Shown here: positions 1-64,000 of the stretch, one piece after another | How positions within the stretch are numbered: the first letter of the stretch is position 1 | Layout of the letters: each line of letters opens with the position of its first letter | Assembly (NCBI GenBank): GCA_040905715.1 | Contig: JBBDRA010000003.1 | Span: forward strand, 135,075 to 199,074 | DNA: 64,000 nucleotides | Direction: 5' to 3' | DNA from: Minisyncoccota bacterium | GTDB taxonomy: Bacteria; Patescibacteriota; Minisyncoccia; Phycocordibacterales; CSBR16-193 | Program-made: the position numbers and the translations under genes | The notes under the pieces: model-generated | The model's database searches: none | Told to the model about the DNA's origin: nothing | Seen by the model: only the letters and a program-made list of their open reading frames with translations

Positions 1-27
1 TTAGTAACTAGCGCTGTATTGTTCTTG

Positions 28-101
28 TGCCTGGGGGCGGACTCGAACCGCCGACCCTTCGCTCTTCAGGCGAATGCTCTAGCCAACTGAGCTACCCAGG
101 C
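28..101 (-). tRNA. tRNA-Phe (anticodon GAA)
   Basis: Reverse complement reads GCCTGGGTAGCTCAGTTGGCTAGAGC...TTCGCCTGAAGAGCGAA...GGTTCGAGTCCGCCCCCAGGCA. The cloverleaf has a 7-bp acceptor stem, a GTTCGAGTC T-loop and an anticodon loop CTGAAGA. CCA is not encoded. Confidence 0.8.
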
Positions 102-140
102 AAATGAAAAGTGTTGCGCAAGAGCCTGTATGCTGACAAA

Positions 141-181
141 TGAGTGTAAAAAGTAAAGTTTTACTTTTCTTTTTACACTCA
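141..181. terminator. Perfect 12-bp inverted repeat hairpin (gagtgtaaaaag / ctttttacactc) downstream of tRNA-Phe
   Basis: tgagtgtaaaaagtaaagttttacttttctttttacactca reads directly as a stem-loop with A/T-rich flanks. It could work as a bidirectional terminator. Confidence 0.4.
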
Positions 182-356
182 TGAAGTCAGCGAGCTTTGC
201 TCGTCTGCCGTTAGGCAGACAGGCTCCTGCATTATCTTTGAGTGCCGCCTGGGCAAGCTTTGCTTTCCCAGGCATTCGGCACCAACTCTGCTCGCTCTCG
301 CATGATTGGCGAGCGCAGTCTGGGCAAGGTATTCCCTTACCCAGTTTTTCAAATAC

Positions 357-665
357 TTACTCCTCCACCACTTCCGTCTCGCCGCCTCCAAAATACCCCT
401 GAGCATTTTCGATGGTCCCCTTGAAGCCGTTGTAGAAATCTCCAAGCTGTTCTATGTATGGCTGAATGAAGTAAAATGCTCCAACGGCTATACCGATAAG
501 GAGCACCCAATAGATGAACGTAAATATACGTCCCCATTGCATGGCGCGGTAAAGCTTGTCTACTCGGGAATGATTATGTTCAACGAGCTCAAGGATCCGT
601 TCCAGTTTCCGACGTTCATCAGGTTCCATACGATGTATACTATACCACAGAGAAGTTAGAATCAA
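357..665 (-). CDS. Small hypothetical membrane protein (one predicted TM helix)
   Basis: 102-aa ORF on the same strand as the hsp20 and prsW-like genes. Hydrophobic segment IFTFIYWVLLIGIAVGAFYFI. No recognisable family. Confidence 0.35.
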   Translation of the reverse strand: MILTSLWYSIHRMEPDERRKLERILELVEHNHSRVDKLYRAMQWGRIFTFIYWVLLIGIAVGAFYFIQPYIEQLGDFYNGFKGTIENAQGYFGGGETEVVEE

Positions 666-682
666 AGTGCGCTATTGCTTCT

Positions 683-1177
683 TTATCCAGTTTTTACACG
701 AACCTTAGCTTCGCGATTTTTGTTTATTTTAGGGAGCTTGATCTCTAAGATGCCGTATCGCTCTGTAGCCTCTGCTTCTTCTACCTCTATTTCTTGCGGC
801 AGGGTAATAGTGCGAGAGAATAATCCCCAGTACAATTCTTGATAATAGTACCTATCATCCGGGACTGATTCATTCATGAGTCTGCGTCCACGGATAGTGA
901 CCATTTCACGTGTGATCGTTACGTCAAGGTCGTCCGGAGAAACTCCGGCAACGATTGTTTTAATAATGATCGCGTCACCGCTCTCGTACAGGTCGACCGT
1001 GAGGTGCCCTTCCTCTTCTTCTTGTGTTTCTTGCGTCCAGTACGTGTCTTGGTCGGGCTGATTCATTTCTTGTGTGAATCCTTGCGGCTCGACGGGCTGG
1101 TCAACTTCGATATCGTCATCATCAAAACGCACTGCCCCGGTTAGTCGTTCAAATAGTGATTGTTTACGTCGTGGCAT
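683..1177 (-). CDS. Hsp20/alpha-crystallin family small heat-shock protein
   Basis: 164 aa. The C-terminal block ERYGILEIKLPK matches the conserved G-x-L-x-I-x-x-P-K end of the alpha-crystallin domain. Acidic N-terminal region. Confidence 0.75.
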   Translation of the reverse strand: MPRRKQSLFERLTGAVRFDDDDIEVDQPVEPQGFTQEMNQPDQDTYWTQETQEEEEGHLTVDLYESGDAIIIKTIVAGVSPDDLDVTITREMVTIRGRRLMNESVPDDRYYYQELYWGLFSRTITLPQEIEVEEAEATERYGILEIKLPKINKNREAKVRVKTG

Positions 1178-1880
1178 TGTGTTTTCTAGTTAGAGCCTTA
1201 ATCTTTTCAAAGAAAAGGAGCAAGATGATAATAGCGCCCCAAACAAGCGCGAAGGCAGCGAATAATAGTTCAGGTGTCTCCTTATGTATACTGTCAATTA
1301 TAAGGTAGTTAAAAGCTGTATGCAATATGATTGCTATACACAAGCCAACACTTACGTAGATGATTCGCAATATTATTCCTTTATAGTAAGCGAACGCAAG
1401 AGCAATACCGACTGTTGCTGAAGCAAGGAGATGGAGAAGCGTGGCACCGATGAAGCGCGTATTGCCTGAAACAAGTCCCTGGGTAAGATTGCCGTCCAGA
1501 AGCGGAGTAAGGAGGTAAAAAACATTTTCGAGAGCCGCGAATCCAAGGGCTGCTGTTATCAGATATATTGGTGCGTCAATCGGTTCATCAAAAGATCTTG
1601 TATTAATGCCGGCTATGTATGATGCGGCAAATTTAACAACTTCTTCTATCGCTGATACTAAGAATAGGGCTGCTGTAAATGTGACAGTGAAATATTTATC
1701 TTGAATGAGCTGAAGCTCTAAGGCAACGATAGCAGCTAGCATTCCGGTAGCAAACGTAATGATAAGCTGCCAGGTCGGTTCCGGGTGCTCTTGGTCTTCT
1801 CTAAGCCAAAACCACAGCCAAAAAAGAGCTGGGAGGATACCGCCGGCGATCGCTAATAAAAGAACAGTGGTTTCGGTCAT
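1164..1880 (-). CDS. PrsW-like intramembrane metalloprotease (multi-TM)
   Basis: 238 aa with at least 6 hydrophobic helices. The EEVVKF segment (E-E-x-x-K) and later His-containing helices (LLHLLASA, ILHTAFNY) resemble PrsW signature motifs. Overlaps the hsp20 gene by 14 nt. Confidence 0.5.
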   Translation of the reverse strand: MTETTVLLLAIAGGILPALFWLWFWLREDQEHPEPTWQLIITFATGMLAAIVALELQLIQDKYFTVTFTAALFLVSAIEEVVKFAASYIAGINTRSFDEPIDAPIYLITAALGFAALENVFYLLTPLLDGNLTQGLVSGNTRFIGATLLHLLASATVGIALAFAYYKGIILRIIYVSVGLCIAIILHTAFNYLIIDSIHKETPELLFAAFALVWGAIIILLLFFEKIKALTRKHNATT

Positions 1881-1892
1881 ATAACGTTATAG

Positions 1893-4136
1893 CTATTGAG
1901 AAGGTGTCTTCGGCCACTGATGGACCATAAGAATGTCATCGGTGCTTGTGGTCGGAAGTAATGACCAGATCTTTTCAGTTATAAAGGGCATAAAAGGATG
2001 GAGTGCAATAATGCTTTGAGTCAAAATATAGTACAGCATCCATTCTGCAGACGCTCGAGTAGCGTCGTCGCTCCCATTTATAGCTTCTTTCTTCTCTTCT
2101 ATAATAACATCAGCAAATGTATGCCAGAAGTAGTCATAAAGTTTTTCTGAGGCAATATGGAGGTGGTATTGGTCGATCTCCTTTGTGGTCGTTTCAAAAA
2201 ACTCCCGAAACTCATTTATGCGTTCCTGATCATCTTGCGTGAGTGTGGGTTCTTCTTTTGTTATGTTCTCAGTTGATACATTGCTCAAAACAAAACGAGA
2301 TGCATTCCATATCTTATTGGCGAAGTGCTTGTAAGCCTTGATCTTGTTCTCAGAGAGCGAAAGATCCGTGCCGGGTGTGTTGCCGACAATGAGAGCCATC
2401 CGCAGTGCATCGGTCCCGAATTTTTCTATCTCTTCGAGTGGGTCGATCGCGTTGCCTTTTGATTTACTCATCTTCTCTCCCTTTGCGTCCCGTACCATGC
2501 CATGCAGGTATACTTTCTCAAACGGAATTTCTCCAAGGTGGTAGGTGCTCATTAAGACCATGCGTGAAACCCAGAACGGAAGAATGTCGTGCCCGGTCTC
2601 GAGCATGCTTGTAGGGTGGTACGTCTCCATATCAGTAGTTTTCTCCGGCCAGCCAAGAGTTGAAAAGGTCCAAAGACCTGAAGAGAACCAGGTATCAAGT
2701 GTGTCCGGGTCCTGCTCCCACCCGTCGCCATCAGGTGCTTCTGTTCCTACATAGATCTCTTGCCCGTCAGCCTTCGGCTGATCGGCCGGAGGCCGATACC
2801 ACACAGGTATTCTGTGACCGTACCAGATCTGCCTGCTAATACACCAATCGCGCAAGTTGTTTACCCAGTTAAGGTAGTTTTTAGTAAATCGATCGGGGAT
2901 GAATTGTATGTCGCCGCCTTCGATCGCGGCTCGCATTAAGGTTTTTAAGGTTACTGTCGCCCCATTCTCAATTCCGGTTATTTTTGACTGGGGAAGAGTA
3001 AATTCTTTGTTAACATCGATAAACCACTGCAACTTCGGTAAAGGCTCGATAATCCCGCCGCTTCTTTGAGCAGTTGAAATGTTCTGCTCGATCACGTCCT
3101 CTTTTTCGAGAAGACCATTTTCTCGTAACCACTTTGCTATCTCCTCACGGGCTTCGCGTGTCTTCTTTCCGTTCAGGAGGTCGTTATCCACTGTCATGCG
3201 TGCGCGTTCATCGATAACCTGGATCATGGGCAGATCGTGTCGTTCAGCTATCTCTGCGTCGGTCATGCTGTGCGCAGGAGTTACTCCAACAGCACCTGTG
3301 CCATATTCAGGATCTATTTCGTTATCGGCAACGATGAGCAGACTGAGGTTAACACCGCAGAATGTTACATCGAACTTCTTTCCGATGTACTGCTTGTATC
3401 GTTTGTCCTCCGGGTGAACTGCCACAGCTGTGTCGCCAACCTTTGTCTCCAGACGGGTTGTGGCTACAGGAATGGGGAAGTCAGCGCTGTAACGAAATGT
3501 GTACAGCGTTGCGGTGCCTTCCTCGTGCTCGACTTCTTCATCCGAAACGGTTGTCCGTCCTTTGGGATCCCAGTTCACAATACGATGACCACGGTAGATA
3601 AGTCCGTCATCGTACATTTTTTTAAAAGCGGTATATACTGCTTTTTGTCTTGGCTCGTCGAGTGTGAATGCCTCCCGCTTCCAATCAACTGACGCCCCCA
3701 TCCTCCTAATCTGATTTTGAATCGTTGACTGGCTTTCTGAGGCAAATTGATGGACCTCCTTAAGGAATGCTTCGCGACCGAGATCCTGTTTTTTAATACC
3801 TTTCTTGTCGAGCAGTTTCTCTACTTTCGATTGGGTTGCAATGGCGGCATGGTCCGTGCCTGGGATCCAGAGAGTTCGATATCCACGCATGCGTTTGTAA
3901 CGAACCATGATGTCCTCTATCGTGATGGTCAGAGCGTGTCCGTCATGCAATACACCGGTTACGTTCGGTGGCGGGAGAACAATAGAAAAACGTGGGGCAT
4001 CCGCAGGAATGACACCTTTTTCTATTTGGTCTTCAGGATGAAAACATCCCGACTCTAGCCAGTGGTCATAGATATTTTCTTCAACACTGCCCGGATCGTA
4101 CGGGGAAAGAAGTTCATTCGGGATATTTTGTTCCAT
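1893..4136 (-). CDS. valS: Valyl-tRNA synthetase (class I aaRS), compact 747-aa form
   Basis: HIGH-region PPPNVTGVLHDGHALT and KMSKSKGN motif. Editing-domain-like middle region. The length is short relative to typical ValRS. Confidence 0.85.
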   Translation of the reverse strand: MEQNIPNELLSPYDPGSVEENIYDHWLESGCFHPEDQIEKGVIPADAPRFSIVLPPPNVTGVLHDGHALTITIEDIMVRYKRMRGYRTLWIPGTDHAAIATQSKVEKLLDKKGIKKQDLGREAFLKEVHQFASESQSTIQNQIRRMGASVDWKREAFTLDEPRQKAVYTAFKKMYDDGLIYRGHRIVNWDPKGRTTVSDEEVEHEEGTATLYTFRYSADFPIPVATTRLETKVGDTAVAVHPEDKRYKQYIGKKFDVTFCGVNLSLLIVADNEIDPEYGTGAVGVTPAHSMTDAEIAERHDLPMIQVIDERARMTVDNDLLNGKKTREAREEIAKWLRENGLLEKEDVIEQNISTAQRSGGIIEPLPKLQWFIDVNKEFTLPQSKITGIENGATVTLKTLMRAAIEGGDIQFIPDRFTKNYLNWVNNLRDWCISRQIWYGHRIPVWYRPPADQPKADGQEIYVGTEAPDGDGWEQDPDTLDTWFSSGLWTFSTLGWPEKTTDMETYHPTSMLETGHDILPFWVSRMVLMSTYHLGEIPFEKVYLHGMVRDAKGEKMSKSKGNAIDPLEEIEKFGTDALRMALIVGNTPGTDLSLSENKIKAYKHFANKIWNASRFVLSNVSTENITKEEPTLTQDDQERINEFREFFETTTKEIDQYHLHIASEKLYDYFWHTFADVIIEEKKEAINGSDDATRASAEWMLYYILTQSIIALHPFMPFITEKIWSLLPTTSTDDILMVHQWPKTPSQ

Positions 4137-4293
4137 AAAATCTGGCGCATTTGTATACTATTGATAGTAGCATATAAAAATGGGCGTTTACAGTGAGCTC
4201 TTTTTGGAAAGAGCAAGTCTTTTTAAGAGACAAAACGATATAATGTCTTTTAAAAATAACGCTTAACCTAGCTGTCCTATTTGGATATATAAT

Positions 4294-4327
4294 GTCCTTT
4301 ATATAAAAACACGATTATATAAAGGAC
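4294..4327. promoter_or_regulatory. Perfect 12-bp inverted repeat GTCCTTTATATA-N10-TATATAAAGGAC in the divergent valS / giant-protein intergenic region
   Basis: Read directly from the sequence. Operator-like dyad symmetry in an AT-rich promoter region. A TTGACA-N18-TAGTAT promoter-like element lies at about 4413-4442. Confidence 0.35.
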
Positions 4328-4662
4328 ACTTTCTAAGTATTATAGCTAATTAGAGCCATATTTTGTTTTTTGTAAGGAGTAACACAGCCTTACCACATAA
4401 TAGATTGTTGATATTGACAAGAGCTAGAGAAGGGGCGTAGTATACATTTGAATATGATCTTTCTCTCAAATTCTATTCCTTCCGCTTAAATAGACCTTCT
4501 GTTTATTTAACCGGTTGGCACTAAATGAAATGACATAGATGAAGTGAGTTTCTTTAAGGGCTCTTGTTGTTGTGTGATCGATCAGATCCACTCTTCTTAA
4601 TTTATTGTTATTGATTGAAGTGTAATTAAAAATCTCCCTAGTTGTCTTAACAGTAGTACGAT

Positions 4663-7600
4663 ATGAATTATTACCAACCGATGATGTGCACATATACGAA
4701 ACGATTACTCTCCGTATGGGTAATTGCCTTCTTTGTGTTTGCTTTTGGTGGCGTTGTGTCAGGTGATGCAACCATTGTGTTTGCGGATAGCGCGACGACA
4801 TCTGAGCAAACACAGGAGCAAGAGGATGGCGAACAGAGTCAGTCTCAGACTCTTGGTGACATGGAGCAGAGTCAGGACCAGTCATTCTTTAATAATACTA
4901 ATGATGACAGTGATGATAGTGAAGAGGAGGATAATAAAAATGAACAAGACGACAATAACAAGGACAAGGAAGAAGAGGGTGATGATCAATCTCAAACTCA
5001 AACACAAGATCAAACATTAGACTCCACTTCAACCTCAACTTCAACACAAGACCAGTCTCAAGAGCAGGATGATGAGGGACAGTCTCAGTTTCAGTCACAA
5101 GATGTGAAAGAAAAGGCTCAGTGTGATAACCCAACCCCAAACGATGATCTGAGCGGTTCTATCGGACAAAATGGCGAGGCAACGGTTACGAACGATTCAG
5201 ACGTATGTGAATACGAGGTAGGACTTGCGTCATACAAAAAGTTCGACAATATCATCGACAACCAGGAGATATTTGATTTTGCAACAACAACAATAGGAAC
5301 AAGCACAACGATCGATCTTTCAATTGATGTGCCGCAGTGTGCATATCAGATCGATCTGTTCCACGGAGACGTGCTCATGTCTCTCGATGGACAGCGATAT
5401 ACAGATCGACTTCTTGATGCTGACCACCCAAACAATGCTGCCGGGTTCTGTGAAGTTCCAGAAGATCCTATCCACCCGACAGCTACTATCTCTGCTGATC
5501 CGGATGAAGTAGAAGAAGGCGACTCGACCGAGATCACGTGGGGTTCTGAGGATGCAGTTTCGTGTGAAAGTGATGATTTTGACACGGACAACGCAACATC
5601 AGGAACGATTACAGTAGACAATATTGTGAACGATACTACGTTTGAAGTGACCTGTGAGTCAGAAACCGGACACACGGCTTCTGACAGCGTGACTGTTGTA
5701 GTAACTCAGAAGGAGGAGTCGCAGCAATGTGAAAACCCTGATCCAAATGGTGACCTGAGCGGCTCTATCGGAAAAGATGGCGAGGCAACGGTTACGAACG
5801 ATTCAGACGTATGTGAATACGAGGTAGGACTTGCGTCATACAAAAAGTTCGACAATATCATCGACAACCAGGAGATATTTGATTTTGCAACAACAACAAT
5901 AGGAACAAGCACAACGATCGATCTTTCAATTGATGTGCCGCAGTGTGCATATCAGATCGATCTGTTCCACGGAGACGTGCTCATGTCTCTCGATGGACAG
6001 CGATATACAGATCGACTTCTTGATGCTGACCACCCAAACAATGCTGCCGGGTTCTGTGAAGTTCCAGAAGATCCTATCCACCCGACAGCTACTATCTCTG
6101 CTGATCCGGATGAAGTAGAAGAAGGCGACTCGACCGAGATCACGTGGGGTTCTGAGGATGCAGTTTCGTGTGAAAGTGATGATTTTGACACGGACAACGC
6201 AACATCAGGAACGATTACAGTAGACAATATTGTGAACGATACTACGTTTGAAGTGACCTGTGAGTCAGAAACCGGACACACTGATTCAGATAGTGTAACG
6301 GTTACTGTTATCGACGATGAGATCGAATGGTGTTCGTTTGAAGGTAAGGTCATTGACCACACGGATCACAGCGATGCTAAAACTCACAATGGTAGTGCTG
6401 TAAATTCAGATCGACGTGATGTTGACGGGGTTGAGAACGGACCGGCCTCAAACGTAAATACAGCCGGACAAGAGAAAAACTACTCGACTGACGACTTCTT
6501 CTCGTTAGGTGTTAATGGTTATCTTGTGTACGAATTCACAGACTCTGTGGTATTTGACCAAGCAGGAGCTGACATTGCTATCTACGAGATCACCGGTGGA
6601 GACGAAGATGAACAAACAGAGGAGAAGATAGAAGTATTGGTAAGTACCGATAACGTTACATATGAATCGCTCGGAATGTATACCGGTGACGCGTATGTAG
6701 ATATCGATTCTGCAGACCTACCGTTTGTAAAATACATTAAGCTTGTGGACCACACTCCGCACAACGTTCACGGTGGAGGCGGAGATGGCTACGATGTAGA
6801 CGCGATTATTATTTTGAATGGAAGTTGCGGAGATGCTGTGCTTCCATCAGTAGATCTCAAAGCTAACGGACAAAACGGACCGATCACCATCGACGAAGGA
6901 TCAACCACAACCCTCTCATGGGATGTAGAGGACGCAGATAGCTGTGTTGCCGGAGGCGACTGGAGCGGTTCAAAGACTGCAACGTCAAGCTCAGAGAACC
7001 TTGGCGAGTTGAGCGTCGGCAACTACTCATTCGACCTCACTTGTGCAAACGAACACGGCACCTCAAGTGATAGTGTTGATGTGACTGTCGAGGAGGATAC
7101 GAATGGTGGCGACGATGATAAAGAAATGACGATCGTTGCTTCTAAGATCGTTTGTGAAGATGAATCCGATCTGCCTAACTGGCACAGTGGTTCAAGTATT
7201 GATGCTGATACAGCGCAAACATTTGTCGACAACAATCCATCATGTGAATTTGCTGACGACTGGTCATTCCAATGGGGATATGAGGGAGTTAATGAGCTTC
7301 CAGGTGATCACATTGGAGAAGCTGATGGCTCAGCCGGTGTAGGTACTGATACTGGATCAGGGTCTGATGACTGGAAAACGTTCGGCCCTACCAACGCTAG
7401 CGGAACAGCTACGGTTGAGATAGAAGATACAAAAGATTCTTCACGTATCTGGGTTCGCGAAGTACTGAAGGATGGATTTGTGTCCTTTAGTGACGCAAAC
7501 TCACAGTCAGGCAATGTATCCGCTGAGATGTGGTGCCACAATGATGTTCTCAATTACGATAACTACGACTTTATTTCCAACCCACAGCTGGATAAAACAT

Positions 7601-9564
7601 ATTACTGTGTTTCAATCAACGCACTGATTGACACTGCAACAACGACGCTTCCATCAGTAGATCTCAAAGCTAACGGACAAAACGGACCGATCACCATCGA
7701 CGAAGGATCAACCACAACCCTCTCATGGGATGTAGAGGACGCAGATAGCTGTGTTGCCGGAGGCGACTGGAGCGGTTCAAAGACTGCAACGTCAAGCTCA
7801 GAGAACCTTGGCGAGTTGAGCGTCGGCAACTACTCATTCGACCTCACTTGTGCAAACGAACACGGCACCTCAAGTGATAGTGTTGATGTGAAGGTTAAGA
7901 AAGACGGAAACGGTGGTGGAGGCGACAACAAACCTGACGTTGACCTCAAAGCAAATGGCTCTAACGGACCGATCACTATCGATGAAGGATCGACAACAAC
8001 ATTGTCATGGACACTCGATCATGACCCGGAGACCTGTGTAGCTGGCGGTGACTGGAGTGGTTCAAAGGCTACAAGCTCTGACTCGGAATCACTTGGCCTG
8101 CTTAGTGTTGGTGACTACACGTTTGATCTCACGTGTGCAAACGAACACGGCACCTCAACCGATAGCGTTGATGTGACTGTCGAGGAGGACAACAACGGCG
8201 GTGGAGGGAACAAAGCTCCGACCGTTGACCTCAAGGCAAATGGCAGCAACTCTCTTACTGTAGATGAGGACACCGAAATAACTCTTGATTGGAGTATTGG
8301 CAACAACCCGGAGACATGTGTCGCCGGAGGCGATTGGAGTGGCTCTAAGGCTACAAGTTCTGATTCAGAACTTCTTGGTGAACTCAGTGAGGGAAATTAC
8401 AGTTACACGCTAACGTGTGCAAACGAACACGGCACCTCAAGTGACAGTGTTAATGTGACTGTTGAGGATGACAACAACGGTGGTGGAGGTGGTACCGGTG
8501 GAGGCAGTATAGTTACCGGCGGATGGATCGGCAATGGTATCGAACCTGACAGGAGACCGGAAGGTGAAGTGCTTGGTATTCAGTCATGTTCATACCTTGA
8601 AGACTTCTTGCACATTGACTGGAACAACGACCCTGTTGAAGTTGCTAAGCTTCAGTACTTCCTCAGAGAGTTTGAAGGCTACAATATCGATGTGACCACG
8701 GTCTTTGACCAGCACACCTATAACACAGTAGTTGATTTCCAGGAGCGATACTTCGACGAAGTACTTGCTCCGTGGGATCACACAGGGGGTACCGGCTTCG
8801 TTTACATCACTACTAAAACGAGGATCAACGAGATCGTTTGTCAGGAGGAGATCAACTTCACCGATGCGGAGCGCGAAGAGATGAGAGAGTTCCGTTCCTA
8901 CCTTGCTTCTATAGGGGGTGATTGGAGAGGTGGTCAAGGTGGTTTTGGAGCGGTTAGCGACACCAATGGTAGTGTTGCCGGAGTGAATGGTGTTGGTGGC
9001 GATAGCCCTGCTGCAGATGATCAGGATGATAATGCAGATGAAACAGGAACAACCTCAACCAGTAGTGGAGCAACGGACACCACGAACGGCTATCTAAGTA
9101 CGGTGGCTGATGTGTTAGGTACAGGTACAGGCACCATGGCCTCCTTCGCCGCTTCAGCTCTTAACTTCCCAAACACTACTGCTGAAGCTGCGCAGTGCTT
9201 GGTTAATCTTCTTTTGGTCCTTGCTATCATATTCTTGATAGGTACGATCATTGTGAACGCCCAAGAAACAGAGCACCTTTCAAAGAACACGCTGTGGGCT
9301 CGGCGCATCATGATCTATATTCTTGGAACCATTGTTGCCGGAGGTATTGCTTACTTTACAGCGCTATTCTGTCTCATTGTTCCATTGCTCGTTGTTCTTA
9401 TTATTCTTGCGGTCTCACTCTTGCTTGTGGTCAACAAGGATAATGGAGAAATTGAAAACGACGCAGTGTCTAATGGTGACCATGGATCTTCGTCCGGTAA
9501 TGGAGAAAAGAAAGGTCTTCGTGATTCAGTTCGATTTCACGAGGGGCATTCACATTCTCACTAG
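4663..9564 (+). CDS. Giant (1633 aa) acidic repeat-rich surface protein: N-terminal signal/anchor, D/E/Q/S/T low-complexity region, tandem ~200-aa repeats, four Ig-like ~85-aa repeats, PG_binding_1-like domain, C-terminal TM helices, His-rich tail
   Basis: N-terminal hydrophobic segment LLSVWVIAFFVFAFGGVVSG. Ig-like repeats carry the pattern LSW..C.AGGDWSGSK...G.Y.F.LTCANEHGTS.DSV.V. The segment VAKLQYFLREFEGYNIDVTTVFDQHTYNTVVDFQERY matches the peptidoglycan-binding-domain-1 signature. C-terminal helices are LVNLLLVLAIIFLIGTIIV and ALFCLIVPLLVVLIILAVSLLLVV. The tail is HEGHSHSH. Confidence 0.7.
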   Translation: MNYYQPMMCTYTKRLLSVWVIAFFVFAFGGVVSGDATIVFADSATTSEQTQEQEDGEQSQSQTLGDMEQSQDQSFFNNTNDDSDDSEEEDNKNEQDDNNKDKEEEGDDQSQTQTQDQTLDSTSTSTSTQDQSQEQDDEGQSQFQSQDVKEKAQCDNPTPNDDLSGSIGQNGEATVTNDSDVCEYEVGLASYKKFDNIIDNQEIFDFATTTIGTSTTIDLSIDVPQCAYQIDLFHGDVLMSLDGQRYTDRLLDADHPNNAAGFCEVPEDPIHPTATISADPDEVEEGDSTEITWGSEDAVSCESDDFDTDNATSGTITVDNIVNDTTFEVTCESETGHTASDSVTVVVTQKEESQQCENPDPNGDLSGSIGKDGEATVTNDSDVCEYEVGLASYKKFDNIIDNQEIFDFATTTIGTSTTIDLSIDVPQCAYQIDLFHGDVLMSLDGQRYTDRLLDADHPNNAAGFCEVPEDPIHPTATISADPDEVEEGDSTEITWGSEDAVSCESDDFDTDNATSGTITVDNIVNDTTFEVTCESETGHTDSDSVTVTVIDDEIEWCSFEGKVIDHTDHSDAKTHNGSAVNSDRRDVDGVENGPASNVNTAGQEKNYSTDDFFSLGVNGYLVYEFTDSVVFDQAGADIAIYEITGGDEDEQTEEKIEVLVSTDNVTYESLGMYTGDAYVDIDSADLPFVKYIKLVDHTPHNVHGGGGDGYDVDAIIILNGSCGDAVLPSVDLKANGQNGPITIDEGSTTTLSWDVEDADSCVAGGDWSGSKTATSSSENLGELSVGNYSFDLTCANEHGTSSDSVDVTVEEDTNGGDDDKEMTIVASKIVCEDESDLPNWHSGSSIDADTAQTFVDNNPSCEFADDWSFQWGYEGVNELPGDHIGEADGSAGVGTDTGSGSDDWKTFGPTNASGTATVEIEDTKDSSRIWVREVLKDGFVSFSDANSQSGNVSAEMWCHNDVLNYDNYDFISNPQLDKTYYCVSINALIDTATTTLPSVDLKANGQNGPITIDEGSTTTLSWDVEDADSCVAGGDWSGSKTATSSSENLGELSVGNYSFDLTCANEHGTSSDSVDVKVKKDGNGGGGDNKPDVDLKANGSNGPITIDEGSTTTLSWTLDHDPETCVAGGDWSGSKATSSDSESLGLLSVGDYTFDLTCANEHGTSTDSVDVTVEEDNNGGGGNKAPTVDLKANGSNSLTVDEDTEITLDWSIGNNPETCVAGGDWSGSKATSSDSELLGELSEGNYSYTLTCANEHGTSSDSVNVTVEDDNNGGGGGTGGGSIVTGGWIGNGIEPDRRPEGEVLGIQSCSYLEDFLHIDWNNDPVEVAKLQYFLREFEGYNIDVTTVFDQHTYNTVVDFQERYFDEVLAPWDHTGGTGFVYITTKTRINEIVCQEEINFTDAEREEMREFRSYLASIGGDWRGGQGGFGAVSDTNGSVAGVNGVGGDSPAADDQDDNADETGTTSTSSGATDTTNGYLSTVADVLGTGTGTMASFAASALNFPNTTAEAAQCLVNLLLVLAIIFLIGTIIVNAQETEHLSKNTLWARRIMIYILGTIVAGGIAYFTALFCLIVPLLVVLIILAVSLLLVVNKDNGEIENDAVSNGDHGSSSGNGEKKGLRDSVRFHEGHSHSH
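5118..6304. repeat. Two near-perfect tandem copies of a 606-bp unit inside the giant gene
   Basis: Spurious ORFs at 5324..5512 and 5930..6118 are identical (offset 606 nt), and so are those at 5346..5675 and the tail of 5952..6362. The encoded ~185-aa segments, GEATVTNDSDVCEYEV...FEVTCESETGHT, are identical between copies. Confidence 0.8.
6835..7095. repeat. Copy 1 of a ~255-bp perfect repeat (Ig-like domain) inside the giant gene
   Basis: Encodes LPSVDLKANGQNGPITIDEGSTTTLSWDVEDADSCVAGGDWSGSKTATSSSENLGELSVGNYSFDLTCANEHGTSSDSVDV. It is identical to the copy at about 7648-7905 at the protein level and essentially identical at the nucleotide level. Confidence 0.75.
7648..7905. repeat. Copy 2 of the ~255-bp perfect repeat; two more diverged copies follow at about 7920-8190 and 8220-8470
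   Basis: Same peptide as copy 1. Copies 3 and 4 are roughly 70% identical (DLKANGSNGPITIDEGSTTTLSWTLDHDPETCVAGGDWSGSKATSSDSE...). Confidence 0.75.
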
Positions 9565-9585
9565 AAAAAGTCTTTATACTAATGA

Positions 9586-9628
9586 AAAGAAAAACACCGG
9601 TTTTTGCACCGGTGTTTTTCTTTTTGTG
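9586..9628. terminator. Rho-independent bidirectional terminator between the giant gene (+) and tsaD (-)
   Basis: aaaaaCACCGGTttttgcACCGGTGtttttctttttgtg: a 7-bp GC-rich stem with an A-run upstream and a T-run downstream. Confidence 0.6.
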
Positions 9629-9637
9629 TAGTAGCAC

Positions 9638-10840
9638 CTAGTCTTTTTTAATTCGCTTTTCTTCAAGAGAAAGGTTGCCAATAGCTTGGATCTGGCTAGG
9701 GTCTTGAAGTATAAGTGAAGGGTCGTATTGTGAGCGAATCCATCCAGCTAGGGCGATCATGAGCGCGTTGTCGCCGGTGAGTGCACGTGAGGCAATATGT
9801 GCCTCTGGAAGGCCACTATGAGCCTTAAATGAGCTTATAAGGCGTGTATTAGCGGCTACTCCTCCGGCAATAAGGATAGAGGATGCTCCATACGCATCAC
9901 ATGCACGCTCTGTTTTGGTCAGGAGGGTTTCAACGACTGCATCTTCAAATTCTCGAGATATACCCTGCTTTTGTTTATCAGTAAGTTCAGCAGTCGACTC
10001 GGCGATCTTTATGTTTTCTATGCCGTTGCGTACGGCTGTTTTTATTCCGGAAAAAGAGAAATTAAGATCGCCGGAGTTAAGCATTGGCCGAGGAAGAGCG
10101 AAGGGCGATGCGGTATCATCTTCACGTGCTTGTGTTGCCAGTTTTGATATTTCCGGACCTCCCGGATAGGGAAGCCCTAGCAAGCGCGCCACCTTGTCGA
10201 ATGCTTCTCCCGCAGCGTCGTCTACCGTCTGGCCAATGATCGAGTAGTCGCCCCAGGCTTTGATGAATACAAGCTCAGTGTGACCACCTGATACAAGAAG
10301 CGCGAGAGCGGGAAATTCTATTTTGCGTAATGGCTGCGCGGTGGCGCTTGCGGGGTCTTCTATAAGAAGGGAGGATATATGCCCTTCCATGTGGTTGACC
10401 GGTATTACCGGTACCTGCCAAGCGGCGCTGAGTGACTTGGCAAGATTGATACCAACCCAAAGCGTTGGTTCCAGGCCGGGGCCGTGTGTGACAGCGACAG
10501 CATCGATGTTTGGCTTGGGAGTTTTGGATAGGAAGGCGAGAAGAGCTTCGGCGAGTCCGGTCTCTCGAGCAAGTAGTTCGGTTATCTGGTTTTGTACCGT
10601 TTGTGATATATCGGGGACAGATGTGCCGAGAGCGGTTTTTTCAAGTGTCTTTTTTATAAGAGGAACAGCGTTTTGTGCATGCTCACGCTTTGCCAGGGAA
10701 GGAAAGACGCCGCCGTACTCTCGGTGAATGTCAATCTGGGAGAGTATCTCGTGGGCGTGTATTGTGACCGATGAACCGTCGATGTCGATTAATGCAAAGG
10801 AGGTTTCATCACAGCTTGTTTCGATCGAGAGAAGCTTCAT
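9638..10840 (-). CDS. tsaD: tRNA N6-adenosine threonylcarbamoyltransferase TsaD/Kae1 family (400 aa, C-terminal extension)
   Basis: N-terminus MKLLSIETSCDETSFALI matches the TsaD signature (GIETSCDDT). Metal-binding HMEGH. ASKH-fold glycine-rich motifs. Confidence 0.85.
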   Translation of the reverse strand: MKLLSIETSCDETSFALIDIDGSSVTIHAHEILSQIDIHREYGGVFPSLAKREHAQNAVPLIKKTLEKTALGTSVPDISQTVQNQITELLARETGLAEALLAFLSKTPKPNIDAVAVTHGPGLEPTLWVGINLAKSLSAAWQVPVIPVNHMEGHISSLLIEDPASATAQPLRKIEFPALALLVSGGHTELVFIKAWGDYSIIGQTVDDAAGEAFDKVARLLGLPYPGGPEISKLATQAREDDTASPFALPRPMLNSGDLNFSFSGIKTAVRNGIENIKIAESTAELTDKQKQGISREFEDAVVETLLTKTERACDAYGASSILIAGGVAANTRLISSFKAHSGLPEAHIASRALTGDNALMIALAGWIRSQYDPSLILQDPSQIQAIGNLSLEEKRIKKD

Positions 10841-11529
10841 AGGTAATTATCTATAACTTTGTTGCAATAGCGGTTGAACAGATGTTTCAGCCTCCTTTGT
10901 ATATGAATGTTGCCACACCTTACATGGCAAACCCCTTTATAGTAAGAATAAGTTTTCGATCCTTTTGTTCTAAGATCTTTGGATACAGTGGTAAAATTTT
11001 TCAGAGGTAACTTGAGCTGTTGTGACCAATAGTGTTTGATCGTATCAGGGTCTTGGTCTGCCCGAATATTAAGTTCACAACGTATTTGACTATCTTCGAT
11101 TCTGTAAAGTTTTCTCAGGCTGGCTATGAAAAACTTTAGCACAAAGGGATCTGAATTTCCGAGTGCCGTTTCCCCATTTCTTTTTGAACCTTCACCTAAA
11201 TAGAGAAGAGCAAGAGAAAGTTCTAAAAAAGTTTCTTGCGTCGTATCTATTTTTTCGAACACCTCTTCTGCTTCCTTTTGGGCGTGGGCGATTCTTTTCT
11301 CCTTTTCGTTCTTATGCCATTGCGTAGCCTTTTTTCGAGCTTCAACAAGACCTCTTTCCCATCTTTTGCGTAACTGGTCTTGGTGTTTTTTAGAAATCTT
11401 TATATCTTTGAACCATCCACTAAGAGTGGAACGGGGTATACCAAGCTTGACTTCGATATCTCGTATAGAATTTCCCGATTGGCGCAGAAGCAAAGCTTTT
11501 TCTTTTTTATGGAACCACTTAGACTGCAT
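10837..11529 (-). CDS. HTH + LAGLIDADG-like homing-endonuclease-family protein
   Basis: N-terminal HTH (IRDIEVKLGIPRSTLSGWF). The internal block LALLYLGEGSK resembles single-motif LAGLIDADG endonucleases (hydrophobic-hydrophobic-G-D/E-G-S). Overlaps the tsaD stop by 4 nt. The attribution is tentative. Confidence 0.4.
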   Translation of the reverse strand: MQSKWFHKKEKALLLRQSGNSIRDIEVKLGIPRSTLSGWFKDIKISKKHQDQLRKRWERGLVEARKKATQWHKNEKEKRIAHAQKEAEEVFEKIDTTQETFLELSLALLYLGEGSKRNGETALGNSDPFVLKFFIASLRKLYRIEDSQIRCELNIRADQDPDTIKHYWSQQLKLPLKNFTTVSKDLRTKGSKTYSYYKGVCHVRCGNIHIQRRLKHLFNRYCNKVIDNYL

Positions 11530-11579
11530 GTATACAGTATATCATCTATGGTTCCAATACTTGATGTGGAAAAGAAATG

Positions 11580-11653
11580 TGGGCGTGATAGGAGTTGAAC
11601 CTATGACCTCCTGCGTGTCGAGCAGACGCTCTAACCAACTGAGCTACACGCCC
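11580..11653 (-). tRNA. tRNA-Val (anticodon GAC), unusual C at position 33
   Basis: Reverse complement GGGCGTGTAGCTCAGTTGGTTAGAGCGTCTGCTCGACACGCAGGAGGTCATAGGTTCAACTCCTATCACGCCCA. Anticodon arm TCTGC-TCGACAC-GCAGG, short variable arm. Confidence 0.65.
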
Positions 11654-11658
11654 GCGTG

Positions 11659-11730
11659 TGACCCCACGGGGAATCGAACCCCGATTTTAAGCTTGAAAAG
11701 CTCACGTCCTAACCGTTAGACGATGGGGTC
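11659..11730 (-). tRNA. tRNA-Glu (anticodon TTC)
   Basis: Reverse complement GACCCCATCGTCTAACGGTTAGGACGTGAGCTTTTCAAGCTTAAAATCGGGGTTCGATTCCCCGTGGGGTCA. The anticodon loop is TTTTCAA. Confidence 0.8.
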
Positions 11731-11798
11731 AGAACGAAATTATCCTATCATTTTTTTGCGATAAATGCCAAAATTTGCTACTTTTGATACACCAATTT

Positions 11799-11881
11799 GG
11801 AGGGGTCGGATAATGGCTATTCCACCGCTTTCGAAAAGCGGCGCCTTCACGGGCTTGCGGGTTCGAGTCCCGCCCTCTCCG
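11799..11881 (+). tRNA. tRNA-Ser (anticodon CGA), long variable arm; apparent integration site of the downstream AT-rich island
   Basis: GGAGGGGTCGGATAATGGCTATTCCACCGCTTTCGAAAAGCGGCGCCTTCACGGGCTTGCGGGTTCGAGTCCCGCCCTCTCCG. Anticodon arm CCGCT-TTCGAAA-AGCGG, T-arm GCGGG-TTCGAGT-CCCGC. Confidence 0.75.
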
Positions 11882-11950
11882 CAGTAAAAATTTAGTATCG
11901 GAAGACCCGAATACCCTTATTTTTAGGGATTTCTAGAAACCGATGAAAGT

Positions 11951-12125
11951 GCAAAAAGTTCGAACCTTTGTGGGGCAGTAGTCACGTGATATAGACAGTG
12001 TCTCCTGAAATAACCATATTTTGCAATGCATATTTAGAACGAGTCATGGGTTCGAACTTTTGTGATTTTTGCTAAAAACAATAAAGTTCTATTTCAAGCC
12101 ATATTTTCAGTTCGAATCTTAGAGA
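11951..12125. promoter_or_regulatory. Three copies of a GTTCGAAC(C/T)TTTGTG-like motif between tRNA-Ser and the first island gene
   Basis: aaagGTTCGAACCTTTGTGggg at about 11958, gGGTTCGAACTTTTGTGatt at about 12048 and cAGTTCGAATCTTAGAG at about 12109. The GTTCGAAC core is palindromic. Confidence 0.3.
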
Positions 12126-12190
12126 CTTTTTTTCCGACATTGATTCCTCGCTCGATTGACTAAGGGTATATTTTCAATAGAATTAAAATA

Positions 12191-13132
12191 ATGTTGCTAG
12201 ACGCTTATAAAAAAATGTTCCTTATTCGAATTGCAGAGGAACAATTGGCTGATTATTATCTTAAAAATAAGATAATGAGCCTCGTTCATTTTTATGTTGG
12301 GCAGGAAGCGATAGCGGTCGGGGTATGTGATGCTTTACATAAAAATGATCGTGTTATGGGTAATCATCGATCCCATGGACACTATTTGGCTAAAGGGGGC
12401 GATCTTAAAAAAATGGTATGTGAATTGTTCGGAAAGGAATGTGGTTCGTCACATGGTAAAGGTGGCTCAATGCACATGATTGATACTTCAGTTAATTTCA
12501 TTGGATCAACACCAATTCTATCTAGCGCTGTACCGCTTTCATGCGGTAGTGCGCTTGAACAAAAATATCACAAAAGCGACATGATAACAGTCGTGTTTTT
12601 GGGTGACGGCGCATTTGAAGAAGGAGGTGTATATGAATCTTTGAATTTGTCCACGCTTTTTAAATTACCACTACTTATCGTTCTTGAGAATAATCTCCGG
12701 TCTATTGACACACGTCTTTGGGAACGTCGATCTTCCGCACACGATACTAAAAAGATCGTTACTGGATTTGGAGTGCAATATGTAAAAGCTGATGGGAATG
12801 ATTATTTAGATGTAGTAGGAAAAGTTAGAAAGCTTATTCCTGAAGTGCGCGAAGGAAAACCTGCTCTTATTGAGTGTATGACTTATCGTCATATGGCACA
12901 CAGCGGACCAACTTTTGAGGAAGAAACCCGCGAGGAGGATACTATAGAACAACGAAAGGAAAACGATTCAGTATTGAAGATTAGACAAAAAATACTCGAT
13001 TCAGGAATCACGGAGGAAGAGGTTATTGCCGTGGAGAATAATATTAAAAAAACTGTTACCAATGCCATCGTGTTTGCTAAGAGGGCACCTTTTCCGAAGA
13101 AAGAAAGCTTATACACCGATCTTTATGTCTAA
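12191..13132 (+). CDS. TPP-dependent 2-oxoacid (pyruvate/acetoin) dehydrogenase E1 component, alpha subunit
   Basis: YVGQEAIAVGV...GNHRSHGHYLAKGGD...GKGGSMHM...FLGDGAFEEGGVYESLN is the hallmark of E1 alpha (TPP-binding). Confidence 0.85.
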   Translation: MLLDAYKKMFLIRIAEEQLADYYLKNKIMSLVHFYVGQEAIAVGVCDALHKNDRVMGNHRSHGHYLAKGGDLKKMVCELFGKECGSSHGKGGSMHMIDTSVNFIGSTPILSSAVPLSCGSALEQKYHKSDMITVVFLGDGAFEEGGVYESLNLSTLFKLPLLIVLENNLRSIDTRLWERRSSAHDTKKIVTGFGVQYVKADGNDYLDVVGKVRKLIPEVREGKPALIECMTYRHMAHSGPTFEEETREEDTIEQRKENDSVLKIRQKILDSGITEEEVIAVENNIKKTVTNAIVFAKRAPFPKKESLYTDLYV

Positions 13133-14165
13133 TAGAATTATCACATACACTGAAGCAATTAAAGAAGCCACAGACCAAATAATGGATGTGGATCATAATG
13201 TTGTTGTTATGGGACTCGAAGTTTCATATAAAAATGGTGCAGACGGAACAACGGCCGGACTTAAGAAAAAATATCCTCACCGCATAATTGAAACACCTCA
13301 ATCAGAAAATGCAGTAACAGGAATGGCAGTTGGCGCTGCTATAACAGGCCTTCATCCTATTGTGCATCATGGCCGAGTTGAGTTCGCGCTCTTTGCTGCT
13401 GATCAAATATTTACACAGGCTGCGAAGTGGAATTATATGTTTGGCGGTGGACATCCTGTTCCAGTTGTGTTTAGGATAAACATCGGTCGTCAGTGGGGTC
13501 AGGGTCCTCAGCATACACAAGCTCTCTATTCACTCTTTGGTAACGCGCTTGGTATTAAAGTCGTTATTCCTTCTACGCCATCTATGGCAAAGGGTCTACT
13601 TATCTCGGCGGTTCGTGATAAAAATCCTGTAGTTATATTGGAGCCACGTTGGCTTTTTTCTTTGAAACAAAACGTGTCAATTGAATCATATGATAAACCG
13701 CTGGATAAAGCTGTTGTGGTGAATGAGGGAGCGGATGTTACAATTGTTGCTTATGGGGATGGTTTAATCGCGGCACATGAAGCTTTAGAACTGATTGGTG
13801 ATGATGTCGGCGTGGATCTTATAGATCTTGTTTCTATAAATCCGATTGATTATGAAACCGTCTATAAATCAGTAAAAAAAACAGGTCGAATTATCACAAT
13901 TGATACTACAAATCACGCCTTTAGTGTTGGCTCAGATATAATTTCTAATGTTGCGCAACAGAAGTTGCTACATTTGAAGAATATTCCAATTTCAATTTCT
14001 TGCCCCGATGTTCCGGTTCCGACATCAACAATACTGACTGAATCTTATTACCCAACCAAAGTGGACATTGCTAATACTGTGTTACGTCAATTGGGTAAAC
14101 CTACCATTAAGCACGATCTAACTTTTGAAGAAATTCACACTTCTCCTAATTACATTATTAAATAA
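13125..14165 (+). CDS. TPP-dependent dehydrogenase E1 component, beta subunit (transketolase-like)
   Basis: Start chosen at ATG 13125 (MSNRIITYTEAIKEA...), overlapping the alpha stop by 8 nt. ETPQSENAVTGMAVGAAITGLHPIV...ILEPRWLF... is typical of E1 beta. The ORF track's upstream start at 13026 would overlap alpha by 107 nt and is rejected. Confidence 0.8.
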   Translation: MSNRIITYTEAIKEATDQIMDVDHNVVVMGLEVSYKNGADGTTAGLKKKYPHRIIETPQSENAVTGMAVGAAITGLHPIVHHGRVEFALFAADQIFTQAAKWNYMFGGGHPVPVVFRINIGRQWGQGPQHTQALYSLFGNALGIKVVIPSTPSMAKGLLISAVRDKNPVVILEPRWLFSLKQNVSIESYDKPLDKAVVVNEGADVTIVAYGDGLIAAHEALELIGDDVGVDLIDLVSINPIDYETVYKSVKKTGRIITIDTTNHAFSVGSDIISNVAQQKLLHLKNIPISISCPDVPVPTSTILTESYYPTKVDIANTVLRQLGKPTIKHDLTFEEIHTSPNYIIK

Positions 14166-14346
14166 ATTGAACAAAAGATATTTATAAATAACATAAAATA
14201 AAAATTGATTTCATCCACTCGGACTTATCTATCTTCGATGTTTTGTGGTTTATATAGCTATTAATTACAAATCTATCAAAAGCGATAGGGGTGCTTAGAG
14301 ATTACATTTTACTATAGACTTAGGTAATGTTTTATGGTACTATAAT

Positions 14347-15921
14347 ATGGAAAATATGGAAAATAATAAACAAAAGTTTATAAGAGATAAAAACCTCCCT
14401 AAATCTATACGATCTGTAGTCCGCATGTATCCATCTAATCAGATCAACAGATTGTTCTATGGCGGACTACCTCACTTGGGTAATACACTTTTGAACTCTT
14501 GGAAATCTGTTGAAATACAAGAAGCCGCCAAAGTGTACGATGAGTATAGTCTATCCACAAACCTTCTCATTAGAGGCTTCAAGGAGCCTACGGTAGATAA
14601 AGTAAGATTAGGTGTCGGCAGTCCTGCACGTTTTAAGCCTTTTGATAGGTGTCTTGCGGGTATTAAAAATGCCTTGAAAGATAGAATTCTTTCTGACTAT
14701 CAATTAGCTGCGGGATATAGTGAGGATAAAAAACCAGTCATGAGATACTTAAAAGTTTCTCATGACTTAGAAACAAATGAGAATAATATTATTTTTACAC
14801 ATTCAAGTACACAGGCATTTACTCTTGTAATGGAAGCCATACTAGATTATGGAGATGTTGTTATTATGACAGCTCCTAATTATGGTCTTTTTTCTTTTAT
14901 CCCAGAAAGAGTTGGGGGTAAAGTCAGGCTTTTACCTCTTACGAGCACTGACAATTGGAAGATAAACCCTCAAGATCTAAAAAAACTCATTTCTAATACT
15001 AATGATGAACTTAAACAAGATTATGATGTGAATCGTGAAAAATATGTTTTAAGACGTTCTGATATAGCACCAAAAGTTTCTGCTTTTCTCAATTTAAATC
15101 CACATAACCCAACAGGGGTCGTTTATAGTAAAAAAGATGAGTCATTATTATTAGAAATTTCTAATATTTGCAAGGCCGCTGGTGTATTTATTATAGATGA
15201 TTTAGCTTATTCTGGTTTAGAATTTGATAGAAGTTCTACTGCATTACCCATGAATAGTTTAAAAGATCACTTTGAGAATACAATATCATTGTACTCTCTT
15301 TCTAAATCTTACGGGTTAGCTGGTTTAAGATCGGGTATGATCATTGCTAATGAGGTGATTATCTCTTTAATAAGAGATAAAATTTTTCAGAATCTAGATT
15401 CGTTGTCTTTACTGCAATCGGCAGCCATGAGTTCAACCTTCTTAATTGAGGATGATGCCACTACAGAAAAAGAGAAGTACTTTACTGATATTGCTAAGAA
15501 ATATTATGAGAGATATGTTTTTGCAAAATCAATTATTATAGGAGCTGATAAAATTAAAAGGAAAGAGAGAATACTTCTTAAGAAAATAATTCGTAATAAT
15601 AATCTTATTCTTGATATCGATAAATCTATGAGTGGTATCAAGGAGGTTAGTATAATACTTGATCCAGAATCAGGATTTTTTGTTCTTTTAGATTTTAGTA
15701 AATTGATTGGAAAATCTTATAAAGGATTTAAAATTACTGATGATACGACCTTGTTACAGTTTCTATACACCTCAGGCAATATTAAATTATTGACAGGCAA
15801 AGCATTTTGTTGGCCTAATCAAGACCAACTTGTTGCAAGAGTAACTATTGCATTTGATGACTACGAAGAATTACTGAAATCTTTCTTACGCCTCAAATCA
15901 TCTATAGAATTATTAAAATGA
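14347..15921 (+). CDS. PLP-dependent aminotransferase, class I/II fold, with ~150-aa C-terminal extension
   Basis: NPHNPTGVVYSKKDESLLLEI...FIIDDLAYSGLEFD...SLSKSYGLAGLRSGMIIAN carries the pyridoxal-lysine motif S-x-S-K-x-x-G-x-x-G-x-R of class I aminotransferases. Confidence 0.65.
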   Translation: MENMENNKQKFIRDKNLPKSIRSVVRMYPSNQINRLFYGGLPHLGNTLLNSWKSVEIQEAAKVYDEYSLSTNLLIRGFKEPTVDKVRLGVGSPARFKPFDRCLAGIKNALKDRILSDYQLAAGYSEDKKPVMRYLKVSHDLETNENNIIFTHSSTQAFTLVMEAILDYGDVVIMTAPNYGLFSFIPERVGGKVRLLPLTSTDNWKINPQDLKKLISNTNDELKQDYDVNREKYVLRRSDIAPKVSAFLNLNPHNPTGVVYSKKDESLLLEISNICKAAGVFIIDDLAYSGLEFDRSSTALPMNSLKDHFENTISLYSLSKSYGLAGLRSGMIIANEVIISLIRDKIFQNLDSLSLLQSAAMSSTFLIEDDATTEKEKYFTDIAKKYYERYVFAKSIIIGADKIKRKERILLKKIIRNNNLILDIDKSMSGIKEVSIILDPESGFFVLLDFSKLIGKSYKGFKITDDTTLLQFLYTSGNIKLLTGKAFCWPNQDQLVARVTIAFDDYEELLKSFLRLKSSIELLK

Positions 15922-16790
15922 AAATATATATTGTCTCATCAGAAAAGCACGCAGGAAAAATCCAAGAGGATGTTTATATGCGTGATGTTTACAGGAATAA
16001 TGGTTTTTCTTGCGAAATTCGCATCTTAAAAGACATTGTAAAGATCTCAAAACCCTTTGATGTGGTAATTTTAAAAAGTATCTGGGGATATCACTTACAT
16101 CATCGTGATTTTCTAAAGCAGATATTAATACTCAAGAAAAAAAATATTAAACTAATAAATGATTATGATTTTATTTTTTGGAATATTGACAAATATAAGT
16201 ACTTAGAGGAATTAAAGGACGTAAATGTAATTCCAACCACACTACTTAATTTTAAAAATACAAAGAAAAAATCAGAGATTATAGATATAATATTACAAAC
16301 AAATACAACATTAAATACGGATGTATTAGTTATTAAGCCTTGTATTTCAGAAAGTGGGTACTTAACACTTAAATACGATAAAGCAAAAGATAATAAAATT
16401 ATTATTTCCTCACTACAAAAGAATAAACAACTTAATTTTATTGCACAACCATATAGATCCAGTGTCTTGTCTGGAGAGATTTCCGTAGTTGTAATCAATG
16501 GAGTTCCTTTATACGGTATAAAGAGATTTCCTGGAATTTTTTGCGAAAAATTAAATCCAGTCTATATAAAGTTTGATAGTTTACCAATTACTATAAAAAA
16601 AGAAGTGAACGTATTAGGATCGTTTTTCTTAGCCAAGTTTGGTAGTTATCCTAATATATGCAGAATTGATTTCTTGAAGTTTAATACTACTTATGAAGTT
16701 TTGGAGGTAGAATTGATAGATCCTGATTTATTCTTTAGGTACACACCAGACAGTTTGAGAGAAAAAGCAACTCTCATGATTAATAAATAA
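15918..16790 (+). CDS. ATP-grasp-like ligase (RimK/GshB-like), divergent
   Basis: VIKPCISESGY...FIAQPYRSSVLSGEISVVVINGVPLYGIKRF resembles the ATP-grasp C-terminal half (IxQxY...GxEIRVxVIGG). Weak. Confidence 0.4.
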   Translation: MKIYIVSSEKHAGKIQEDVYMRDVYRNNGFSCEIRILKDIVKISKPFDVVILKSIWGYHLHHRDFLKQILILKKKNIKLINDYDFIFWNIDKYKYLEELKDVNVIPTTLLNFKNTKKKSEIIDIILQTNTTLNTDVLVIKPCISESGYLTLKYDKAKDNKIIISSLQKNKQLNFIAQPYRSSVLSGEISVVVINGVPLYGIKRFPGIFCEKLNPVYIKFDSLPITIKKEVNVLGSFFLAKFGSYPNICRIDFLKFNTTYEVLEVELIDPDLFFRYTPDSLREKATLMINK

Positions 16791-16803
16791 TTTATAATTA
16801 ACT

Positions 16804-17274
16804 ATGTATAGAAAAGGAGTTTCAGCAATTATAGTCAACCAAGAGAATGAGTTTCTCTTGGTTAATTTAGAATCTTTTGAGGAGAAGTATTTTGCTATTC
16901 CGGGTGGTGGAGTTGAGCAGGAAGAAGAACTAAAAGATGCTGTGTATAGAGAAATAGAAGAAGAGTTGAATATAGAGAAAAAATCTCTTTTACTGATTGG
17001 AAAAAGTAATTTACCAGTAATGATTAAATTTAAAACCATTAAGTTTAATGATGGTGGTAAAGAATTTGATGGAATGGAAAGATATTTTTTCGGATTTAAA
17101 TTTATTGGTGATGATAAGATAATAACCCCGAACCCCGGAGAGGTGCGAACTTACAAATGGGTTGCGTACGACAATTTGAAAGACTATCTTTTATTTGATA
17201 ATCAATTAGAAGAAACAACAGAAAAAATACTTGAAATATTCAGCACGGAAATAACCCCTAACAAAGGATCATAA
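16804..17274 (+). CDS. NUDIX hydrolase
   Basis: NUDIX box GGGVEQEEELKDAVYREIEEELNI (G-x5-E-x7-R-E-U-x-E-E-x-G-U). Confidence 0.85.
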   Translation: MYRKGVSAIIVNQENEFLLVNLESFEEKYFAIPGGGVEQEEELKDAVYREIEEELNIEKKSLLLIGKSNLPVMIKFKTIKFNDGGKEFDGMERYFFGFKFIGDDKIITPNPGEVRTYKWVAYDNLKDYLLFDNQLEETTEKILEIFSTEITPNKGS

Positions 17275-17383
17275 ATATTATTATTTGACACCATAATCAT
17301 ATCGTGTTAATTTGTACATAGATTCATTATATGTTGTTCTGATTTTAAGATCTGTTCTTCACATCCAAAAACGGAGGTAAGTC

Positions 17384-18073
17384 ATGAAAGAAGTATCGAA
17401 AAGTTACGAAGAAGTTAAGACGATGCAGGAGTCCTTTTGGGAAACCATCCACAGCAGAGGCGAGTGGTGGGATTTGTGTTTCGTTCCCAACCCACTCGCC
17501 ACTGACCTTCAAGAAATTCTCCCAGCGAGATCAAAAATTTTGGAGGTCGGTTGCTCTTCAGGGAGAGATGCGAGGTACTTCGCATCTCATGGTCACTTCA
17601 TTGTGGCTATGGATTTTTCAAAAAATGCCTTGAAGCGAATGATGGATCACGCAAGAAAACAAGGCATTGATGTACAAATAACACCTGTACACAAAAACGT
17701 GGCGGAAGGTCTCCCTGATTTTCAGGCGGATTCAATTGATTGTTTCTATTCTCGGTCATCTCTTCATGTTGATGATGACACTATGGTGCAGTTGGCTAAA
17801 AAGATTAGCCTCTACACAAAAAAGGGTGGTATTATTGCTATCGAAGGAAGAACTGAGAATGACACCCCGATATTGGAAAGTGAGGATATCGGTGATGGGT
17901 TGGCAATCAATTGGAAGCAGGGAGGGCACCTACGACGCATTTGGAGAAAAGACTTTTGTATACAACTTGCGAAAGATCTTTCCTGGGAGATTATAACTCT
18001 CGAGGATCGTCATGATGATCTAGGAAACGAAAAGAACCTCCTGCGTTTTGTTGCCAAAAAAGGCTCTGTGTAA
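17384..18073 (+). CDS. Class I SAM-dependent methyltransferase
   Basis: Motif I ILEVGCSSGRDARYFASHGHFIVAMDFS and later acidic motifs. Rossmann-fold MTase. Confidence 0.7.
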   Translation: MKEVSKSYEEVKTMQESFWETIHSRGEWWDLCFVPNPLATDLQEILPARSKILEVGCSSGRDARYFASHGHFIVAMDFSKNALKRMMDHARKQGIDVQITPVHKNVAEGLPDFQADSIDCFYSRSSLHVDDDTMVQLAKKISLYTKKGGIIAIEGRTENDTPILESEDIGDGLAINWKQGGHLRRIWRKDFCIQLAKDLSWEIITLEDRHDDLGNEKNLLRFVAKKGSV

Positions 18074-18153
18074 AATACAGAGCCTTTTTTTATAATTTAT
18101 AATTTATTTTAAAGTCTGTATACTGATATGTAAGCATACGGAGCTAAATTTTT

Positions 18154-19380
18154 ATGAAAAGACCAACATTATTATTTGTAGAAGAATATGAAAATACACT
18201 ATCAAGGAGCGTGGTGTCAAACAGAACTATCAACTTAGTCTTGATAAGATTTAAGCAGAATATGTTCTTTAGTCAAACCCATCTCAAAAAAACATCTAAT
18301 ATTCCTTGTTTCGTTTTTAATAAAGCAGAATCCATGGAACATGAAGTTGAGAGGTTTAGAGAATTCTGTAATAAAAATGAAATTGTTGTTGACTATTTTT
18401 ATAATGACTCTGAATACAACCAAGAAGTGATCCAGAAGTTTGCTTCGTTACTTAGACTTCCCGGCGCTCTTAATGAGTATCAAGCTCTCTGTGTAAGAGA
18501 TAAAGCGGTAATGAAAGATAAAATGCAGGAACTTGGATATCGAACAATGCCATATCAAGAACTCAATTCCATTGATGATGCCTTGGAATTCTCAGAAAAA
18601 AACGATGGTTTCCCATTTATTATTAAATGGCGTAAAGGAATGTCATCGAAAGAAGTGTATAGGATTGAAAATAAGAATCAACTAGAATCATTACAGTTAG
18701 ATTATTCTACAGGGAGATTTATAGCGGAAACATACTGTCCTTACTTAATATGGAGCTTTGATTCCCTTATTCAGGACGGTGGGGTGGTTGGAACTTTTCT
18801 TACTTGGCTTCCATATACTAATCTTAGTTTCGCCGAGAAAAAGGATAAGTTTGCTCAGATTACAGTTGCAGAAGATCATGAGAATATTAAATTCGACGGA
18901 AGAAAAATAACCCAAGACATTATCAGTGAGTTTGGCTTGAAAAATGGATATATAGAAATTGAGTTTTTTGTTGACTCTCAAGGGCAGCCTATAATATGTG
19001 AGTTTGCATGGAGAACTGCTGGTGAACACATGTTGTCAAATCAAAGCATTGCGTTTGGGGTAGACGCTTGTTCTTTATTAACCGATATTGTGGTTGGAAG
19101 AAAAATACAGCCTCTTCCATTAAGTGGTAAACAGTGTGTCGGTGACATGTTCCTGCCGTTGACTAATGGAATTGTCGCTGAAATTTCTACATATCAGGAT
19201 TTAAGTGACCTTGCTGGGGTAATCGATGGAAACATTACATACAAGGCGGGAGATGTCATTGAGTCAAAAAGGCAATATACGAGTTGTGCTGGCTGGATTC
19301 AGGTTACTGGACAAACCCCTGAAGAGGTTTTAGATAGAATGTTAAAAGTATATGAAAAGTTTAAAATTGTCACAGTTTAA
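18154..19380 (+). CDS. ATP-grasp domain carboxylate-amine ligase
   Basis: CVRDKAVMKDKMQELGYRTMPYQEL...GFPFIIKWRKGMSSKEVYRIEN...GYIEIEFFVDSQGQPIICEFAWRTAGE is the ATP-grasp pattern (a pre-ATP-grasp lysine-containing strand followed by an E/D-rich catalytic loop). The true start may be an internal Met at about 18334. Confidence 0.55.
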   Translation: MKRPTLLFVEEYENTLSRSVVSNRTINLVLIRFKQNMFFSQTHLKKTSNIPCFVFNKAESMEHEVERFREFCNKNEIVVDYFYNDSEYNQEVIQKFASLLRLPGALNEYQALCVRDKAVMKDKMQELGYRTMPYQELNSIDDALEFSEKNDGFPFIIKWRKGMSSKEVYRIENKNQLESLQLDYSTGRFIAETYCPYLIWSFDSLIQDGGVVGTFLTWLPYTNLSFAEKKDKFAQITVAEDHENIKFDGRKITQDIISEFGLKNGYIEIEFFVDSQGQPIICEFAWRTAGEHMLSNQSIAFGVDACSLLTDIVVGRKIQPLPLSGKQCVGDMFLPLTNGIVAEISTYQDLSDLAGVIDGNITYKAGDVIESKRQYTSCAGWIQVTGQTPEEVLDRMLKVYEKFKIVTV

Positions 19381-19446
19381 TCAATCTATCGCAACATGTT
19401 TAATTATTAATAAACACCAGACGAAATATGGATAATAAAATTAGGT

Positions 19447-20340
19447 ATGAAAAAATTTAATAAAATAGCAATCATTAACACGGTTAAGATTACTGAAGAA
19501 TCAAAAGAAAAAATCCAGCTTTACTCAAAAGAGCCTATTGTTTATCCTGAGTTTGACACAGAAAGTGAAGCGGAAATTTGTCAAAGAATTGATAACGCTG
19601 ACGCAGTCTTGGGTAATTTTCATTCAATTATAAATGCTTCTATTTTGGAACATTCACCGAATCTTAAGTATATTGGAATTTGTGGAACAAGTTTGACGAA
19701 TATTCATTTAGAGGAGGTGCGAAGAAAAAACATAGTTATAAAAAATGTCACTGATTATGGCGATGATGCGACGGCTGAGTATATTTTTACTCAACTACTT
19801 AATCTTCTCAGAGGATTTGGTCAATATATGTGGAGAGATGGCCCTAGTGAGCTTAATTCAAAAACAATTGGAATTGTTGGTTTAGGAGCAACTGGAAAGA
19901 AAGTTGCTAATATAGCCTTGGGGTTTAAGATGAAAGTCTTTTATTACAGTAAAACCAGAAAAACAGACTGGGAGAATAAGGGAATTCAATATTTGCCTAT
20001 CAATGATTTACTTGAAAAAAGTGACATTATAACTATACATGTCCCTAGAGATACTAAAGTAATTGGAACTGATGAACTAGATACAATGGGTAATGGAAAG
20101 ATTTTAATCGATACATGTCTAGGAAATATTTATAAAGATATTAACGCTGTTAAAAAATGGCTTAAAAATAAAGATAATTTTCTCATAAGAGATCATCATT
20201 CTGAAATAAAAAAAGATCTTGGTCATTTGGAGGGTTTAATATATACAGAGGATGTGATAGCTGGAATGACCTTAGAATCTAGAAATTTATTGAGTGTAAA
20301 AGTTATAGATAACATTGAAGCATATTTAAAAACTAATTGA
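19447..20340 (+). CDS. D-isomer-specific 2-hydroxyacid dehydrogenase (NAD-binding)
   Basis: NAD-binding GxGxxG in IGIVGLGATGKKVANIALGFKMKV. The catalytic-domain layout is typical of the D-2-hydroxyacid dehydrogenase family. Confidence 0.75.
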   Translation: MKKFNKIAIINTVKITEESKEKIQLYSKEPIVYPEFDTESEAEICQRIDNADAVLGNFHSIINASILEHSPNLKYIGICGTSLTNIHLEEVRRKNIVIKNVTDYGDDATAEYIFTQLLNLLRGFGQYMWRDGPSELNSKTIGIVGLGATGKKVANIALGFKMKVFYYSKTRKTDWENKGIQYLPINDLLEKSDIITIHVPRDTKVIGTDELDTMGNGKILIDTCLGNIYKDINAVKKWLKNKDNFLIRDHHSEIKKDLGHLEGLIYTEDVIAGMTLESRNLLSVKVIDNIEAYLKTN

Positions 20341-20404
20341 TTAGATCTTTGAAAAAGTTATAGTGGACACCAAAAAGTTTAGATCTAATCCCCTGATTAA
20401 AAAA

Positions 20405-20433
20405 GTGCCCAGACAGTAAAACTGTTTGGGCAC
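20405..20433. terminator. Bidirectional hairpin terminator between convergent dehydrogenase (+) and ndk (-) genes
   Basis: GTGCCCAGACAGtaaaaCTGTTTGGGCAC: 11/12 complementary arms preceded by AAAAA. Confidence 0.5.
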
Positions 20434-20855
20434 TACAGCATGCGGAAAACCTCGATGTCTTTTTTAGCTTCCGCGCTGTTTCTGGAACGGTGTATGACAT
20501 TCTTATAATACCTCACACCGTCGATCATGAGTGGTTCTGGTGTACCGAGTTTAAATCGGATACTTTCAGGAGCACAATCAGTGGGACTAAGTTCTGTGCC
20601 TGTGATTTGAAGAAGTGTATTAATGGCATCTCTCCCAACCACAAGTCCTGTTTCAACATATGCGTTTACATAGGGTTTAAAGACCGCATTCCTGTACCTT
20701 TCGGGAAGGTCGGAATATACGATTTCTAGTGCCCAGTGTGGCATTATAAGCTTCTTAGTCTCTGGGATGCTTAGACCACCATTCTCAATCATTTTCTTGA
20801 CTTTATCATGGAATACTAAACCGTGAGGCTTGATCATGTAGAAGCTGGTTTCCAA
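20433..20855 (-). CDS. ndk: Nucleoside diphosphate kinase
   Basis: N-terminus ETSFYMIKPHGL (cf. ERTFxMIKPDGV). The C-terminal NVIHRSRNSAEAKKDIEVF parallels NxxHGSDSxESAxREIxxFF, including the catalytic His. Confidence 0.8.
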   Translation of the reverse strand: METSFYMIKPHGLVFHDKVKKMIENGGLSIPETKKLIMPHWALEIVYSDLPERYRNAVFKPYVNAYVETGLVVGRDAINTLLQITGTELSPTDCAPESIRFKLGTPEPLMIDGVRYYKNVIHRSRNSAEAKKDIEVFRML

Positions 20856-21120
20856 AGTACGGCCCTCCTTTCTTATTTAAGGTTTCCTATTCTGATAAGG
20901 ATAATATAATATATTTATGTTTCCGTCAAATGCAAAAATTTATAACCTAATAAGAGATTTACATAATATTGTTATACGTAACTAATCTCTTAGTAAAAAA
21001 TTGATAATTCTCATCAAACTTCAGAATAGATCAGGGATTATGTCTTAAGTAAAATAAGAAAACATATATTCTAAGCCACATTCAGTTTGAGACCGAGACA
21101 GTTTCGAACTTTTTCTGTAT

Positions 21121-22431
21121 TTACGCCATCAAATCAACTTTCTTGTCTTTTACTGTTAACCTACTCTTAAGACAATTCATCAGCTCTCGCTTCTCATCGT
21201 TGGTACCCTCCTGCAGAAGGTACTTTGCATACGTCCTCATATCAAACTCTTTTATTTTTGATTCATCTTCATGCAAGATTCCTTTCCTAAATTTATTGAA
21301 TCGTTTCAGTTCATCTTCAAACTTCTTTTGTATACCTAGTTCGCTGACACTCACTTTATCAATGATTCCAATTAGTTGTTTTATTAAATCTTCTTCACGC
21401 AGATACGGATTTTTGCAGTGTCGATCTCGTGATCTACCACAACCGTAGTAGATGTATTTGGCGGTCGTGCCGTCACGGAGTTTTTTGTATTTCTCTTCAG
21501 CTGAGATACCTGATCCGCACTTGCCACAGAGCATGAGTTTGGTGAAGGCAAACTCCTTATGCTCTCTAACAATCTTATCTCGTTTCAAATGCTCTTGAGC
21601 TTCGTCAAATAGCTCTTTAGTGATGAGCGGTTTGTGCTTTCCTTGATACCAGTTGCCGGAGTCTCGTGGATACTCAAAGACACCGTAATAGAACGGATTG
21701 TCGAGCAGTCGGTAGATACCGCTAAGAGTAAGTGGTTTGTTTCCTCTGGTATGGAAATTAAGTTCAAATCGAAGCCAATGATACAACTTTCTGCCAGACC
21801 ATTTATCGTGTGCCACCTTCTCAAACATCTGCCTTACCACATGACCGCGCTCAGGATCGACTAGTAACAAACCTTTCTTGTCGGTTCGTTTTTGGTTGAG
21901 ATATCCTAATGGTGCCACCGTCGGCCAGTATCCCATCTCACAACGTGCCCTGAGTCCTCGCTTCACGTTAATGCCTCGGTTATCGTTCTCAAGCTTGGCC
22001 TGTGAGCCAAGAATCATTAGGAGGAACTTCTCATTCGGATTATTAGTGAACACCTGTCCATATGTTCGTATCTCATGGAGTTTCCCTTGGTCCATTAGAT
22101 CAACAACTGCGCCGAGGTCTCCGGCATTCCTCGACAGACGATCAGGTGCCCATGCCAGAATACCGGTATACTTGCCAACCCTAACCTCATCCATCAGCTC
22201 ATTGAATACTGGCCTCTGAGCAGTATCTTTGGCTGAATGACTCTCGCGCTTAATATCTACCACTTCAAGCCCTTCACGCTCAGCCAACTGAAGCATCTCC
22301 TTGATCTGCGAATCGATTGAAAGTACCTGACGTTCTTCGCTCTCGGTACTTTTTCGTGAGTACAAGCAGTACTTTATCTTTTCTTTCGGTACTACTTGGT
22401 TTTGCTCCTTTTCTTGTACTGGTATCTCCAT
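21121..22431 (-). CDS. Large serine recombinase (resolvase-domain integrase)
   Basis: N-terminal resolvase domain YCLYSRKSTESEERQVLSIDSQ with catalytic Ser. Recombinase domain, zinc-ribbon cysteines (CGKCGS...YYGCGRSRDRHC) and a C-terminal coiled-coil. Confidence 0.9.
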   Translation of the reverse strand: MEIPVQEKEQNQVVPKEKIKYCLYSRKSTESEERQVLSIDSQIKEMLQLAEREGLEVVDIKRESHSAKDTAQRPVFNELMDEVRVGKYTGILAWAPDRLSRNAGDLGAVVDLMDQGKLHEIRTYGQVFTNNPNEKFLLMILGSQAKLENDNRGINVKRGLRARCEMGYWPTVAPLGYLNQKRTDKKGLLLVDPERGHVVRQMFEKVAHDKWSGRKLYHWLRFELNFHTRGNKPLTLSGIYRLLDNPFYYGVFEYPRDSGNWYQGKHKPLITKELFDEAQEHLKRDKIVREHKEFAFTKLMLCGKCGSGISAEEKYKKLRDGTTAKYIYYGCGRSRDRHCKNPYLREEDLIKQLIGIIDKVSVSELGIQKKFEDELKRFNKFRKGILHEDESKIKEFDMRTYAKYLLQEGTNDEKRELMNCLKSRLTVKDKKVDLMA

Positions 22432-22542
22432 TACTCCAATGAATGACAGAATAGGTTTGAGGAGTCCAGAGCGTCCCGAGTTGATAAGAAGTTGATAAAA
22501 ATCACTTTACTTTATTGGTAATTAATGGTAAGTTAGAAGTTA

Positions 22543-22746
22543 ATGGATAATGAATCTAAAAACTTGGAAGATTTGCCTGAGATATTGACCCTGCGACAAG
22601 CCGCAAATGTTCTTAATTGTCACCCTAATACCTTGAGAAACTGGGATAATGAAGGAGTACTTAAGGCAATTCGTATCGGTCGCCGGAAAGATCGACGATA
22701 TAAAAAAGAGGATGTGTTTAAAATTTTGAAACAAAACAATGGCTAA
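22543..22746 (+). CDS. Excisionase/MerR-like HTH DNA-binding protein (candidate recombination directionality factor)
   Basis: 67 aa. ILTLRQAANVLNCHPNTLRNWDNEGVLKAIRIGRRKDRRY is an Xis/HTH_17-type motif. Divergent from the recombinase gene, and it overlaps the mod start. Confidence 0.65.
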   Translation: MDNESKNLEDLPEILTLRQAANVLNCHPNTLRNWDNEGVLKAIRIGRRKDRRYKKEDVFKILKQNNG

Positions 22747-24406
22747 AGATTACTCAAAAATGAATAAGGAAGAATTACTGAATGAGATTACGAAATTAGA
22801 ATCTCGCAAGTCTTATGGTTTGGTGTGGGAAGATAAGCCAGAGGATGTTGTTGAACAGTGTAAAACTCAAATACCGATTCTTACTGAAGTTAAAAAATAT
22901 TTTATCGAAAAAGATTTGGATAAGCCGACAAATCTTTTGATCGAAGGAGATAATTATCATGCTTTAGCAACATTGAATTATACTCATAGAAAACAAATTG
23001 ACATTATTTATATTGACCCACCGTACAATACTGGTGCAAAGGATTGGAAATACAATAACGATTATGTGGATGAGAATGATTCATTTAGACATAGTAAATG
23101 GTTGTCGATGATGAACCATCGGTTACGTTTATCTAGAAACTTACTTACGGACGAAGGCGCCTTAATTTGCGCGATTGATCATAATGAACAAGAAGCGCTG
23201 GGCGTAATGTTGGATGAGCTTTTTCCAGAAAGAGAGAAAGTTTGTGTAACCATCATACATAATCCTGGTGGGATTCAAGGAAACAATTTTTCTTACACAC
23301 ACGAATATGCATACTTTGTTTTCCCTAAAAATGGCACGTATATCTCAAAGGTTATTAGAGACGATGTAAAGCCTACTCCGCTTAGAGATTGGGGCGGTGA
23401 AGAATCTAAACGCGAATCTGCTAGAAATTGTTTTTACCCAATTCATGTAGATAAAGAAATGAATGTTACGGGATTTGGTGATGTGTTACCAGAAAATAAA
23501 CATCCCAAGTCTGCTGTATTAAAAGAAAAAGATGGATCAATGGTAATTTACCCCATTGACTCTGATGGAGTTGAACGTAAGTGGAGATTTGCGCGACATA
23601 CTGTTGAAAGTATTGAAGATGAACTTAGATGTGAAATAGTAAATGGTGAACCATCAATACGCCGATACAAACAAAAATATAGATGGAAAACTGTTTGGAA
23701 TGATAGTAAATACAATGCAAATGTCCACGGTACACAATATCTTGCAGGTATTATTAAGGAAAAATTCCCTTATCCTAAATCAATCTTTACAGTAGAAGAT
23801 TGTATTAAGGCCATTATTCACGATAAACAAACTGCAACCGTATTAGATTTTTTTGCTGGATCAGGTACAACTGGTCATGCGGTTTTGAAACTTAACGAAG
23901 AAGATGGAGGTAATCGTCGATTCATTCTTTGCACTAACAATGAGAATAAAATCGCTGAAGAAGTAACTTATCCTCGGGTTAAGAACGTTATCAAGGGGTA
24001 CGGTGACGTAGAAGGTATTCCCGCGAATCTCCGATACTACAAAACTGATTTTGTGGATGTTGAATCAGTTCACAGTGTTTCAGATCAAAAGAAAATAGAG
24101 CTTACATATAAAGCAGGTCGGATGATTGCTCTACGAGAGGACACGCTAGAGGAGACTGAGAAGAATGACTGGTGGCAAATATTTACTGACAAAAAAGGAA
24201 AAACCACAGCTATTTATTTTAAAGAGGATAAAGAAAAACTTGATGATCTTGTAAAGAAAATCAGTAAATCTGAATCTGCTGTTCTTTACATATTTAGCTG
24301 GGGTAAAAATGAGTATAAGAACGAGTTTACTGGCCATAAAAACATACGGGTCGAAGATATCCCAGAACCGATCCTTGAGGTATACAAGGAAATTAACAAG
24401 AAATAA
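22739..24406 (+). CDS. Type III restriction-modification Mod subunit (N6-adenine/N4-cytosine DNA methyltransferase, beta class)
   Basis: Motif IV IDIIYIDPPYNT precedes motif I VLDFFAGSGTTGHAV. It lies directly upstream of a helicase-nuclease Res gene. Confidence 0.8.
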   Translation: MAKDYSKMNKEELLNEITKLESRKSYGLVWEDKPEDVVEQCKTQIPILTEVKKYFIEKDLDKPTNLLIEGDNYHALATLNYTHRKQIDIIYIDPPYNTGAKDWKYNNDYVDENDSFRHSKWLSMMNHRLRLSRNLLTDEGALICAIDHNEQEALGVMLDELFPEREKVCVTIIHNPGGIQGNNFSYTHEYAYFVFPKNGTYISKVIRDDVKPTPLRDWGGEESKRESARNCFYPIHVDKEMNVTGFGDVLPENKHPKSAVLKEKDGSMVIYPIDSDGVERKWRFARHTVESIEDELRCEIVNGEPSIRRYKQKYRWKTVWNDSKYNANVHGTQYLAGIIKEKFPYPKSIFTVEDCIKAIIHDKQTATVLDFFAGSGTTGHAVLKLNEEDGGNRRFILCTNNENKIAEEVTYPRVKNVIKGYGDVEGIPANLRYYKTDFVDVESVHSVSDQKKIELTYKAGRMIALREDTLEETEKNDWWQIFTDKKGKTTAIYFKEDKEKLDDLVKKISKSESAVLYIFSWGKNEYKNEFTGHKNIRVEDIPEPILEVYKEINKK

Positions 24407-24408
24407 TT

Positions 24409-26688
24409 ATGTTTACACTTAAAACCTTTCAAGAAAAAGCGATAGCTGAATTACGGAAAAACTTCCTAGAACTTTGGAGTACAGGGAATAAGAGGCTAGA
24501 ACTTATATTCAAATCACCAACTGGATCAGGAAAAACAGTAATGACTGCACAGTTTTTGCGTGACTTAACTGGTGATCCACAATTCAACGCTGACAAAGCA
24601 TTCGTGTGGTTTACCTTTAACGAGGAATCATACGAACAAAGCAAGAAGAAGCTTTTTAAATATTATGGCGGTGCCGGAGAAATCGAACTCCTTGATTTAA
24701 ATGATCTTACCCGTAACGCCAAACTGGAGAAAAACAGTGTCTTCTTTATTAACTGGCAGAAGGTAAAGTCTTCTACTAAAGATGGTCGTAAGTTACGAAA
24801 AGACAACGAGAATGACATTACTTTTGACTCATTCATAGAAAAATCAAAAGCAGATGGTCGTGAGATTGTATTGATTGTTGATGAAGCACATCGAGATGCG
24901 AACACTGACCTTGCTCAGGAACTTATTGATCTCATTGATCCGCGCATTATTCTCAAAATTACAGCCACTCCGAAGAATGAACCGTCGTATTCTGATGTGA
25001 AAAATAAGAAGGTCGGTTTTGTAGACGTTGAGCGTAAGGCTGTAATCGAGGAAGGTTTGATTAAAGAAAAAGTTATTACCCAAACTAAGGAAGATATTGA
25101 GAAAGAGGCAAAGAGAGAAATTGACCAAGATTTATTATTGCTCGATTTAGCGTATCAAAAGCGTCTCGAGCTTAAGAAGAGTTATGAAAAGCTTGGTATT
25201 GATATTAATCCTCTTGTACTGGTCCAACTTCCCAATGATGATAAAGCTCGCAAGGAAACCTTAGATAAATCAAAGAAGGATGTCGTTCTTGATTTTCTAA
25301 AAGATAAAGGTGAAGAAGATCACAATGTTGCTGTTTGGCTTTCAAACGACAAAGAAAATTTGGATGAAATTGAAAAAAATGACTCAGAGATAAATTTCTT
25401 AGTTTTCAAACAGGCGGCTGCCACTGGTTGGGATTGTCCTCGAGCGGCTATCTTGGTGATGTACCGAGAGATTAAAAGTCCGGTCTTTCACATACAAACT
25501 GTCGGGCGAATTCTTCGTATGCCTGAAGCTATTCACTATCCAAGTCCTGATCTAAATATTGGATATCTATATACAAACTACGAGCGAAATCAGATCCTCG
25601 CTGAATACGATAAGCAAAAAGGAGAAAATCGTCCTGCGACACAGATAAGTCGACGCAAGAAAGATGTTAAACCAATCAAGCTCGACTCTGTATTTATGAG
25701 TCGTGCTGACTACAACGACCTTGGTGACTCATTCCAGAAGACATTTAAGCAAGTCGCGAATAAAGAGTTGGGTATTAAAGATGGAAATACTAAAGCACAG
25801 ATTAAGAAGACACTGAAAGAACAGAACCTAGATGTCACAGATGTGAAAGTAGAGAGTAGTCTTATTGTGGATGCTGAAATAGAAAACTACGATAATTTTA
25901 TTGAGGAACTAAGAGCAAATACGGTAGAGCTTTCAAATGAAATTTCACGTAATGATCTGGAGCGTCTCTACAATCTCCTTTGTTTCAATATCATTTCTAA
26001 ACAAGAGGATGAGAACAAGAAATTTGCTCCTGAACGTTCATGGGGAAAGTTGAAAACTGCACTCAACGTCTACTTCTCAAATATGCTAGACATCCCTCGT
26101 GAGGATTACTACAAAGTCATTGTAAATGATCTACTCCGACCAGATAGTGTATTGCGCCCTATTCTTGGGGAGACACTTGAGAAATATCGTCCAATCCGTG
26201 AAAAGGAAGTCAAAGAGAAAGCTAAGCGAACTCGACGTGATGAAGTGTTGGAAATACCACGAGAGTATCTATTCTTCACAGATCTGTATGAAGAGATGAA
26301 AGTGAAGAAGTCTGCGATGCATCCTTTCTATATTCAGAAGGAACCTGTTCAAAATGAAAATGAGTTTATCAAATATCTTGAGGCATCAAGTAAGGTCGAG
26401 TGGTGGTATAAGAATGGTGACTCTGGAAGTGAATATTTCTCAATTCCTTATTATCACGAAACAGAAAATCGTGAACGCCTTTTCTATCCTGACTGGATTG
26501 TGAAGACTAAGAACAAAGTTTGGATCCTCGATACCAAAGCTGGCTTTACTGCCGAAAGCAACGATACTCAATACAAAGCAGAAGCATTGAAAGGATGGTT
26601 AAAGGGAAAGAATAAATTTGACGGCGGTATTGTGGTGCCAGACGGTCCGAACGGGTGGAAAATTGGTGGTAAGAAATTAATTTTATAA
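24409..26688 (+). CDS. Type III restriction enzyme Res subunit (SF2 helicase + C-terminal PD-(D/E)xK-like nuclease)
   Basis: Walker A SPTGSGKTVMTAQ and DEAH box LIVDEAHRD. Late helicase motifs QAAATGWDCP...QTVGRILR. C-terminal YPDWIV...VWILDTKAG. Starts 2 nt after mod. Confidence 0.8.
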   Translation: MFTLKTFQEKAIAELRKNFLELWSTGNKRLELIFKSPTGSGKTVMTAQFLRDLTGDPQFNADKAFVWFTFNEESYEQSKKKLFKYYGGAGEIELLDLNDLTRNAKLEKNSVFFINWQKVKSSTKDGRKLRKDNENDITFDSFIEKSKADGREIVLIVDEAHRDANTDLAQELIDLIDPRIILKITATPKNEPSYSDVKNKKVGFVDVERKAVIEEGLIKEKVITQTKEDIEKEAKREIDQDLLLLDLAYQKRLELKKSYEKLGIDINPLVLVQLPNDDKARKETLDKSKKDVVLDFLKDKGEEDHNVAVWLSNDKENLDEIEKNDSEINFLVFKQAAATGWDCPRAAILVMYREIKSPVFHIQTVGRILRMPEAIHYPSPDLNIGYLYTNYERNQILAEYDKQKGENRPATQISRRKKDVKPIKLDSVFMSRADYNDLGDSFQKTFKQVANKELGIKDGNTKAQIKKTLKEQNLDVTDVKVESSLIVDAEIENYDNFIEELRANTVELSNEISRNDLERLYNLLCFNIISKQEDENKKFAPERSWGKLKTALNVYFSNMLDIPREDYYKVIVNDLLRPDSVLRPILGETLEKYRPIREKEVKEKAKRTRRDEVLEIPREYLFFTDLYEEMKVKKSAMHPFYIQKEPVQNENEFIKYLEASSKVEWWYKNGDSGSEYFSIPYYHETENRERLFYPDWIVKTKNKVWILDTKAGFTAESNDTQYKAEALKGWLKGKNKFDGGIVVPDGPNGWKIGGKKLIL

Positions 26689-26690
26689 TT

Positions 26691-27383
26691 ATGTCATCCC
26701 GTCAAGTAACAAATTGGATTTCTCTTTCTGACATGATGACAGGGTTAATGCTGGTCTTTCTCTTGATTGCTGTTTTGAGTATTGCGCAGGTTGTTGCAAA
26801 AGAAGAAGAGCGACAGGAATTATTGAATGAATATGATTTATCTAAGGAGGAAATTTACAATGATCTAGAAGATACGTTTGGAGACAAAAAAGAAGAATGG
26901 GGAATTGAGATAAGTCGAGATTTGAGCATCAAATTTCAAAATCCTGACGTATTGTTTGGTTATTTAAGTTCTGATATCTCCTCAGAATTTGAAACTATTC
27001 TAGAAGAATTTATTCCTTCGTATCTAAAGATAATAAATAAAGAAAAATATCAAGACAAAATTAAAGAAGTTCGCGTTGAGGGTCATACAGCTGATTGGAA
27101 TGATTATATGTTTACGGTTAAATTGTCTCAAGAAAGGGCAAATGCTGTATTAAGGACTATACTTAACAGTAGCTATTACAACAATTTAGATGCTAAAACA
27201 AAAGATAAAATTAAGTTTTGGTTTACAGCTAATGGACTGGGAAATGGTAGAACTTTGGACTCAGAAGGTGAGTTTACTTATTATTCCGATAAAGATATAA
27301 GCACAAACTCTCGTCGAGTTGAGTTTAGGATTGTGACAACAAGTGATGAACTAATTGAGGAGATTATCAATAGACAGCAATAG
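26691..27383 (+). CDS. MotB/ZorB-like protein: N-terminal TM with conserved Asp plus C-terminal OmpA-like peptidoglycan-binding domain
   Basis: WISLSDMMTGLMLVFLLIA parallels the MotB channel helix (W..yADfMTamMafFlv), including the protonatable Asp. The C-terminal VRVEGHTADWNDY...LSQERANAVLRTIL is the OmpA/MotB signature. Confidence 0.7.
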   Translation: MSSRQVTNWISLSDMMTGLMLVFLLIAVLSIAQVVAKEEERQELLNEYDLSKEEIYNDLEDTFGDKKEEWGIEISRDLSIKFQNPDVLFGYLSSDISSEFETILEEFIPSYLKIINKEKYQDKIKEVRVEGHTADWNDYMFTVKLSQERANAVLRTILNSSYYNNLDAKTKDKIKFWFTANGLGNGRTLDSEGEFTYYSDKDISTNSRRVEFRIVTTSDELIEEIINRQQ

Positions 27384-27389
27384 AACATT

Positions 27390-28427
27390 ATGACTTTAAT
27401 GACAATATTTATAGTGGTTTGGATTGTGCTAACAATTTACATTCCATACAAATTTAAAGAAAGAGGTATCCAAGAGATGCAAACTATTGCAACTACGTTT
27501 GGTATCCTTGGAACATTTATCGGTATTATTGTTGCTTTGTATAATTTTGATACTTCGAACATTGAAGCCGCGGTTCCATTGTTGCTCGACGGATTAAAGT
27601 TTGCTTTTGTAACATCTATTTTTGGAATGTTAACATCTTTACTTATTGGACTTTTTCCTCAAAAATTTGGACACGGTGTTGCCAATGAAGAGGGTGTAAC
27701 TGAAGACAAGGATAAATCAGAGCCAGAATTACTCGCTGAGTTACTTTCAGAAGTTAAAATTCTTAATGGGAATATATCTGGAGAAAGCGATACTACTTTA
27801 ATTACGCAAATTCAAAAAATGCGAACAAGTATTGTAGATAAGCAAGATGATCTAAATAAGGCTTTTGACAAATTTGCCGAAGATATGGTTAATAGTAATA
27901 TTGACGCTCTCGCAGAAGCTATTGAAAAAGTAATGGGTGATTTTAACACGACAGTTAATGAAAAGTTGGGCAGGACCTTTGATGATTTTAAGAAATCAGT
28001 GGAAAATCTTAATGTTTGGCAATCTGAGTATAAAGCTCAGATATTGTCTCAAACTGAAAATATGAAATCAGTTGCAGACTCACTAAGTACTACAGAAAAA
28101 AGTATGAGTGAGGTTAAAGATTCTTATCAAGAAATTGTTTCTATAAAAGAAAAATTTGATGAGCTTCTTAAAAACCTGAATGCGCAATTACAAGGTAGTT
28201 TAGATTTTGCAGACGCAATGAAAGACTTAACAACTGATCTAGAAGGATCGGGCGATGTTATAAAAGAAGAGATGAAAGAGATTACTTATGGAGCTGCTAC
28301 AGAAATGGAAAAAACAATGAATAAAACATTAGCTGATTTTGGGAGTAGTTTAGCAGATATTTCTGGAAAATTAGCGGAGAATTTTGGAAAAATGCAGCGA
28401 GCACTTGATAGTCATGAAAATAACTAA
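27390..28427 (+). CDS. MotA/ExbB/TolQ-like proton-channel protein with ~240-aa C-terminal coiled-coil tail (compact ZorA-like)
   Basis: Three N-terminal TM helices carry the MotA-family motifs FGILGTFIGIIVAL and LKFAFVTSIFGMLTSL. The remainder is E/K/L/Q-rich and predicted coiled-coil. Confidence 0.6.
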   Translation: MTLMTIFIVVWIVLTIYIPYKFKERGIQEMQTIATTFGILGTFIGIIVALYNFDTSNIEAAVPLLLDGLKFAFVTSIFGMLTSLLIGLFPQKFGHGVANEEGVTEDKDKSEPELLAELLSEVKILNGNISGESDTTLITQIQKMRTSIVDKQDDLNKAFDKFAEDMVNSNIDALAEAIEKVMGDFNTTVNEKLGRTFDDFKKSVENLNVWQSEYKAQILSQTENMKSVADSLSTTEKSMSEVKDSYQEIVSIKEKFDELLKNLNAQLQGSLDFADAMKDLTTDLEGSGDVIKEEMKEITYGAATEMEKTMNKTLADFGSSLADISGKLAENFGKMQRALDSHENN

Positions 28428-28432
28428 TATCT

Positions 28433-29245
28433 ATGGAAAAGGACGAATTTAACAATAAAATATCGGATATAGTAAGCTATTTTGATGACATTAAACAAAG
28501 AATCGGTGCTAAAGATACGGGGTTTGTGATAGTGCCAAGAGAATTGAAAACTCCAACTGGTAAATTTAATGCTGGTAAACCAATTACTGGTGCTGAATTA
28601 CAAAGAATTTCTAAAAATTGGAAATCAAAAGATCCTTTGATTGATGAGGAAGGTAATGCGTTCGTTCTTTATATACCTGATTTTACAAGTAATCATTATA
28701 GGAGAGGCTTTTCTCCAGAAAATTTACCAAAGTATCATACTTCTTGGTGTTGGACATTAGATAATATGAAGGAATCAGGAAGAATGAAAAGATATATTAA
28801 AAAGACGGATATAGAAACAAATATCTTTAAAGGGAAAAAGGATGGAGATAGAAATATTGAGAGTGTATTATATGCTTGTCAAAATTGTAGAAAAACATTA
28901 GAAGATATTTACGGAAGAAATATGTATTTTGACGTTAAAAATATGGATATGCTCAAGTTTTTCTCTTTGTACGGAAAACATTATTTATATGACCCTAAAG
29001 TGAAAAAACCTTATTCTGTAATGTATCCAAAACATTGGGATGAAATTTCAAAGAAATATAGAGAAAAAGCAAATTGGAAGTGTGATCAGTGTGGTGAGTC
29101 TTTCGCGAATAACAAAAAGGAATTAGATGTTCACCATATAAATGGAATTAAAAGTGATGTTAGGGATACAAACCTAAAAGTTTTATGTAAAAAACATCAT
29201 GCTGAACAACCTATGCATAGTCATTATAACAAAATTATAAATTAG
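28433..29245 (+). CDS. HNH endonuclease (ZorE-like)
   Basis: C-terminal HNH motif CDQCGESF...DVHHINGIKSDVRDTNLKVLCKKHHA, plus an earlier CQNCRK cysteine pair (zinc-binding). Starts 5 nt after the preceding gene. Confidence 0.7.
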   Translation: MEKDEFNNKISDIVSYFDDIKQRIGAKDTGFVIVPRELKTPTGKFNAGKPITGAELQRISKNWKSKDPLIDEEGNAFVLYIPDFTSNHYRRGFSPENLPKYHTSWCWTLDNMKESGRMKRYIKKTDIETNIFKGKKDGDRNIESVLYACQNCRKTLEDIYGRNMYFDVKNMDMLKFFSLYGKHYLYDPKVKKPYSVMYPKHWDEISKKYREKANWKCDQCGESFANNKKELDVHHINGIKSDVRDTNLKVLCKKHHAEQPMHSHYNKIIN

Positions 29246-29250
29246 TATTT

Positions 29251-30723
29251 ATGAATTTAACAAAAACAGACTTTAAAGAATACTTAATTTGCCCCAAATG
29301 GTTATGGGTAAAGAAAAAGAAACCTGAACTTGCAGTTGAGGGTGAGATGTCGCTATTCCTGAAGAAACTTATTAAAGATGGATATGAGGTTGAGGAATTC
29401 GCTCAGCAGATGTTTCCAAGTGGTGTTGAGATAACTGGCAACTCAGGTGTACTGAAAGAAAAAACTCAGGAATATCTAGAAAAAAATCAAACAATGTTTC
29501 AAGCGACTTTTGAGACAGACAGAGGCTTGTTTGCAAAGGCAGACGTTCTCGAATTTGATGAAGAAAGTGGTAAGTGGAATATCTATGAAATTAAGGCAAG
29601 TTCTTCAATCAAGACCGATCTTCAACATAATCATCTAAAAGATATTACATTTCAAACAATCGTCGCCGAAGAATCAGGGATTCCTATAAATAAAAGTTTT
29701 ATCATCCATATCAATAAGGAATACAAACGAGAGGGTGAAATAAACCCAAGAGAATTATTTGTTATAGAAGACGTCTCTAAAGATGTCCAAGAAGGTAAAG
29801 AAAAAGTAAACCAAGAAATTGAGACTGCTTTAGATTTTTTAAGTAAAGATAAAATCTCAATGGAAGGTTGTGAGTGTTTATACAAATCACACGGACAAAG
29901 ATGTGATTCATTCACAGTCTTTAACCCTAAGGTGCCTGAATATTCAGTTCATCATATCGTTGGTGGAAAGAAACTCCTCTCACTTATTGAAACTGATGTA
30001 TTTGATGTGAAAGAGATTCCAGAAGATTTTAATCTTACCGATAAGCAACAAGAAAAAGTCACACTCCAAAAAACCGGTAAGCCAATAATCGATGAAGAGT
30101 CAATCAGAGAAACGCTTTCTAATTTAACTTTCCCTCTGTATTTCTTAGATTATGAGACTTTTGGTAAGCCATATCCAATACTTGATGGATACACCTCAAA
30201 TCAGCAGATTGTATTTCAATACTCACTACATATTCTAAAGGAAGATGGTTCTTTAGAGCATCGTGAGTATTTAGCTGATGATTTTGAGAATGCCACAAAA
30301 GGACTCCTTGATCATATGAATGAGCATATTGGCCCTACAGGAACTGTTGTCGTCTGGTATGAATCATTTGAAAAAGGAAGAAATAGGGAGCTTGCTGAAA
30401 TACATTCAGAATATGCTGACTTTCTGCACAATATAAACAGCCGAATCTACGATCTAATGCTTATATTTAAAAAAGATTACCTACACCCTGATTTTTATGG
30501 GAGTGCCTCTATCAAAAAAGTGCTTCCTGTAATGCTTCCAGAATTATCCTACAAGAACTTAGAAGTTCAAGACGGAACAATGGCTATGAGCGAATGGGAG
30601 AAGATAGCTACTGGAAAAATTACAGGTGAAGAGGCAGAAGAATTACGAAAACATCTACTGGAATACTGTGAACGAGATACGTTTGCGATGGTTGAGTTGT
30701 TTAAGAAGCTACAACAATTATAA
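29251..30723 (+). CDS. Cas4/RecB-like PD-(D/E)xK nuclease with Fe-S cysteine set, fused to a C-terminal RNase-H-like domain (DUF2779-like architecture)
   Basis: N-terminal YLICPKWLW. Catalytic ADVLEFDE...IYEIKAS (D...ExK). The Cys cluster CECLYKSHGQRC together with the N-terminal Cys gives a Cas4-type 4-Cys arrangement. The C-terminal LYFLDYETF...VVVWYESFEKG resembles the FLDFET RNase-H-like domain. Confidence 0.6.
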   Translation: MNLTKTDFKEYLICPKWLWVKKKKPELAVEGEMSLFLKKLIKDGYEVEEFAQQMFPSGVEITGNSGVLKEKTQEYLEKNQTMFQATFETDRGLFAKADVLEFDEESGKWNIYEIKASSSIKTDLQHNHLKDITFQTIVAEESGIPINKSFIIHINKEYKREGEINPRELFVIEDVSKDVQEGKEKVNQEIETALDFLSKDKISMEGCECLYKSHGQRCDSFTVFNPKVPEYSVHHIVGGKKLLSLIETDVFDVKEIPEDFNLTDKQQEKVTLQKTGKPIIDEESIRETLSNLTFPLYFLDYETFGKPYPILDGYTSNQQIVFQYSLHILKEDGSLEHREYLADDFENATKGLLDHMNEHIGPTGTVVVWYESFEKGRNRELAEIHSEYADFLHNINSRIYDLMLIFKKDYLHPDFYGSASIKKVLPVMLPELSYKNLEVQDGTMAMSEWEKIATGKITGEEAEELRKHLLEYCERDTFAMVELFKKLQQL

Positions 30724-30762
30724 ATATGATGCATGTTATTGAACTTATAAATTATCTTACAG

Positions 30763-31605
30763 ATGTTTTCAAAGTTAATTTTTTTAAAAGACAAACTGTT
30801 TCTTAAAATAAGAAACAAAAAGGATGTAAGACTATACACCTTCAAATCAAAACTACTGCTATATGGAAAAAGAAATTTTAAGCAATATTTCACGATAGCA
30901 AGAGACGGAACTGTGACAGAGAGGATTCTTTTGAATGTACCTGATGTTTCATTAAGAGAAGAAATTATTTGTAAACACTACCTTTCTTTTTTAGTTAAAA
31001 ACTTAATAAAGGAACCTATCGGTATCAACTTGCTAAAAAGGGATCAGCCATGGGATTTTAGTGTTGAGCTCAGTAATGGTGATAAGTTTAATATAGAAAT
31101 CACATCAATCGCTGAAAACAAGGAGTTGTTTGAGAAATTAAAACGTGAAGAGGAGTTTGAAAAAATAGTCGCGAGAAAAAATATTTTATTGCGCGAACTC
31201 AAAAAAATCCATTTCTGGTTTCGTAACAAAAAGGCAAAACAGACCATCAATGATGCTGAAGAAAATTTTTTAAATAAAAACGATAAAGTATTGAATCCTT
31301 TTTACAATTATCCAAGCAGGATTTTCTATAGTAGTTACATAAAGAATGAGGGGGACTCTCTGAAAGATTTGATATCAGGAGCAATTAAAAGAAAGGTGTC
31401 CAAGTCTCATTTAGATAAAGATAAAACTATTTTAATAATTGATAACCGAACTATCCAATTCGGCCTGGAAGACATTTTTTGGGTAATTAAGGAGTTAGAA
31501 GTTGAGTGTGCACACATTCCTTTTCCTGAGATTTATTTCTACACAGGCCACTACTCAGATGACGATGGGAATAATGCTAGGTATTCATTCGTACCCCTTA
31601 AGTAA
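30763..31605 (+). CDS. Hypothetical protein (280 aa), possible degenerate PD-(D/E)xK-like core
   Basis: AT-rich ORF with no clear family. DFSVELSNGDKFNIEITS might be a D...E-x-(K/T) nuclease-like core. Speculative. Confidence 0.35.
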   Translation: MFSKLIFLKDKLFLKIRNKKDVRLYTFKSKLLLYGKRNFKQYFTIARDGTVTERILLNVPDVSLREEIICKHYLSFLVKNLIKEPIGINLLKRDQPWDFSVELSNGDKFNIEITSIAENKELFEKLKREEEFEKIVARKNILLRELKKIHFWFRNKKAKQTINDAEENFLNKNDKVLNPFYNYPSRIFYSSYIKNEGDSLKDLISGAIKRKVSKSHLDKDKTILIIDNRTIQFGLEDIFWVIKELEVECAHIPFPEIYFYTGHYSDDDGNNARYSFVPLK

Positions 31606-31663
31606 CCAGAAAAACATTAAAAACATGCTCACGTCCCTCAGCTATCGAGTTTTCTGAGGGGGG

Positions 31664-32278
31664 TTACCGTTTATTTCTCCTTATCTTTTTTCTATCAAGA
31701 AGTTTCTGAAGATTATCCGCCACCTCTTTAGCTCCGTCTATTTTCAATTTATCTTTTACATCATAAAACTGATCAAAGAAATCATTTATAATATGACGCA
31801 CCTCCTCGCTAGTTCGTTCTTTGGTTCCAAGTTCTTTAATTCTTTTCGATAGCTCGTGAACCAAATCTTCTTTACTTATTTTCTGTTTTTTTCTGCCTCT
31901 ATACTTTTCTATATTGGGTTCTTTATAACCACAAACCCGACATGTTTCTCCAGATTCAAGTTTGTGTGGATGAGTAACTGGATCGACATAAGTTGTACGA
32001 ACTGGTTTGTATCTCGGATTGTTGTATTGAAGCCAGAATATAATAAGGCGAGCATTTTCGTTTTTGATGCCTTTAATAACCGCTGACTCAGCCATGTCAT
32101 TTATGTTCTGCCGACCTATTTCCAATATCGCATCAGTCTGATCACGAAAGTCTTTATCATCCTTACGCCATCTGTAGTAGGTGGTTCGATCAAGGCCGAT
32201 TTTCTTACAGGCAAAAGACACAATTGGTGTCTCTGCCAATATTTGTAATAGTTTCGATTTATCACCCAACCTAGCCAT
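31664..32278 (-). CDS. Phage terminase small subunit (TerS)-like HTH protein
   Basis: N-terminal HTH PIVSFACKKIGLDRTTYYRWRKDDKDF followed by NARLIIFWLQYNNPRY. Compare the aaIFwLKNRrPExW pattern of phage TerS proteins. Confidence 0.5.
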   Translation of the reverse strand: MARLGDKSKLLQILAETPIVSFACKKIGLDRTTYYRWRKDDKDFRDQTDAILEIGRQNINDMAESAVIKGIKNENARLIIFWLQYNNPRYKPVRTTYVDPVTHPHKLESGETCRVCGYKEPNIEKYRGRKKQKISKEDLVHELSKRIKELGTKERTSEEVRHIINDFFDQFYDVKDKLKIDGAKEVADNLQKLLDRKKIRRNKR

Positions 32279-33587
32279 TAATCTTTACCCGTTTCTTACC
32301 CGTATATTTCTCCCATCTATTCAAGATCACTTCCGTATAGACATTCGATTTTTCCATGAGGAAACAACGCCTATTTAACCTATTGGCTGCGATTAAGGTA
32401 GATCCGCTTCCACCAAACGGTTCATACACCAATTCGTCTCTTTTCGTTAGTATCTTTATATACGGAATCAGTATTTCTACAGGTTTCGTGCCAAAGATAA
32501 TTCCCTGACCGCTAGATTTTTCATCCGCCGCATTATGTTCAATAAAGTCAGTTGGGCAGTACTTTTTGTTTTTTCCATATGACTCCCAGTGTGGTTTGCC
32601 GGATATAGCAAACAGAGCGGTTTCGTATTCATTTTCAACAAGTTCCCCCTCTTGTTCTAAATTAACCTCTTTGTTATCCGTACCAACCATAGCAATGTCA
32701 TACTTTGAAAAGAGTTTGTGCTTTCCGGCATACCCTTGATTTCTGTTGGGGAGATGCCAGATAAGCATATTCCTGACTTTCCAGTATTTCTCCATCTCAT
32801 TCCAGATCGTCCTGATATTTTTCCAGTTTTCATAGACAATGATAGCGAAATGCTCGTCTTGTATTTTATTCACATTCGCCATCCACTTTTCGGTAAAGTC
32901 TTCGGGGATAGATTCGGTTTCTAAGTACCTTCTGTTTTTCTTGGCTCCAAAGCCGGTGGTTGCTTCACCGTGTTTAGTCTTGCCGTGTAGGTAATCTAAA
33001 ATATATGGAGGGTCCGTCATAACCATCTGGGCTTTTTCTTTACCAAACAGTTTTGTGACATCTGCCTCTGTTGTGCTATCACCACACATTAAGCGTGACC
33101 CATCGAGATCATAGATATCTCCCTTTTTGACAGTGACTTCTTTGATATCCAGTTTTTCTAGTTCTTTTTGGAGATCAAAAAGTTCTTCTTCGTGATCTTC
33201 GTCGAAAATAATATCTAGTTCTTCGGAATCAAATCCGATGTCAGCTAGAATGGTTTCATCGAATTCTGCCAAAAGGTCATAATTAAATTCTCCTTGATTT
33301 TTGTTTAAACGAAGATTTAATTCTTTTTCTTTTTCCTCGGTTAGATCAAGAAAAACCACAGGAATAGTTGTGTGACCAAGCTCCTTACACACCTCGAGTC
33401 GAAAGTGGCCACCAATAACGACATTGGTTCTCTCTTTATTTTTATTAACAATCAACGGATCAATTGTGCCAAAACGATTGATACTCTCTTTTAATTGTTT
33501 TTTCTGAAATTCATCCCATGTACGAGGATTATATTCAGAAGCGTGAAGTAGATTTATATCTACATATTCTATTTTGATGTTGCTCAT
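32271..33587 (-). CDS. ParB-like nuclease domain fused to N6-adenine/N4-cytosine DNA methyltransferase (orphan MTase)
   Basis: N-terminal ParB/Srx domain (IEYVDINLLHASEYNPRTW...GGHFRLEVCKELG). MTase motif IV MVMTDPPY and motif I VYEPFGGSGSTLIAA. No adjacent restriction endonuclease. Confidence 0.8.
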   Translation of the reverse strand: MSNIKIEYVDINLLHASEYNPRTWDEFQKKQLKESINRFGTIDPLIVNKNKERTNVVIGGHFRLEVCKELGHTTIPVVFLDLTEEKEKELNLRLNKNQGEFNYDLLAEFDETILADIGFDSEELDIIFDEDHEEELFDLQKELEKLDIKEVTVKKGDIYDLDGSRLMCGDSTTEADVTKLFGKEKAQMVMTDPPYILDYLHGKTKHGEATTGFGAKKNRRYLETESIPEDFTEKWMANVNKIQDEHFAIIVYENWKNIRTIWNEMEKYWKVRNMLIWHLPNRNQGYAGKHKLFSKYDIAMVGTDNKEVNLEQEGELVENEYETALFAISGKPHWESYGKNKKYCPTDFIEHNAADEKSSGQGIIFGTKPVEILIPYIKILTKRDELVYEPFGGSGSTLIAANRLNRRCFLMEKSNVYTEVILNRWEKYTGKKRVKING

Positions 33588-33677
33588 AATAACTTAATAA
33601 TTAAACTAATAAACCGTAGCTTTTTGCTACGGTCTTATTTAATCATTAAAAATTTTTGGATTTCATAAAAAAGTACC

Positions 33678-34388
33678 TCACTTTTTTATGAACTTTTTAA
33701 ATACCCGATCCCTTATCTTTTTTATTTGGTCGGATATATTATATATCTCTGACTTACTCGGTCTTTTTCCAGTCTTATCTTCTATAAAGTCTGCTATATC
33801 CTCTGATGTTCTGGTGATATATTCTTGGTCTCCATAGTCAAAATAAATTCTTTTGTTTTCCCATTGATCTTTGATTGCGAGTTTTCTATCTAAATCTTTT
33901 ATTTTCTTGTTAGAAAAAAGTCTCTTACCAAAAAACTTATTTGTAAACTCTTTTATAGTTAACCAATCTTTGTCAGTTAATTTATTATTTATAGTAAGTT
34001 GTACCGCTCTATTTCCAACAGTTGGTTTGATAGAAAAAGGTAACCCTGGAAGTTTTTTAATTTCACCAGTTATTATGTATTGTCTTATCGTCTCAAACCA
34101 GTTATCAGGATAATTAAAGTCCTTAATTATCTCTTGGATACTTGCAGTAAAATAGTTTATGAGTTCCTCCGCATTTTCCTTATGTAGTAATTTATTAAAC
34201 CAAGCCTCAATTGATTGATCCTCATCTTTAGATTCGCTATCTCCATAAAGGCCTTCAGGGATTTCTAAATAGGATCGAATTTCTTGAATTCTTTTTCCAA
34301 ATTCTGGATCACTAAAAGCCAATCGTATATTGTCTTTGTTTCTAGAGCCGTATTCACTTATTTTCCGTTTTAAACCCTTATCTTTCAT
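33678..34388 (-). CDS. Hypothetical protein (236 aa), basic/acidic K/E-rich
   Basis: ORF with island-like AT-rich composition. No recognisable motif. Confidence 0.35.
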   Translation of the reverse strand: MKDKGLKRKISEYGSRNKDNIRLAFSDPEFGKRIQEIRSYLEIPEGLYGDSESKDEDQSIEAWFNKLLHKENAEELINYFTASIQEIIKDFNYPDNWFETIRQYIITGEIKKLPGLPFSIKPTVGNRAVQLTINNKLTDKDWLTIKEFTNKFFGKRLFSNKKIKDLDRKLAIKDQWENKRIYFDYGDQEYITRTSEDIADFIEDKTGKRPSKSEIYNISDQIKKIRDRVFKKFIKK

Positions 34389-34726
34389 TGTTTTGATGAT
34401 AGTTTGTTTGTATTATGAAAGCAACAGTTATATGCTCCCTCGTGTAGTATTTGTTGCATTTTTTACAAGTTACAGCCCGACCCGACCTCCTCAAAATCCG
34501 CTATACTAAAACCACCAAGAAACCCTTGTGGGGCTTGAAATAATTTATTACTTAACCCGAACTGCCCGCCGAAGAGTTTTGCGATGAGGTGGAGAGGGCG
34601 AGCGCAGTATTTTTGAAAAAAATACGTCGCGCGGACTCGAAAAGGTTCTTTAGATATTTTGTGAGCTTGCCTGCTGGCAGGCAGGGAACGAGACAAAATA
34701 TCAAAAACCTGTACTGATCCTGTAAG

Positions 34727-34750
34727 GATCGAGTCCCGCCGCCTCCGCAG
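34727..34750 (+). repeat. Direct repeat of the tRNA-Ser 3' end (attR-like)
   Basis: TCGAGTCCCGCCgcCTCCGCAG here versus TCGAGTCCCGCCctCTCCGCAG at 11862-11883, 20/22 identical in the same orientation. It is followed by a 9-bp inverted repeat CCTCCGCAG...CTGCGGAGG. Confidence 0.55.
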
Positions 34751-34836
34751 ATTTGAGTGTAGCAAAAAGCTGCGGAGGAGAGCAGGGTGTTTTTAAGCGT
34801 TTAGGTGGATTTGAGAGAGTCTGACTTGCACAACAT

Positions 34837-35730
34837 TTGTTTAAGCTGGGTACGTACTTTATTGCGGTTCCTGCGGAATATTTGTATAGTGTTGTTACTA
34901 TGACAAATAAACAAAACAATGTTAATATCTCACCGCGTAAGAGTAAGAAAGTTGTTGCTATAAGTTTTCTTTTCTCAGTCTTTCTGGCTGTGTTATCAAT
35001 TTTTATATCAAATCTTATTATTACACCAAGTCCTTGGGGACCGGTGTATTTTTTTTGGGGTTTTGAAATAGCTAAAATTTTTAGTGCGAGTGTGCTTTTT
35101 ACATTTATAGCATCAGTGCCGTTCATTATTCTAAATTTTTTTGCTGTATTTATTTTTAGAAAACACAGAAGTATTAGGGTTGGATTATTACTGGGTTATT
35201 TGAGTATAATATTAATCTATTTAGTATCATTAGCGCTTTATGGATCTATCCCTTCACTGAATACTATAAATCAAGTTGGTCCGGAAGATGCAAGTCAATG
35301 TGCAGAAATGCAAGTTACTAATAGTACAGAAGGTGCGTTAAGAAACTATTGTTATATAGAAGTTGCTGAAGAGACCTTGAACATTGATTTGTGTGATGAT
35401 CTTGTGAGTGAATATGTAGCCGGAGATATACAATCATGTAAAGATAATATAAATCTTAAGCTTGCATTGGAAAACCTGGATGCTAATTATTGTGAAAATA
35501 TAGTTTACAGCAATAATCGTAATACCTGTAACCTATCTATGTCATTACAAACTGAAAATTATAGTCTTTGCACTAAAATTATTGAGGGAGGCGTCCTTGA
35601 TACTGAGATGTGCTACATGAGGTTCATCAAGCAATATAACTCAGAGGAGATAAGAAACGAACTTTGTCCACTAATAAAAAACCACAGGGATAATGTGAAT
35701 AATCCTTGTAATAAACCCATACCTGAGTAG
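34837..35730 (+). CDS. Multi-TM membrane protein with Cys-rich extracytoplasmic C-terminal domain
   Basis: 4-5 hydrophobic helices, then a C-terminal region with about 14 cysteines (CAEMQV...CYIEV...CDDLV...CKDNI...CENIVY...CNLS...CTKII...CYMRF...CPLIK...CNKP). Confidence 0.4.
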   Translation: MFKLGTYFIAVPAEYLYSVVTMTNKQNNVNISPRKSKKVVAISFLFSVFLAVLSIFISNLIITPSPWGPVYFFWGFEIAKIFSASVLFTFIASVPFIILNFFAVFIFRKHRSIRVGLLLGYLSIILIYLVSLALYGSIPSLNTINQVGPEDASQCAEMQVTNSTEGALRNYCYIEVAEETLNIDLCDDLVSEYVAGDIQSCKDNINLKLALENLDANYCENIVYSNNRNTCNLSMSLQTENYSLCTKIIEGGVLDTEMCYMRFIKQYNSEEIRNELCPLIKNHRDNVNNPCNKPIPE

Positions 35731-35877
35731 TTTGTTTAACATTTAGTCAGTAAGTTTCAACCTTGCGGTTTGGGACATTTGGCATAATTATTTTTGCTTT
35801 AACAAACCCTCGTGAATTATTTCACGAGGGTTTGCTTAAATTCTATAAGCCGTAAGCTGCAACCTATAAGCTAATCT

Positions 35878-36801
35878 TTACACAAACAACTCCTTATAAA
35901 TATCTTCCAACGCTCGGACACCGTCACCGGCAGCAATGTTATTCTGGTGATAAAGCACGTTCGTGCAATCTCCGGCAGCCCAAATACCATCATCAGTTGC
36001 TTTCTGGGTCCATGGGTCGATCTTGATCTGCTTAAAGTCATTCAGTTCAACAATGTTCTCAACGAAAGAAGTATTCGGTACGAGCCCGATCTCAACAAAC
36101 ACACCGGTTGCTGCAAGCTCGTGTGTTTCTTCGGTTGCGAGGTCTTTGTAAACAATTGCTTCTACCATCGCATCGCCTTTGATCTCGATCGGCTCGGCGT
36201 TAGTGATACCGGTGAACTTCTCGTTCTTTTGGAGTTTTTCGACGGTGATCGGGTCACCTTTGAATTCTTCACCTCGGTGAAGAAGAGTAACGCTTTTGGT
36301 GTATGCAACAAGTTGCATGGCGGTTTCAAGGCCTGCGTTACCACCACCGACCACAACAACATCCTGATCAGCAAACATCGGCCCGTCGCAAGATGCGCAG
36401 TATGTTACTCCTTTGTTGTCAAACTTTTCTGCTCCGGGGATCTTAAGCTTGCGCCGGTGGCTACCGGTACCTACGAGAACCGCCTTGCTCTCTATCTCTG
36501 TGCTGTTCTCAGAGATGGTCTTGAAGTGAAACGGTTCGATTTTTTCGATCATTTTGACGCGTTCTCCTTTGAACACAGTCAAGATGTTTTCGGCGTATGC
36601 ATTAAGGTGTTCCTCGAGTTGTTTTGCAAGGTCGTGTCCGGAGATCGAAGGAGTTCCGATCCAGTTCTGAATATCAGTTGAGACTTCACTTTGTCCTCCG
36701 AACGTATCGGTGACAAATGCGGTTTTAAGTCGTTTACGGGAAGCGTATACCCCTGCTGCTACTCCTGCAGGACCGCCACCTATGATCGTTAGGTCGTACA
36801 T
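35878..36801 (-). CDS. trxB: Thioredoxin reductase
   Basis: FAD-binding DLTIIGGGPAGVAAGVYAS. Redox-active CASCDG. NADPH-binding VVVVGGGNAGLETA. Confidence 0.85.
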   Translation of the reverse strand: MYDLTIIGGGPAGVAAGVYASRKRLKTAFVTDTFGGQSEVSTDIQNWIGTPSISGHDLAKQLEEHLNAYAENILTVFKGERVKMIEKIEPFHFKTISENSTEIESKAVLVGTGSHRRKLKIPGAEKFDNKGVTYCASCDGPMFADQDVVVVGGGNAGLETAMQLVAYTKSVTLLHRGEEFKGDPITVEKLQKNEKFTGITNAEPIEIKGDAMVEAIVYKDLATEETHELAATGVFVEIGLVPNTSFVENIVELNDFKQIKIDPWTQKATDDGIWAAGDCTNVLYHQNNIAAGDGVRALEDIYKELFV

Positions 36802-36950
36802 AATTGATTCAGTCTTATTTTATCCGTTCTCATCTCAGTTTTTATCGTTGCATTGTACCAAGTATTCAGTATGCCGTATACCGTATTCAGTGATCGCTCT
36901 GCGGCGGAGCCGCAGAGCGATACAGGATACTCGATACTGAATACAGAAGG

Positions 36951-38192
36951 CTATTTCAATTTGGATCGTCGTAGAAATGCCGGTACTGCGCCCCAGTCGT
37001 CATCGTCATCATCGTCCTCCTCAATATCAACTTTCTTCGGAGTTTCCGCTGGCTGACTTTTTGGCTCTGCCTGTTGTTTCGAACCTGTAAAGGTATTAAA
37101 GATACGTCCTGACGTTGAGGGTTCTTCGCGTTCCTGTTGAATGGGTTGTGTCTGCTGCGTCGCCTGTTGCTGAGGCGGCGTCATGTTCTCGGGGATACCG
37201 CTTCCGGCAATCGGCCCGCCGCTCTGCACGCTTTTCTCAGGGAAGCCACTAGCAATAACCGTGATCTTGATCTCGTCCTTGCGCAGCTTGTCGCTGTTTA
37301 CTGTACCAAAGATGATCTTGGCGTTCTGGTCAACTGATTCAGTGATCGTTTTAGCTGCTTCCTGGATCTCGAACATGGTTACGTCAGCACCGCCGGCGAT
37401 AGAGAAGAGTACACCTTGTGCGCCGTCAATAGAAAGCTCGAGAAGAGGGGAGTTGATCGCCGCCTTCGCTGCCTCAACAGCTCGATTTTCACCACTTGCT
37501 GTACCGACACCCATAAGTGCGTGTCCGGCGTTTTCCATGATAGATCGAATATCAGCAAAATCGATGTTAGCTACTTCACCCGGTGTGGTGATAAGGTCGG
37601 AGATACCTTCAACAGCTTGGCGTAACACTTCATCACACATGGCAAACGCGTCTCTCGCACGTGTTTCTTTGTCGATCGAAGCGAGAAGTTGATCGTTCGG
37701 GATGATGATGATCGCGTCAACACTCTTGCGGAGTTCCGAGAGTGCATTATCTGCTATTTCTCGTCGGCGCTGACCTTCAAAAAAGAATGGCTTGGTTACC
37801 ACACCTACCGTGAGCGCCCCTTGCTCTTTAGCTGCTCGGGCAACAATAGGAGCCGCGCCGGAGTAGGTCCCGCCACCAACACCACCGGCTACAAAAACCA
37901 TATCCGACCCCTTTATGCTTTCCTGGATCTCCTCAGTGGTTTCTTCGGCAGCCTTGCGTCCCATTTCCGGGTTCATTCCGGCACCGAGCCCGCGGGTTAT
38001 GTTCTTTCCAATGTGGATCTTTTTCTTCGCTAGTGAATGGTGGAGGTCTTGAGAATCAGTGTTGATAGCAACAAATTCCACTCCTTTTACTTTGGAGTTG
38101 ATCATGTGGTCAACCGCATGCCTTCCTGAGCCACCGACTCCGAGGACTTTGATGCGTGCAAACGCTTCAACTTCTGGTTTCACTTGTGGCAT
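36951..38192 (-). CDS. ftsZ: Cell division protein FtsZ
   Basis: Tubulin signature GGGTYSGAAPIVA. LGVGGSGRHAVDHM and NTDSQDL motifs. Acidic C-terminal tail. Confidence 0.9.
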   Translation of the reverse strand: MPQVKPEVEAFARIKVLGVGGSGRHAVDHMINSKVKGVEFVAINTDSQDLHHSLAKKKIHIGKNITRGLGAGMNPEMGRKAAEETTEEIQESIKGSDMVFVAGGVGGGTYSGAAPIVARAAKEQGALTVGVVTKPFFFEGQRRREIADNALSELRKSVDAIIIIPNDQLLASIDKETRARDAFAMCDEVLRQAVEGISDLITTPGEVANIDFADIRSIMENAGHALMGVGTASGENRAVEAAKAAINSPLLELSIDGAQGVLFSIAGGADVTMFEIQEAAKTITESVDQNAKIIFGTVNSDKLRKDEIKITVIASGFPEKSVQSGGPIAGSGIPENMTPPQQQATQQTQPIQQEREEPSTSGRIFNTFTGSKQQAEPKSQPAETPKKVDIEEDDDDDDDWGAVPAFLRRSKLK

Positions 38193-38437
38193 AAATGAAT
38201 TTCAGCTTATTTCTTGCCTTTGGTCACGAACATACACGCTGCCAAGTTTTATTGCAGTTGTACCGGCAAAAGACGTTTTTGCCTTACAGCTGCATTCAGA
38301 GCAGTTTTGTGCTATGTCTACTGGTCGGTAAGCCCGGTTGCAAACATAGAATGCATAATTTCGTGAGTCAAAGATTACGTTGAAAACATCATATCATACT
38401 TTACAGGGATGCAAAGCCACCCTGTACGCTTTATTTG

Positions 38438-39643
38438 TTACGGAAGAAATTGCTTGATCCAGCGAAATATTTGGGGGACAAGACGCTTAAGCCAAAGACC
38501 TCGCCTACCAGCACTATCACCTGATGACAGGCCGTAGATACAGATGCCATAGGCAACTGCCCATCGGGCATCTTGTATCTGTCGCGAAGTTTGTTTACCG
38601 AACTCGACTGAAGCTACTCTTGAAGGAAGTTCGAGAGAACTTTTTGCCAGGTCACTTATGTTGGCAATTCTGGCTCCACCTCCGGTAATGATGATGCCCG
38701 CCGGAAGCATTTTGTTGCGCTTGATCCGTTTGAGATGTGTTTCTATTAATTCAAAAATATCCGACAGACGGGCGTTTACTATTTCATTGAGTTGTTGACG
38801 GGAAATGTTCGTGCCGGTTCGTTCGCCGTGCTTGATCTGTTGCGCTTCTTCAAGAGGTATCTTCAAGCCAAGCGCAATGTCGTTGGTGATATCTGTTGAG
38901 CCAAGAGAAAAAGTTTCAAGTGATATTGGAAGATTGTTTTCAAATACAGCTATCGATACGGTCTCAGCGCCGATGTTCGCTAAAACACAGCCGGCGATCT
39001 TTTGGCTTTTAGAGAGACTTACTAAACTGGCAGCGATAGGTGAAGCAACGTAGTCGGTGACTTCAACGCCGGCGTTCTCGACTGCGTCGACCAGATCGCT
39101 CACGTGTGGTTCGAGGGCTGTTATGAATAGGTACTTTGCCTCAATTCTCATACCTTTGAGGCCAATCGGACTTCCCATTACCGGCTGACCGTCTATGGAG
39201 TGTTGGAGAGGGATCCGGTGAATGATTCGACGGTTCTGGAGTTGTGCTGGCGGAATGTTCGCCTCGCAAGCCTCTTCGATCGTGGTAAGATCTAGTTCAC
39301 TTATTTCGTTGTCGCCCCGAGAAACAGTTGATGTACCTTCGGCAGTTATGCTTTCAAGACTGATACCACCTATAGCAAGATAGCCCTCCTCGACGGTAAC
39401 CCCACTTGCTTTTTCCGCCTCCGCAAGGGCGACAGCAATACTGCTGGTTACTTCATTGGTGTTTATAATGTAGCCGTGTCGTAGGCCACGAGATTCAGCA
39501 ATACCGGTACCAATAACGTGAGGAACTGCTTTGCCTTGAGCGTTGCGTGAACGTTCAGCAATAACAACCTTAACGTGGTGAGTTCCAATATCTATTCCTG
39601 CTGTTGTGTTGCGTGACATAATAAGGAGAGAAGCACGCCACAC
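38438..39643 (-). CDS. ftsA: Cell division protein FtsA (actin-like ATPase)
   Basis: GIDIGTHHVKVVIAE phosphate-1 motif, IITGGGA adenosine motif, and the position immediately upstream of ftsZ. The true start may be an internal Met (MSRNTTAG...). Confidence 0.8.
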   Translation of the reverse strand: MWRASLLIMSRNTTAGIDIGTHHVKVVIAERSRNAQGKAVPHVIGTGIAESRGLRHGYIINTNEVTSSIAVALAEAEKASGVTVEEGYLAIGGISLESITAEGTSTVSRGDNEISELDLTTIEEACEANIPPAQLQNRRIIHRIPLQHSIDGQPVMGSPIGLKGMRIEAKYLFITALEPHVSDLVDAVENAGVEVTDYVASPIAASLVSLSKSQKIAGCVLANIGAETVSIAVFENNLPISLETFSLGSTDITNDIALGLKIPLEEAQQIKHGERTGTNISRQQLNEIVNARLSDIFELIETHLKRIKRNKMLPAGIIITGGGARIANISDLAKSSLELPSRVASVEFGKQTSRQIQDARWAVAYGICIYGLSSGDSAGRRGLWLKRLVPQIFRWIKQFLP

Positions 39644-39668
39644 GTTTCGTTTTAATTGTGCAAAGTGG

Positions 39669-40088
39669 TTACACTTTAAAACGGTGGCGGATACGAGCTT
39701 CGCTTGCTTCCATTCTACCCCCGTGTTCCATTCCTTTCAAATGAAAACAGCCGTGGATAAAGAGAAAAACTAAAAAGTGATCCAGTTCACGATCAAAATC
39801 AGGTGCTTTCATTCGGGCGATCTCCGGGCAGATAACGATCTCGCCGCTTGTGTCTGAATACGTAAAACTCAACACATCGGTCGGCTTGTCTTTGTTGCGA
39901 TACGTGCGGTTGAGTGTCTGTGATCGCTTTCGTCCAACAAGGACAAGTGAGCATTCAAAGTGTTTGCCGAGGATCGCATTCTTTATAGCTTCATAATCAA
40001 ACCCCGTCGTCCTGCGGACGACGGGGTTTGAGGTCAATGTTGTGGAGATGGAAAAATGAGAAGCCAAATATTCAGCAAGGATCTTCAT
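39669..40088 (-). CDS. ybeY: rRNA maturation endoribonuclease YbeY
   Basis: Zinc-binding HGCFHLKGMEH (H-G-x-L-H-L-x-G-x-x-H) near the C-terminus, 139 aa. Confidence 0.8.
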   Translation of the reverse strand: MKILAEYLASHFSISTTLTSNPVVRRTTGFDYEAIKNAILGKHFECSLVLVGRKRSQTLNRTYRNKDKPTDVLSFTYSDTSGEIVICPEIARMKAPDFDRELDHFLVFLFIHGCFHLKGMEHGGRMEASEARIRHRFKV

Positions 40089-40109
40089 AACAGATGTACT
40101 GTTTGTCCG

Positions 40110-40361
40110 CTAGTTTCGTCGTCGGTTATCGGTCTTTTCACCGATTTTGCCGAGTTTTACAAGCCATTCGATACGAGCCTTTCGCTCTAATTTCTCAAGT
40201 CGTCTCTGTTTAGTAAGCTCGCTGGAAAGCGGTCGCTGAAAATAGCGGTGCTTACGGGCAGACGAAAGGGTATTTGAGCTTTGTACGCGACGGGTAAAAC
40301 GACGCAGCAAGCTGGTGTTGTTCTCGTTTCCTTTTTTGATTACTTCTGCATTTCGTGCCAT
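40110..40361 (-). CDS. rpsU: 30S ribosomal protein S21
   Basis: 83 aa, basic. The LLRRFTRRV...ARKHRYFQRP block parallels S21 ALRRFKRxxxKxGxLxExRxRxxYEKP. Confidence 0.6.
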   Translation of the reverse strand: MARNAEVIKKGNENNTSLLRRFTRRVQSSNTLSSARKHRYFQRPLSSELTKQRRLEKLERKARIEWLVKLGKIGEKTDNRRRN

Positions 40362-40512
40362 AGGTTGTTTAGATTAGCACAAGAGAAGAAAACAGGCAAT
40401 ATTTTGTTTATTTTTCGTAAAGTGTGTAATAGAAACGTATTTAGTATCCTGCATCCGGTATTCAGTACACCGCGACCAAAAGGTGAGGTGTGCACTGGCT
40501 TTTGGATACAGA

Positions 40513-41745
40513 TCACATCGTGTACCGCTTGAGATAACTGACCAGCTGGTCTAGAGGTACGGTTTCTTGGGCTCGAGTGTGGGCGTTACGGACTATAACA
40601 ACGTTTTCCATTGCCTCCTTTTGACCCATGATGATCGTGTACGGCAGTTTGAGTTGTTCTGCTCGAGCGAGCTGTTCGCGGATCTTGTCGCGGACAAGAG
40701 AGTGGTACACCGGAATGCGGGCAATTCGCAATTCGTCAATAAGCGCGAGACTTTTTTGCCGGGCAACATCACCAAGGTGTGCGAAAAAGTGTTTTGGCTG
40801 CAAAGGTGTTTTTCTCTGTCGGCGAGTTTTATTTCGAGGTGTATAGGAGAGAGAGATGCCAACGGCACTGATGTCGTGGCCGAGGCGGATCTTTCGACTG
40901 AGGCGGTTGTAGCGAGTCCCCATTGCCAGCGGTGCCGTTTTTTCTTCGAAGTCATCGTCCATTTCTCGGATAGAAAAAACGGTTTGGGATGAGATGTTTC
41001 GGTTGCCTACCAAGGTGTTCTTGATGCGATACGGCACGCCGAGTTCCTCGAGGTGTTCAAGGACATCCATAAAATGATGGCGGCTGGCGTCGCTGAGATA
41101 ACTGATCGCTTTGGGCGCTTCCTCGTTAAGCCGCTGGCAGATCTCGTCATTCGAGAACTGAAGCATATCGAACACATCATTTTTTAAAATATCGTGGAAT
41201 TTTGGTGGCAGGTCGCCAATACGGTCACGATAAAATTGGATCAGTGCTCGTTCGAACCGCTGGATCGATTCACGATCGCCAATACTGTTCACGTCTACGA
41301 TCAAGTTCTGATAACCTTCCTCGCGCAAAATGCAGTACGCGGTCTGGATCGTAAGTGCGTCAGCAACACTGTGTGATGCACCGATCACATCGAGACCAAG
41401 ATGGATGTTGCCGTCGCTCGATACGCCACTAACGCTTTTATTACGTGCATAAAAAAGGAGGAGAGGGTAGGAGCACTTATGAAATTTGTTTGCGTGATAA
41501 AAACGTAGGAGGGAAGTCTTCTCTTCAGGTGCGCATAAAAAGAGCGAGCGATCATAGGCGTGAAAGCGCTTTGAATCAGTTCGGTCTGTGCGAGATATGG
41601 TAGGAGCTTTGATCGGTGCAAATCCGTAATACATTGCGATCTCAGCCGGTGCGTCAAACTGCCGTAAGAGAGGAAGCGGCTCGGGAAATATAGTCGGCGT
41701 ATCGTACATATTGCGTTCCTCTGGTGCTGAAGAAAATGGTGCCAT
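40513..41745 (-). CDS. Histidyl-tRNA synthetase-like class II protein with degenerate catalytic motifs (HisS/HisZ family)
   Basis: ALTIQTAYCILREEGYQNLIVDVNSIGD parallels HisRS ELIMLTARWWRALGI..LELNSIG. GTRYNRL parallels GGRYDGL. The C-terminal LPYTIIMGQKEAMENVVIVRN resembles the anticodon-binding domain. The N-terminal motif 1/2 region (LRFYHANKF vs FRYERPQKGRYRQFHQ) is poorly conserved. Confidence 0.5.
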   Translation of the reverse strand: MAPFSSAPEERNMYDTPTIFPEPLPLLRQFDAPAEIAMYYGFAPIKAPTISRTDRTDSKRFHAYDRSLFLCAPEEKTSLLRFYHANKFHKCSYPLLLFYARNKSVSGVSSDGNIHLGLDVIGASHSVADALTIQTAYCILREEGYQNLIVDVNSIGDRESIQRFERALIQFYRDRIGDLPPKFHDILKNDVFDMLQFSNDEICQRLNEEAPKAISYLSDASRHHFMDVLEHLEELGVPYRIKNTLVGNRNISSQTVFSIREMDDDFEEKTAPLAMGTRYNRLSRKIRLGHDISAVGISLSYTPRNKTRRQRKTPLQPKHFFAHLGDVARQKSLALIDELRIARIPVYHSLVRDKIREQLARAEQLKLPYTIIMGQKEAMENVVIVRNAHTRAQETVPLDQLVSYLKRYTM

Positions 41746-41775
41746 AGTGCCTATATTAATGGATAAATTATTCGA

Positions 41776-42363
41776 TCATTGATCCTGCTTGTAACTTCCG
41801 GGTAACAGGTTTAGTTCTTGAAGTGGAAAAAGGCGGATAAGCGGTCGCCCTTGAATAAGTTCGCGTTCGAGCGGTCCCCAGCTGCGAGAGTCTGAACTTG
41901 CCTGGCGGTTATCTCCTAAAACAAAGTATTCATCGTTCTTGAGAGAGGTTCGGAGACTGTCTATTTTTGTATGTTCAACGTATGGTTCATCAAGAAGAAT
42001 TCCATTGGGGTGTTCAGCGTTGTGTATGATGACATCTCCCCGGTTTATCTCCACTGTTTCTCCGGGCAGACCGACAATACGCTTAATGAAGAACGTGGAC
42101 CTGTCTTCAGGGGAACGAAATACGATCACGTCACCACGATGAGGATTATTGAGCTGATAACTTAGTTGGTCAACGATCAGATACTCACCGGTATCAAATG
42201 TCGGAGCCATTGACTGACCATTGACAATGAACGGTTGGGCAATAAAGATCCTGAACGGTACAACAATGATCAGTGCAATAAATGCAAAGCGAATAACATC
42301 AATAAAAAATGAGGAGGCAATCGAGCGCGGCTGAGGAGGGGTTTGGGGATGTTCAAGGCTCAT
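41776..42363 (-). CDS. lepB: Signal peptidase I
   Basis: N-terminal TM. Catalytic-Ser box GQSMAPTF, Lys box, and box E VLGDNRQASSDSRSWGP. Confidence 0.85.
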   Translation of the reverse strand: MSLEHPQTPPQPRSIASSFFIDVIRFAFIALIIVVPFRIFIAQPFIVNGQSMAPTFDTGEYLIVDQLSYQLNNPHRGDVIVFRSPEDRSTFFIKRIVGLPGETVEINRGDVIIHNAEHPNGILLDEPYVEHTKIDSLRTSLKNDEYFVLGDNRQASSDSRSWGPLERELIQGRPLIRLFPLQELNLLPGSYKQDQ

Positions 42364-42560
42364 ACCACGAGTGTTACAAGAGCTATTGTACTTTACGAAT
42401 GGTCATTGACACAAGCTCTTATTGATTTTTTAAATTTTTTGGCACATATAGTATGTCAATCAGAGCAGACATTTGCTTACAGTATCGGTGCGTCTTGTTA
42501 AGAAATACAAAAATGATCGTTTGACTTGTTTGTAGATGCGAATGGTCTTAGAATACCTTT

Positions 42561-43202
42561 ATGATAACCCACTACATTATTGGTCTTGGCAATCCCGGTG
42601 AAAAATATCAGGACACACCTCACAACGTCGGCTTCCACGTGCTCGATGAGCTTTTGAATACTTGGCAGGGCGGCAGCTGGAAGCACGACAATGTACTCAG
42701 TGCTTCGATCGCTCGTTTTGAGTTTTCTAATACCTTGTTTGTATTTATAAAACCACAGACATTTATGAATCGTTCTGGTGAGACGCTCCGCGCACTGACC
42801 AAACAGGTTGATCCCGGGGACCTCATAGAGAACATGCTCGTTATTCACGATGATATTGATCTGCCTGAAGGAAGGATCAAGATAACGCAACGCAGTGGTG
42901 CCGGTGGGCATCGCGGTATTGAGTCTATCGCTCAGGTACTTGGAAGCAATGAGTTTAAACGACTGAAAATAGGTATTGCTCCGCTCGATGAGAATGGGGA
43001 GATGCGTAAACCTAAAGGTGAGCGCGCTGTCTCTGACTATGTTCTCGGACAGCGTCCGCGGTTTTCAAAGCGGGTGAGTGAAGAGATCGCACCGCTCACC
43101 GCGGATGCTATCTGTGTTCTTGTTCGTGACGGGGTTGAGAAAGCAATGTCATTATATAATGCGCAGTCTGAAGATCGAACCGAGAAACAAGGAGAAGAAT
43201 AA
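42561..43202 (+). CDS. pth: Peptidyl-tRNA hydrolase
   Basis: YIIGLGNPGEKYQDTPHNVGFHVLD matches the Pth N-terminal signature (GLGNPGxxYxxTRHNxGF). Confidence 0.9.
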   Translation: MITHYIIGLGNPGEKYQDTPHNVGFHVLDELLNTWQGGSWKHDNVLSASIARFEFSNTLFVFIKPQTFMNRSGETLRALTKQVDPGDLIENMLVIHDDIDLPEGRIKITQRSGAGGHRGIESIAQVLGSNEFKRLKIGIAPLDENGEMRKPKGERAVSDYVLGQRPRFSKRVSEEIAPLTADAICVLVRDGVEKAMSLYNAQSEDRTEKQGEE

Positions 43203-43240
43203 AACAGTCATTTATTTTGCTTGCGATATGAACGCATTAC

Positions 43241-43270
43241 AAAAACCGATCACGTGAGTGATCGGTTTTT
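43241..43270. terminator. Bidirectional hairpin terminator between convergent pth (+) and rpsA (-)
   Basis: aaaaACCGATCACgtgaGTGATCGGTtttt. Confidence 0.5.
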
Positions 43271-43298
43271 GTATTTTGTTTCGGTAATTTCTCTTACA

Positions 43299-44576
43299 CT
43301 ATTCTGTCGTATTTGTTGAAGGTTGTTGGGTCGGTCGGCTTACTTGCTTGTTAACCGGATTGCCTTCCTCGTCAACAAGAGTCAATGCCATGCGCTGGCT
43401 GTTCGGATCGAACAAGGTGATCTTAAGTGGATACGTTTTTCCGAGCTCGAGAGTTTCACGAAGTGCATCGGTGTTGCCGAACTCAGAAACATGGATCAAG
43501 CCGGCGATACCTTCTTCGATCGAAGCGAGGGCGCCGTGCTTGTTGTACTTGATGATCACACCTCGTACGATCTCACCGCGTTGGTAGCGCTTCTCAGCTT
43601 CTTTCCATGGATTTGCTTTCAAAGCCTTGATCGAAAGTGAGATCTTACCGTCTTTGATGTCGACGATCTTTACACGCACTTCGTCACCGACATTATAGAG
43701 TTCCTTAGGGTCTTCCACCAATGACCAATCGATCTCAGAGATGTGGACAAGTCCTTCAAGTCCGTCTTCGATCTTAACGAAGATACCGAAGTCAACGATA
43801 CCGGTAACTTCGCCGGCAACTTCATCGCCGAGTTTGTAGCGGTCGATGATCTTCTCTTTGTTCTCGGCGTCAGGAGTTTTCTCTGAGAAGATGAGTTTCG
43901 ATTCGCTTGGCACTGCCGAGATGATCGAGACCGAAAGTTTTTCGCCAACCAGTTTGCGCAACTCGTCAAGGATGCGGTCTTTGTCGCCGTCCTCAACACG
44001 TGGGTAGTGCTCGGTTTTGAGCTGGGAAGCAGGCAAGAAGCCCTGGATGCCTTGCCAGCTGATGATCAAGCCTCCTTTGTTTGCCTCAGTTACCGGTAGT
44101 TCGAGAACTGTTTTGTTCGCTACTAACTCCTCAGCCTCGCTCCAGATCAGTGCCTGGCGAGCTTCTTTCAAGCTGATCTCAGTGTAGCCTTGGTAACCCT
44201 CGCGCTCTACAACCTTTCCAGTAACGGTATCACCGATCGCGACACGCTTTATAAGGTCGCGAGCGTTTATGTATTCCTTTCCAAAAATGATACCGGTGCC
44301 GAACGGAGGCAGATCGATATAAAGAGTGTTTTTACCGTGTCCGATGACCGGTCCTTCTACAATGTCACCTTCTTGAGGCGGTTCCGGTGTTTCCTCGAGA
44401 ATGCTGGACATCACATCACCGCGATCATCCAAGTTGACGTCCTGCAGATCTTCCGGCGTCTGTCCCTGATGGGTGATCTCCGGTGTTTTGCTTGCGATTC
44501 CGCTACCAGCCTTTTCTGGCTCTGCTGCCGGAGCAGCTGTTTGCGTCACTTCGTCTTTATCTGTTGCTGTTGCCAT
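43299..44576 (-). CDS. rpsA: 30S ribosomal protein S1 (multiple S1 RNA-binding domains) with acidic N-terminal extension
   Basis: Repeated S1-domain motifs (GDIVEGPVIGHG..., VTGKVVEREGYQGYTEISL, VAGEVTGIVDFGIFVKIEDGLEGLVHISEI, IVRGVIIKYNKHGALASIEEGIAGLIHVSEF). Confidence 0.8.
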   Translation of the reverse strand: MATATDKDEVTQTAAPAAEPEKAGSGIASKTPEITHQGQTPEDLQDVNLDDRGDVMSSILEETPEPPQEGDIVEGPVIGHGKNTLYIDLPPFGTGIIFGKEYINARDLIKRVAIGDTVTGKVVEREGYQGYTEISLKEARQALIWSEAEELVANKTVLELPVTEANKGGLIISWQGIQGFLPASQLKTEHYPRVEDGDKDRILDELRKLVGEKLSVSIISAVPSESKLIFSEKTPDAENKEKIIDRYKLGDEVAGEVTGIVDFGIFVKIEDGLEGLVHISEIDWSLVEDPKELYNVGDEVRVKIVDIKDGKISLSIKALKANPWKEAEKRYQRGEIVRGVIIKYNKHGALASIEEGIAGLIHVSEFGNTDALRETLELGKTYPLKITLFDPNSQRMALTLVDEEGNPVNKQVSRPTQQPSTNTTE

Positions 44577-44987
44577 AAAATAAAGGGCCTTACGTGCTCC
44601 TATATAAAATTAAGAGGTACGTAAAGCGGGGCAGAGCTCAGGGGTCACCGGCGCCATTTCTCGTTGCCGTATTCATCGCCGGCGGATTAGCCTGTGCTCT
44701 GCGGTTTGATAATGCTACCTAATATCGTTTTCCGAGGCTCCTTTTCAGGAATCTCTGGGAAGGCAGTAGTGGTGGAAAGTATACTGAATAAAAAGCCAAT
44801 GTCAAAGCTTTTTAGAACTCCATAGTGGTTTGGTAGTGGGTTGATTTTACTCTCGCACTACTTGGTTGGGTGTGGTATGCTATGAAAAACTCGGGAAAAC
44901 TCGATTTTTGAGTGTAATTGACTGTATTTCCATTTCCGACTGTTTTGTTCATATTATTTTGTTTGCCGTATCATTTTTTGACTGACC

Positions 44988-45629
44988 ATGATCATCACCT
45001 ACCACTCAGCAGCATGCTTCAAAGTGCAATTTGGCGACACTACGCTCGCCTTCAATCCTATATCTAAAAAAAGTTCGTCTTATAAACCGGTTCGATTTAG
45101 CGCCGATGTTGCGCTGGTGAGTATCCAGCACCCTGATTTCAATGGGGTTGACCAGGTCAAGCATGGAGATAAAGAGCCTTTCATCGTTCGCGGTCCGGGT
45201 GAATACGAAGTAAACGGCGTGGCTATACGTGGATACCTTTCGAGTTCTGAATATGACGGCAAGAGACACCACAACACTATTTATGTGGTCGAACTAGATG
45301 GAATGAGACTTTGTTATCTTGGTGCGTTGGGCGAGAAAGAGATCTCGCACGAAGCTCGTGAAGCGCTTGAAGATATCGATATTTTGTTCGCACCGATCGG
45401 TGGCAACGGCGTTCTGGATGCGACCAGCGCATATAAGCTATCGGTTGCTCTAGAGCCACGGATCATCATTCCGATGCTTCACGATGGAAGCGGTTCAAGC
45501 GATGACAGTATTGCCACCTTCCTTGAGGAAGGTGGCCGGGAAAAGGTGACTTCAGTCGACAAACTAACGGTGAAACAAAAAGATGTTGCCACTAAAGAAG
45601 GGGAGATCGTGGTTCTGGCAGCACAATAG
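44988..45629 (+). CDS. UPF0173/YtkL-like metallo-beta-lactamase-fold protein (metal-binding motif not conserved)
   Basis: N-terminus MIITYHSAACFKVQFGDTTLAFNP parallels the UPF0173 start (M-K-I-T-Y-x-G-H-S). The canonical HxHxDH appears as SIQHPDFNG. Confidence 0.5.
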   Translation: MIITYHSAACFKVQFGDTTLAFNPISKKSSSYKPVRFSADVALVSIQHPDFNGVDQVKHGDKEPFIVRGPGEYEVNGVAIRGYLSSSEYDGKRHHNTIYVVELDGMRLCYLGALGEKEISHEAREALEDIDILFAPIGGNGVLDATSAYKLSVALEPRIIIPMLHDGSGSSDDSIATFLEEGGREKVTSVDKLTVKQKDVATKEGEIVVLAAQ

Positions 45630-45640
45630 TTCGACAGTCT

Positions 45641-46039
45641 ATGGGTTCATGGCTCACAAATTTGCGTAAGAAACCGCCGGAAGCAAGACAGAAGTATGCG
45701 CTTTTAACTGCCGGCACGATCACGTTTGTTCTCATTGGTGTGTGGGTTATGATGAGTGTGCCGACCTGGACGAATACACAAAACGAAGAGACGGTCTTCT
45801 CTTCTTCGATGTCATCTATCACGTCAACGTTTCAGGATCTGTTCGAGTCTTTTGATCTTGTGAGCACATCGACTCCACCAAACGCTGAGGAAAATGTTGA
45901 TTCACCGTACATGATCGAAGGGGCAACATCTACTGCAACGTCTATAGATGAAGCGAATGATCAGGAGGCTAACGCCACCTCTTCTGAGGGGTATTCGAGC
46001 GCAACTACAAGCACATCGACTATTGATACAGTTGAATGA
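45641..46039 (+). CDS. Hypothetical TM-anchored Ser/Thr-rich low-complexity protein
   Basis: Single N-terminal TM (LLTAGTITFVLIGVWVMM) followed by an S/T/E-rich tail. Confidence 0.35.
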   Translation: MGSWLTNLRKKPPEARQKYALLTAGTITFVLIGVWVMMSVPTWTNTQNEETVFSSSMSSITSTFQDLFESFDLVSTSTPPNAEENVDSPYMIEGATSTATSIDEANDQEANATSSEGYSSATTSTSTIDTVE

Positions 46040-46102
46040 GGCGAGGGAAAGGTATAAGATACGAGAATTACGCGTTATAGCTTAGCGCTAACGTCACGGA
46101 CC

Positions 46103-48607
46103 ATGGCAGAAAAAAATAATTCCAATAATAAAAACGAGGAGAACAAAGAAGAAGGCAAGACCTCTACGCCGGAAGAATTGGCGCTGGCGAAACAGGTGGT
46201 TAGCGCGAGTATCACTGACGAGATGAAGGAGTCGTATCTCGATTATGCGATGTCAGTTATTACGTCGCGCGCCCTGCCTGATGTAAAAGACGGCTTAAAG
46301 CCTGTGCAGCGCCGTATTCTCTATGCAATGCACACAATGAACCTTAACGCCGGGGGGAAGTTTCGTAAGTCGGCCGCTATTGTCGGTGAAGTTCTCGGTA
46401 ACTATCATCCACACGGTGACTCTTCTGTGTATGCAGCGATGGTTAACCTGGCTCAATCATGGTCGCTACGCTACCCGCTTGTATGGGGTCAAGGAAACTT
46501 TGGTTCGATCGACGATGATCCGCCTGCCGCTCAGCGTTATACGGAGGCAAAAATGACCAAGATATCAGGTGACATGCTCAACGATATTGAAAAGAGCACG
46601 GTTGACTGGCGGTCTAACTATGACGGTACAAAAAAAGAGCCGATCGTTTTGCCGGCAGGAGTACCGAACCTGCTTTTGAATGGAACATTGGGTATCGCTG
46701 TGGGTATGGCGACTAATATTCCGCCACATAATCTCAATGAGGTGATCGATGCGACAATGCATCTGATCGATACCCCGAAGGCTACCAACGAAGACATTCT
46801 TGGTTTTATAAAAGGACCTGACTTTCCGACCGGCGGGATCGCTTTTAACGAAGCTGATATTCATCATGCGAGCGCTACTGGAAAAGGGGGAGTGGTTGTG
46901 CGTGGAGAAGCGGAGATCGTGGAGGGAGCAAAGGGAACACATCAGATCATTATTACTTCGGTTCCGTATCGTACGAATAAAGCCGATCTGATAATTAAGA
47001 TCGCTGATCTGGTGCGAAATAAAAAGATCGAGGGTATTAAAGATATCCGCGATGAATCAACTGACGAGATCCGCGTCGTGATCGATCTGAAAGGGGGAGG
47101 GCACCCGCAAAATGTGCTTAATAACATTTACAAATACACGCAACTTGAAGATACATTTCATTACAACATCGTAACGCTTGTTGACGGTATTCCGCAGACC
47201 CTTTCACTCAAAGGAGTGCTTGAGCAGTTTGTCCTGCACCGAGTTGATGTGATCACCCGGCGCACAAAGCATGATCTGGCGAAAGCAGAGGCTCGTGAGC
47301 ATATACTGATCGGGCTGAAGAAGGCGCTTGATCACATCGATGCGATCATCAAACTCATAAAGAAATCAAAAGATACGCAGACCGCGCACGCGAATTTGAT
47401 GAAGGAGTTTAAGTTCTCTGACCGACAGGCGACCGCTATTCTTGAGATGCGCTTGCAAAAACTGGCCGGTCTGGAGCGTCAAAAGATCGAAGAGGAATTG
47501 AAAGCAGTACAGCAACTGATCGCTGAACTTAAGGAAATTCTTTCCAGTGAGAAGAAGATCCGGAAGGTTATTAAGGACGAATTGACAGAAATGCAAAAAT
47601 TGTACGGCGACGATAGGCGAACAAAGATCGTGAAAACGGGAGTTAAGTCAATGTCGGTTGAGGATCTTATTCCGGATGAAGAATCTACGTTGGTGCTGAC
47701 AGCAAGTGGATACATCAAGCGCATGAGCCCTGACGAGTTTAAAAAGCAGAAGCGAGGTGGTGTTGGCGTGGTAGATATCGCAACCAAAGATGACGACTTT
47801 GTTCATACATTCCTGACCGCAAATACGCACAACGATCTGCTCTTCTTTACTGATGCTGGTAAGGTGTACCAGACAAAAATGTATGATGTGCCGGAAGGTA
47901 AGCGGGCGACTCGCGGTAAATCGATCATGAACTTCTTGCCAATAGAAGGTGATGAGCGTATTACAACTGTGTTGCCGATGCCCAAGGAGATCAAGAAAAG
48001 CGACGACCTTTCAGTTCTCATGATGACAAAACAAGGTGTGACCAAGCGGGTGAAGGCAGAGAATTTTTATGACGTGCGCCGAAGTGGGTTGATCACAATG
48101 AAGCTCGGCGACAATGATCAGCTCATCTGTGCTGATTTTGTGAGTGCCGGAGATGATGTGATAACGGTGAGTGCTCATGGTCAAGCAATTCGATCAAGCG
48201 CCAAAGAGATCCGTGAGATGGGACGAAGTGCTGCCGGTGTGCGTGGTATGAAACTCGGGAAGGATGACTATGTTATCGGTGCGCAGGTCATAAGAAGCGA
48301 TGCGGTCAACCCCGGCCTGCTTGTATTGACCGCGGCAGGGTTTGGTAAAATTACCGATATTGATGAGTACAAAAAGCAAAAACGTGGCGGGAGCGGGATC
48401 AAAACATCAAAGGTGACAAAGAAAACCGGTGATATTATTGCCGCGCGTGTAGTAACCGACGAAGAAGAGCTTGTGGTAATGTCTAAGAAGAGCCAGGTGA
48501 TTCGGACCAGTTTGACCGAAATTCCTCGTCTTGGTCGGGTTTCTCAAGGGGTGCGCATCATGAAGCTTCGTGAAAACGACGCAATCGCTTCGTTCATCTG
48601 TCTTTAA
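46103..48607 (+). CDS. gyrA: DNA gyrase subunit A
   Basis: [37 protein letters not shown]. GyrA-box-like [18 protein letters not shown] in the C-terminal beta-pinwheel repeats. Confidence 0.9.
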
Positions 48608-48660
48608 ATGAAATGCACGTAGAGTATTAGGCCGTAAATTCATTTGAACGTAAGGAAAGT

Positions 48661-48700
48661 AAAAGAAACAATAGTATGGTGCTATTGTTTCTTTTGTTTA
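48661..48700 (+). terminator. Hairpin terminator after gyrA
   Basis: aaaaGAAACAATAGtatggtgCTATTGTTTCttttgttt. Confidence 0.4.
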
Positions 48701-48810
48701 TCACTATATTTTTTAGGCTTTATCTATATAGAATAGATAGAAAAGTTATCCCCTGGAACTCGTACTCCGCCCTGTTATACTAATTACAATTAATGTAAGC
48801 TTGAACCGCC

Positions 48811-49338
48811 ATGACTGACCCTGCACATAACTGCGAACAACTTGGTTTACAGCCCGGACAACATGTAGCTGATCTTGGGTCAGGTGCCGGGTACTATACG
48901 ATAGAGCTTGCTAAACGTGTTGGCACAGAAGGAAAGGTGTTTGCGATCGATGTGCGCAAGGATCTATTGGAAAAAGTAAAAAGTGCAGCACGAGATGAAG
49001 GGTTTGAAAATGTTGAAGTGGCTTGGGGAAATATAGAGGTGGAGAATGGAACCCGACTGCGTAGTGATTCGATCGACGTTGTGATCATAGCGAACACACT
49101 TTTTCAGATAGAAGATCAGGCTGGCTTGGCACGGGAGACGGTGCGCATTCTCAAGCCGAAGGGTACGTTGCTCGTGGTTGATTGGACAGGTTCGCACGGT
49201 GGAATTGGGCCGGTTGAAGAGCAGGTTGTGCCGGAAGAGAAAGCGCGAGAGTTATTTGAACTTGCCGGTCTTGAATTTGCAAATTCTATATCGACCGGTG
49301 AACATCATTACGGATTTATAATGGAAAATCGAACATGA
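48811..49338 (+). CDS. Small class I SAM-dependent methyltransferase
   Basis: Motif I VADLGSGAGYYTIELAKRVG, motif II KVFAIDV and an acidic motif. 175 aa. Confidence 0.6.
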   Translation: MTDPAHNCEQLGLQPGQHVADLGSGAGYYTIELAKRVGTEGKVFAIDVRKDLLEKVKSAARDEGFENVEVAWGNIEVENGTRLRSDSIDVVIIANTLFQIEDQAGLARETVRILKPKGTLLVVDWTGSHGGIGPVEEQVVPEEKARELFELAGLEFANSISTGEHHYGFIMENRT

Positions 49339-50633
49339 CAGATCTATCCCCCTTCAAGGTTGCTGTTTTAATTGGCTTTGGGCTCATGCTTTTTGGCGGT
49401 TTTATTGCGCTTACGTTGTTTTCCGGTGCGGGTGGTGGTGAGACGGTGACTATTAATCTATGGGGCACGGCGCCACAAAGTATTGTAAGAGAGGCTATTA
49501 AACAATCTGTGCCGGACGATACAACGGTTCGAGTTGAGTATATAGAAAAGGAAGCGGATACATTTGATACAGAGTTATTAGAAGCACTTGCTGCAGGAGA
49601 GGGGCCTGACCTGTTTTTCTTGCCGCAAGACAAAATATTGAAGCACCAAGGCAAACTTTGGACTATTCCGTTTGAGTCGTATGAAGAGCGAAGGTTCCAG
49701 GATACGTTTGCGAGTGTTACTGAGGTTTACCTTACATCGCAAGGATCGATCGGTCTGCCGATCATTGTTGATCCAATGGTGATGTACTGGAACCGAACGC
49801 TTTTCGATCAACATAGAATTTCCGCACCCCCGCAAACATGGGATAGTTTTAACAACGAGCCTCTTCGTTCGTTTATCGACAGAGATGGCCAGCAGATAGA
49901 CCAAGCAATGATCGCTTTTGGTAACTTTAGTAATATTACAAACGCAAAAGACATACTTACCACACTGGTCATGCAGTCAGGGTCTCCGTTAGTAGAGCGC
50001 CAAGGTCTAGATACGTATCGGGCGGTCATGGGCATTTCTCAGGAAGGACAGGTGATCTCTTCGGCTGTCGCTGCAGTGAACTTCTATACCCAATTTGCCG
50101 ATCCGAATAAGGTTGTCTATACCTGGAACAACTCTCTCCCTGATTCAAAGCAGATGTTCTTGAACGGTGACTTGGCGGTTTACGTAGGTTTTGCCTCAGA
50201 GCGTAATGATCTTATGCGGGAGAATCCTAACTTGGATTTTGGGGTGGCTATGCTTCCTCAGTCTTCCGGGAGAGATCAGCAATTAACCGGTGCGCGACTG
50301 GAGGCCCTTGCGATACCGTCTCAATCGCAAAAGAAAGGGGTGGCACTCACTGCTGCGGCACTGCTCACGGAAGGTGAGGGTGCGCGCATTATTGCTGAAT
50401 GGAGCGGCTTGCCACCGGCACGCCGAGATCTGTTGTCTGAAACACAGAGTCGGTCGCATATGGACGTATTCCATGATTCTGCTTTTATTTCTCGAAGCTG
50501 GTTCGATCCGGAGCCGGAATCAAGCACAGAGGTTTTTCGGGAAATGATACAGTCGATCCAGTCAGGTCGGTTGCAGCCAGCTGAAGCTATAGGTCGAGCG
50601 AATAGAGAGCTGCAAAATCTTTTGGACCAGTGA
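49335..50633 (+). CDS. Extracellular solute-binding protein, family 1-like (ABC transporter SBP), N-terminal membrane anchor
   Basis: N-terminal TM, then ITINLWG, PDLFFLPQD, LPIIVDPMVMYWNRTLFD and GDLAVYVGFASE, which parallel family 1 SBP blocks. Confidence 0.55.
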   Translation: MTDLSPFKVAVLIGFGLMLFGGFIALTLFSGAGGGETVTINLWGTAPQSIVREAIKQSVPDDTTVRVEYIEKEADTFDTELLEALAAGEGPDLFFLPQDKILKHQGKLWTIPFESYEERRFQDTFASVTEVYLTSQGSIGLPIIVDPMVMYWNRTLFDQHRISAPPQTWDSFNNEPLRSFIDRDGQQIDQAMIAFGNFSNITNAKDILTTLVMQSGSPLVERQGLDTYRAVMGISQEGQVISSAVAAVNFYTQFADPNKVVYTWNNSLPDSKQMFLNGDLAVYVGFASERNDLMRENPNLDFGVAMLPQSSGRDQQLTGARLEALAIPSQSQKKGVALTAAALLTEGEGARIIAEWSGLPPARRDLLSETQSRSHMDVFHDSAFISRSWFDPEPESSTEVFREMIQSIQSGRLQPAEAIGRANRELQNLLDQ

Positions 50634-50634
50634 T

Positions 50635-51111
50635 ATGACCACGATACTAAAACACAATAAACTAATGTGGGCGGTATGTAGTACTGTTGCGTTGCTTGCT
50701 GTAGTTGTTGGAGGGGTCGCGCCCACGCAAGCTAGCGCGCAGGAGCCTGGTGACTGTCGAGCAGATGGAGGGGGTGGCGTGTTGAGCGGGCTCGTTCCAT
50801 GCGGGTGCGATACTAATGGGGACGATATAGTGAATGGCGATGAGCGCTGTGATTTTTCAGATATAATGACGCTGATCCAGAATATTATCACCTGGATCAT
50901 TCTGTTCACTATCCCGGTCGCTGCTTTGATGTTCTCGTATGCTGGCTTCTTATTGATATCTGCGCAGGGTGACGAAGGGAAAATAAGGCAAGGCAAGCAG
51001 ATATTTGGATATGTGCTGACAGGTTTTGTGTTTGTGCTAGCAGCGTGGCTGATCGTGTACACAGTTGCCAGTGTGTTATTAGACGACGAATTTTTACAAT
51101 TTCTTGAGTAA
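50635..51111 (+). CDS. VirB2/TrbC-like small secreted hairpin-membrane protein, paralog 1 of 6
   Basis: Signal peptide, a Cys-containing N-terminal region, then two hydrophobic helices separated by the short polar loop ISAQGDEGKIRQGKQ. Confidence 0.45.
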   Translation: MTTILKHNKLMWAVCSTVALLAVVVGGVAPTQASAQEPGDCRADGGGGVLSGLVPCGCDTNGDDIVNGDERCDFSDIMTLIQNIITWIILFTIPVAALMFSYAGFLLISAQGDEGKIRQGKQIFGYVLTGFVFVLAAWLIVYTVASVLLDDEFLQFLE

Positions 51112-51535
51112 TAATATGATCAATAAAAAGTATATCTCACTTGTTTTCTCGTATTGTCTCGTGTTCGTTTTTCTTGTAGCGCTGGTCACTCCTGTTGTTG
51201 TCGGGGCTCAAAGTGGGACAATCCCCGGTGATTCCGGAATACAGAATCCGCTTGGTGAAGATGGGCCAACTACATTAATGAGTTTCATTGAGATCATCAT
51301 TACTAATATAGTATTACCTATCGCTTCGGTAGTTGTGGTTCTAGCGATTATTTACAGCGGTTTTCTCTTTGTTGCAGCGCGTGGGAACCCGACTAAGCTT
51401 GAACATGCTCGTACGGCATTTACTTGGACAGTTGTTGGTACTGCTGTGCTTTTGGGCTCCTGGGTTATCGCAGCGGCGATCGAGGGGACGCTCTGTGAGA
51501 TCACTGACGGTAATATTCCGGGACTGTGTAATTAA
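51104..51535 (+). CDS. VirB2/TrbC-like small secreted hairpin-membrane protein, paralog 2
   Basis: Signal peptide plus two hydrophobic helices with loop AARGNPTKLEHART. C-terminal Cys pair. Confidence 0.45.
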   Translation: MSNNMINKKYISLVFSYCLVFVFLVALVTPVVVGAQSGTIPGDSGIQNPLGEDGPTTLMSFIEIIITNIVLPIASVVVVLAIIYSGFLFVAARGNPTKLEHARTAFTWTVVGTAVLLGSWVIAAAIEGTLCEITDGNIPGLCN

Positions 51536-51543
51536 TTCTAGCC

Positions 51544-51918
51544 ATGCGTAACTCTGTTTCTACCCAGTTTAAACTCATAGCAGCCTCACTGTTCGGATTG
51601 CTGATCATGACGGCCCCGTTTACAGTCAGTGCTCAGTCACCGGGAACGTTTGCGGAGGTTGTGGGCGAATTTATTAGTATACTTAACGTTCTTTTCCCGC
51701 TTCTTGTTCTGGCTGCCATCATGATGTTTTTTTTGGGGCTGGCTAAATACGTTTTTCGAGCTGATGAAGAACCAATGGTGCAGCAAGGAAAGTTCTTGAT
51801 GACTTGGGGACTCTTGGCGATATTTGTCTTATTCTCGATCTGGGGAATACTAGGTTTTATTTACGGCGAGTTTGGCTTTACTGATCCGTTCGGTGCGTTC
51901 TTGCTCCCAACGAGTTAG
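51544..51918 (+). CDS. VirB2/TrbC-like small secreted hairpin-membrane protein, paralog 3
   Basis: FLGLAKYVFRADEEPMVQQGKFLMTWGLLAIFVLFSIWGI is the conserved paralog core. Confidence 0.5.
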   Translation: MRNSVSTQFKLIAASLFGLLIMTAPFTVSAQSPGTFAEVVGEFISILNVLFPLLVLAAIMMFFLGLAKYVFRADEEPMVQQGKFLMTWGLLAIFVLFSIWGILGFIYGEFGFTDPFGAFLLPTS

Positions 51919-51935
51919 TTGCCTTCTTGTAGATC

Positions 51936-52343
51936 GTGTATACAAATTTCTATATGAAAAAATTCTTAAAAGAACAATGTTTTCTTCAAATGGTTATTTC
52001 AAGCTTGTTCATGTTACTCGTTGTTCCTGGTGTGGTGCGTGCGAGTAGCCATCTTGAAGTGGAAACAATGCTTGAAAACGTGATAGGGATCATTGAGACA
52101 TTAATTCAGGTCTCTTTTGTTCTTATATTGGTAGCCTTTTTCTGGGGACTCGCTCGGTATGTTTTTAATGCGGGCAGCGAAGCGTCGATCCAGCAAGGCA
52201 AGCGCATTATGACCGGTGGCGTTATTGCTTTGACGGTCGCTTCACTGATCTGGGGAATTATAACGTGGGTTCGTGTTGAATTAGGGATCAGTGACACGTC
52301 TACTATAGAAATAATAGAAGGTCCTGGTGGGAGCGGGGCATAG
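51936..52343 (+). CDS. VirB2/TrbC-like small secreted hairpin-membrane protein, paralog 4
   Basis: FWGLARYVFNAGSEASIQQGKRIMTGGVIALTVASLIWGI. Confidence 0.5.
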   Translation: MYTNFYMKKFLKEQCFLQMVISSLFMLLVVPGVVRASSHLEVETMLENVIGIIETLIQVSFVLILVAFFWGLARYVFNAGSEASIQQGKRIMTGGVIALTVASLIWGIITWVRVELGISDTSTIEIIEGPGGSGA

Positions 52344-52521
52344 AAGGGGTCGAGCGGAGGAGGAAGTCTACTTCCTCGTTCATCTTATTCCTTCAGGCTG
52401 CCCGGCGCAGCCGTGTATATAGTGTTGTTGTCCACAGAAGGGTCTAGTATAATGTTGTATGGGCTATTATAATGTTAAAAGCTACCTTTATTACCAATTA
52501 TCACTAACAGGAGCTAGTCAT

Positions 52522-52884
52522 ATGAAAAAACAATTTTTAATGTACGGAACGCTTGCAGCAGTAATGGTGTTGACACCAGCTGTAGCTCTTGCGCAGGACC
52601 TGTCAGGAGTAGAAAACCTCATTGATTCGGTGCAAGATATTGTTAACACTTTAATTCCGATCATGTTTGCATTGATCGTTATCGCATTCTTTTATGGATT
52701 GGCGCGATACGTATTCAATGCTGACAACGAAGACGCTCGTGATCAAGGAAAGCGGATTATGGTGGGTGGTGTTATTGCACTAACCGTTGCAGCTTTGATC
52801 TGGGGTATTGTTTCTTGGATCGGTAACATTCTTGGAATTGAAGAAGATTCTAACCAGACCGTACCAACTATAAGCGTACGTTAG
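52522..52884 (+). CDS. VirB2/TrbC-like small secreted hairpin-membrane protein, paralog 5
   Basis: Start chosen at the ATG (MKKQFLMYG...) preceded by AGGAG. FYGLARYVFNADNEDARDQGKRIMVGGVIALTVAALIWGI. Confidence 0.5.
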   Translation: MKKQFLMYGTLAAVMVLTPAVALAQDLSGVENLIDSVQDIVNTLIPIMFALIVIAFFYGLARYVFNADNEDARDQGKRIMVGGVIALTVAALIWGIVSWIGNILGIEEDSNQTVPTISVR

Positions 52885-52893
52885 CTTTAACTG

Positions 52894-53166
52894 ATGCCTT
52901 CTAACGTTCCAGAACTGCTCGATAAGATAAACGCCACGATCCTTAATCCACTGATCCTGCTCATGTTTACTGTCGCGACAGTACTCTTTGCATGGGGAGT
53001 GATAACATTCATCACGAGTGAAGAAGGGGGAGAGGCTCGACAGCAAGGAAAAACAAACCTTGTATACGGACTGCTCGGACTCTTTATCATGATCGCGGTC
53101 TACGGAATTATTAGGATCATTGGTGCGACGTTCGGTATACCTATCGCTGACCTCTATATTTTCTAG
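52894..53166 (+). CDS. VirB2/TrbC-like small hairpin-membrane protein, paralog 6 (no obvious cleavable signal)
   Basis: FAWGVITFITSEEGGEARQQGKTNLVYGLLGLFIMIAVYGI. Confidence 0.45.
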   Translation: MPSNVPELLDKINATILNPLILLMFTVATVLFAWGVITFITSEEGGEARQQGKTNLVYGLLGLFIMIAVYGIIRIIGATFGIPIADLYIF

Positions 53167-53184
53167 CTGAAAGCTAAAAAGAAA

Positions 53185-53230
53185 TGAAAAAAGCTCCCTG
53201 TGCGCGCTGCGCAGAGGGAGCTTTGGTTTG
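53185..53230. terminator. Strong GC-rich bidirectional hairpin terminator after the paralog array
   Basis: aaaaAGCTCCCTgtgcgcgctgcgcagAGGGAGCTttggttt. Confidence 0.55.
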
Positions 53231-53248
53231 ATCGAAATGAACAGGTCG

Positions 53249-53830
53249 CTAATAATCCTTATATAAAGGCTGAACGACGATCGAACGATCAATCGGAGCA
53301 GTCACGTACACTGTGTCGTCCTCACCGATGTCTGGTTCTTCTCCGGGCAATATCCAAACCCCTTTATCGTTCCGGTCAGCCTTGAAGAGGTAATAGAAGT
53401 TACCCTCTTGGGAGGAAGTAACCTTTAGGGTCCAGGGCGTCCCGGGCTCACCTTCCAACCGGATCATCCGTTCCTCTCCCGCCTCCACGAAAATCTCTTC
53501 ACCTGCCCGATTGTATTGGGTCCATGGGACCGGCTCATTCCGAGTGCGTTGAACTCGACGATCAGATCTGTGTTCTTGATCGTCGGACAACAGCGGTGGA
53601 AGAAAGATAAAGGCGCCGATGATAACACCTGCCCAGATAAGTGTTTTTTTGAGAGAAGAGTTTCTTGCTCCAGAGGGAAGAGACATCTTGGGGATGTACG
53701 CCTTCATCGTTGCAAGATCGATCTTCCTCGTTTTTTTGGTTTTGCTCGTGAGGCTTTGGTCTCTAATAAGTCTCCAGACGCCAATGCAGAATACTATGAG
53801 TAAAAGGACGCTAACGAGTATAAGTGCCAT
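53249..53830 (-). CDS. Hypothetical membrane-anchored protein
   Basis: N-terminal TM ALILVSVLLLIVFCIGVW and a second TM (LIWAGVIIGAFIFLPPLL). No family recognised. Confidence 0.35.
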   Translation of the reverse strand: MALILVSVLLLIVFCIGVWRLIRDQSLTSKTKKTRKIDLATMKAYIPKMSLPSGARNSSLKKTLIWAGVIIGAFIFLPPLLSDDQEHRSDRRVQRTRNEPVPWTQYNRAGEEIFVEAGEERMIRLEGEPGTPWTLKVTSSQEGNFYYLFKADRNDKGVWILPGEEPDIGEDDTVYVTAPIDRSIVVQPLYKDY

Positions 53831-53973
53831 TTGGGTACCTCCGTGTTTGGTTGTGGTAAGGTTCAGTCAGTAGATATTATTACATATATGAATACATATG
53901 TCAATTTATATTGAATATAAAAAACTGCTCGTTGCTTGTGCAACGAGCAGGGGGTTAAAATAACATCTTACGT

Positions 53974-55275
53974 TTAGTCAATGTGCGCCTTGGAAATTGA
54001 TGTGACGCTCTTGATAAGATCATCGAAGGTGCCGCCTGTCATAAGCAAGTGATTGTTGCCCTGTTGAAGAGCTCTTTCCATTTGCTGGAGTTGGTAGGCA
54101 AGTCTGCCTTCGTCGTCTTTCATTTTCTTGGCTAGCTGTCCAACACCAAGAGCACGGGCCTTGTAGAGAGCTTTCTCAGCTTCTGCACGAGCTTTACCCT
54201 CAGATTCAATTACCTTTGCGCTCCCGATCCCTTCGAGTTCTAGTCGTTCTCTCTCTGCTTGGGCGTTCGTTATGGTCGTGCGTTTTTGAGCCAACGCACT
54301 GCTTGCCTCGGAAACTGATGCATTAACTACGCGAGGGATCCCAAAATCGGAAACCCAAACGCCTTCAACATCGATACCCCACCACTCCTTTTGTTTTGTG
54401 GAAGCATTTGATCCAGCTTCCACATCGTTTTCGGGTGGTTGCGCATCCGGTTCGCCGACCAGGAATTCGACAGCTTTGGTCAGTTGGTCGTTGATCCAGT
54501 GATGTCGCCGGGTTCCCTGTGCCAATGTTGTTTTTCCAGCAATGGCCTGAAGTGCAGGCTCAGCTGTCTGCATTTGATGCCGGTTGGCTTTGTTAACACT
54601 GCCCACCATTTTCAGAAATAGAGCATGGGCACCGGGTTCCCCATCTATCTTCCAGCGAACGACTACTCGGGGGCATGTGCTGATCCGTGCACCGTATGGT
54701 GACTGAGCGTCTTCTTCCCGTAACAGTTTCCCTTCCTCACCATCCGGATACTTAGCTGTTGCTGCCGGCTCCCAGACTACCTCAAAGGCATCTTCAACGA
54801 TAAACGCTTCATCGTTTTCAGAGGCACTTGTGCTGACAGGATTTCCCAATTCGTCTTTCTTGATGACAGAACCAAACTCAAGTTGTATGTAGTTTTGGGT
54901 TGCTGTTTCAAGAGAGGAGATGCCAAAGGGAACGAAGTGAATACCGGTGTCTGCGTGTTTGATCGGTGCTCCAAAGTAGAGTACTGTACCGATTTCGTCT
55001 ACTCTAACTTTTTTGAAACTAAAGATCGTGTAAATTGCAACCACGATTATGCCGGGAATTAACCAGCGGACGTCTGTAAACACAATAGGCAAGAGTAATC
55101 CCGCCAAAGCGATGACTAAGTAGATCCAGATGACTGTGCGAAGGAAGCTTACTTCCGTCTTCTTCATATCTTTACATATCCGTTCGATCGCTTCCTTTTT
55201 TCTCTGGTCAGCGGTACTGGGTTTTTCCGAGGCGGTTGAATCAGAACTCATGACGATCTTTCCTTCCTCTCCCAA
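53974..55275 (-). CDS. SPFH/band-7 (stomatin/prohibitin/flotillin-HflK-like) domain membrane protein
   Basis: N-terminal TM pair, then an SPFH-like core. The C-terminal Ala/Glu/Lys-rich helical region (AEAEKALYKARALGVGQLAKKMKDDEGRLAYQLQQMERALQQGNNHLLMTGG) is typical of band-7 proteins. Confidence 0.5.
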   Translation of the reverse strand: MGEEGKIVMSSDSTASEKPSTADQRKKEAIERICKDMKKTEVSFLRTVIWIYLVIALAGLLLPIVFTDVRWLIPGIIVVAIYTIFSFKKVRVDEIGTVLYFGAPIKHADTGIHFVPFGISSLETATQNYIQLEFGSVIKKDELGNPVSTSASENDEAFIVEDAFEVVWEPAATAKYPDGEEGKLLREEDAQSPYGARISTCPRVVVRWKIDGEPGAHALFLKMVGSVNKANRHQMQTAEPALQAIAGKTTLAQGTRRHHWINDQLTKAVEFLVGEPDAQPPENDVEAGSNASTKQKEWWGIDVEGVWVSDFGIPRVVNASVSEASSALAQKRTTITNAQAERERLELEGIGSAKVIESEGKARAEAEKALYKARALGVGQLAKKMKDDEGRLAYQLQQMERALQQGNNHLLMTGGTFDDLIKSVTSISKAHID

Positions 55276-55449
55276 TAGGGAGATATGTTGTAAGGTGCAC
55301 TTTGTGGGAGAACGAACTGGTTATAATAGTACTTAAATTAATGAATTTGTCAATATATTATATGGGTAATATTTTGACAAATAGGTGTTTAATGTTATAT
55401 TAAGTACACCTGATTGTTCCTTTTATACACTTGTTTGAAGGAGTGAAGT

Positions 55450-56154
55450 ATGACTTTGTCACCGACTGCATCCGTGTTTGGTTTATTTCTTGTTGTTGGG
55501 CTTCCGATCTTCTTAATGGTAGGGGTCTTTTGGGTGCTGATTCGAGGTTCTAAAAACATGGAGATTGAGGCTGAACGTAAGAAGCAGGCTGCGCGTAACC
55601 CACGGAAGCGCTACTATGGGCCCCCGTTTAAAGTTTGGCAGACGGTTTATGTTCCGGATATGGAACGTAAAGCTGTTGCTCAAAGTTTCCAAGTCCCAAA
55701 AGTAATCAATAAGCGGACAAAGGCAATGCTGCTCTCGGAGCAGTTTCCTTACTGGAGAAGCGGAAAAGTCTCCTTGGTTCGTACAACGCCTTATGACTTA
55801 GGTTTCGAGGCGGGGTGCGAAGGCCACGTTGCGGTCGACCTGAAAACTGAGCGTAAAACGATACTCATTAGAAGGGTCTTGGCGCGCGCTAAGAGTCTTG
55901 GGTTGAAACCGTGCCACCCGGTACTCCCTCTGTTTTTACGACTCCAATTAGATACCAAGGACAAGATAGAGGTTGTTGTCGATCCGGTCTCCTGTAACGA
56001 TACACGTTTATTCCGATGCATATTGCACTATGGGTTCAGTAATGATCGGAGTAGTAGTGTGGAGCGCTTCCGTGTTGAAGAGTTTGTGCCAATCGATGAG
56101 GGCGACGGAGTGGACGTGTTCACCCGACTGATCTTTGCTTTGCCGAACGAATGA
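55450..56154 (+). CDS. Hypothetical membrane-anchored protein
   Basis: N-terminal TM (VFGLFLVVGLPIFLMVGVFWVLI). No recognisable family. Confidence 0.35.
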   Translation: MTLSPTASVFGLFLVVGLPIFLMVGVFWVLIRGSKNMEIEAERKKQAARNPRKRYYGPPFKVWQTVYVPDMERKAVAQSFQVPKVINKRTKAMLLSEQFPYWRSGKVSLVRTTPYDLGFEAGCEGHVAVDLKTERKTILIRRVLARAKSLGLKPCHPVLPLFLRLQLDTKDKIEVVVDPVSCNDTRLFRCILHYGFSNDRSSSVERFRVEEFVPIDEGDGVDVFTRLIFALPNE

Positions 56155-56182
56155 TTATTTGGATTGATGTTTTTCACCAAAT

Positions 56183-56214
56183 CAAGCCCTCGCCTATAAA
56201 GCGAGGGCTTTTAA
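56183..56214 (+). terminator. Hairpin terminator
   Basis: aAGCCCTCGCctataaaGCGAGGGCTtttaaa. Confidence 0.45.
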
Positions 56215-56267
56215 ACAGGTGTTATATTTCTAACTGTTGAAGGTATTTTTAGTGGTTACTTATTATG

Positions 56268-56350
56268 TGGGCAGGGGGAGACTCGAACTCCCAAGCCGTA
56301 AAGGCACTAGCTCCTAAGGCTAGCGTGTATACCAATTCCACCACCTGCCC
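56268..56350 (-). tRNA. tRNA-Leu (anticodon TAG), long variable arm
   Basis: Reverse complement GGGCAGGTGGTGGAATTGGTATACACGCTAGCCTTAGGAGCTAGTGCCTTTACGGCTTGGGAGTTCGAGTCTCCCCCTGCCCA. Anticodon arm CTAGC-CTTAGGA-GCTAG. Confidence 0.8.
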
Positions 56351-56357
56351 ATTTATT

Positions 56358-58019
56358 CTATTGTACTAGCGCCACAACTGGTGTGAGTACGTAGCGCGTT
56401 GCCTCGCGCATCCACTCGTGTTCTCGGATCACATCCGCGATCGGCGGGCTCACCGTATAATACAGGGATACGAGAGAATTGCCAACCGGATTCGGCAGAA
56501 GTGTGTTGTCACGAAAATTACGAAGATGAACTATATCCTGATCAAGGTCAGTGCCGAATGCAGCTGTTGCGATGAAGCATCCACCACCGTCCTCAGGAGC
56601 CTCTTCGACCACGGCTACAGCGCACTGGAAAGTGAGAGTCCGCTCTTCTGTTTGTATGTCTACCTGTGCCTTCTTGATTCCAACGGTACCGTATACTCCA
56701 ATTGCACGGTCTGGATCATCGTTATCTTGATTAAGATCATTGTCGCCGTCCCATATATAGCTAAACTCTCGCGTATTAGCCCCGAACGCGTTTGCGCGCC
56801 ATTGGATTTCTTCACCAATAACATGCGGCGGACTTTCAACGTCGCAGGAGAGTCGGGCACTGTCAAGTTCTTCGGGTGGAAACTGCATGAACTCCGCCTT
56901 GCAGGGGAGTGTAATAGACTGATTTCCGGATGAGATAGTGACAATGCCATCCTTTATGCCGTCATTAAAGTATTCTTTGGTAACTGTGTGCTCACTGCTT
57001 TCAAGTCCCTCTGATCCTTCCCAGTCATACACAACGTCGTTTATACCGCCACGGGCGTTTGCTTCCCAGGTTATTTCATTTGTACGCGTATTTAGTTCTG
57101 CAGTGCACGAGCCGGTTAGTGGTGGTTCGATGACCTGTATAGACCGAGAACAAGTAAAGCTGGTACGGCTTTCTCCATCGGTGGAAACCGAAACAGAGGC
57201 TGTTTTTTGCCCCGTACTTTCGTATCGGATCACTCTTTGCTCTCCGGTTCCTTCAAGATCACCGCTTCCATCCCACTCATACTGATAGCGACCGGTACTG
57301 CCGCCAATAGCAAACGCGCGCCAATTAGCTTCTTGGTTAATTTCTATGCGTTCCTTCTCAGGTTCACATGATCCGGTTATGCCGGTAGTATCTATGTCCT
57401 CAGCTATTACTTCCTGTAGAACGGTAAATATCCGCTCTGCCATTATTTCGTATCCCTCGTCGTTTGGATGGACCGGATCGGAAAGACGCGATGGTTTACC
57501 GTGAATGTCTTGCATAATGTTGCGCACATACGCCGCATCGGTCTCGTCGGCAAGATCTTGATAGTCTTGTTCACGATCAAATCGAAACAGCTGTCCATGG
57601 GCGCTGGCTAAAATGACATGCGCTCCGTTATCCTGGATCCGAGTTACAATTTCCTCGAGGTTATCAAATGTTTCTTCTTTAGGTACATCTTGAAGTATAT
57701 CGTTGCCGCCAAGTAAAACTATGACAATGTCCGGATCTTTTCTGAGAACCGCGGTATCAAGTCTATTTAGAGCATCTTCAGTTGTGTCGCCGGTTCGACC
57801 TTCATTGTCGATCGAAAGTTCTGTCCAACGTTCCAGGTCGGAAACATATCCATTGTCGCTTGAACCAACGCCAACCGTGAGGCTGTCACCGAATGCGACA
57901 ATATCAAGATTATTGACTGGTGTTGCAGCAGAAAGGGTGAAGACAGGTATAAGTAAGACCGCGCCAACAAGTGCGCCAATGAGGAGCATGATCGTAATGA
58001 GTCGGCGGGAAAATATCAT
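56358..58019 (-). CDS. Secreted SGNH/GDSL hydrolase with three Ig-like repeat domains and a conserved Cys-containing C-terminal segment
   Basis: Signal peptide. Block I VAFGDSLTVGVG (GDS-L), block III LLGGNDIL, block V DPVHPNDEGY (DxxH). Three repeats of about 90 aa (WEANARGG..YDWEGSEGL, WRANAFGA..YIWDGDNDL, NWRAFAIGG..YEWDGSGDL). The C-terminus is GGGCFIATAAFG...LRNFRDNTLL. Confidence 0.75.
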   Translation of the reverse strand: MIFSRRLITIMLLIGALVGAVLLIPVFTLSAATPVNNLDIVAFGDSLTVGVGSSDNGYVSDLERWTELSIDNEGRTGDTTEDALNRLDTAVLRKDPDIVIVLLGGNDILQDVPKEETFDNLEEIVTRIQDNGAHVILASAHGQLFRFDREQDYQDLADETDAAYVRNIMQDIHGKPSRLSDPVHPNDEGYEIMAERIFTVLQEVIAEDIDTTGITGSCEPEKERIEINQEANWRAFAIGGSTGRYQYEWDGSGDLEGTGEQRVIRYESTGQKTASVSVSTDGESRTSFTCSRSIQVIEPPLTGSCTAELNTRTNEITWEANARGGINDVVYDWEGSEGLESSEHTVTKEYFNDGIKDGIVTISSGNQSITLPCKAEFMQFPPEELDSARLSCDVESPPHVIGEEIQWRANAFGANTREFSYIWDGDNDLNQDNDDPDRAIGVYGTVGIKKAQVDIQTEERTLTFQCAVAVVEEAPEDGGGCFIATAAFGTDLDQDIVHLRNFRDNTLLPNPVGNSLVSLYYTVSPPIADVIREHEWMREATRYVLTPVVALVQ

Positions 58020-58499
58020 GACATTAGTAAACTCCTTCCCAGGGAGAGTGTCAAGGGTCTGGGAAGGAAATTATCTAGAGTTGTCTTATAAAAAGTTCGA
58101 GTGTGATAGTACTCGAACGTAACATTATTTTTTCCTCCACGGGAAAACTACGTTTTCTCGACCCCTTTCCTTGGTTCAAATCTAAGATGGCCGAGATATA
58201 GAAAATCACCCATATAAAAATGAGTGACGTCACTTGTCCGCCCACTTGGATTTGGCCCCGCGAGTTCTAAGTATTTTGCTTCGCTCACTCTCAAAATAAA
58301 ACTTCTTGTGTTTTCTTCGAAAAAATCCGCGAAGCGAATGTGTGCTTTTTTGGATATGGAACGTTACACTTGCAAAAAACACACATTCGCCTGGCCGGCG
58401 CCTCACATCACTTCGCGATATGTTCCGGCGCTTCAAATCCAAACGAAAGATCATAAATGACCTTTCTCTGGGCGGACAAAAAACCGCTCCGCTTTTTTG

Positions 58500-58572
58500 T
58501 CCGCCCACTTGGATTTGAACCAAGGACCGTTCGCTTAAGAGGCGACTGCTCTACCAACTGAGCTATGGGCGG
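58500..58572 (-). tRNA. tRNA-Lys (anticodon CTT)
   Basis: Reverse complement CCGCCCATAGCTCAGTTGGTAGAGCAGTCGCCTCTTAAGCGAACGGTCCTTGGTTCAAATCCAAGTGGGCGGA. Anticodon loop CTCTTAA. The acceptor stem begins with C. Confidence 0.65.
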
Positions 58573-58620
58573 ATATATAGGTTGTTGAAATTTTATAACA
58601 CAAAAATACTTGTATTGCAC

Positions 58621-58641
58621 GTGTGGGCGAGGCGGGAGTCG
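58621..58641. repeat. 21-nt direct repeat of the tRNA-Leu(TAA) 3' end about 220 bp from the gene
   Basis: GTGTGGGCGAGGCGGGAGTCG occurs at 58621-58641 and again at 58838-58858, where it overlaps the tRNA-Leu 3' acceptor/T-arm. Confidence 0.45.
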
Positions 58642-58840
58642 CCGTCAGCTCACATCAATCTTTTATTTCGCTTCGCTCATAAAAGATTGTGTGGCTCCTG
58701 GCCGGGCTCGCCTGCCTCTCCAGGTATTCGAGACATGGCTCCGCCTTTCGACTCCCGACGAACACGCATAAATGCGTGTTCTCCTCTTCTCTGTGATTAA
58801 CAATAGTGTAGGTACCATAGGTATCCAGTTTATTGTTGTG

Positions 58841-58922
58841 TGGGCGAGGCGGGAGTCGAACCCGCATCCGCATGGCGGACAGCATTTTAAGTGCTGCGTG
58901 TATACCATTCCACCACTCGCCC
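58841..58922 (-). tRNA. tRNA-Leu (anticodon TAA), long variable arm
   Basis: Reverse complement GGGCGAGTGGTGGAATGGTATACACGCAGCACTTAAAATGCTGTCCGCCATGCGGATGCGGGTTCGACTCCCGCCTCGCCCA. Anticodon arm CAGCA-CTTAAAA-TGCTG. Confidence 0.8.
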
Positions 58923-59037
58923 TATCGCTTTTTGCCTTTTCCTCCTAAGGCGGACCAGCCTCGGGCTGGCAATTCCCGACGCACCTAAAGCAGTTTAGAT
59001 GCTCCTCAACCACTGCGAAAACCCGAAGGTTTTCTTG

Positions 59038-59109
59038 AGGCCGAGGCGGGAATCGAACCCGCGTGTAAGGGTTTTGCAAACCCGTGCCTTACCACTTGGC
59101 GACTCGGCC
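59038..59109 (-). tRNA. tRNA-Cys (anticodon GCA)
   Basis: Reverse complement GGCCGAGTCGCCAAGTGGTAAGGCACGGGTTTGCAAAACCCTTACACGCGGGTTCGATTCCCGCCTCGGCCT. Anticodon loop TTGCAAA. 3-bp D-stem. Confidence 0.65.
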
Positions 59110-59135
59110 GTCTGTCTCTATAACATCATACTGTA

Positions 59136-59459
59136 TCACAGATCTCGTGACACCTCCTCAATGCGCTGGCGATGTTTTTCGCCACGATCGAGTTCAACGC
59201 TCAGCCACGGAATACGACCAAGTTCAGTGTGAGATTTCATGTATTCTTTGAGCTCGTATATTTTTTTCTGGCCGAGAGCAACGATTTCATCGGTTCGCTC
59301 GTCAGGGAATACCGTAATGTAGATGGTTGCGTACTGGTAGTCGCTACTCACTTTTGTATTCGTCACTGTCACGAGGCAGTTAGTAGGGGTGACGTCATTA
59401 AAAAAAGCAGCAGCTTCGTGCTTTAAAAGTTCAGCTACTTGTTCCTGTCGGCGAGCCAT
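59136..59459 (-). CDS. rbfA: Ribosome-binding factor A
   Basis: 107 aa, KH-like. RRQEQVAELLKHEAAAFF...VTVTNTKVSSDYQYATIYITVF parallels the RbfA pattern (R..rvae.i..ela.il...vtit.vevs.Dl..akvyvsvl). Sits directly downstream of infB. Confidence 0.75.
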   Translation of the reverse strand: MARRQEQVAELLKHEAAAFFNDVTPTNCLVTVTNTKVSSDYQYATIYITVFPDERTDEIVALGQKKIYELKEYMKSHTELGRIPWLSVELDRGEKHRQRIEEVSRDL

Positions 59460-59477
59460 AACGAAGCAATTAAAACA

Positions 59478-61001
59478 TTATCTTTTAATAATGTCAAAAG
59501 CCTCAATGAAGTCTCCTGGCTGGATCTCGATCCGCGCCTCGATCTCTGTACCGAATTCCATTCCTTCTTCAACTTTTGATACGTCTGCTTTCTGTTGCTG
59601 AAGATTTTTTATGGTGCCTTTGGCTATCTCCGCCTCTCGTCGATAGATAGAGATCTTTTCGCCAACTTTGAGAACACCTTCCTCGACTCGACCGCCGAGA
59701 ACTTGCCTGTGTTTTGTTTGACTAAACCGTCGAAGAACTTTTGCTTTACCGGTAGTTTCTTTCTCCTCGATCGTTGGTGTGCGTCGTTCAACCGCTGTGG
59801 TAAGCCAATCAACAGCGTCATAGATAATATCAAATGTACCCATTTCGATATCATCGCGTTGCGCAATGGTTTTTGCAGTGTTGCTTATATCAATATTAAA
59901 ACCAACGATGATCGCTTTGTTGTTGGTCGATGCTAGCATGACGTCGTTTTCATTGACCGGACCGATACCTTTGTGAACGACATCGAGCCTCACTCGTTCA
60001 TTTTCAAGCTTCTTAAGTTCGTGACTCAACCCTTCAATGCCACCGGTTGTATCGGCTTTCAAAATGATCGGAATACTTTCTTGCTCGGGGTTACCTGCAT
60101 CTTCTGCTGGTCTATCAGTTCCTCCTGATAGCTGTTGTTCAATATCCTGCTCGGCCTCTTTCTTGTTTGCAACTGTTTTCCATTTTGCACCTGCTGCTGG
60201 CATGTCGCTCCAGCCGACAATGTTAACAGGTTGAGATAATGTTGCTTCATTAATGGATTCACCGCGAAAGTTTTCCATAATACGTACTGGGGCATACGTA
60301 GGTCCGGCGGTAACAAATACATTTTTAGTAAGTGTGCCGTTCGTCACAATAAGTGTTGCGGCTATGCCGCGCTTGGGATCACGTTTACTCTCGAGAACAA
60401 CGCCGGAAGCGGGTGCGGCCGGGTCAGCTGATAGTTCTTCCATTTCAGCTACCAGTCCGATCATTTCAAGTAGTCCGTCGATGCCGGTGCCTTTGAGTGC
60501 CGATATTTCAACGATCGGTACGTTGCCTCCGAATTGTTCAATATAGACCTCATGCTCAAGCAAGCTTTGTTTGGTTCGCTCAACGTCAGCGTTTTCCTTG
60601 TCGATCTTGTTAACTGCCACAATGTACGGGATCTCAGCTGCACGTATGGCATCGAGAGCTTCTTTGGTCTGTGGCTTCATACCGTCATCAGCGGCAACGA
60701 TGAGAATGGCAATGTCGGCAACCTCAGCTCCACGGGCACGGACACCTGAAAACGCTTCGTGGCCGGGTGTGTCCAAAAAGGTCATGCTGTGTTCCTTGCC
60801 GTCTGATCCGGTTGAGGTGACTTCGTATGCGGAAACGTGCTGGGTGATACCCCCGGCTTCACTGTCCACTACTTTGGTATGCCGAATAGTATCAAGTAGC
60901 GTGGATTTTCCGTGGTCGATATGGCCCATTACGGCTATGATCGGCGGTCGTGTTGTAGTAGAGGTGGTTGTACTCATAGGTAGTAGTTTTTTATTCATCA
61001 A
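59478..61001 (-). CDS. infB: Translation initiation factor IF-2, compact form lacking long N-terminal domains
   Basis: G-domain [36 protein letters not shown]-terminal beta-barrel domains. 507 aa. Confidence 0.9.
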
Positions 61002-61022
61002 ACACCCTCTTTCCTCCGGGTG

Positions 61023-61526
61023 TTACTTCTTGTTGCCTTGCGTTAGAACTCGGGCGAGGTCAATAACATTCTGTTCCTCCTCAGATAATTCCTGGTGGGG
61101 CTTAAAGCTCGTCACGCGCTTAGAGAAGACATTTGTTCGCTCGCGTGCATAAAGACTTGAGAGCACAATGCCATCACCGCGCTCAGAAATCAAGGCTGTA
61201 GCAAAACTATGGTTGCCACCAGACCCATCTCCGGCGAATGGATTGAACCGAACCGTTTCAACTCCACGAACAGCAGTTTGCATTCTATTTTCTAGATCAT
61301 TGATGTGGGTTTCTGTTTTTTCCCGAAATCCATTGAGTTTATCGAGGTTCTTGTAGATCGCAACTAATGTGTCCTCTAGAGTTTCAGCGTTTTTTGTAGC
61401 TAAGAGGATGCTGAATTTTCGCTCAATACGAATGATCCAGTAAATGAGGAATAGCACAAGTGCTACGAGAACAACAATAACAGCAATTACAAGAATATCG
61501 AGTGAAACAGGTAGGTCAATGTTCAT
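61023..61526 (-). CDS. DUF4446-like membrane protein (N-terminal TM, coiled-coil, conserved RFNPF...GGN.SFA...VLSSLY core)
   Basis: [65 protein letters not shown] recalls the DUF4446 conserved block. Tentative. Confidence 0.4.
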
Positions 61527-61788
61527 AGATGTGCAACAGAGTACGTGAAATGATTAAATATCCCCAATAGGATCGGGGAAGGCAAAACAAGGCCAATAAA
61601 GTCACTTTTGATTATATACGGGACACAACAGAAGTGCAATTCAGGGATATTCACGCGTACCCCATAACTAGAAAAATGGGTCTAAATATGATATAGTTTG
61701 AGTATAGAAAGAAGCGGGCGAATGACTTCCATGGCAGTGTGTCGGGTATGAATTATCTATTAACTAACGCATATTCTCAAAAATTGTT

Positions 61789-64000
61789 ATGAACATGCCT
61801 CCATTCCACAACTTTACAACAAAGGGCAAGGAAGCGATTCGCAAAGCGCACGAGCTTGCGATCGAGCGTGGGCAGAACCACGTGAACCCGCTCCACTTGC
61901 TTACGGCTCTGATTCTGCAGGAAGAGTCAATGGTGACATCGATCCTCGACAAACTCGAGATCGATACCATCATGCTGACCGATTCTCTGATTGAGCAGAT
62001 CGAGGCACCGGAGGCCGCTCACACTATGTCGCCGTCGTACCAGATCTACCTCACTCCTGAGCTGGCAACCATTATCGAGGATTCTGCTCGTATTGCTCAA
62101 GAGCTTGGCGATGAGTTTGTTTCAACCGAACACCTTTTTATCTCTACGATCGAATCGCCGGGCAATGCTAAAGAGATGCTGAATCAATTTCACATCGAAA
62201 AGGAGAGTGTATTGGCTGTACTTGAGGAGCTTAAGCACAGTTCAATGGTGGATACTGAGGAGACACCAAAGAAAAATAAGAATCTTGCCCGGTATACCCG
62301 CAATCTCACTCAGGAAGCGGCTGAAAATAAGATCGACCCGGTCATTGGACGAGAAGAGGAGATCGCTCGCATCATTCAGATCCTCTCACGACGCACAAAA
62401 AACAACCCAATGCTTATCGGTGAAGCCGGTGTCGGTAAGACCGCCATCGTCGAGGGTCTGGCAGCAAAAATTGCATCCGGGGATGTGCCGGAGTCATTGA
62501 AAGATAAGGAGATCGTTTCGCTCGACCTCGGTCTCTTGATCGCCGGTACGAAATACCGCGGAGAGTTCGAGGAGCGTCTTAAAAATATTATTAAAGAGGT
62601 CGAACGATCAGAAGGTCAGATCGTGCTCTTTATCGATGAGATCCACACGATCGTCGGTGCTGGTGCGGCTGACGGTTCGGTTGATGCTTCGAACATGCTT
62701 AAACCAGCGCTTGCTCGTGGAGGGTTGCGCGCTGTTGGGGCTACAACATTCAAGGAATATCAGCGTCATATTGAAAAAGATCCGGCACTCACTCGTCGTT
62801 TTCAGCCTGTGCATGTAAATGAGCCGACCGATGAAGACACTATTACGATTCTTCGTGGACTCAAGGAACGCTATGAGCTGTACCACGGTGTCGGTATCAC
62901 CGACGAATCTATCCGCTCAGCGGTGACGCTTTCGAGTCGATATATAACCGATCGTTTTCTGCCAGATAAGGCTGTTGATTTGATCGATGAATCTGCTTCA
63001 TATCTCAAGATCTCTCTTGAGAATATGCCGCCGCAACTTCAGGAAACTCACCAGCAGATCATGAAACTCGAGATCGAGCGAGAAGCTTTGAGAAAGGAAG
63101 CGGAAGAAAATAATAATAAAAAAGCAAAAACGCGTACGAAGCAAATTGATCGCGAGATCGCTGATCTGCGTGAGAAGACATCCGAGTTAGAATTGAAATG
63201 GAAGAACGAAAAGGAGACTGTGTCAGGTATTAAAGTAGATAAAGAACAGCTCGAACGGCTGCGCCTAGAAGCGGAAGCGGCAGAATCACAAGCTGACCTC
63301 ACGAAAGCCGCGGAGATTCGCTACGGAGCCATTCCGGCGATCGAAAAGGATCTGGAAAATAAAACAAAACGCCTCAAGCAACTTCAAAAAAGTCGACGGA
63401 TCCTGCATGAAGAGATCACAGGCGAGGATGTCGCAAGTGTGGTCTCACGCTGGACCGGTATCCCGGTAGCACGAATGCTTGAGGAGGAAGCAGAGAAACT
63501 TAATCGAATGGAAGAGATGCTCAAGGCTCGGGTTATTGGGCAGGAAGAGGCTGTCCAGAAAATAGCTGATACGGTTAAGCGATCGCGCGCAGGTATTGCT
63601 GATCCTAACCGACCGATCGGCTCGTTCATGTTCCTTGGTCCGACCGGTGTTGGAAAAACAGAGCTGACCAAGGCCCTTGCTGAATTTATGTTTGACGATG
63701 ATGAGGCATTGATCCGAGTTGATATGTCAGAGTTCATGGAGCGACACGCTGTGTCCAAGCTCGTCGGTTCACCTCCGGGATATGTAGGTCATGAAGAGGG
63801 TGGTAACTTAACCGAACAAGTACGCCATCGACCGTATTCGGTCATTCTTTTTGATGAGATCGAAAAAGCGCATCCGGAAGTGTTCAATATTCTACTTCAG
63901 GTGCTCGATAACGGTCACTTAACTGATGCAAAGGGAAAAAAGGTCAACTTTAAGAACACGGTTATTGTTATGACCTCAAACGTTGGAGCAAGCTATATTG
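61789..64000 (+). CDS. clpB: AAA+ chaperone ClpB (partial, continues beyond window end)
   Basis: Clp N-domain repeats. Walker A of NBD1 [16 protein letters not shown] long coiled-coil middle domain typical of ClpB. Start of NBD2 Walker [18 protein letters not shown]. Start at ATG 61789 or 61795. Confidence 0.85.

What the first reader, a model, noticed from the sequence alone, without database searches (positions are those of the whole stretch)
29251..30723. Cas4-like Fe-S PD-(D/E)xK nuclease fused to an RNase-H-like FLDYETF domain, last gene of the defence operon
The N-terminal half carries the Cas4/RecB nuclease hallmarks. These are the motifs ICPKWLW and ADVLEFDE...IYEIKAS, plus a 4-Cys arrangement (one N-terminal Cys and CECLYKSHGQRC). 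The C-terminal half has the YFLDYETF...VVVWYESFEKG block typical of the DUF2779 architecture. It sits 5 nt after the HNH gene and may be an effector or adaptation-like nuclease of the system.
Basis: partly seen in the sequence, partly recalled or inferred. Interest (0 to 1): 0.55.

Follow-up and report, generated by a model that had tools for sequence, protein, structure and literature searches.

The report
Two-nuclease DUF2779 gene on defence island
This gene encodes a member of the already described DUF2779 family, a Cas4-like nuclease fused to a 3'-5' exonuclease; it travels on a mobile defence island next to interchangeable anti-phage systems and is not a dedicated part of the neighbouring Zorya or restriction system.

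Summary
The ORF (29251-30723, +, 490 aa) and all quoted motifs are real. It is a clear member of DUF2779/PF11074 (128.6 bits). The N-terminal half is a Cas4/RecB-type PD-(D/E)xK nuclease (D98/E113/K115) with a 1+3 cysteine site (C14, C207, C209, C218). The C-terminal half is a divergent DEDDy RNase-H-like exonuclease (D300/E302/E374/D401/Y472/D476). This architecture is already published.

The operon reading is only partly right. The gene sits 5 nt after a ZorE-like HNH gene, but it is penultimate in the array, and the window has no CRISPR array. About 90 related loci were compared. Its upstream neighbour swaps between Zorya II, AAA_13, giant Hhe-like helicases, SNF2, type III/ISP/IIG R-M and housekeeping genes, with no co-diversification. 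Mod-Res occurs without it in 4 of 4 loci.

In this genome it shares the low GC of a ~24 kb island (GC3 0.295 against core 0.466). That island carries a phage-type serine integrase and a ParB-methylase.

Best reading: an autonomous, island-borne DNA-end-processing nuclease that probably assists DNA-targeting defence modules. That role is inferred, not shown. It is a new member of a known kind, of moderate interest.

The parts
29251..30723 (+). DUF2779-family ORF (490 aa), the finding itself
   Evidence: ORF list and translation. Pfam PF11074 128.6 bits. A 100% identical protein, P0001, is annotated 'DUF2779 domain-containing protein, Candidatus Paceibacterota'.
29251..29925 (+). N-terminal Cas4/RecB-type PD-(D/E)xK nuclease domain (about residues 1-225), with catalytic D98, E113, K115 plus Q135 and Y158
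   Evidence: PADLOC Cas4 HMMs cover residues 2-181, best E 4.5e-9. Foldseek PDB top hits are Cas4 8d3l_I (4.5e-4), 7mi4_A, MGME1, RecE and Dna2. D98/E113/K115 are 98-99% conserved in 131 diverse sequences.
29290..29292 (+). Codon of C14, the N-terminal cysteine of the putative [4Fe-4S] site (motif ICPKWLW)
   Evidence: Invariant in 37 close homologs and present in 76% of the diverse set. Where it is absent, the C-terminal cluster region usually holds four cysteines instead.
29869..29904 (+). C207-x-C209-x8-C218 cysteine cluster (CECLYKSHGQRC)
   Evidence: All three are invariant in close homologs. C-x-C-x8-C is the dominant spacing, found in 51 of 61 regex-matched diverse sequences.
30121..30720 (+). 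C-terminal RNase-H-like DEDDy-type 3'-5' exonuclease domain (about residues 291-490), with D300, E302, E374, D401, Y472-x3-D476
   Evidence: Pfam DUF2779 covers residues 297-420. All six residues are 100% conserved in 131 diverse sequences. The domain-only model has pLDDT 90.8. Foldseek hits are exclusively RNase-H-like; RNase T, ERI2 and ExoI reach probability 0.8-0.9 but E is never better than 6.5e-3. There are full-length structural matches to giant-virus YprB RNase-H-like proteins at E 1e-15.
28433..29245 (+). Neighbour: ZorE-like HNH nuclease (270 aa), 5 nt upstream
   Evidence: PADLOC ZorE2 E 2.6e-43. NCBIfam ZorE 110.8 bits, below the 600-bit equivalog cut-off.
26691..28427 (+). Neighbours: ZorB-like (26691-27383) then ZorA-like (27390-28427, 345 aa)
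   Evidence: PADLOC ZorB2 E 1e-66 and ZorA2 E 1.1e-56.
22543..26688 (+). Neighbours: MerR/excisionase-type HTH (22543-22746), type III Mod methylase (22739-24406), and Res helicase subunit (24409-26688, 759 aa) with no recognisable endonuclease domain
   Evidence: Pfam and PADLOC. The Res family is widespread at 60-67% identity.
30763..31605 (+). Co-directional 280-aa ORF of unknown function, the true last gene of the array
   Evidence: ORF list. No hit in Pfam, PADLOC, NCBIfam or PHROGs. No homolog in any related locus.
21121..22431 (-). Large serine recombinase/integrase at the left edge of the defence block
   Evidence: Pfam Resolvase + Recombinase + Zn_ribbon_recom. PHROG integrase E 4.9e-65. 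Homologs lie within 10 kb of DUF2779 in 19 of 55 loci.
31664..33587 (-). Convergent pair: small-terminase-like HTH protein (31664-32278) and ParB-N6/N4 DNA methylase (32271-33587)
   Evidence: Pfam. PHROG DNA methyltransferase E 5.2e-79 and terminase small subunit E 4.1e-5. ParB-methylase homologs lie near DUF2779 in 18 of 55 loci.
11900..35750 (.). Low-GC genomic island (GC 0.29-0.40 against a core of 0.46-0.49), beginning just after tRNA-Val/Glu/Ser and containing the target
   Evidence: Composition profiles. tRNAs at 11579-11882. GC3 of the target is 0.295 against a core of 0.466 +/- 0.048.

Best explanation
The ORF encodes an autonomous two-nuclease protein of the DUF2779 family. The N-terminal domain is a Cas4/RecB-type PD-(D/E)xK nuclease carrying a four-cysteine, [4Fe-4S]-type site. 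In characterised Cas4 enzymes this kind of domain has 5'-3' ssDNA exonuclease/endonuclease activity. The C-terminal domain is a YprB/DnaQ-like DEDDy 3'-5' exonuclease. Together they should be able to trim or degrade DNA ends of either polarity.

In this Paceibacterota genome the gene was acquired as part of a low-GC mobile defence island. That island holds a serine integrase, a type III R-M pair, Zorya II, DUF2779 and a ParB-methylase. The gene is very probably co-transcribed with the defence genes, but it is not a dedicated subunit of Zorya II or of the R-M system. Across relatives the same gene sits directly 3' of interchangeable DNA-targeting cassettes.

The most likely role is ancillary. 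It would process or destroy the nicked or cut DNA that the upstream modules produce, a portable substitute for a RecBCD-like processing hub.

Shown here: the architecture, the conservation of both active sites and the cysteines, the island context, the cassette swapping, and independence from Mod-Res. Inferred: enzymatic activities, Fe-S binding, co-transcription, and cooperation with the upstream systems.
For: Identity and architecture:
- Pfam, PADLOC and NCBIfam hits.
- AF2 model with pLDDT 91.9.
- Cas4, MGME1, RecE and Dna2 as top PDB folds.
- The C-terminal domain matches only RNase-H-like folds.
- Whole-architecture matches to giant-virus YprB-domain proteins at E 1e-15.
- Both catalytic sets are 98-100% conserved across 131 sequences down to about 33% identity.
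- The cysteines are invariant in the close clade. The ligand is relocated in a subclade, which argues for a real metal site.

Island-borne:
- GC 0.354 and GC3 0.295, against a core GC3 of 0.466 +/- 0.048.
- The island begins at a tRNA cluster.
- It carries a phage-type integrase and a ParB-methylase, and these recur near DUF2779 in 26 of 55 loci.
- The closest relative, L003, keeps the whole Res-ZorBAE-DUF2779 block at 81-90% identity (Mod aligns only in part, at 78%) but has different downstream genes.

Autonomy and swapping:
- The -1 neighbours include PDC-S37/Hhe helicases (6), PDC-S06 AAA_13 (5), ZorE (5), type III Res (4), SNF2 (3), and WYL, GmrSD, type ISP and housekeeping genes.
- Cassette types are interspersed on the DUF2779 tree.
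- In L008, Mod is 81% and Res 74% identical to the window's, but AAA_13 replaces Zorya.
- Mod-Res occurs without DUF2779 in 4 of 4 Res-anchored loci.

Directional link to large defence genes:
- The upstream neighbour is >=700 aa in 24% of loci, against 4% background and 6% downstream (p 3e-8).
- It is on the same strand in 84%, against 71% background (p 0.017).

Literature:
- DUF2779 has been described as Cas4-like plus DEDD exonuclease (PMC3985635, PMC13621843).
- ZorE is a nickase (PMC11890865).
- Zorya II is sensitive to loss of recD, and its synergy with Druantia III requires RecBCD (PMC13192584).
- Solo-Cas4 is over-represented in CPR, and UvrD-Cas4 has been proposed as an ancillary nuclease next to type III R-M (PMC5704561).
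Against: - No biochemical or genetic data exist for any DUF2779 protein.
- The C-terminal fold matches to solved DEDD exonucleases are weak (best E 6.5e-3, TM <= 0.42).
- The family also occurs in plain housekeeping contexts (L010, a complete genome). It is reported as quasi-essential in JCVI-syn3.0 (PMC13621843), which fits a general repair role as well as a defence role.
- Tight spacing and co-orientation are common in these compact genomes: 71% of background gene pairs are on the same strand and the median gap is 34 nt.
- Whether this genome lacks RecBCD/AddAB could not be checked from a 64 kb window.
- Gene calls in the related loci were made with a crude longest-ORF procedure.
Confidence: 0.5

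Rival explanations
1. Housekeeping repair or recombination nuclease that merely borders a defence-island insertion hotspot. DUF2779 would be a vertically inherited core gene, for example an end-resection exonuclease in reduced genomes lacking RecBCD and RecJ. Variable islands would insert or recombine next to it, using it as a conserved homology anchor.
For: - Full-length homologs at 57-89% identity across many Paceibacterota lineages.
- A housekeeping neighbourhood in the complete genome CP174359 (L010).
- DUF2779 GC tracks the host GC in many loci.
- The family is quasi-essential in JCVI-syn3.0 (PMC13621843), and a transposon mutant of the M. bovis homolog appears among growth-deficient mutants (PMC7373297).
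- Mollicutes lack RecBC and RecJ (PMC1193525).
- Solo-Cas4 genes evolve mostly vertically (PMC5704561).
Against: - In this window the gene has island-like, not core-like, composition (GC3 0.295 against 0.466 +/- 0.048).
- It is syntenic with the upstream block, not with the downstream genes, in its closest relative.
- No conserved core gene flanks the other side of the supposed hotspot.
- Integrase and ParB-methylase homologs accompany it in about half of the loci.
- Variable, defence-like genes lie on both sides.
Confidence: 0.22
2. Backbone gene of a mobile element. The nuclease would serve the island itself, for example in recombination-dependent replication, excision or integration processing, or counter-defence. 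Phage Cas4-like and YqaJ/RecE-type exonucleases play roles of that kind.
For: - Co-occurrence with a phage-type serine integrase and ParB-methylase in 26 of 55 loci.
- 13 homologs on IMG/VR viral contigs, one contig carrying two copies.
- Structural neighbours include many phage PD-(D/E)xK exonucleases and giant-virus proteins with the same two-domain architecture.
- Hudaiberdiev et al. note frequent recruitment of Cas4 by mobile elements (PMC5704561).
Against: - No PHROG family matches it.
- Only fragmentary hits (15% coverage) in 50,697 phage genomes.
- Viral-contig homologs are distant (32-40% identity) and rare (13 among 2.9 million contigs).
- No replication or structural genes lie nearby in the window.
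- It also occurs in contexts free of mobile-element genes.
Confidence: 0.13
3. Dedicated fourth component of a CPR-specific Zorya II variant (ZorB-ZorA-ZorE-DUF2779), acting with the ZorE nickase to degrade DNA.
For: - Every CPR-type ZorBAE cluster seen has DUF2779 immediately downstream: the window, L003, L012, L013, L051 and the ZorE-anchored L096, where the two genes overlap by 4 nt.
- ZorE homolog P0400 and DUF2779 homolog P0088 share a longest-contig length of 155,964 bp.
- ZorE is mainly a nickase (PMC11890865), so an exonuclease partner would be mechanistically sensible.
Against: - Five of the six cases were found by anchoring on DUF2779, so the sample is biased.
- More than 90% of DUF2779 loci lack Zorya.
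- Zorya-linked copies are not monophyletic. L096's copy is only about 35% identical to the window's, while its ZorE is 59% identical.
- AAA_13-linked and Zorya-linked copies are intermixed at 68-89% identity.
- Canonical type II Zorya is defined by three genes in PADLOC and NCBIfam, and E. coli Zorya II studies treat ZorA, ZorB and ZorE as the system (PMC11890865).
Confidence: 0.08
4. Nuclease supplied in trans to the type III-like Res subunit, which lacks a recognisable endonuclease domain.
For: - The window's Res (759 aa) matches only helicase domains, whereas a Res in L002 carries PF19778 RE_endonuc.
- The same Res cluster sits at -1 of DUF2779 in L048, L081 and L049.
Against: - All four Res-anchored loci, including L092 with a 93% identical Res, have Mod-Res without DUF2779 within 6-8 kb.
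- The Res family is widespread in bacteria and archaea at 60-67% identity.
- DUF2779 occurs without Mod-Res in most loci.
Confidence: 0.03
5. CRISPR adaptation nuclease (a bona fide Cas4).
For: Cas4 HMM hits and Cas4 as the top structural match.
Against: - No CRISPR array in 64 kb.
- No Cas hit among the scanned neighbours.
- TIGR00372 scores 24 bits against a cut-off of 65.
- The fusion to a DEDDy domain is not a Cas4 architecture.
Confidence: 0.01

Closest known systems
DUF2779 / PF11074 family, including MMSYN1_0389 of JCVI-syn3.0 (PMC13621843) and family F.17 of the RNase-H-like classification (PMC3985635)
   Same: Same two-domain architecture: a Cas4-like PD-(D/E)xK domain plus a DEDD(y) RNase-H-like exonuclease. 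The D-E-K triad and the acidic residues plus tyrosine are conserved in the same way. The window protein scores 128.6 bits against the Pfam model.
   Different: The window protein keeps all four cysteines, whereas MMSYN1_0389 is reported to have only two. It is 490 aa, shorter than the Mollicutes UU173-type proteins (the NF045869 profile is 650 long, and only the C-terminal part matches at 86 bits against a cut-off of 225). It lies on a mobile defence island, not in a minimal essential genome.
CRISPR-associated Cas4 (for example SSO0001/4IC1, and type I-C Cas4 in 8D3L)
   Same: PD-(D/E)xK fold, a 1+3 cysteine arrangement, and an N-terminal C-P-x-x-x-W motif. Cas4 is the top Foldseek hit.
   Different: No cas1/cas2 or CRISPR array nearby. 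The score is below the Cas4 equivalog cut-off. The cysteine spacing is C-x-C-x8-C. It carries an extra C-terminal exonuclease domain.
UvrD-Cas4-like fusion proteins (pfam12705 branch) found next to type III Mod/Res, WYL/HTH and Schlafen-like ATPase genes (Hudaiberdiev et al. 2017, PMC5704561)
   Same: A Cas4-like nuclease recurrently placed beside type III R-M, WYL and SLFN-like helicase genes, and proposed to play an ancillary role in several defence pathways. This is the same kind of context seen here.
   Different: A different Cas4-like lineage and a different fusion partner: a UvrD helicase there, a DEDDy exonuclease here.
COG2251 / TM0106 / YprB-type 'RecB-like nuclease + RNase_H_2 (PF13482)' proteins and their giant-virus homologs
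   Same: The same order of a PD-(D/E)xK domain followed by a YprB-like RNase-H domain. Some close homologs carry precomputed PF13482 hits. There are full-length structural matches to CroV E3T4R0, Faunusvirus and Yasminevirus proteins (E about 1e-15, TMq 0.59-0.70).
   Different: TIGR03491 scores only 16.8 bits against a cut-off of 97. There are no AAA domains. Sequence identity to the viral proteins is 11-14%.
RecBCD/AddAB nuclease modules as a DNA-processing hub for defence (PMC13192584)
   Same: The RecB/AddB nuclease domains belong to the same PD-(D/E)xK family, and AddB also has a 1+3 Cys Fe-S site (my own knowledge). Zorya II activity and synergy in E. coli depend on RecBCD status.
   Different: No helicase domain. 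Any equivalence of function is inference only.
Type II Zorya (ZorA, ZorB, ZorE)
   Same: Immediate genomic neighbour, and plausibly co-transcribed.
   Different: The target matches no Zorya model. The association is not reciprocal.

Membership tests
DUF2779 (Pfam PF11074) | Score above the Pfam gathering threshold | tested here: met
   128.6 bits against 23.3, E 2.1e-37, covering residues 297-420 and the full profile 1-126.
DUF2779 (Pfam PF11074) | Full-length collinearity with family members (N-terminal PD-(D/E)xK domain plus C-terminal RNase-H-like domain) | tested here: met
   Homologs align over residues 2-489 down to about 33% identity.
DUF2779 (Pfam PF11074) | Conserved D...E-x-K triad in the N-terminal domain and conserved acidic residues plus Tyr in the C-terminal domain | tested here: met
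   D98 0.99, E113 0.98, K115 0.98. D300, E302, E374, D401, Y472 and D476 are all 1.00 in 131 diverse sequences.
Cas4 (CRISPR-associated, TIGR00372/COG1468) | Score at or above the curated equivalog cut-off | tested here: not met
   24 bits against a cut-off of 65. The PADLOC Cas4 HMMs hit at E 4.5e-9 to 7e-4.
Cas4 (CRISPR-associated, TIGR00372/COG1468) | PD-(D/E)xK fold with four cysteines (one N-terminal, three C-terminal) | tested here: met
   Fold: Cas4 8d3l_I and 7mi4_A are the top hits. Cysteines: invariant in 37 close homologs, and the 1+3 pattern is found in 78 of 131 diverse sequences.
Cas4 (CRISPR-associated, TIGR00372/COG1468) | Actual binding of an Fe-S cluster, and 5'-3' exonuclease activity | not testable with these tools
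   Requires purified protein.
Cas4 (CRISPR-associated, TIGR00372/COG1468) | Location in a cas adaptation module (cas1/cas2, CRISPR array) | tested here: not met
   No array-like repeat in 64 kb. None of the neighbouring proteins scanned is a Cas protein.
DEDD (DnaQ-like) 3'-5' exonuclease superfamily | RNase-H-like fold with Exo I (DxE), Exo II and Exo III (Y/H-x3-4-D) motifs | tested here: inconclusive
   The motifs are present and invariant: D300-x-E302, F-E374, Y472-x3-D476. All fold hits are RNase-H-like. RNase T, ERI2 and ExoI reach probability 0.8-0.9 but E is never better than 6.5e-3 and TM <= 0.42. Published HHpred matches to MrfB exist for a family member (PMC13621843).
Type II Zorya | Homology to ZorA, ZorB or ZorE | tested here: not met
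   The target's only PADLOC hits are Cas4 models.
Type II Zorya | Consistent co-occurrence with the core genes | tested here: inconclusive
   From the DUF2779 side this is not met: ZorE is the -1 gene in only 5 of 64 loci, and the copies are not monophyletic. From the CPR ZorE side, all six clusters seen have DUF2779 downstream, but only one of them was found independently of DUF2779.
Type III restriction-modification | Required partner of Mod-Res | tested here: not met
   Mod-Res occurs without DUF2779 in L092, L093, L094 and L095.
UU173 family (NCBIfam NF045869) | Score at or above the curated cut-off | tested here: not met
   86.4 bits against 225. Only residues 287-482 match, to profile positions 404-639 of 650.
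TM0106 RecB-like nuclease (TIGR03491) | Score at or above the curated cut-off | tested here: not met
   16.8 bits against 97.45.

The most novel reading that the evidence does not exclude
DUF2779 could be a portable DNA-end-processing hub, a RecBCD surrogate. In CPR bacteria, which have reduced genomes, it would travel on integrase-bearing islands directly 3' of whichever DNA-targeting defence cassette is present (R-M, Zorya II, AAA_13/PDC-S06, Hhe/PDC-S37 helicases, SNF2). It would be needed to turn their nicks or cuts into irreversible degradation of phage DNA. That would make it a shared accessory effector common to many otherwise unrelated systems.
Probability: 0.2. Interest if true: 0.7.

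Novelty: new member of a known kind. Interest (0 to 1): 0.38.

Why it matters
The protein is a routine member of a family whose architecture has been published twice, so the finding as written adds little.

What could matter is the context. CPR bacteria largely lack CRISPR and have minimal DNA-repair sets. Here a conserved dual exonuclease repeatedly sits at the 3' end of swappable defence cassettes on integrase-bearing islands.

If that link is functional, it would give DUF2779 (thousands of sequence clusters, quasi-essential in the minimal cell) a first testable role. It would also extend to uncultivated, genome-reduced lineages the emerging idea that defence systems depend on a common DNA-processing hub.

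Tried and rejected
1. DUF2779 as the missing nuclease of the Res subunit. Rejected: four Res-anchored loci, one with a 93% identical Res, lack it.
2. A pure "core anchor gene next to a hotspot" model. Weakened by the island-like GC/GC3 of the gene in this window, by synteny with the upstream block only, and by the lack of a conserved gene on the other side.
3. CRISPR adaptation role. No array found.
4. Phage gene. No PHROG family, and only 15%-coverage hits in the phage collection.
5. Sequence and profile searches against PDB sequences found nothing meaningful.
6. The genome-contig scan returned only two loci, so context analysis relied on exact-protein look-ups and the metagenome scan.
9. The promoter/terminator scan gave counts equal to the shuffled expectation, so it is uninformative about operon boundaries.
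10. Literature searches found no statement on RecBCD/AddAB content of Patescibacteria.
Full report
**Observation.** It starts 5 nt after the stop of the upstream HNH gene. It is not the last gene of the array. A 280-aa ORF of unknown function (30763-31605) follows after 39 nt on the same strand. Only after that come a 7-bp GC-rich hairpin and the first convergent gene.

**What the protein is.**
- Pfam assigns residues 297-420 to DUF2779/PF11074 at 128.6 bits against a cut-off of 23.3.
- The N-terminal 180 residues hit four Cas4 HMMs of PADLOC, best E 4.5e-9. The NCBIfam Cas4 equivalog reaches only 24 of the 65 bits required. The UU173 and TM0106 models are also below their cut-offs.
- A 100% identical protein is annotated as a DUF2779 protein of a Candidatus Paceibacterota MAG, so the window comes from a CPR/Patescibacteria bacterium.
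- The family is large: 7,338 clusters at 50% identity reach E<=1e-3, and 1,980 reach 1e-30. Alignments cover both halves down to about 33% identity.

**Active sites and cysteines.**
- In 37 close homologs (57-89% identity) the following residues are invariant: C14, C207, C209, C218, D98, E113, K115, Q135, Y158, D300, E302, E374, D401, Y472 and D476.
- Across the query plus 130 diverse representatives (131 sequences), the PD-(D/E)xK triad is 98-99% conserved. All six C-terminal residues are 100% conserved.
- The cysteines fall into three classes:

| Class | Cysteine arrangement | Sequences (of 131) |
|---|---|---|
| Cas4-type | 1+3, mostly C-x-C-x8-C | 78 |
| Relocated ligand | No N-terminal Cys, but three or more (mostly four) Cys in the C-terminal cluster region | 20 |
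| Cluster lost | His replaces the N-terminal Cys, and most cluster cysteines are gone | about 10 |

- Relocation of a ligand is what one expects of a real metal cluster.
- Y472-x3-D476 is the DEDDy form of the Exo III motif. F373-E374, at the start of the helix after strand 4, occupies the Exo II position according to the model's secondary structure.

**Structure.**
- The AF2 model is confident, with pLDDT 91.9 and pTM 0.85.
- Against the PDB, its best matches are Cas4 in Cas4-Cas1-Cas2 complexes (8d3l_I at E 4.5e-4, and 7mi4_A), then MGME1, RecE and Dna2. All of these are Cas4/RecB-type PD-(D/E)xK nucleases.
- The C-terminal domain modelled alone (pLDDT 90.8) matches only RNase-H-like folds. 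Among them, RNase T, ERI2 and ExoI reach probability 0.8-0.9, but E is never better than 6.5e-3 and TM is at most 0.42. It is therefore a divergent DEDD-type domain with no close solved relative.
- Against predicted viral structures, the whole two-domain architecture matches YprB-RNase-H-domain proteins of giant viruses (CroV E3T4R0, Faunusvirus, Yasminevirus) at E about 1e-15 and TMq 0.59-0.70.
- The architecture is not new. Majorek et al. 2014 placed DUF2779 in the 3'-5' exonuclease clade and noted its DUF83/PD-(D/E)xK partner. A 2026 study of JCVI-syn3.0 described MMSYN1_0389 as a Cas4-like plus DEDDh/y fusion with both sites intact.

**The neighbours.** The co-directional array consists of the following genes:
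- a MerR/excisionase-type HTH;
- a type III Mod methylase;
- a 759-aa Res helicase subunit;
- ZorB-like, ZorA-like (345 aa) and ZorE-like HNH genes;
- DUF2779;
- orf280.

A large serine recombinase lies divergently at the left edge. On the right, a ParB-N6/N4 methylase and a small-terminase-like protein converge on the array.

**Is the target part of those systems?** I collected about 100 related loci and called genes in them.
- No gene family is a universal partner.
- The gene immediately upstream is very often a defence gene:

| Upstream (-1) gene class | Loci |
|---|---|
| PDC-S37/Hhe-like giant SF1 helicase | 6 |
| PDC-S06 AAA_13 ATPase | 5 |
| ZorE | 5 |
| Type III Res | 4 |
| DrmD/BrxH-like SNF2 | 3 |
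| WYL, GmrSD, type ISP, SMC-like | 1-3 each |
| Housekeeping (ATP synthase epsilon, LysRS) | a few |

- The link is directional. The upstream neighbour is at least 700 aa in 24% of loci, against 4% for genes three or more positions away and 6% for the downstream neighbour (p 3e-8). It is on the same strand in 84% of loci against 71% background (p 0.017). Downstream neighbours carry fewer and more scattered defence hits.
- On a tree of DUF2779, the cassette types are interspersed. Within the window's own clade (68-89% identity), copies linked to Zorya, AAA_13, Hhe-like helicases and other genes are mixed. The Zorya-linked copy of L096 is only about 35% identical to the window's, although its ZorE (59%) and recombinase (71%) are much closer.
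- In L008, Mod is 81% and Res 74% identical to the window's, yet AAA_13 replaces Zorya.
- From the other direction, four loci anchored on Res homologs lack DUF2779. One of them is a Patescibacteria locus whose Res is 93% identical. There, Mod-Res is followed by still other modules, such as an nSTAND NTPase or an AAA_15/21 ATPase. This refutes my own idea that DUF2779 supplies the nuclease that this Res seems to lack.
- From the Zorya side the picture is less clear. Only 24 ZorE homologs exist in the database. The one independent look-up (L096) again shows ZorB-ZorA-ZorE-DUF2779, with a 4-nt overlap between ZorE and DUF2779. A dedicated CPR-Zorya role therefore cannot be fully excluded, but the lack of co-diversification argues against it.

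**Core gene or island gene?**
- The window has a core GC of 0.46-0.49. A block of about 24 kb at GC 0.29-0.40 runs from just after tRNA-Val/Glu/Ser (11579-11882) to about 35.7 kb.
- The target's GC3 is 0.295. That is about 3.6 SD below the core mean (0.466 +/- 0.048) and within the island range.
- Its closest relatives sit in low-GC genomes. L003 (89% identity) keeps the entire Res-ZorBAE-DUF2779 block at 81-90% identity (Mod aligns only in part, at 78%) but has different downstream genes. In this genome, then, the gene arrived with the island.
- In many other loci its GC tracks the host. In the complete genome CP174359 it sits among housekeeping genes. The family is therefore not exclusively mobile.
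- Homologs of the window's serine recombinase (a phage-type integrase, PHROG E 4.9e-65) and/or the ParB-methylase (PHROG E 5.2e-79) lie within 10 kb of DUF2779 in 26 of 55 loci with adequate flanks.
- DUF2779 itself matches no PHROG family. It is nearly absent from sequenced phages, and it is rare and distant on IMG/VR contigs.

**Mechanism.**
- Shown: two intact, strongly conserved nuclease active sites of different families; a conserved four-cysteine site; an island location; and repeated placement directly 3' of interchangeable DNA-targeting defence genes.
- Inferred: the Cas4-like domain acts as a 5'-3' ssDNA exonuclease/endonuclease, as reported for Cas4 proteins in the works cited in PMC5704561. 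The DEDDy domain acts as a 3'-5' exonuclease. Together they would process DNA ends of either polarity.
- Because ZorE is mainly a nickase (PMC11890865) and R-M enzymes make breaks, an exonuclease encoded next to them could convert such lesions into degradation.
- A 2026 preprint reports that E. coli Zorya II is sensitive to loss of recD, and that its synergy with Druantia III needs intact RecBCD as a "DNA-processing hub" (PMC13192584).
- Hudaiberdiev et al. found solo-Cas4 over-represented in CPR and DPANN. They proposed an ancillary defence role for a different Cas4-like fusion (UvrD-Cas4) that lies next to type III R-M, WYL and Schlafen-like genes. Mollicutes, where DUF2779 is quasi-essential, lack RecBC and RecJ.
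- I therefore favour an ancillary end-processing role. I hold it at moderate confidence, because a general repair function is equally compatible with the biochemistry.

**Verdict.** The "operon effector or adaptation nuclease" interpretation is only partly supported. The protein is a new member of a known, computationally characterised but experimentally untested family. The only moderately novel element is its recurrent, directional association with swappable defence cassettes on integrase-bearing islands in CPR bacteria.

Noticed in passing
window 11900-35750: A low-GC block of about 24 kb (GC 0.29-0.40 against a core of 0.46-0.49) starts right after tRNA-Val/Glu/Ser (11579-11882). The left part (12.2-20.3 kb) looks biosynthetic: an aminotransferase, two ATP-grasp/L-amino-acid-ligase-like genes, a SAM methyltransferase and a 2-hydroxyacid dehydrogenase. 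The right part is the defence and mobile block. The serine recombinase itself has core-like GC3 (0.458).
   Followed up: partly
window 26691-29245: The Zorya II genes are in the order ZorB-ZorA-ZorE, whereas the canonical order is zorA-zorB-zorE (my own knowledge). ZorA is only 345 aa, while the PADLOC ZorA2 profiles are 420-590 long. ZorE scores 110.8 bits against a 600-bit NCBIfam equivalog cut-off, and only 24 homologs were found in 5.8 billion proteins. This looks like a compact, CPR-specific Zorya II variant.
   Followed up: partly
window 24409-26688; loci L092-L095, L008: The type III Res subunit (759 aa) has no recognisable endonuclease domain. Its family (770-790 aa) is spread across bacteria and archaea at 60-67% identity. 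Mod-Res is regularly followed by a variable third module: Zorya, AAA_13, an nSTAND NTPase, or AAA_15/21.
   Followed up: partly
window 21121-22431 (-); L092, L094, L096: A large serine recombinase lies divergently upstream of the R-M/defence array in the window, and the same arrangement recurs in L092, L094 and L096. It could be the island integrase, or an invertase controlling the array. No att sites were searched for.
   Followed up: no
window 31664-33587 (-): A phage-type ParB-N6/N4 DNA methylase (PHROG E 5e-79) overlaps a 204-aa protein with weak small-terminase similarity (E 4e-5). No large terminase or structural genes are present. This could be a prophage remnant or a satellite-like packaging module.
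   Followed up: partly
window 30763-31605 (+): A 280-aa ORF directly after the target has no hit in Pfam, PADLOC, NCBIfam or PHROGs and no homolog in any of about 100 related loci. The gene after DUF2779 differs even in the closest relative, L003.
   Followed up: partly
P0164, P0173, P0183 and others (diverse DUF2779 representatives): A DUF2779 subclade lacks the N-terminal cysteine (its motif is A/S-P-x-H-L-W-A) but has four or more cysteines in the C-terminal cluster region. Another subclade replaces the N-terminal cysteine with His and has lost most cluster cysteines. These look like a rewired and a lost Fe-S site respectively.
   Followed up: partly
L102 and L111 (IMGVR_UViG_3300032737_000190, 55 kb): A single predicted viral contig carries two DUF2779 homologs (38-39% identity to the target) about 17 kb apart. 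One of them has a serine recombinase and a ParB-methylase nearby.
   Followed up: no
L094 8945-10345: A reverse transcriptase (RVT_1) next to a bAvd gene, the signature of a diversity-generating retroelement, and a terminase-like gene lie just downstream of a Mod-Res pair homologous to the window's.
   Followed up: no
window 4663-9564 (+): A 1,633-aa ORF lies in the core-GC region. It was not examined.
   Followed up: no
window 28350-28391: This is the only tandem repeat in the window (21-nt unit, 2 copies, 80% match). It lies inside the 3' end of the ZorA-like gene, in its coiled-coil tail region.
   Followed up: no

Follow-up and report, generated by a model that had tools for sequence, protein, structure and literature searches.

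An ordered array of six divergent PF18895 (VirB2-like) pilin genes behind a solute-binding-like gene in a Paceibacteria genome

In the present study, six small genes lying in tandem in the MAG of an ultrasmall bacterium of Candidatus Paceibacterota (class Paceibacteria), within a window of 64 kb (the whole stretch of DNA analysed), were found to belong to the PF18895 (T4SS_pilin) family, to have a prepilin-like architecture and to represent six orthologous subtypes in fixed order. These genes probably constitute a fixed set of VirB2-like pilins of the Patescibacteria T4SS, co-transcribed with a gene for a solute-binding (SBP)-like protein. The array is real but largely known, and nothing in it is categorically new, since tandem divergent VirB2-like arrays have already been published for Patescibacteria. 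The present study adds the fixed subtype order, the same-order orthologues, and the finding that the Paceibacteria arrays show no genomic coupling to virB4 but a tight one to the SBP-like gene. Patescibacteria (CPR) make up a large part of bacterial diversity and have a lifestyle of attachment to host cells, and in the one species tested, the cultivated Southlakia epibionticum, both the T4SS and the pilin array proved essential.

Array layout and family identity

The ORF scan placed all six co-directional small ORFs at 50635-53166, as the earlier note had claimed, and the solute-binding-like protein that it had recognized upstream was borne out by matches to SBP_bac_8 (2.3e-19) and SBP_bac_1 (7.3e-14), with a gap of 1 nt between this gene and P1. 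The features are listed below, with an arrow marking the predicted signal-peptide cleavage site.

48811-49338, plus strand: class I SAM-dependent methyltransferase, 175 aa (Pfam Methyltransf_31/25/11)
49335-50633, plus strand: SBP-like protein of family 1 (sugar-type), 432 aa, exported, with an N-terminal membrane anchor
50635-51111, plus strand: P1, type-1 pilin, 158 aa, with a signal peptide (..ASA↓QE), a Cys head and a two-helix hairpin
51116-51535 (alternative start 51104), plus strand: P2, type-2 pilin, 139 aa (143 aa from the alternative start), with a signal peptide (VGA↓QS), a hairpin and a C-terminal Cys pair
51544-51918, plus strand: P3, pilin of the 3/4/5 subgroup, 124 aa, with signal peptide VSA↓QS
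51954-52343 (alternative start 51936), plus strand: P4, pilin of the 3/4/5 subgroup, 129 aa (135 aa), with signal peptide VRA↓SS
52522-52884 (alternative start 52459), plus strand: P5, pilin of the 3/4/5 subgroup, 120 aa (141 aa), with signal peptide ALA↓QD
52894-53166, plus strand: P6, type-6 pilin, a 90-aa hairpin without a signal peptide

The spacings from P1 to P6 are 4, 8, 35, 178 and 9 nt, the 52522 ATG of P5 has AGGAG 9 nt upstream, and a scan for promoters and terminators returned the same counts as in shuffles. The two hydrophobic helices described earlier were confirmed in every paralogue, as hydropathy revealed two strong segments, forming a hairpin, in all six ORFs, and approximately 75 residues can be aligned across the whole set. 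Pairwise identity of the hairpins ranges from 14 to 60% (P4-P5, 60%; P3 versus P4/5, 37%; other pairs, 14-31%). Other parts of the earlier description require correction. A signal peptide had been assigned to all copies, but only P1-P5 have one, with A-x-A sites followed by Gln or Ser, since the P5 stop lies at 52884 and the P6 ATG at 52894. The QGK loop, regarded as conserved, is present in five of the six copies, but P2 carries EHAR. The Cys residues placed in the variable region of the first two paralogues are found there in P1, which has four in its N-terminal head (GDC...GLVPCGC...ERC.F), whereas the P2 pair, although conserved, lies in the C-terminal tail (LCEIT...GLCN) and not in the N-terminal region.

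The family assignment is based on several profile comparisons. PF18895 matched all six copies (E 2.5e-10 to 1.2e-4), and its gathering score of 26.6 bits was passed by P1 (2.5e-10, 40.7 bits), P5 (3.3e-8, 33.9 bits), P2 (3.9e-6, 27.3 bits) and P3 (5e-6, 26.9 bits), with P6 (5e-5, 23.7 bits) and P4 (1.2e-4, 22.6 bits) falling under it. A local family HMM built from the homologues detected all six at E 1e-23 to 1e-42, including P4 (3e-30) and P6 (6e-23). With one Pfam family for all six copies, the family HMM and a conserved orthologue of each, the resemblance within the array is far beyond chance. The canonical TrbC/VirB2 model, PF04956 (gathering score 27.9 bits), recognized three copies, all below threshold (P5, 21.0 bits, 3.8e-4; P2, 20.3 bits, 6.6e-4; P4, 15.9 bits, 0.015), and the NCBIfam TrwL pilin model reached only E 0.0064. 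When the array family was aligned by hhalign with seven annotated MPF_T VirB2/TrbC proteins, the 61 aligned columns spanned the whole hairpin at E 5e-5 and Prob 67%, a suggestive value that lies under the usual confidence of 90-95%, and the reversed-sequence control gave Prob 0.2% and E 0.35, so that the match to VirB2 is not driven by composition. Moreover, the A-x-A↓Q junction is common to VirB2, in whose alignment A45, A47 and Q48 are invariant. AF2 modelled P5 (pLDDT 84.6; helices 2-23, 27-65 and 70-103) and P6 (pLDDT 85.5; helices 5-41 and 47-79) as confident helical hairpins, with pLDDT of about 85. Fold searches against the PDB gave nothing significant, returning many unrelated helical hairpins, and a PDB sequence-profile search with the family alignment yielded no pilins, all its matches (PsaF, GPCRs) being spurious ones to membrane proteins or signal peptides. 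The sub-threshold PF04956 matches and the non-significant PDB fold searches speak against a T4SS-pilin reading. The earlier interpretation of the genes as VirB2/TrbC-type T4SS pilin paralogues is nevertheless upheld by PF18895 in six of six copies and by the publication of such arrays in Patescibacteria.

Conservation and order of the subtypes

In two related MAGs, 1:1 orthologues of all six genes were observed in unchanged order, with identities of 44-84% compared with 89% for GyrA, and cross-type identities were far below those between orthologues. P6 is the most conserved copy (80-84%, likewise 90 aa) and P4 the fastest-evolving (44-47%); the orthologues of P2 are 64-70% identical, with a conserved C-tail, and those of P3 59-65%. 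Across the three related genomes, 40-76% of the positions in the hairpin cores are invariant versus 6-29% in most flanks, the P5 hairpin is nearly invariant (core identity 73%), and the N- and C-terminal tails vary. A genome scan using the type-1 pilin alignment as the query revealed that the subtype order 1-2-(3/4/5)-6 is kept across approximately 80 Paceibacteria species: type 1 is always the first gene, type 2 is second in nearly all arrays, and type 6 occupies the last position in most. The GLVPC...C motif of P1 is invariant or nearly so in 14 homologues, and in other species the type-1 head grows to 300-1095 aa. Hairpin modules number 5-6 in 40 of the 52 complete arrays, and the genes per array number 5 to 8 among species; a strict rule of always six was rejected, since the module number is mostly 5 or 6 yet reaches 8. 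Fusion genes with two or three hairpins occur in approximately 17 related arrays, and the polyproteins P0154 (552 aa) and P0157 (555 aa) each combine one signal peptide with six tandem hairpins. In such polypeptides, the hairpin matches range from 6 to 16, one of them having up to 16 stretches. These fused genes and polypeptides show that the modules act together.

These observations bear on two alternatives raised earlier, namely that the array is a surface-variation or toxin/immunity repertoire and that its products are holin-like or bacteriocin-like. Interchangeable pilin variants providing antigenic or host-range variation have been proposed for the VirB2 paralogues of Bartonella and Anaplasma and suggested for Patescibacteria (PMC12102498), and the paralogue identity of merely 14-60%, the tails that differ between related genomes and the gene count ranging from 5 to 8 among species are all compatible with this explanation. 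However, a repertoire is contradicted by the 1:1 orthologues with conserved cores at the same positions, by cross-type identities far lower than those between orthologues and by a subtype order kept in some 80 species. Repeats or recombination cassettes are not evident, and the divergence at the DNA level, as judged from the 14-60% protein identity, appears too great for gene conversion. In addition, the six pilins of S. epibionticum are individually essential, which argues against redundancy. Thus, on the basis of sequence comparison, the same-order 1:1 orthologues and the fixed subtype order argue for a fixed multi-subunit set and not a fast-varying repertoire, which we consider highly improbable, and ordered, non-redundant, ancient subunits favour a heteromeric structure over antigenic variation. 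Small proteins with a signal peptide and a pair of hydrophobic helices could equally be bacteriocin-like or holin-like membrane peptides, or generic two-TM proteins with no part in secretion, and the fold searches did yield many unrelated helical hairpins. Against such peptides, the profile matches are specific to T4SS pilin families, and the loss of the VirB2 match in the reversed control excludes composition as its cause. Among the PHROGs, one weak match to a family of function unknown and zero holins were obtained, the IMG/VR viral contigs contained no relatives of the array, and the genomic context consists of housekeeping genes, with adjacent immunity, ABC-export and lysis genes absent. 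The bacteriocin or holin reading is therefore close to refuted and scarcely credible.

Upstream neighbours and the search for T4SS genes

Synteny upstream of the arrays is much better kept than downstream, the pilin genes being preceded by gyrA, the methyltransferase gene and the SBP-like gene. The stop of the methyltransferase gene and the start of the SBP gene share 4 nt (ATGA). In 66 of 82 loci, a methyltransferase of the same family precedes the array, in many cases with a -4 overlap to the SBP gene; from this linkage, a functional tie between the methyltransferase and the pilins may be suspected. Of 59 arrays, 52 have the SBP-like gene immediately before the first pilin gene and in the same orientation, the two being mostly separated by -4 to +11 nt. 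Its product has sugar SBPs as distant PDB relatives (5ci5, a trehalose/maltose BP, 1.9e-8), falls far under the cut-offs of all NCBIfam equivalogs and belongs to a tight orthologous group that appears restricted to CPR. The scanned window ORFs of at least 150 aa and the annotated flank clusters yielded neither an ABC permease nor an ATPase domain, no SBP-pilin fusion (Rosetta-stone evidence) was observed among 48 long pilin ORFs, and no published description of an SBP-pilin array linkage was found.

Genes for VirB4, VirD4, VirB6 and PrgI were not detected among the window ORFs of at least 150 aa, in approximately 2.6 kb further to the left and 7.6 kb further to the right, reached via other assemblies, or among the flank ORFs of at least 550 aa and recurrent clusters within 10 kb of 80 related loci. 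In the ORFs covered, the pilins did not lie within about 20 CDS of virB4, virB6 or prgI, and loci with solitary type-1 pilins likewise yielded no VirB4, VirD4 or VirB6. Since no T4SS gene was observed in the window, its flanks or the related arrays, we infer the coupling of the array to a T4SS from family-level literature and not from the source genome. VirB4 has been reported in 2,417 of 3,035 Patescibacteria assemblies and VirB2-like pilins in 1,948 VirB4-positive assemblies (PMC12102498); the source and related assemblies or contigs are absent from the supplementary tables of that paper.

Proposed assembly and relation to known arrays

We propose that P1-P5 would be exported through Sec and then cleaved by signal peptidase I (LepB, encoded at 41776-42363), and that P6 would be inserted into the membrane without cleavage. 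The hairpins would be pooled in the cytoplasmic membrane, from which a VirB4/VirB3(PrgI)/VirB6 system, presumably encoded elsewhere in the genome, would build a single heteromeric structure at the surface; the likeliest form of this structure would be a short pilus or a conduit to the host cell. The conserved hydrophobic cores might pack the filament, leaving the variable N- and C-terminal tails exposed. The Cys-bearing P1, with a head that reaches hundreds of residues in other species, is the strongest candidate for a subunit that is exposed or placed at the tip (adhesive), and the related P3-P5 are candidates for the bulk subunits. By analogy with the essential six-pilin array of Southlakia epibionticum, the role of the structure would be in the epibiotic lifestyle and not in conjugation.

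The preferred pilin reading has to be weighed against a heteromeric integral-membrane complex (a channel, a pore or a platform) that stays in the membrane and forms no extruded pilus; in it, six two-helix modules would stand side by side, perhaps belonging to the T4SS translocon or making up a separate conduit. The polypeptides that join one signal peptide to six or up to 16 hairpins, and the two- and three-hairpin fusion genes, fit such a complex, and 12-TM six-hairpin polyproteins are awkward for subunit-by-subunit extraction, although fused subunits could polymerise if their linkers face outside. The fixed subunit order and number (5-6 modules in most complete arrays) and the lack of linkage to virB4 point in the same direction, and in the literature no T4SS pilus of a patescibacterium has been seen, a review giving only the 'potential to elaborate conjugative pili'. 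Nevertheless, the family-level homology is to the filament-forming VirB2, and a variable, Cys-bearing and sometimes huge extracytoplasmic type-1 head suits an exposed appendage better; we regard a purely membrane-embedded complex as unlikely, though by no means negligible. A related question is whether the SBP-like protein and the array form one module, a surface structure capturing or docking on a host-derived carbohydrate-like ligand, independently of, or besides, a classical T4SS. The abutting genes, the window ORFs scanned without ABC permease or ATPase domains, the tight orthologous group and the upstream synteny that outlasts the downstream one are consistent with this module. However, gyrA and other housekeeping genes are just as well conserved at this place, so that the linkage could be a gene order passed down within a single class. 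Furthermore, the long pilin ORFs lack SBP fusions, the available part of the T4SS locus annotation of S. epibionticum (SEML1_0004-0019) contains no SBP, and cognate ABC genes may sit elsewhere in the genome; such a module is decidedly unlikely. A broader and rather unlikely hypothesis is that in Paceibacteria the pilin set has been split from virB4 and hard-wired with an orphan SBP and a SAM methyltransferase beside gyrA. The SBP would then be a partner of the filament or complex, for example as a ligand-binding tip, as a subunit for docking or by performing the capture in a pilus-coupled route of uptake from the host, and the hairpin subtypes, five or six in number and fixed in position, would combine into a single heteromeric assembly, at times as one fused polypeptide. 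If true, this would represent a new architecture, a T4SS-derived surface organelle in monoderms, and if the SBP coupling is functional, it would provide a testable hypothesis for the binding or transport target of the patescibacterial pilus.

Returning to the pilin set, its closest published counterparts are found in other Patescibacteria. A total of 441 tandem VirB2-like arrays of 2-11 genes, with a mean within-array identity of 25% and a maximum of 54%, have been reported (Quinonero-Coronel et al. 2025, Microb Genom 11:001409, PMC12102498), with Microgenomatia and Saccharimonadia the richest in them. The present array resembles these low-identity tandem genes recognized via PF18895/PF04956, with six members at 14-60%. 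That survey appears to be tied to virB4 neighbourhoods (Fig. S9 ring 5, 'array near virB4'), whereas the Paceibacteria arrays described here are unlinked to virB4 and linked to the SBP-like gene, a context unmentioned in PMC12102498. In S. epibionticum ML1, a member of Saccharimonadia and not of Paceibacteria, SEML1_0014-0019 encode six PF18895 pilins, all essential, and adjoin VirB6/PrgI/VirB4 (Wang et al. 2023 Cell, PMC10633639); essentiality has been demonstrated in that species only. These pilins, described in a review as sequence-divergent and structurally conserved, are likewise six, tandem, co-directional and divergent, measure 104-186 aa and in some cases match PF04956 weakly. Their array lies inside a T4SS cluster (VirB6-like, PrgI, VirB4-like and lysozyme) extending from SEML1_0004-0006, the start of the numbering, whereas the present array follows gyrA, the methyltransferase and the SBP-like gene, and the 64-kb window yielded no T4SS gene.

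Compared with canonical VirB2/TrbC (the Agrobacterium T-pilin; PF04956, MPF_T), the array pilins share a long signal peptide with A-x-A↓Q cleavage and a mature two-helix hairpin of approximately 70-75 residues, over which the profile-profile alignment extends. They differ in scoring below the PF04956 gathering score, in a longer, acidic inter-helix loop with QGK, in their monoderm host, in comprising 5-8 non-redundant paralogues where the canonical systems have one major pilin, and in having no adjacent VirB1 or VirB3. Tandem amplification of virB2-like genes is also known in Bartonella and Anaplasma phagocytophilum, an analogy cited in PMC12102498, but those copies are thought to be interchangeable and to serve immune evasion, whereas the subtypes here are ancient, positionally fixed and orthologous. 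A small two-TM conjugal-transfer protein of a wall-less monoderm, the pilin-like protein of Mycoplasma ICEs modelled by NCBIfam NF045849 (Mbov_0395/MMCAP2_0565), is matched weakly by five of the six paralogues (E 3e-6 to 2.5e-3; 17-27 bits versus a cut-off of 40), and unlike the six-gene array it is single-copy and ICE-borne. Finally, the NCBI annotation gives the name 'pilin' to one of the six copies, P1, and precomputed Pfam flags three of six, indicating that routine annotation overlooks most copies of the array.

Array layout and family assignment

The array follows two genes of the same strand (lengths from the likely true starts per NCBI calls; identities are those of the orthologues in two related MAGs).

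48811-49338, +, SAM-dependent methyltransferase (MTase) gene
49335-50633, +, solute-binding-protein-like (SBP) gene
50635-53166, +, six pilin-like ORFs, in gene order:
P1, +, 158 aa, A-x-A-type site ASA/QE, 65-66%
P2, +, 139 aa, VGA/QS, 64-70%
P3, +, 124 aa, VSA/QS, 59-65%
P4, +, 129 aa, VRA/SS, 44-47%
P5, +, 120 aa, ALA/QD, start at 52522 backed by a preceding AGGAG, 69-70%
P6, +, 90 aa, without signal peptide, starting 9 nt past the P5 stop, 80-84%

Alignment and hydropathy analysis revealed a common core of about 75 residues in all six products, consisting of two strongly hydrophobic segments and a short charged linking loop, with pairwise core identities of 14-60%, and P1-P5 also carry an N-terminal hydrophobic segment with an A-x-A-type site at its end. 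These results confirm the six co-directional, two-helix small ORFs downstream of the SBP gene described in an earlier note, with three small corrections: the signal peptide ascribed to all six is present in P1-P5 but absent from P6, the QGK given as conserved in the loop occurs in five copies and is missing from one, and the Cys pairs placed in the variable N-terminal region of P1 and P2 are not found there in P2, whose conserved pair is C-terminal. Identical proteins are encoded by a Candidatus Paceibacterota MAG; in its NCBI annotation P1 is called 'pilin', and the other listed products are called 'hypothetical'.

All six proteins matched PF18895 (T4SS_pilin; Pfam, E 2.5e-10 to 1.2e-4), four of them exceeding the gathering score; sub-threshold matches to TrbC/VirB2 (PF04956) were observed for P2, P4 and P5, and NCBIfam gave only weak matches, under cut-off, to a Mycoplasma ICE pilin-like family and TrwL. 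Seven annotated VirB2/TrbC genes from conjugative plasmids, all with VirB1 and VirB3 as flanking neighbours, served for comparison. Against them the family profile aligned suggestively over 61 columns, the entire hairpin (hhalign, Prob 67%, E 5e-5), compared with Prob 0.2% for the same sequences reversed, and the A-x-A/Q junction is common to this family and canonical VirB2/TrbC. P1-P6 are members of PF18895, and the VirB2/TrbC-type pilin reading of the earlier note is supported. The reversed control, together with negative results from PHROGs and viral contigs, essentially excludes a holin or bacteriocin. P5 and P6 were confidently modelled by AF2 as helical hairpins, for which Foldseek against PDB ranked an archaeal conjugation pilus 8th and 2nd (E > 1), a non-discriminating result because the hairpin fold is so simple. 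The full-library profile search matched 104,352 cluster representatives at E <= 1e-3, and the family is therefore very large.

Arrays of this kind have been described in three papers, and the window array is therefore a further example. Quinonero-Coronel et al. 2025 (PMC12102498) searched 3,035 Patescibacteria genomes using PF18895 and PF04956, and reported 2,417 assemblies with VirB4, VirB2-like pilins in 1,948 of these, and 441 tandem pilin arrays (2-11 genes; mean identity 25%). Wang et al. 2023 (PMC10633639) showed by Tn-seq that six pilin genes (SEML1_0014-0019) are essential in the cultivated Patescibacterium Southlakia epibionticum ML1; all are PF18895, and VirB6-like, PrgI and VirB4-like genes adjoin. 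Only a functional role for the SBP coupling, or for the heteromeric architecture with its fixed order, would raise the modest interest of the window array.

Genomic context of the array

The MTase gene shares its last 4 nt with the beginning of the SBP gene, and P1 follows the SBP gene after a 1-nt gap; the MTase, orphan sugar-SBP-like and first pilin genes are translationally coupled. Of 59 related arrays, 52 have a co-directional SBP-like gene immediately upstream, with gaps mostly of -4 to +11 nt, and the 175-aa MTase and gyrA were present in 66 and 62 of 82 loci, respectively. The order gyrA-MTase-SBP-pilin is held in most of approximately 80 Paceibacteria species (window 48811-50633; loci L009-L088), and the genes downstream of the arrays are far less conserved. 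Within a tight CPR orthologous group, the SBP represents a distant member of the family-1 sugar-type SBPs; the scanned ORFs of the window showed neither ABC permease nor ATPase domains. Searches for a VirB4-like ATPase were negative in the window, in approximately 2.6 kb beyond its left and 7.6 kb beyond its right end (covered by other assemblies), and in those clustered and large ORFs that were sampled within 10 kb of related arrays. Since the published survey seemingly kept to the surroundings of virB4 (Fig. S9 legend), and gyrA and solute-binding genes go unmentioned in the paper (Quinonero-Coronel et al. 2025, PMC12102498), this virB4-unlinked, SBP-linked arrangement appears to be undescribed; no description of the gene order was found in the searchable literature.

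Conservation, array architecture and a proposed assembly

In two related MAGs the six genes occur in unchanged order, with the SBP gene before them and a GDSL lipase after. Every window paralogue has one clear orthologue there (GyrA identity, for comparison, 89%), with only 16-50% identity across pilin types. Among the three genomes, invariant positions make up 40-76% of the hairpin cores versus 6-29% of most tails, and the four Cys of P1 and the C-terminal Cys pair of P2 are kept. A type-1 (P1-like) alignment scanned against 185,579 species-representative genomes yielded 80 loci, labelled Patescibacteria nearly throughout (one 'Pacearchaeota archaeon'). In nearly all, the type-1 gene (GLVPC...C motif) heads a co-directional array, mostly of 5-6 and sometimes up to 8 pilin genes, with the recurrent subtype order 1, 2, (3/4/5-like), 6; complete arrays hold 5 (20 arrays), 6 (20), 7 (5) or 8 (4) hairpin modules. 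In eight loci (L010, L018, L019, L022, L028, L045, L048, L076) the type-1 head carries an N-terminal extracytoplasmic extension (300-1095 aa) ahead of the hairpin, unrelated to the SBP, and such heads may be pilin-anchored surface domains.

In the best-supported reading, P1-P5 would be prepilins exported via Sec and cleaved by signal peptidase I, and P6 would be inserted into the membrane without cleavage. The resulting membrane pool of hairpins would then be built into one heteromeric surface structure, presumably by a VirB4-type machine encoded elsewhere, for use in the host-dependent lifestyle. T4SS assembly, filament formation and a division of labour, in which P1 might be exposed or at the tip, P3-P5 the bulk and P6 special, are inferred; membership of the family, the architecture and the conservation are demonstrated. 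Because orthology and order are fixed and every copy is essential in S. epibionticum, non-redundant structural roles are suggested, and the same facts speak against an antigenic-variation repertoire, akin to the surface variation suggested in the earlier note. The main rival holds that the hairpins form a membrane complex that is not extruded. It is favoured by multi-hairpin fusions: in approximately 17 arrays one gene, in third or fourth position, encodes two or three fused hairpins (e.g. L026 10779-11456; L060 10732-11727), and across such genes and four proteins from the full-library search (P0154, P0157, P0162, P0190) single polypeptides have 2-16 pilin-hairpin profile matches, one with 16 matched stretches. 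Tandem hairpins are evident in the sequences of the first three proteins, and P0154 (552 aa) and P0157 (555 aa) each have six behind one signal peptide. Another rival, more novel, would place the pilins in an SBP-coupled module.

Other features of the window

Three genes and one tRNA lie between P6 and the lipase, and are absent from this position in the two closest relatives. Another assembly of this organism, a fragmented one, breaks exactly where P6 meets the first of them, and about a dozen other loci likewise have SPFH genes downstream of their arrays.

53249-56350, the interval, also containing a 193-aa membrane protein (first after P6) and a 234-aa protein of unassigned function
53974-55275, -, SPFH/Band-7 protein
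56267-56350, tRNA-Leu
56358-58019, -, GDSL lipase/acylhydrolase with internal repeated domains and a CFI-box-CTERM domain at the end (NF041770, 9e-28) that is putatively a C-terminal sorting signal
4663-9564, +, 1633-aa protein with PKD/Ig-like repeats and without NCBIfam match, a candidate large surface adhesin

A low-GC island (11900-35800; GC 0.32-0.39 vs 0.46-0.48), probably horizontally acquired, starts directly after a tRNA cluster (Val 11579-11653, Glu 11658-11730, Ser 11799-11882). It includes a metabolic block (E1 dehydrogenase alpha/beta, aminotransferase, ATP-grasp/L-amino-acid ligases, NUDIX, 2-hydroxyacid dehydrogenase) and a defence cluster (22739-30723), whose Zorya set, in a monoderm Patescibacterium, is perhaps worth attention.

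21121-22431, -, serine recombinase
22739-24406, type III restriction-modification Mod (PADLOC MTase_III, 5e-75)
24409-26688, type III restriction-modification Res
26691-27383, ZorB2 of a type II Zorya set (1e-66)
27390-28427, ZorA2 of the same set, short (345 aa; 1e-56)
28433-29245, ZorE2 HNH of the same set (3e-43)
29251-30723, Cas4-like/DUF2779 protein
32271-33587, -, ParB-methyltransferase
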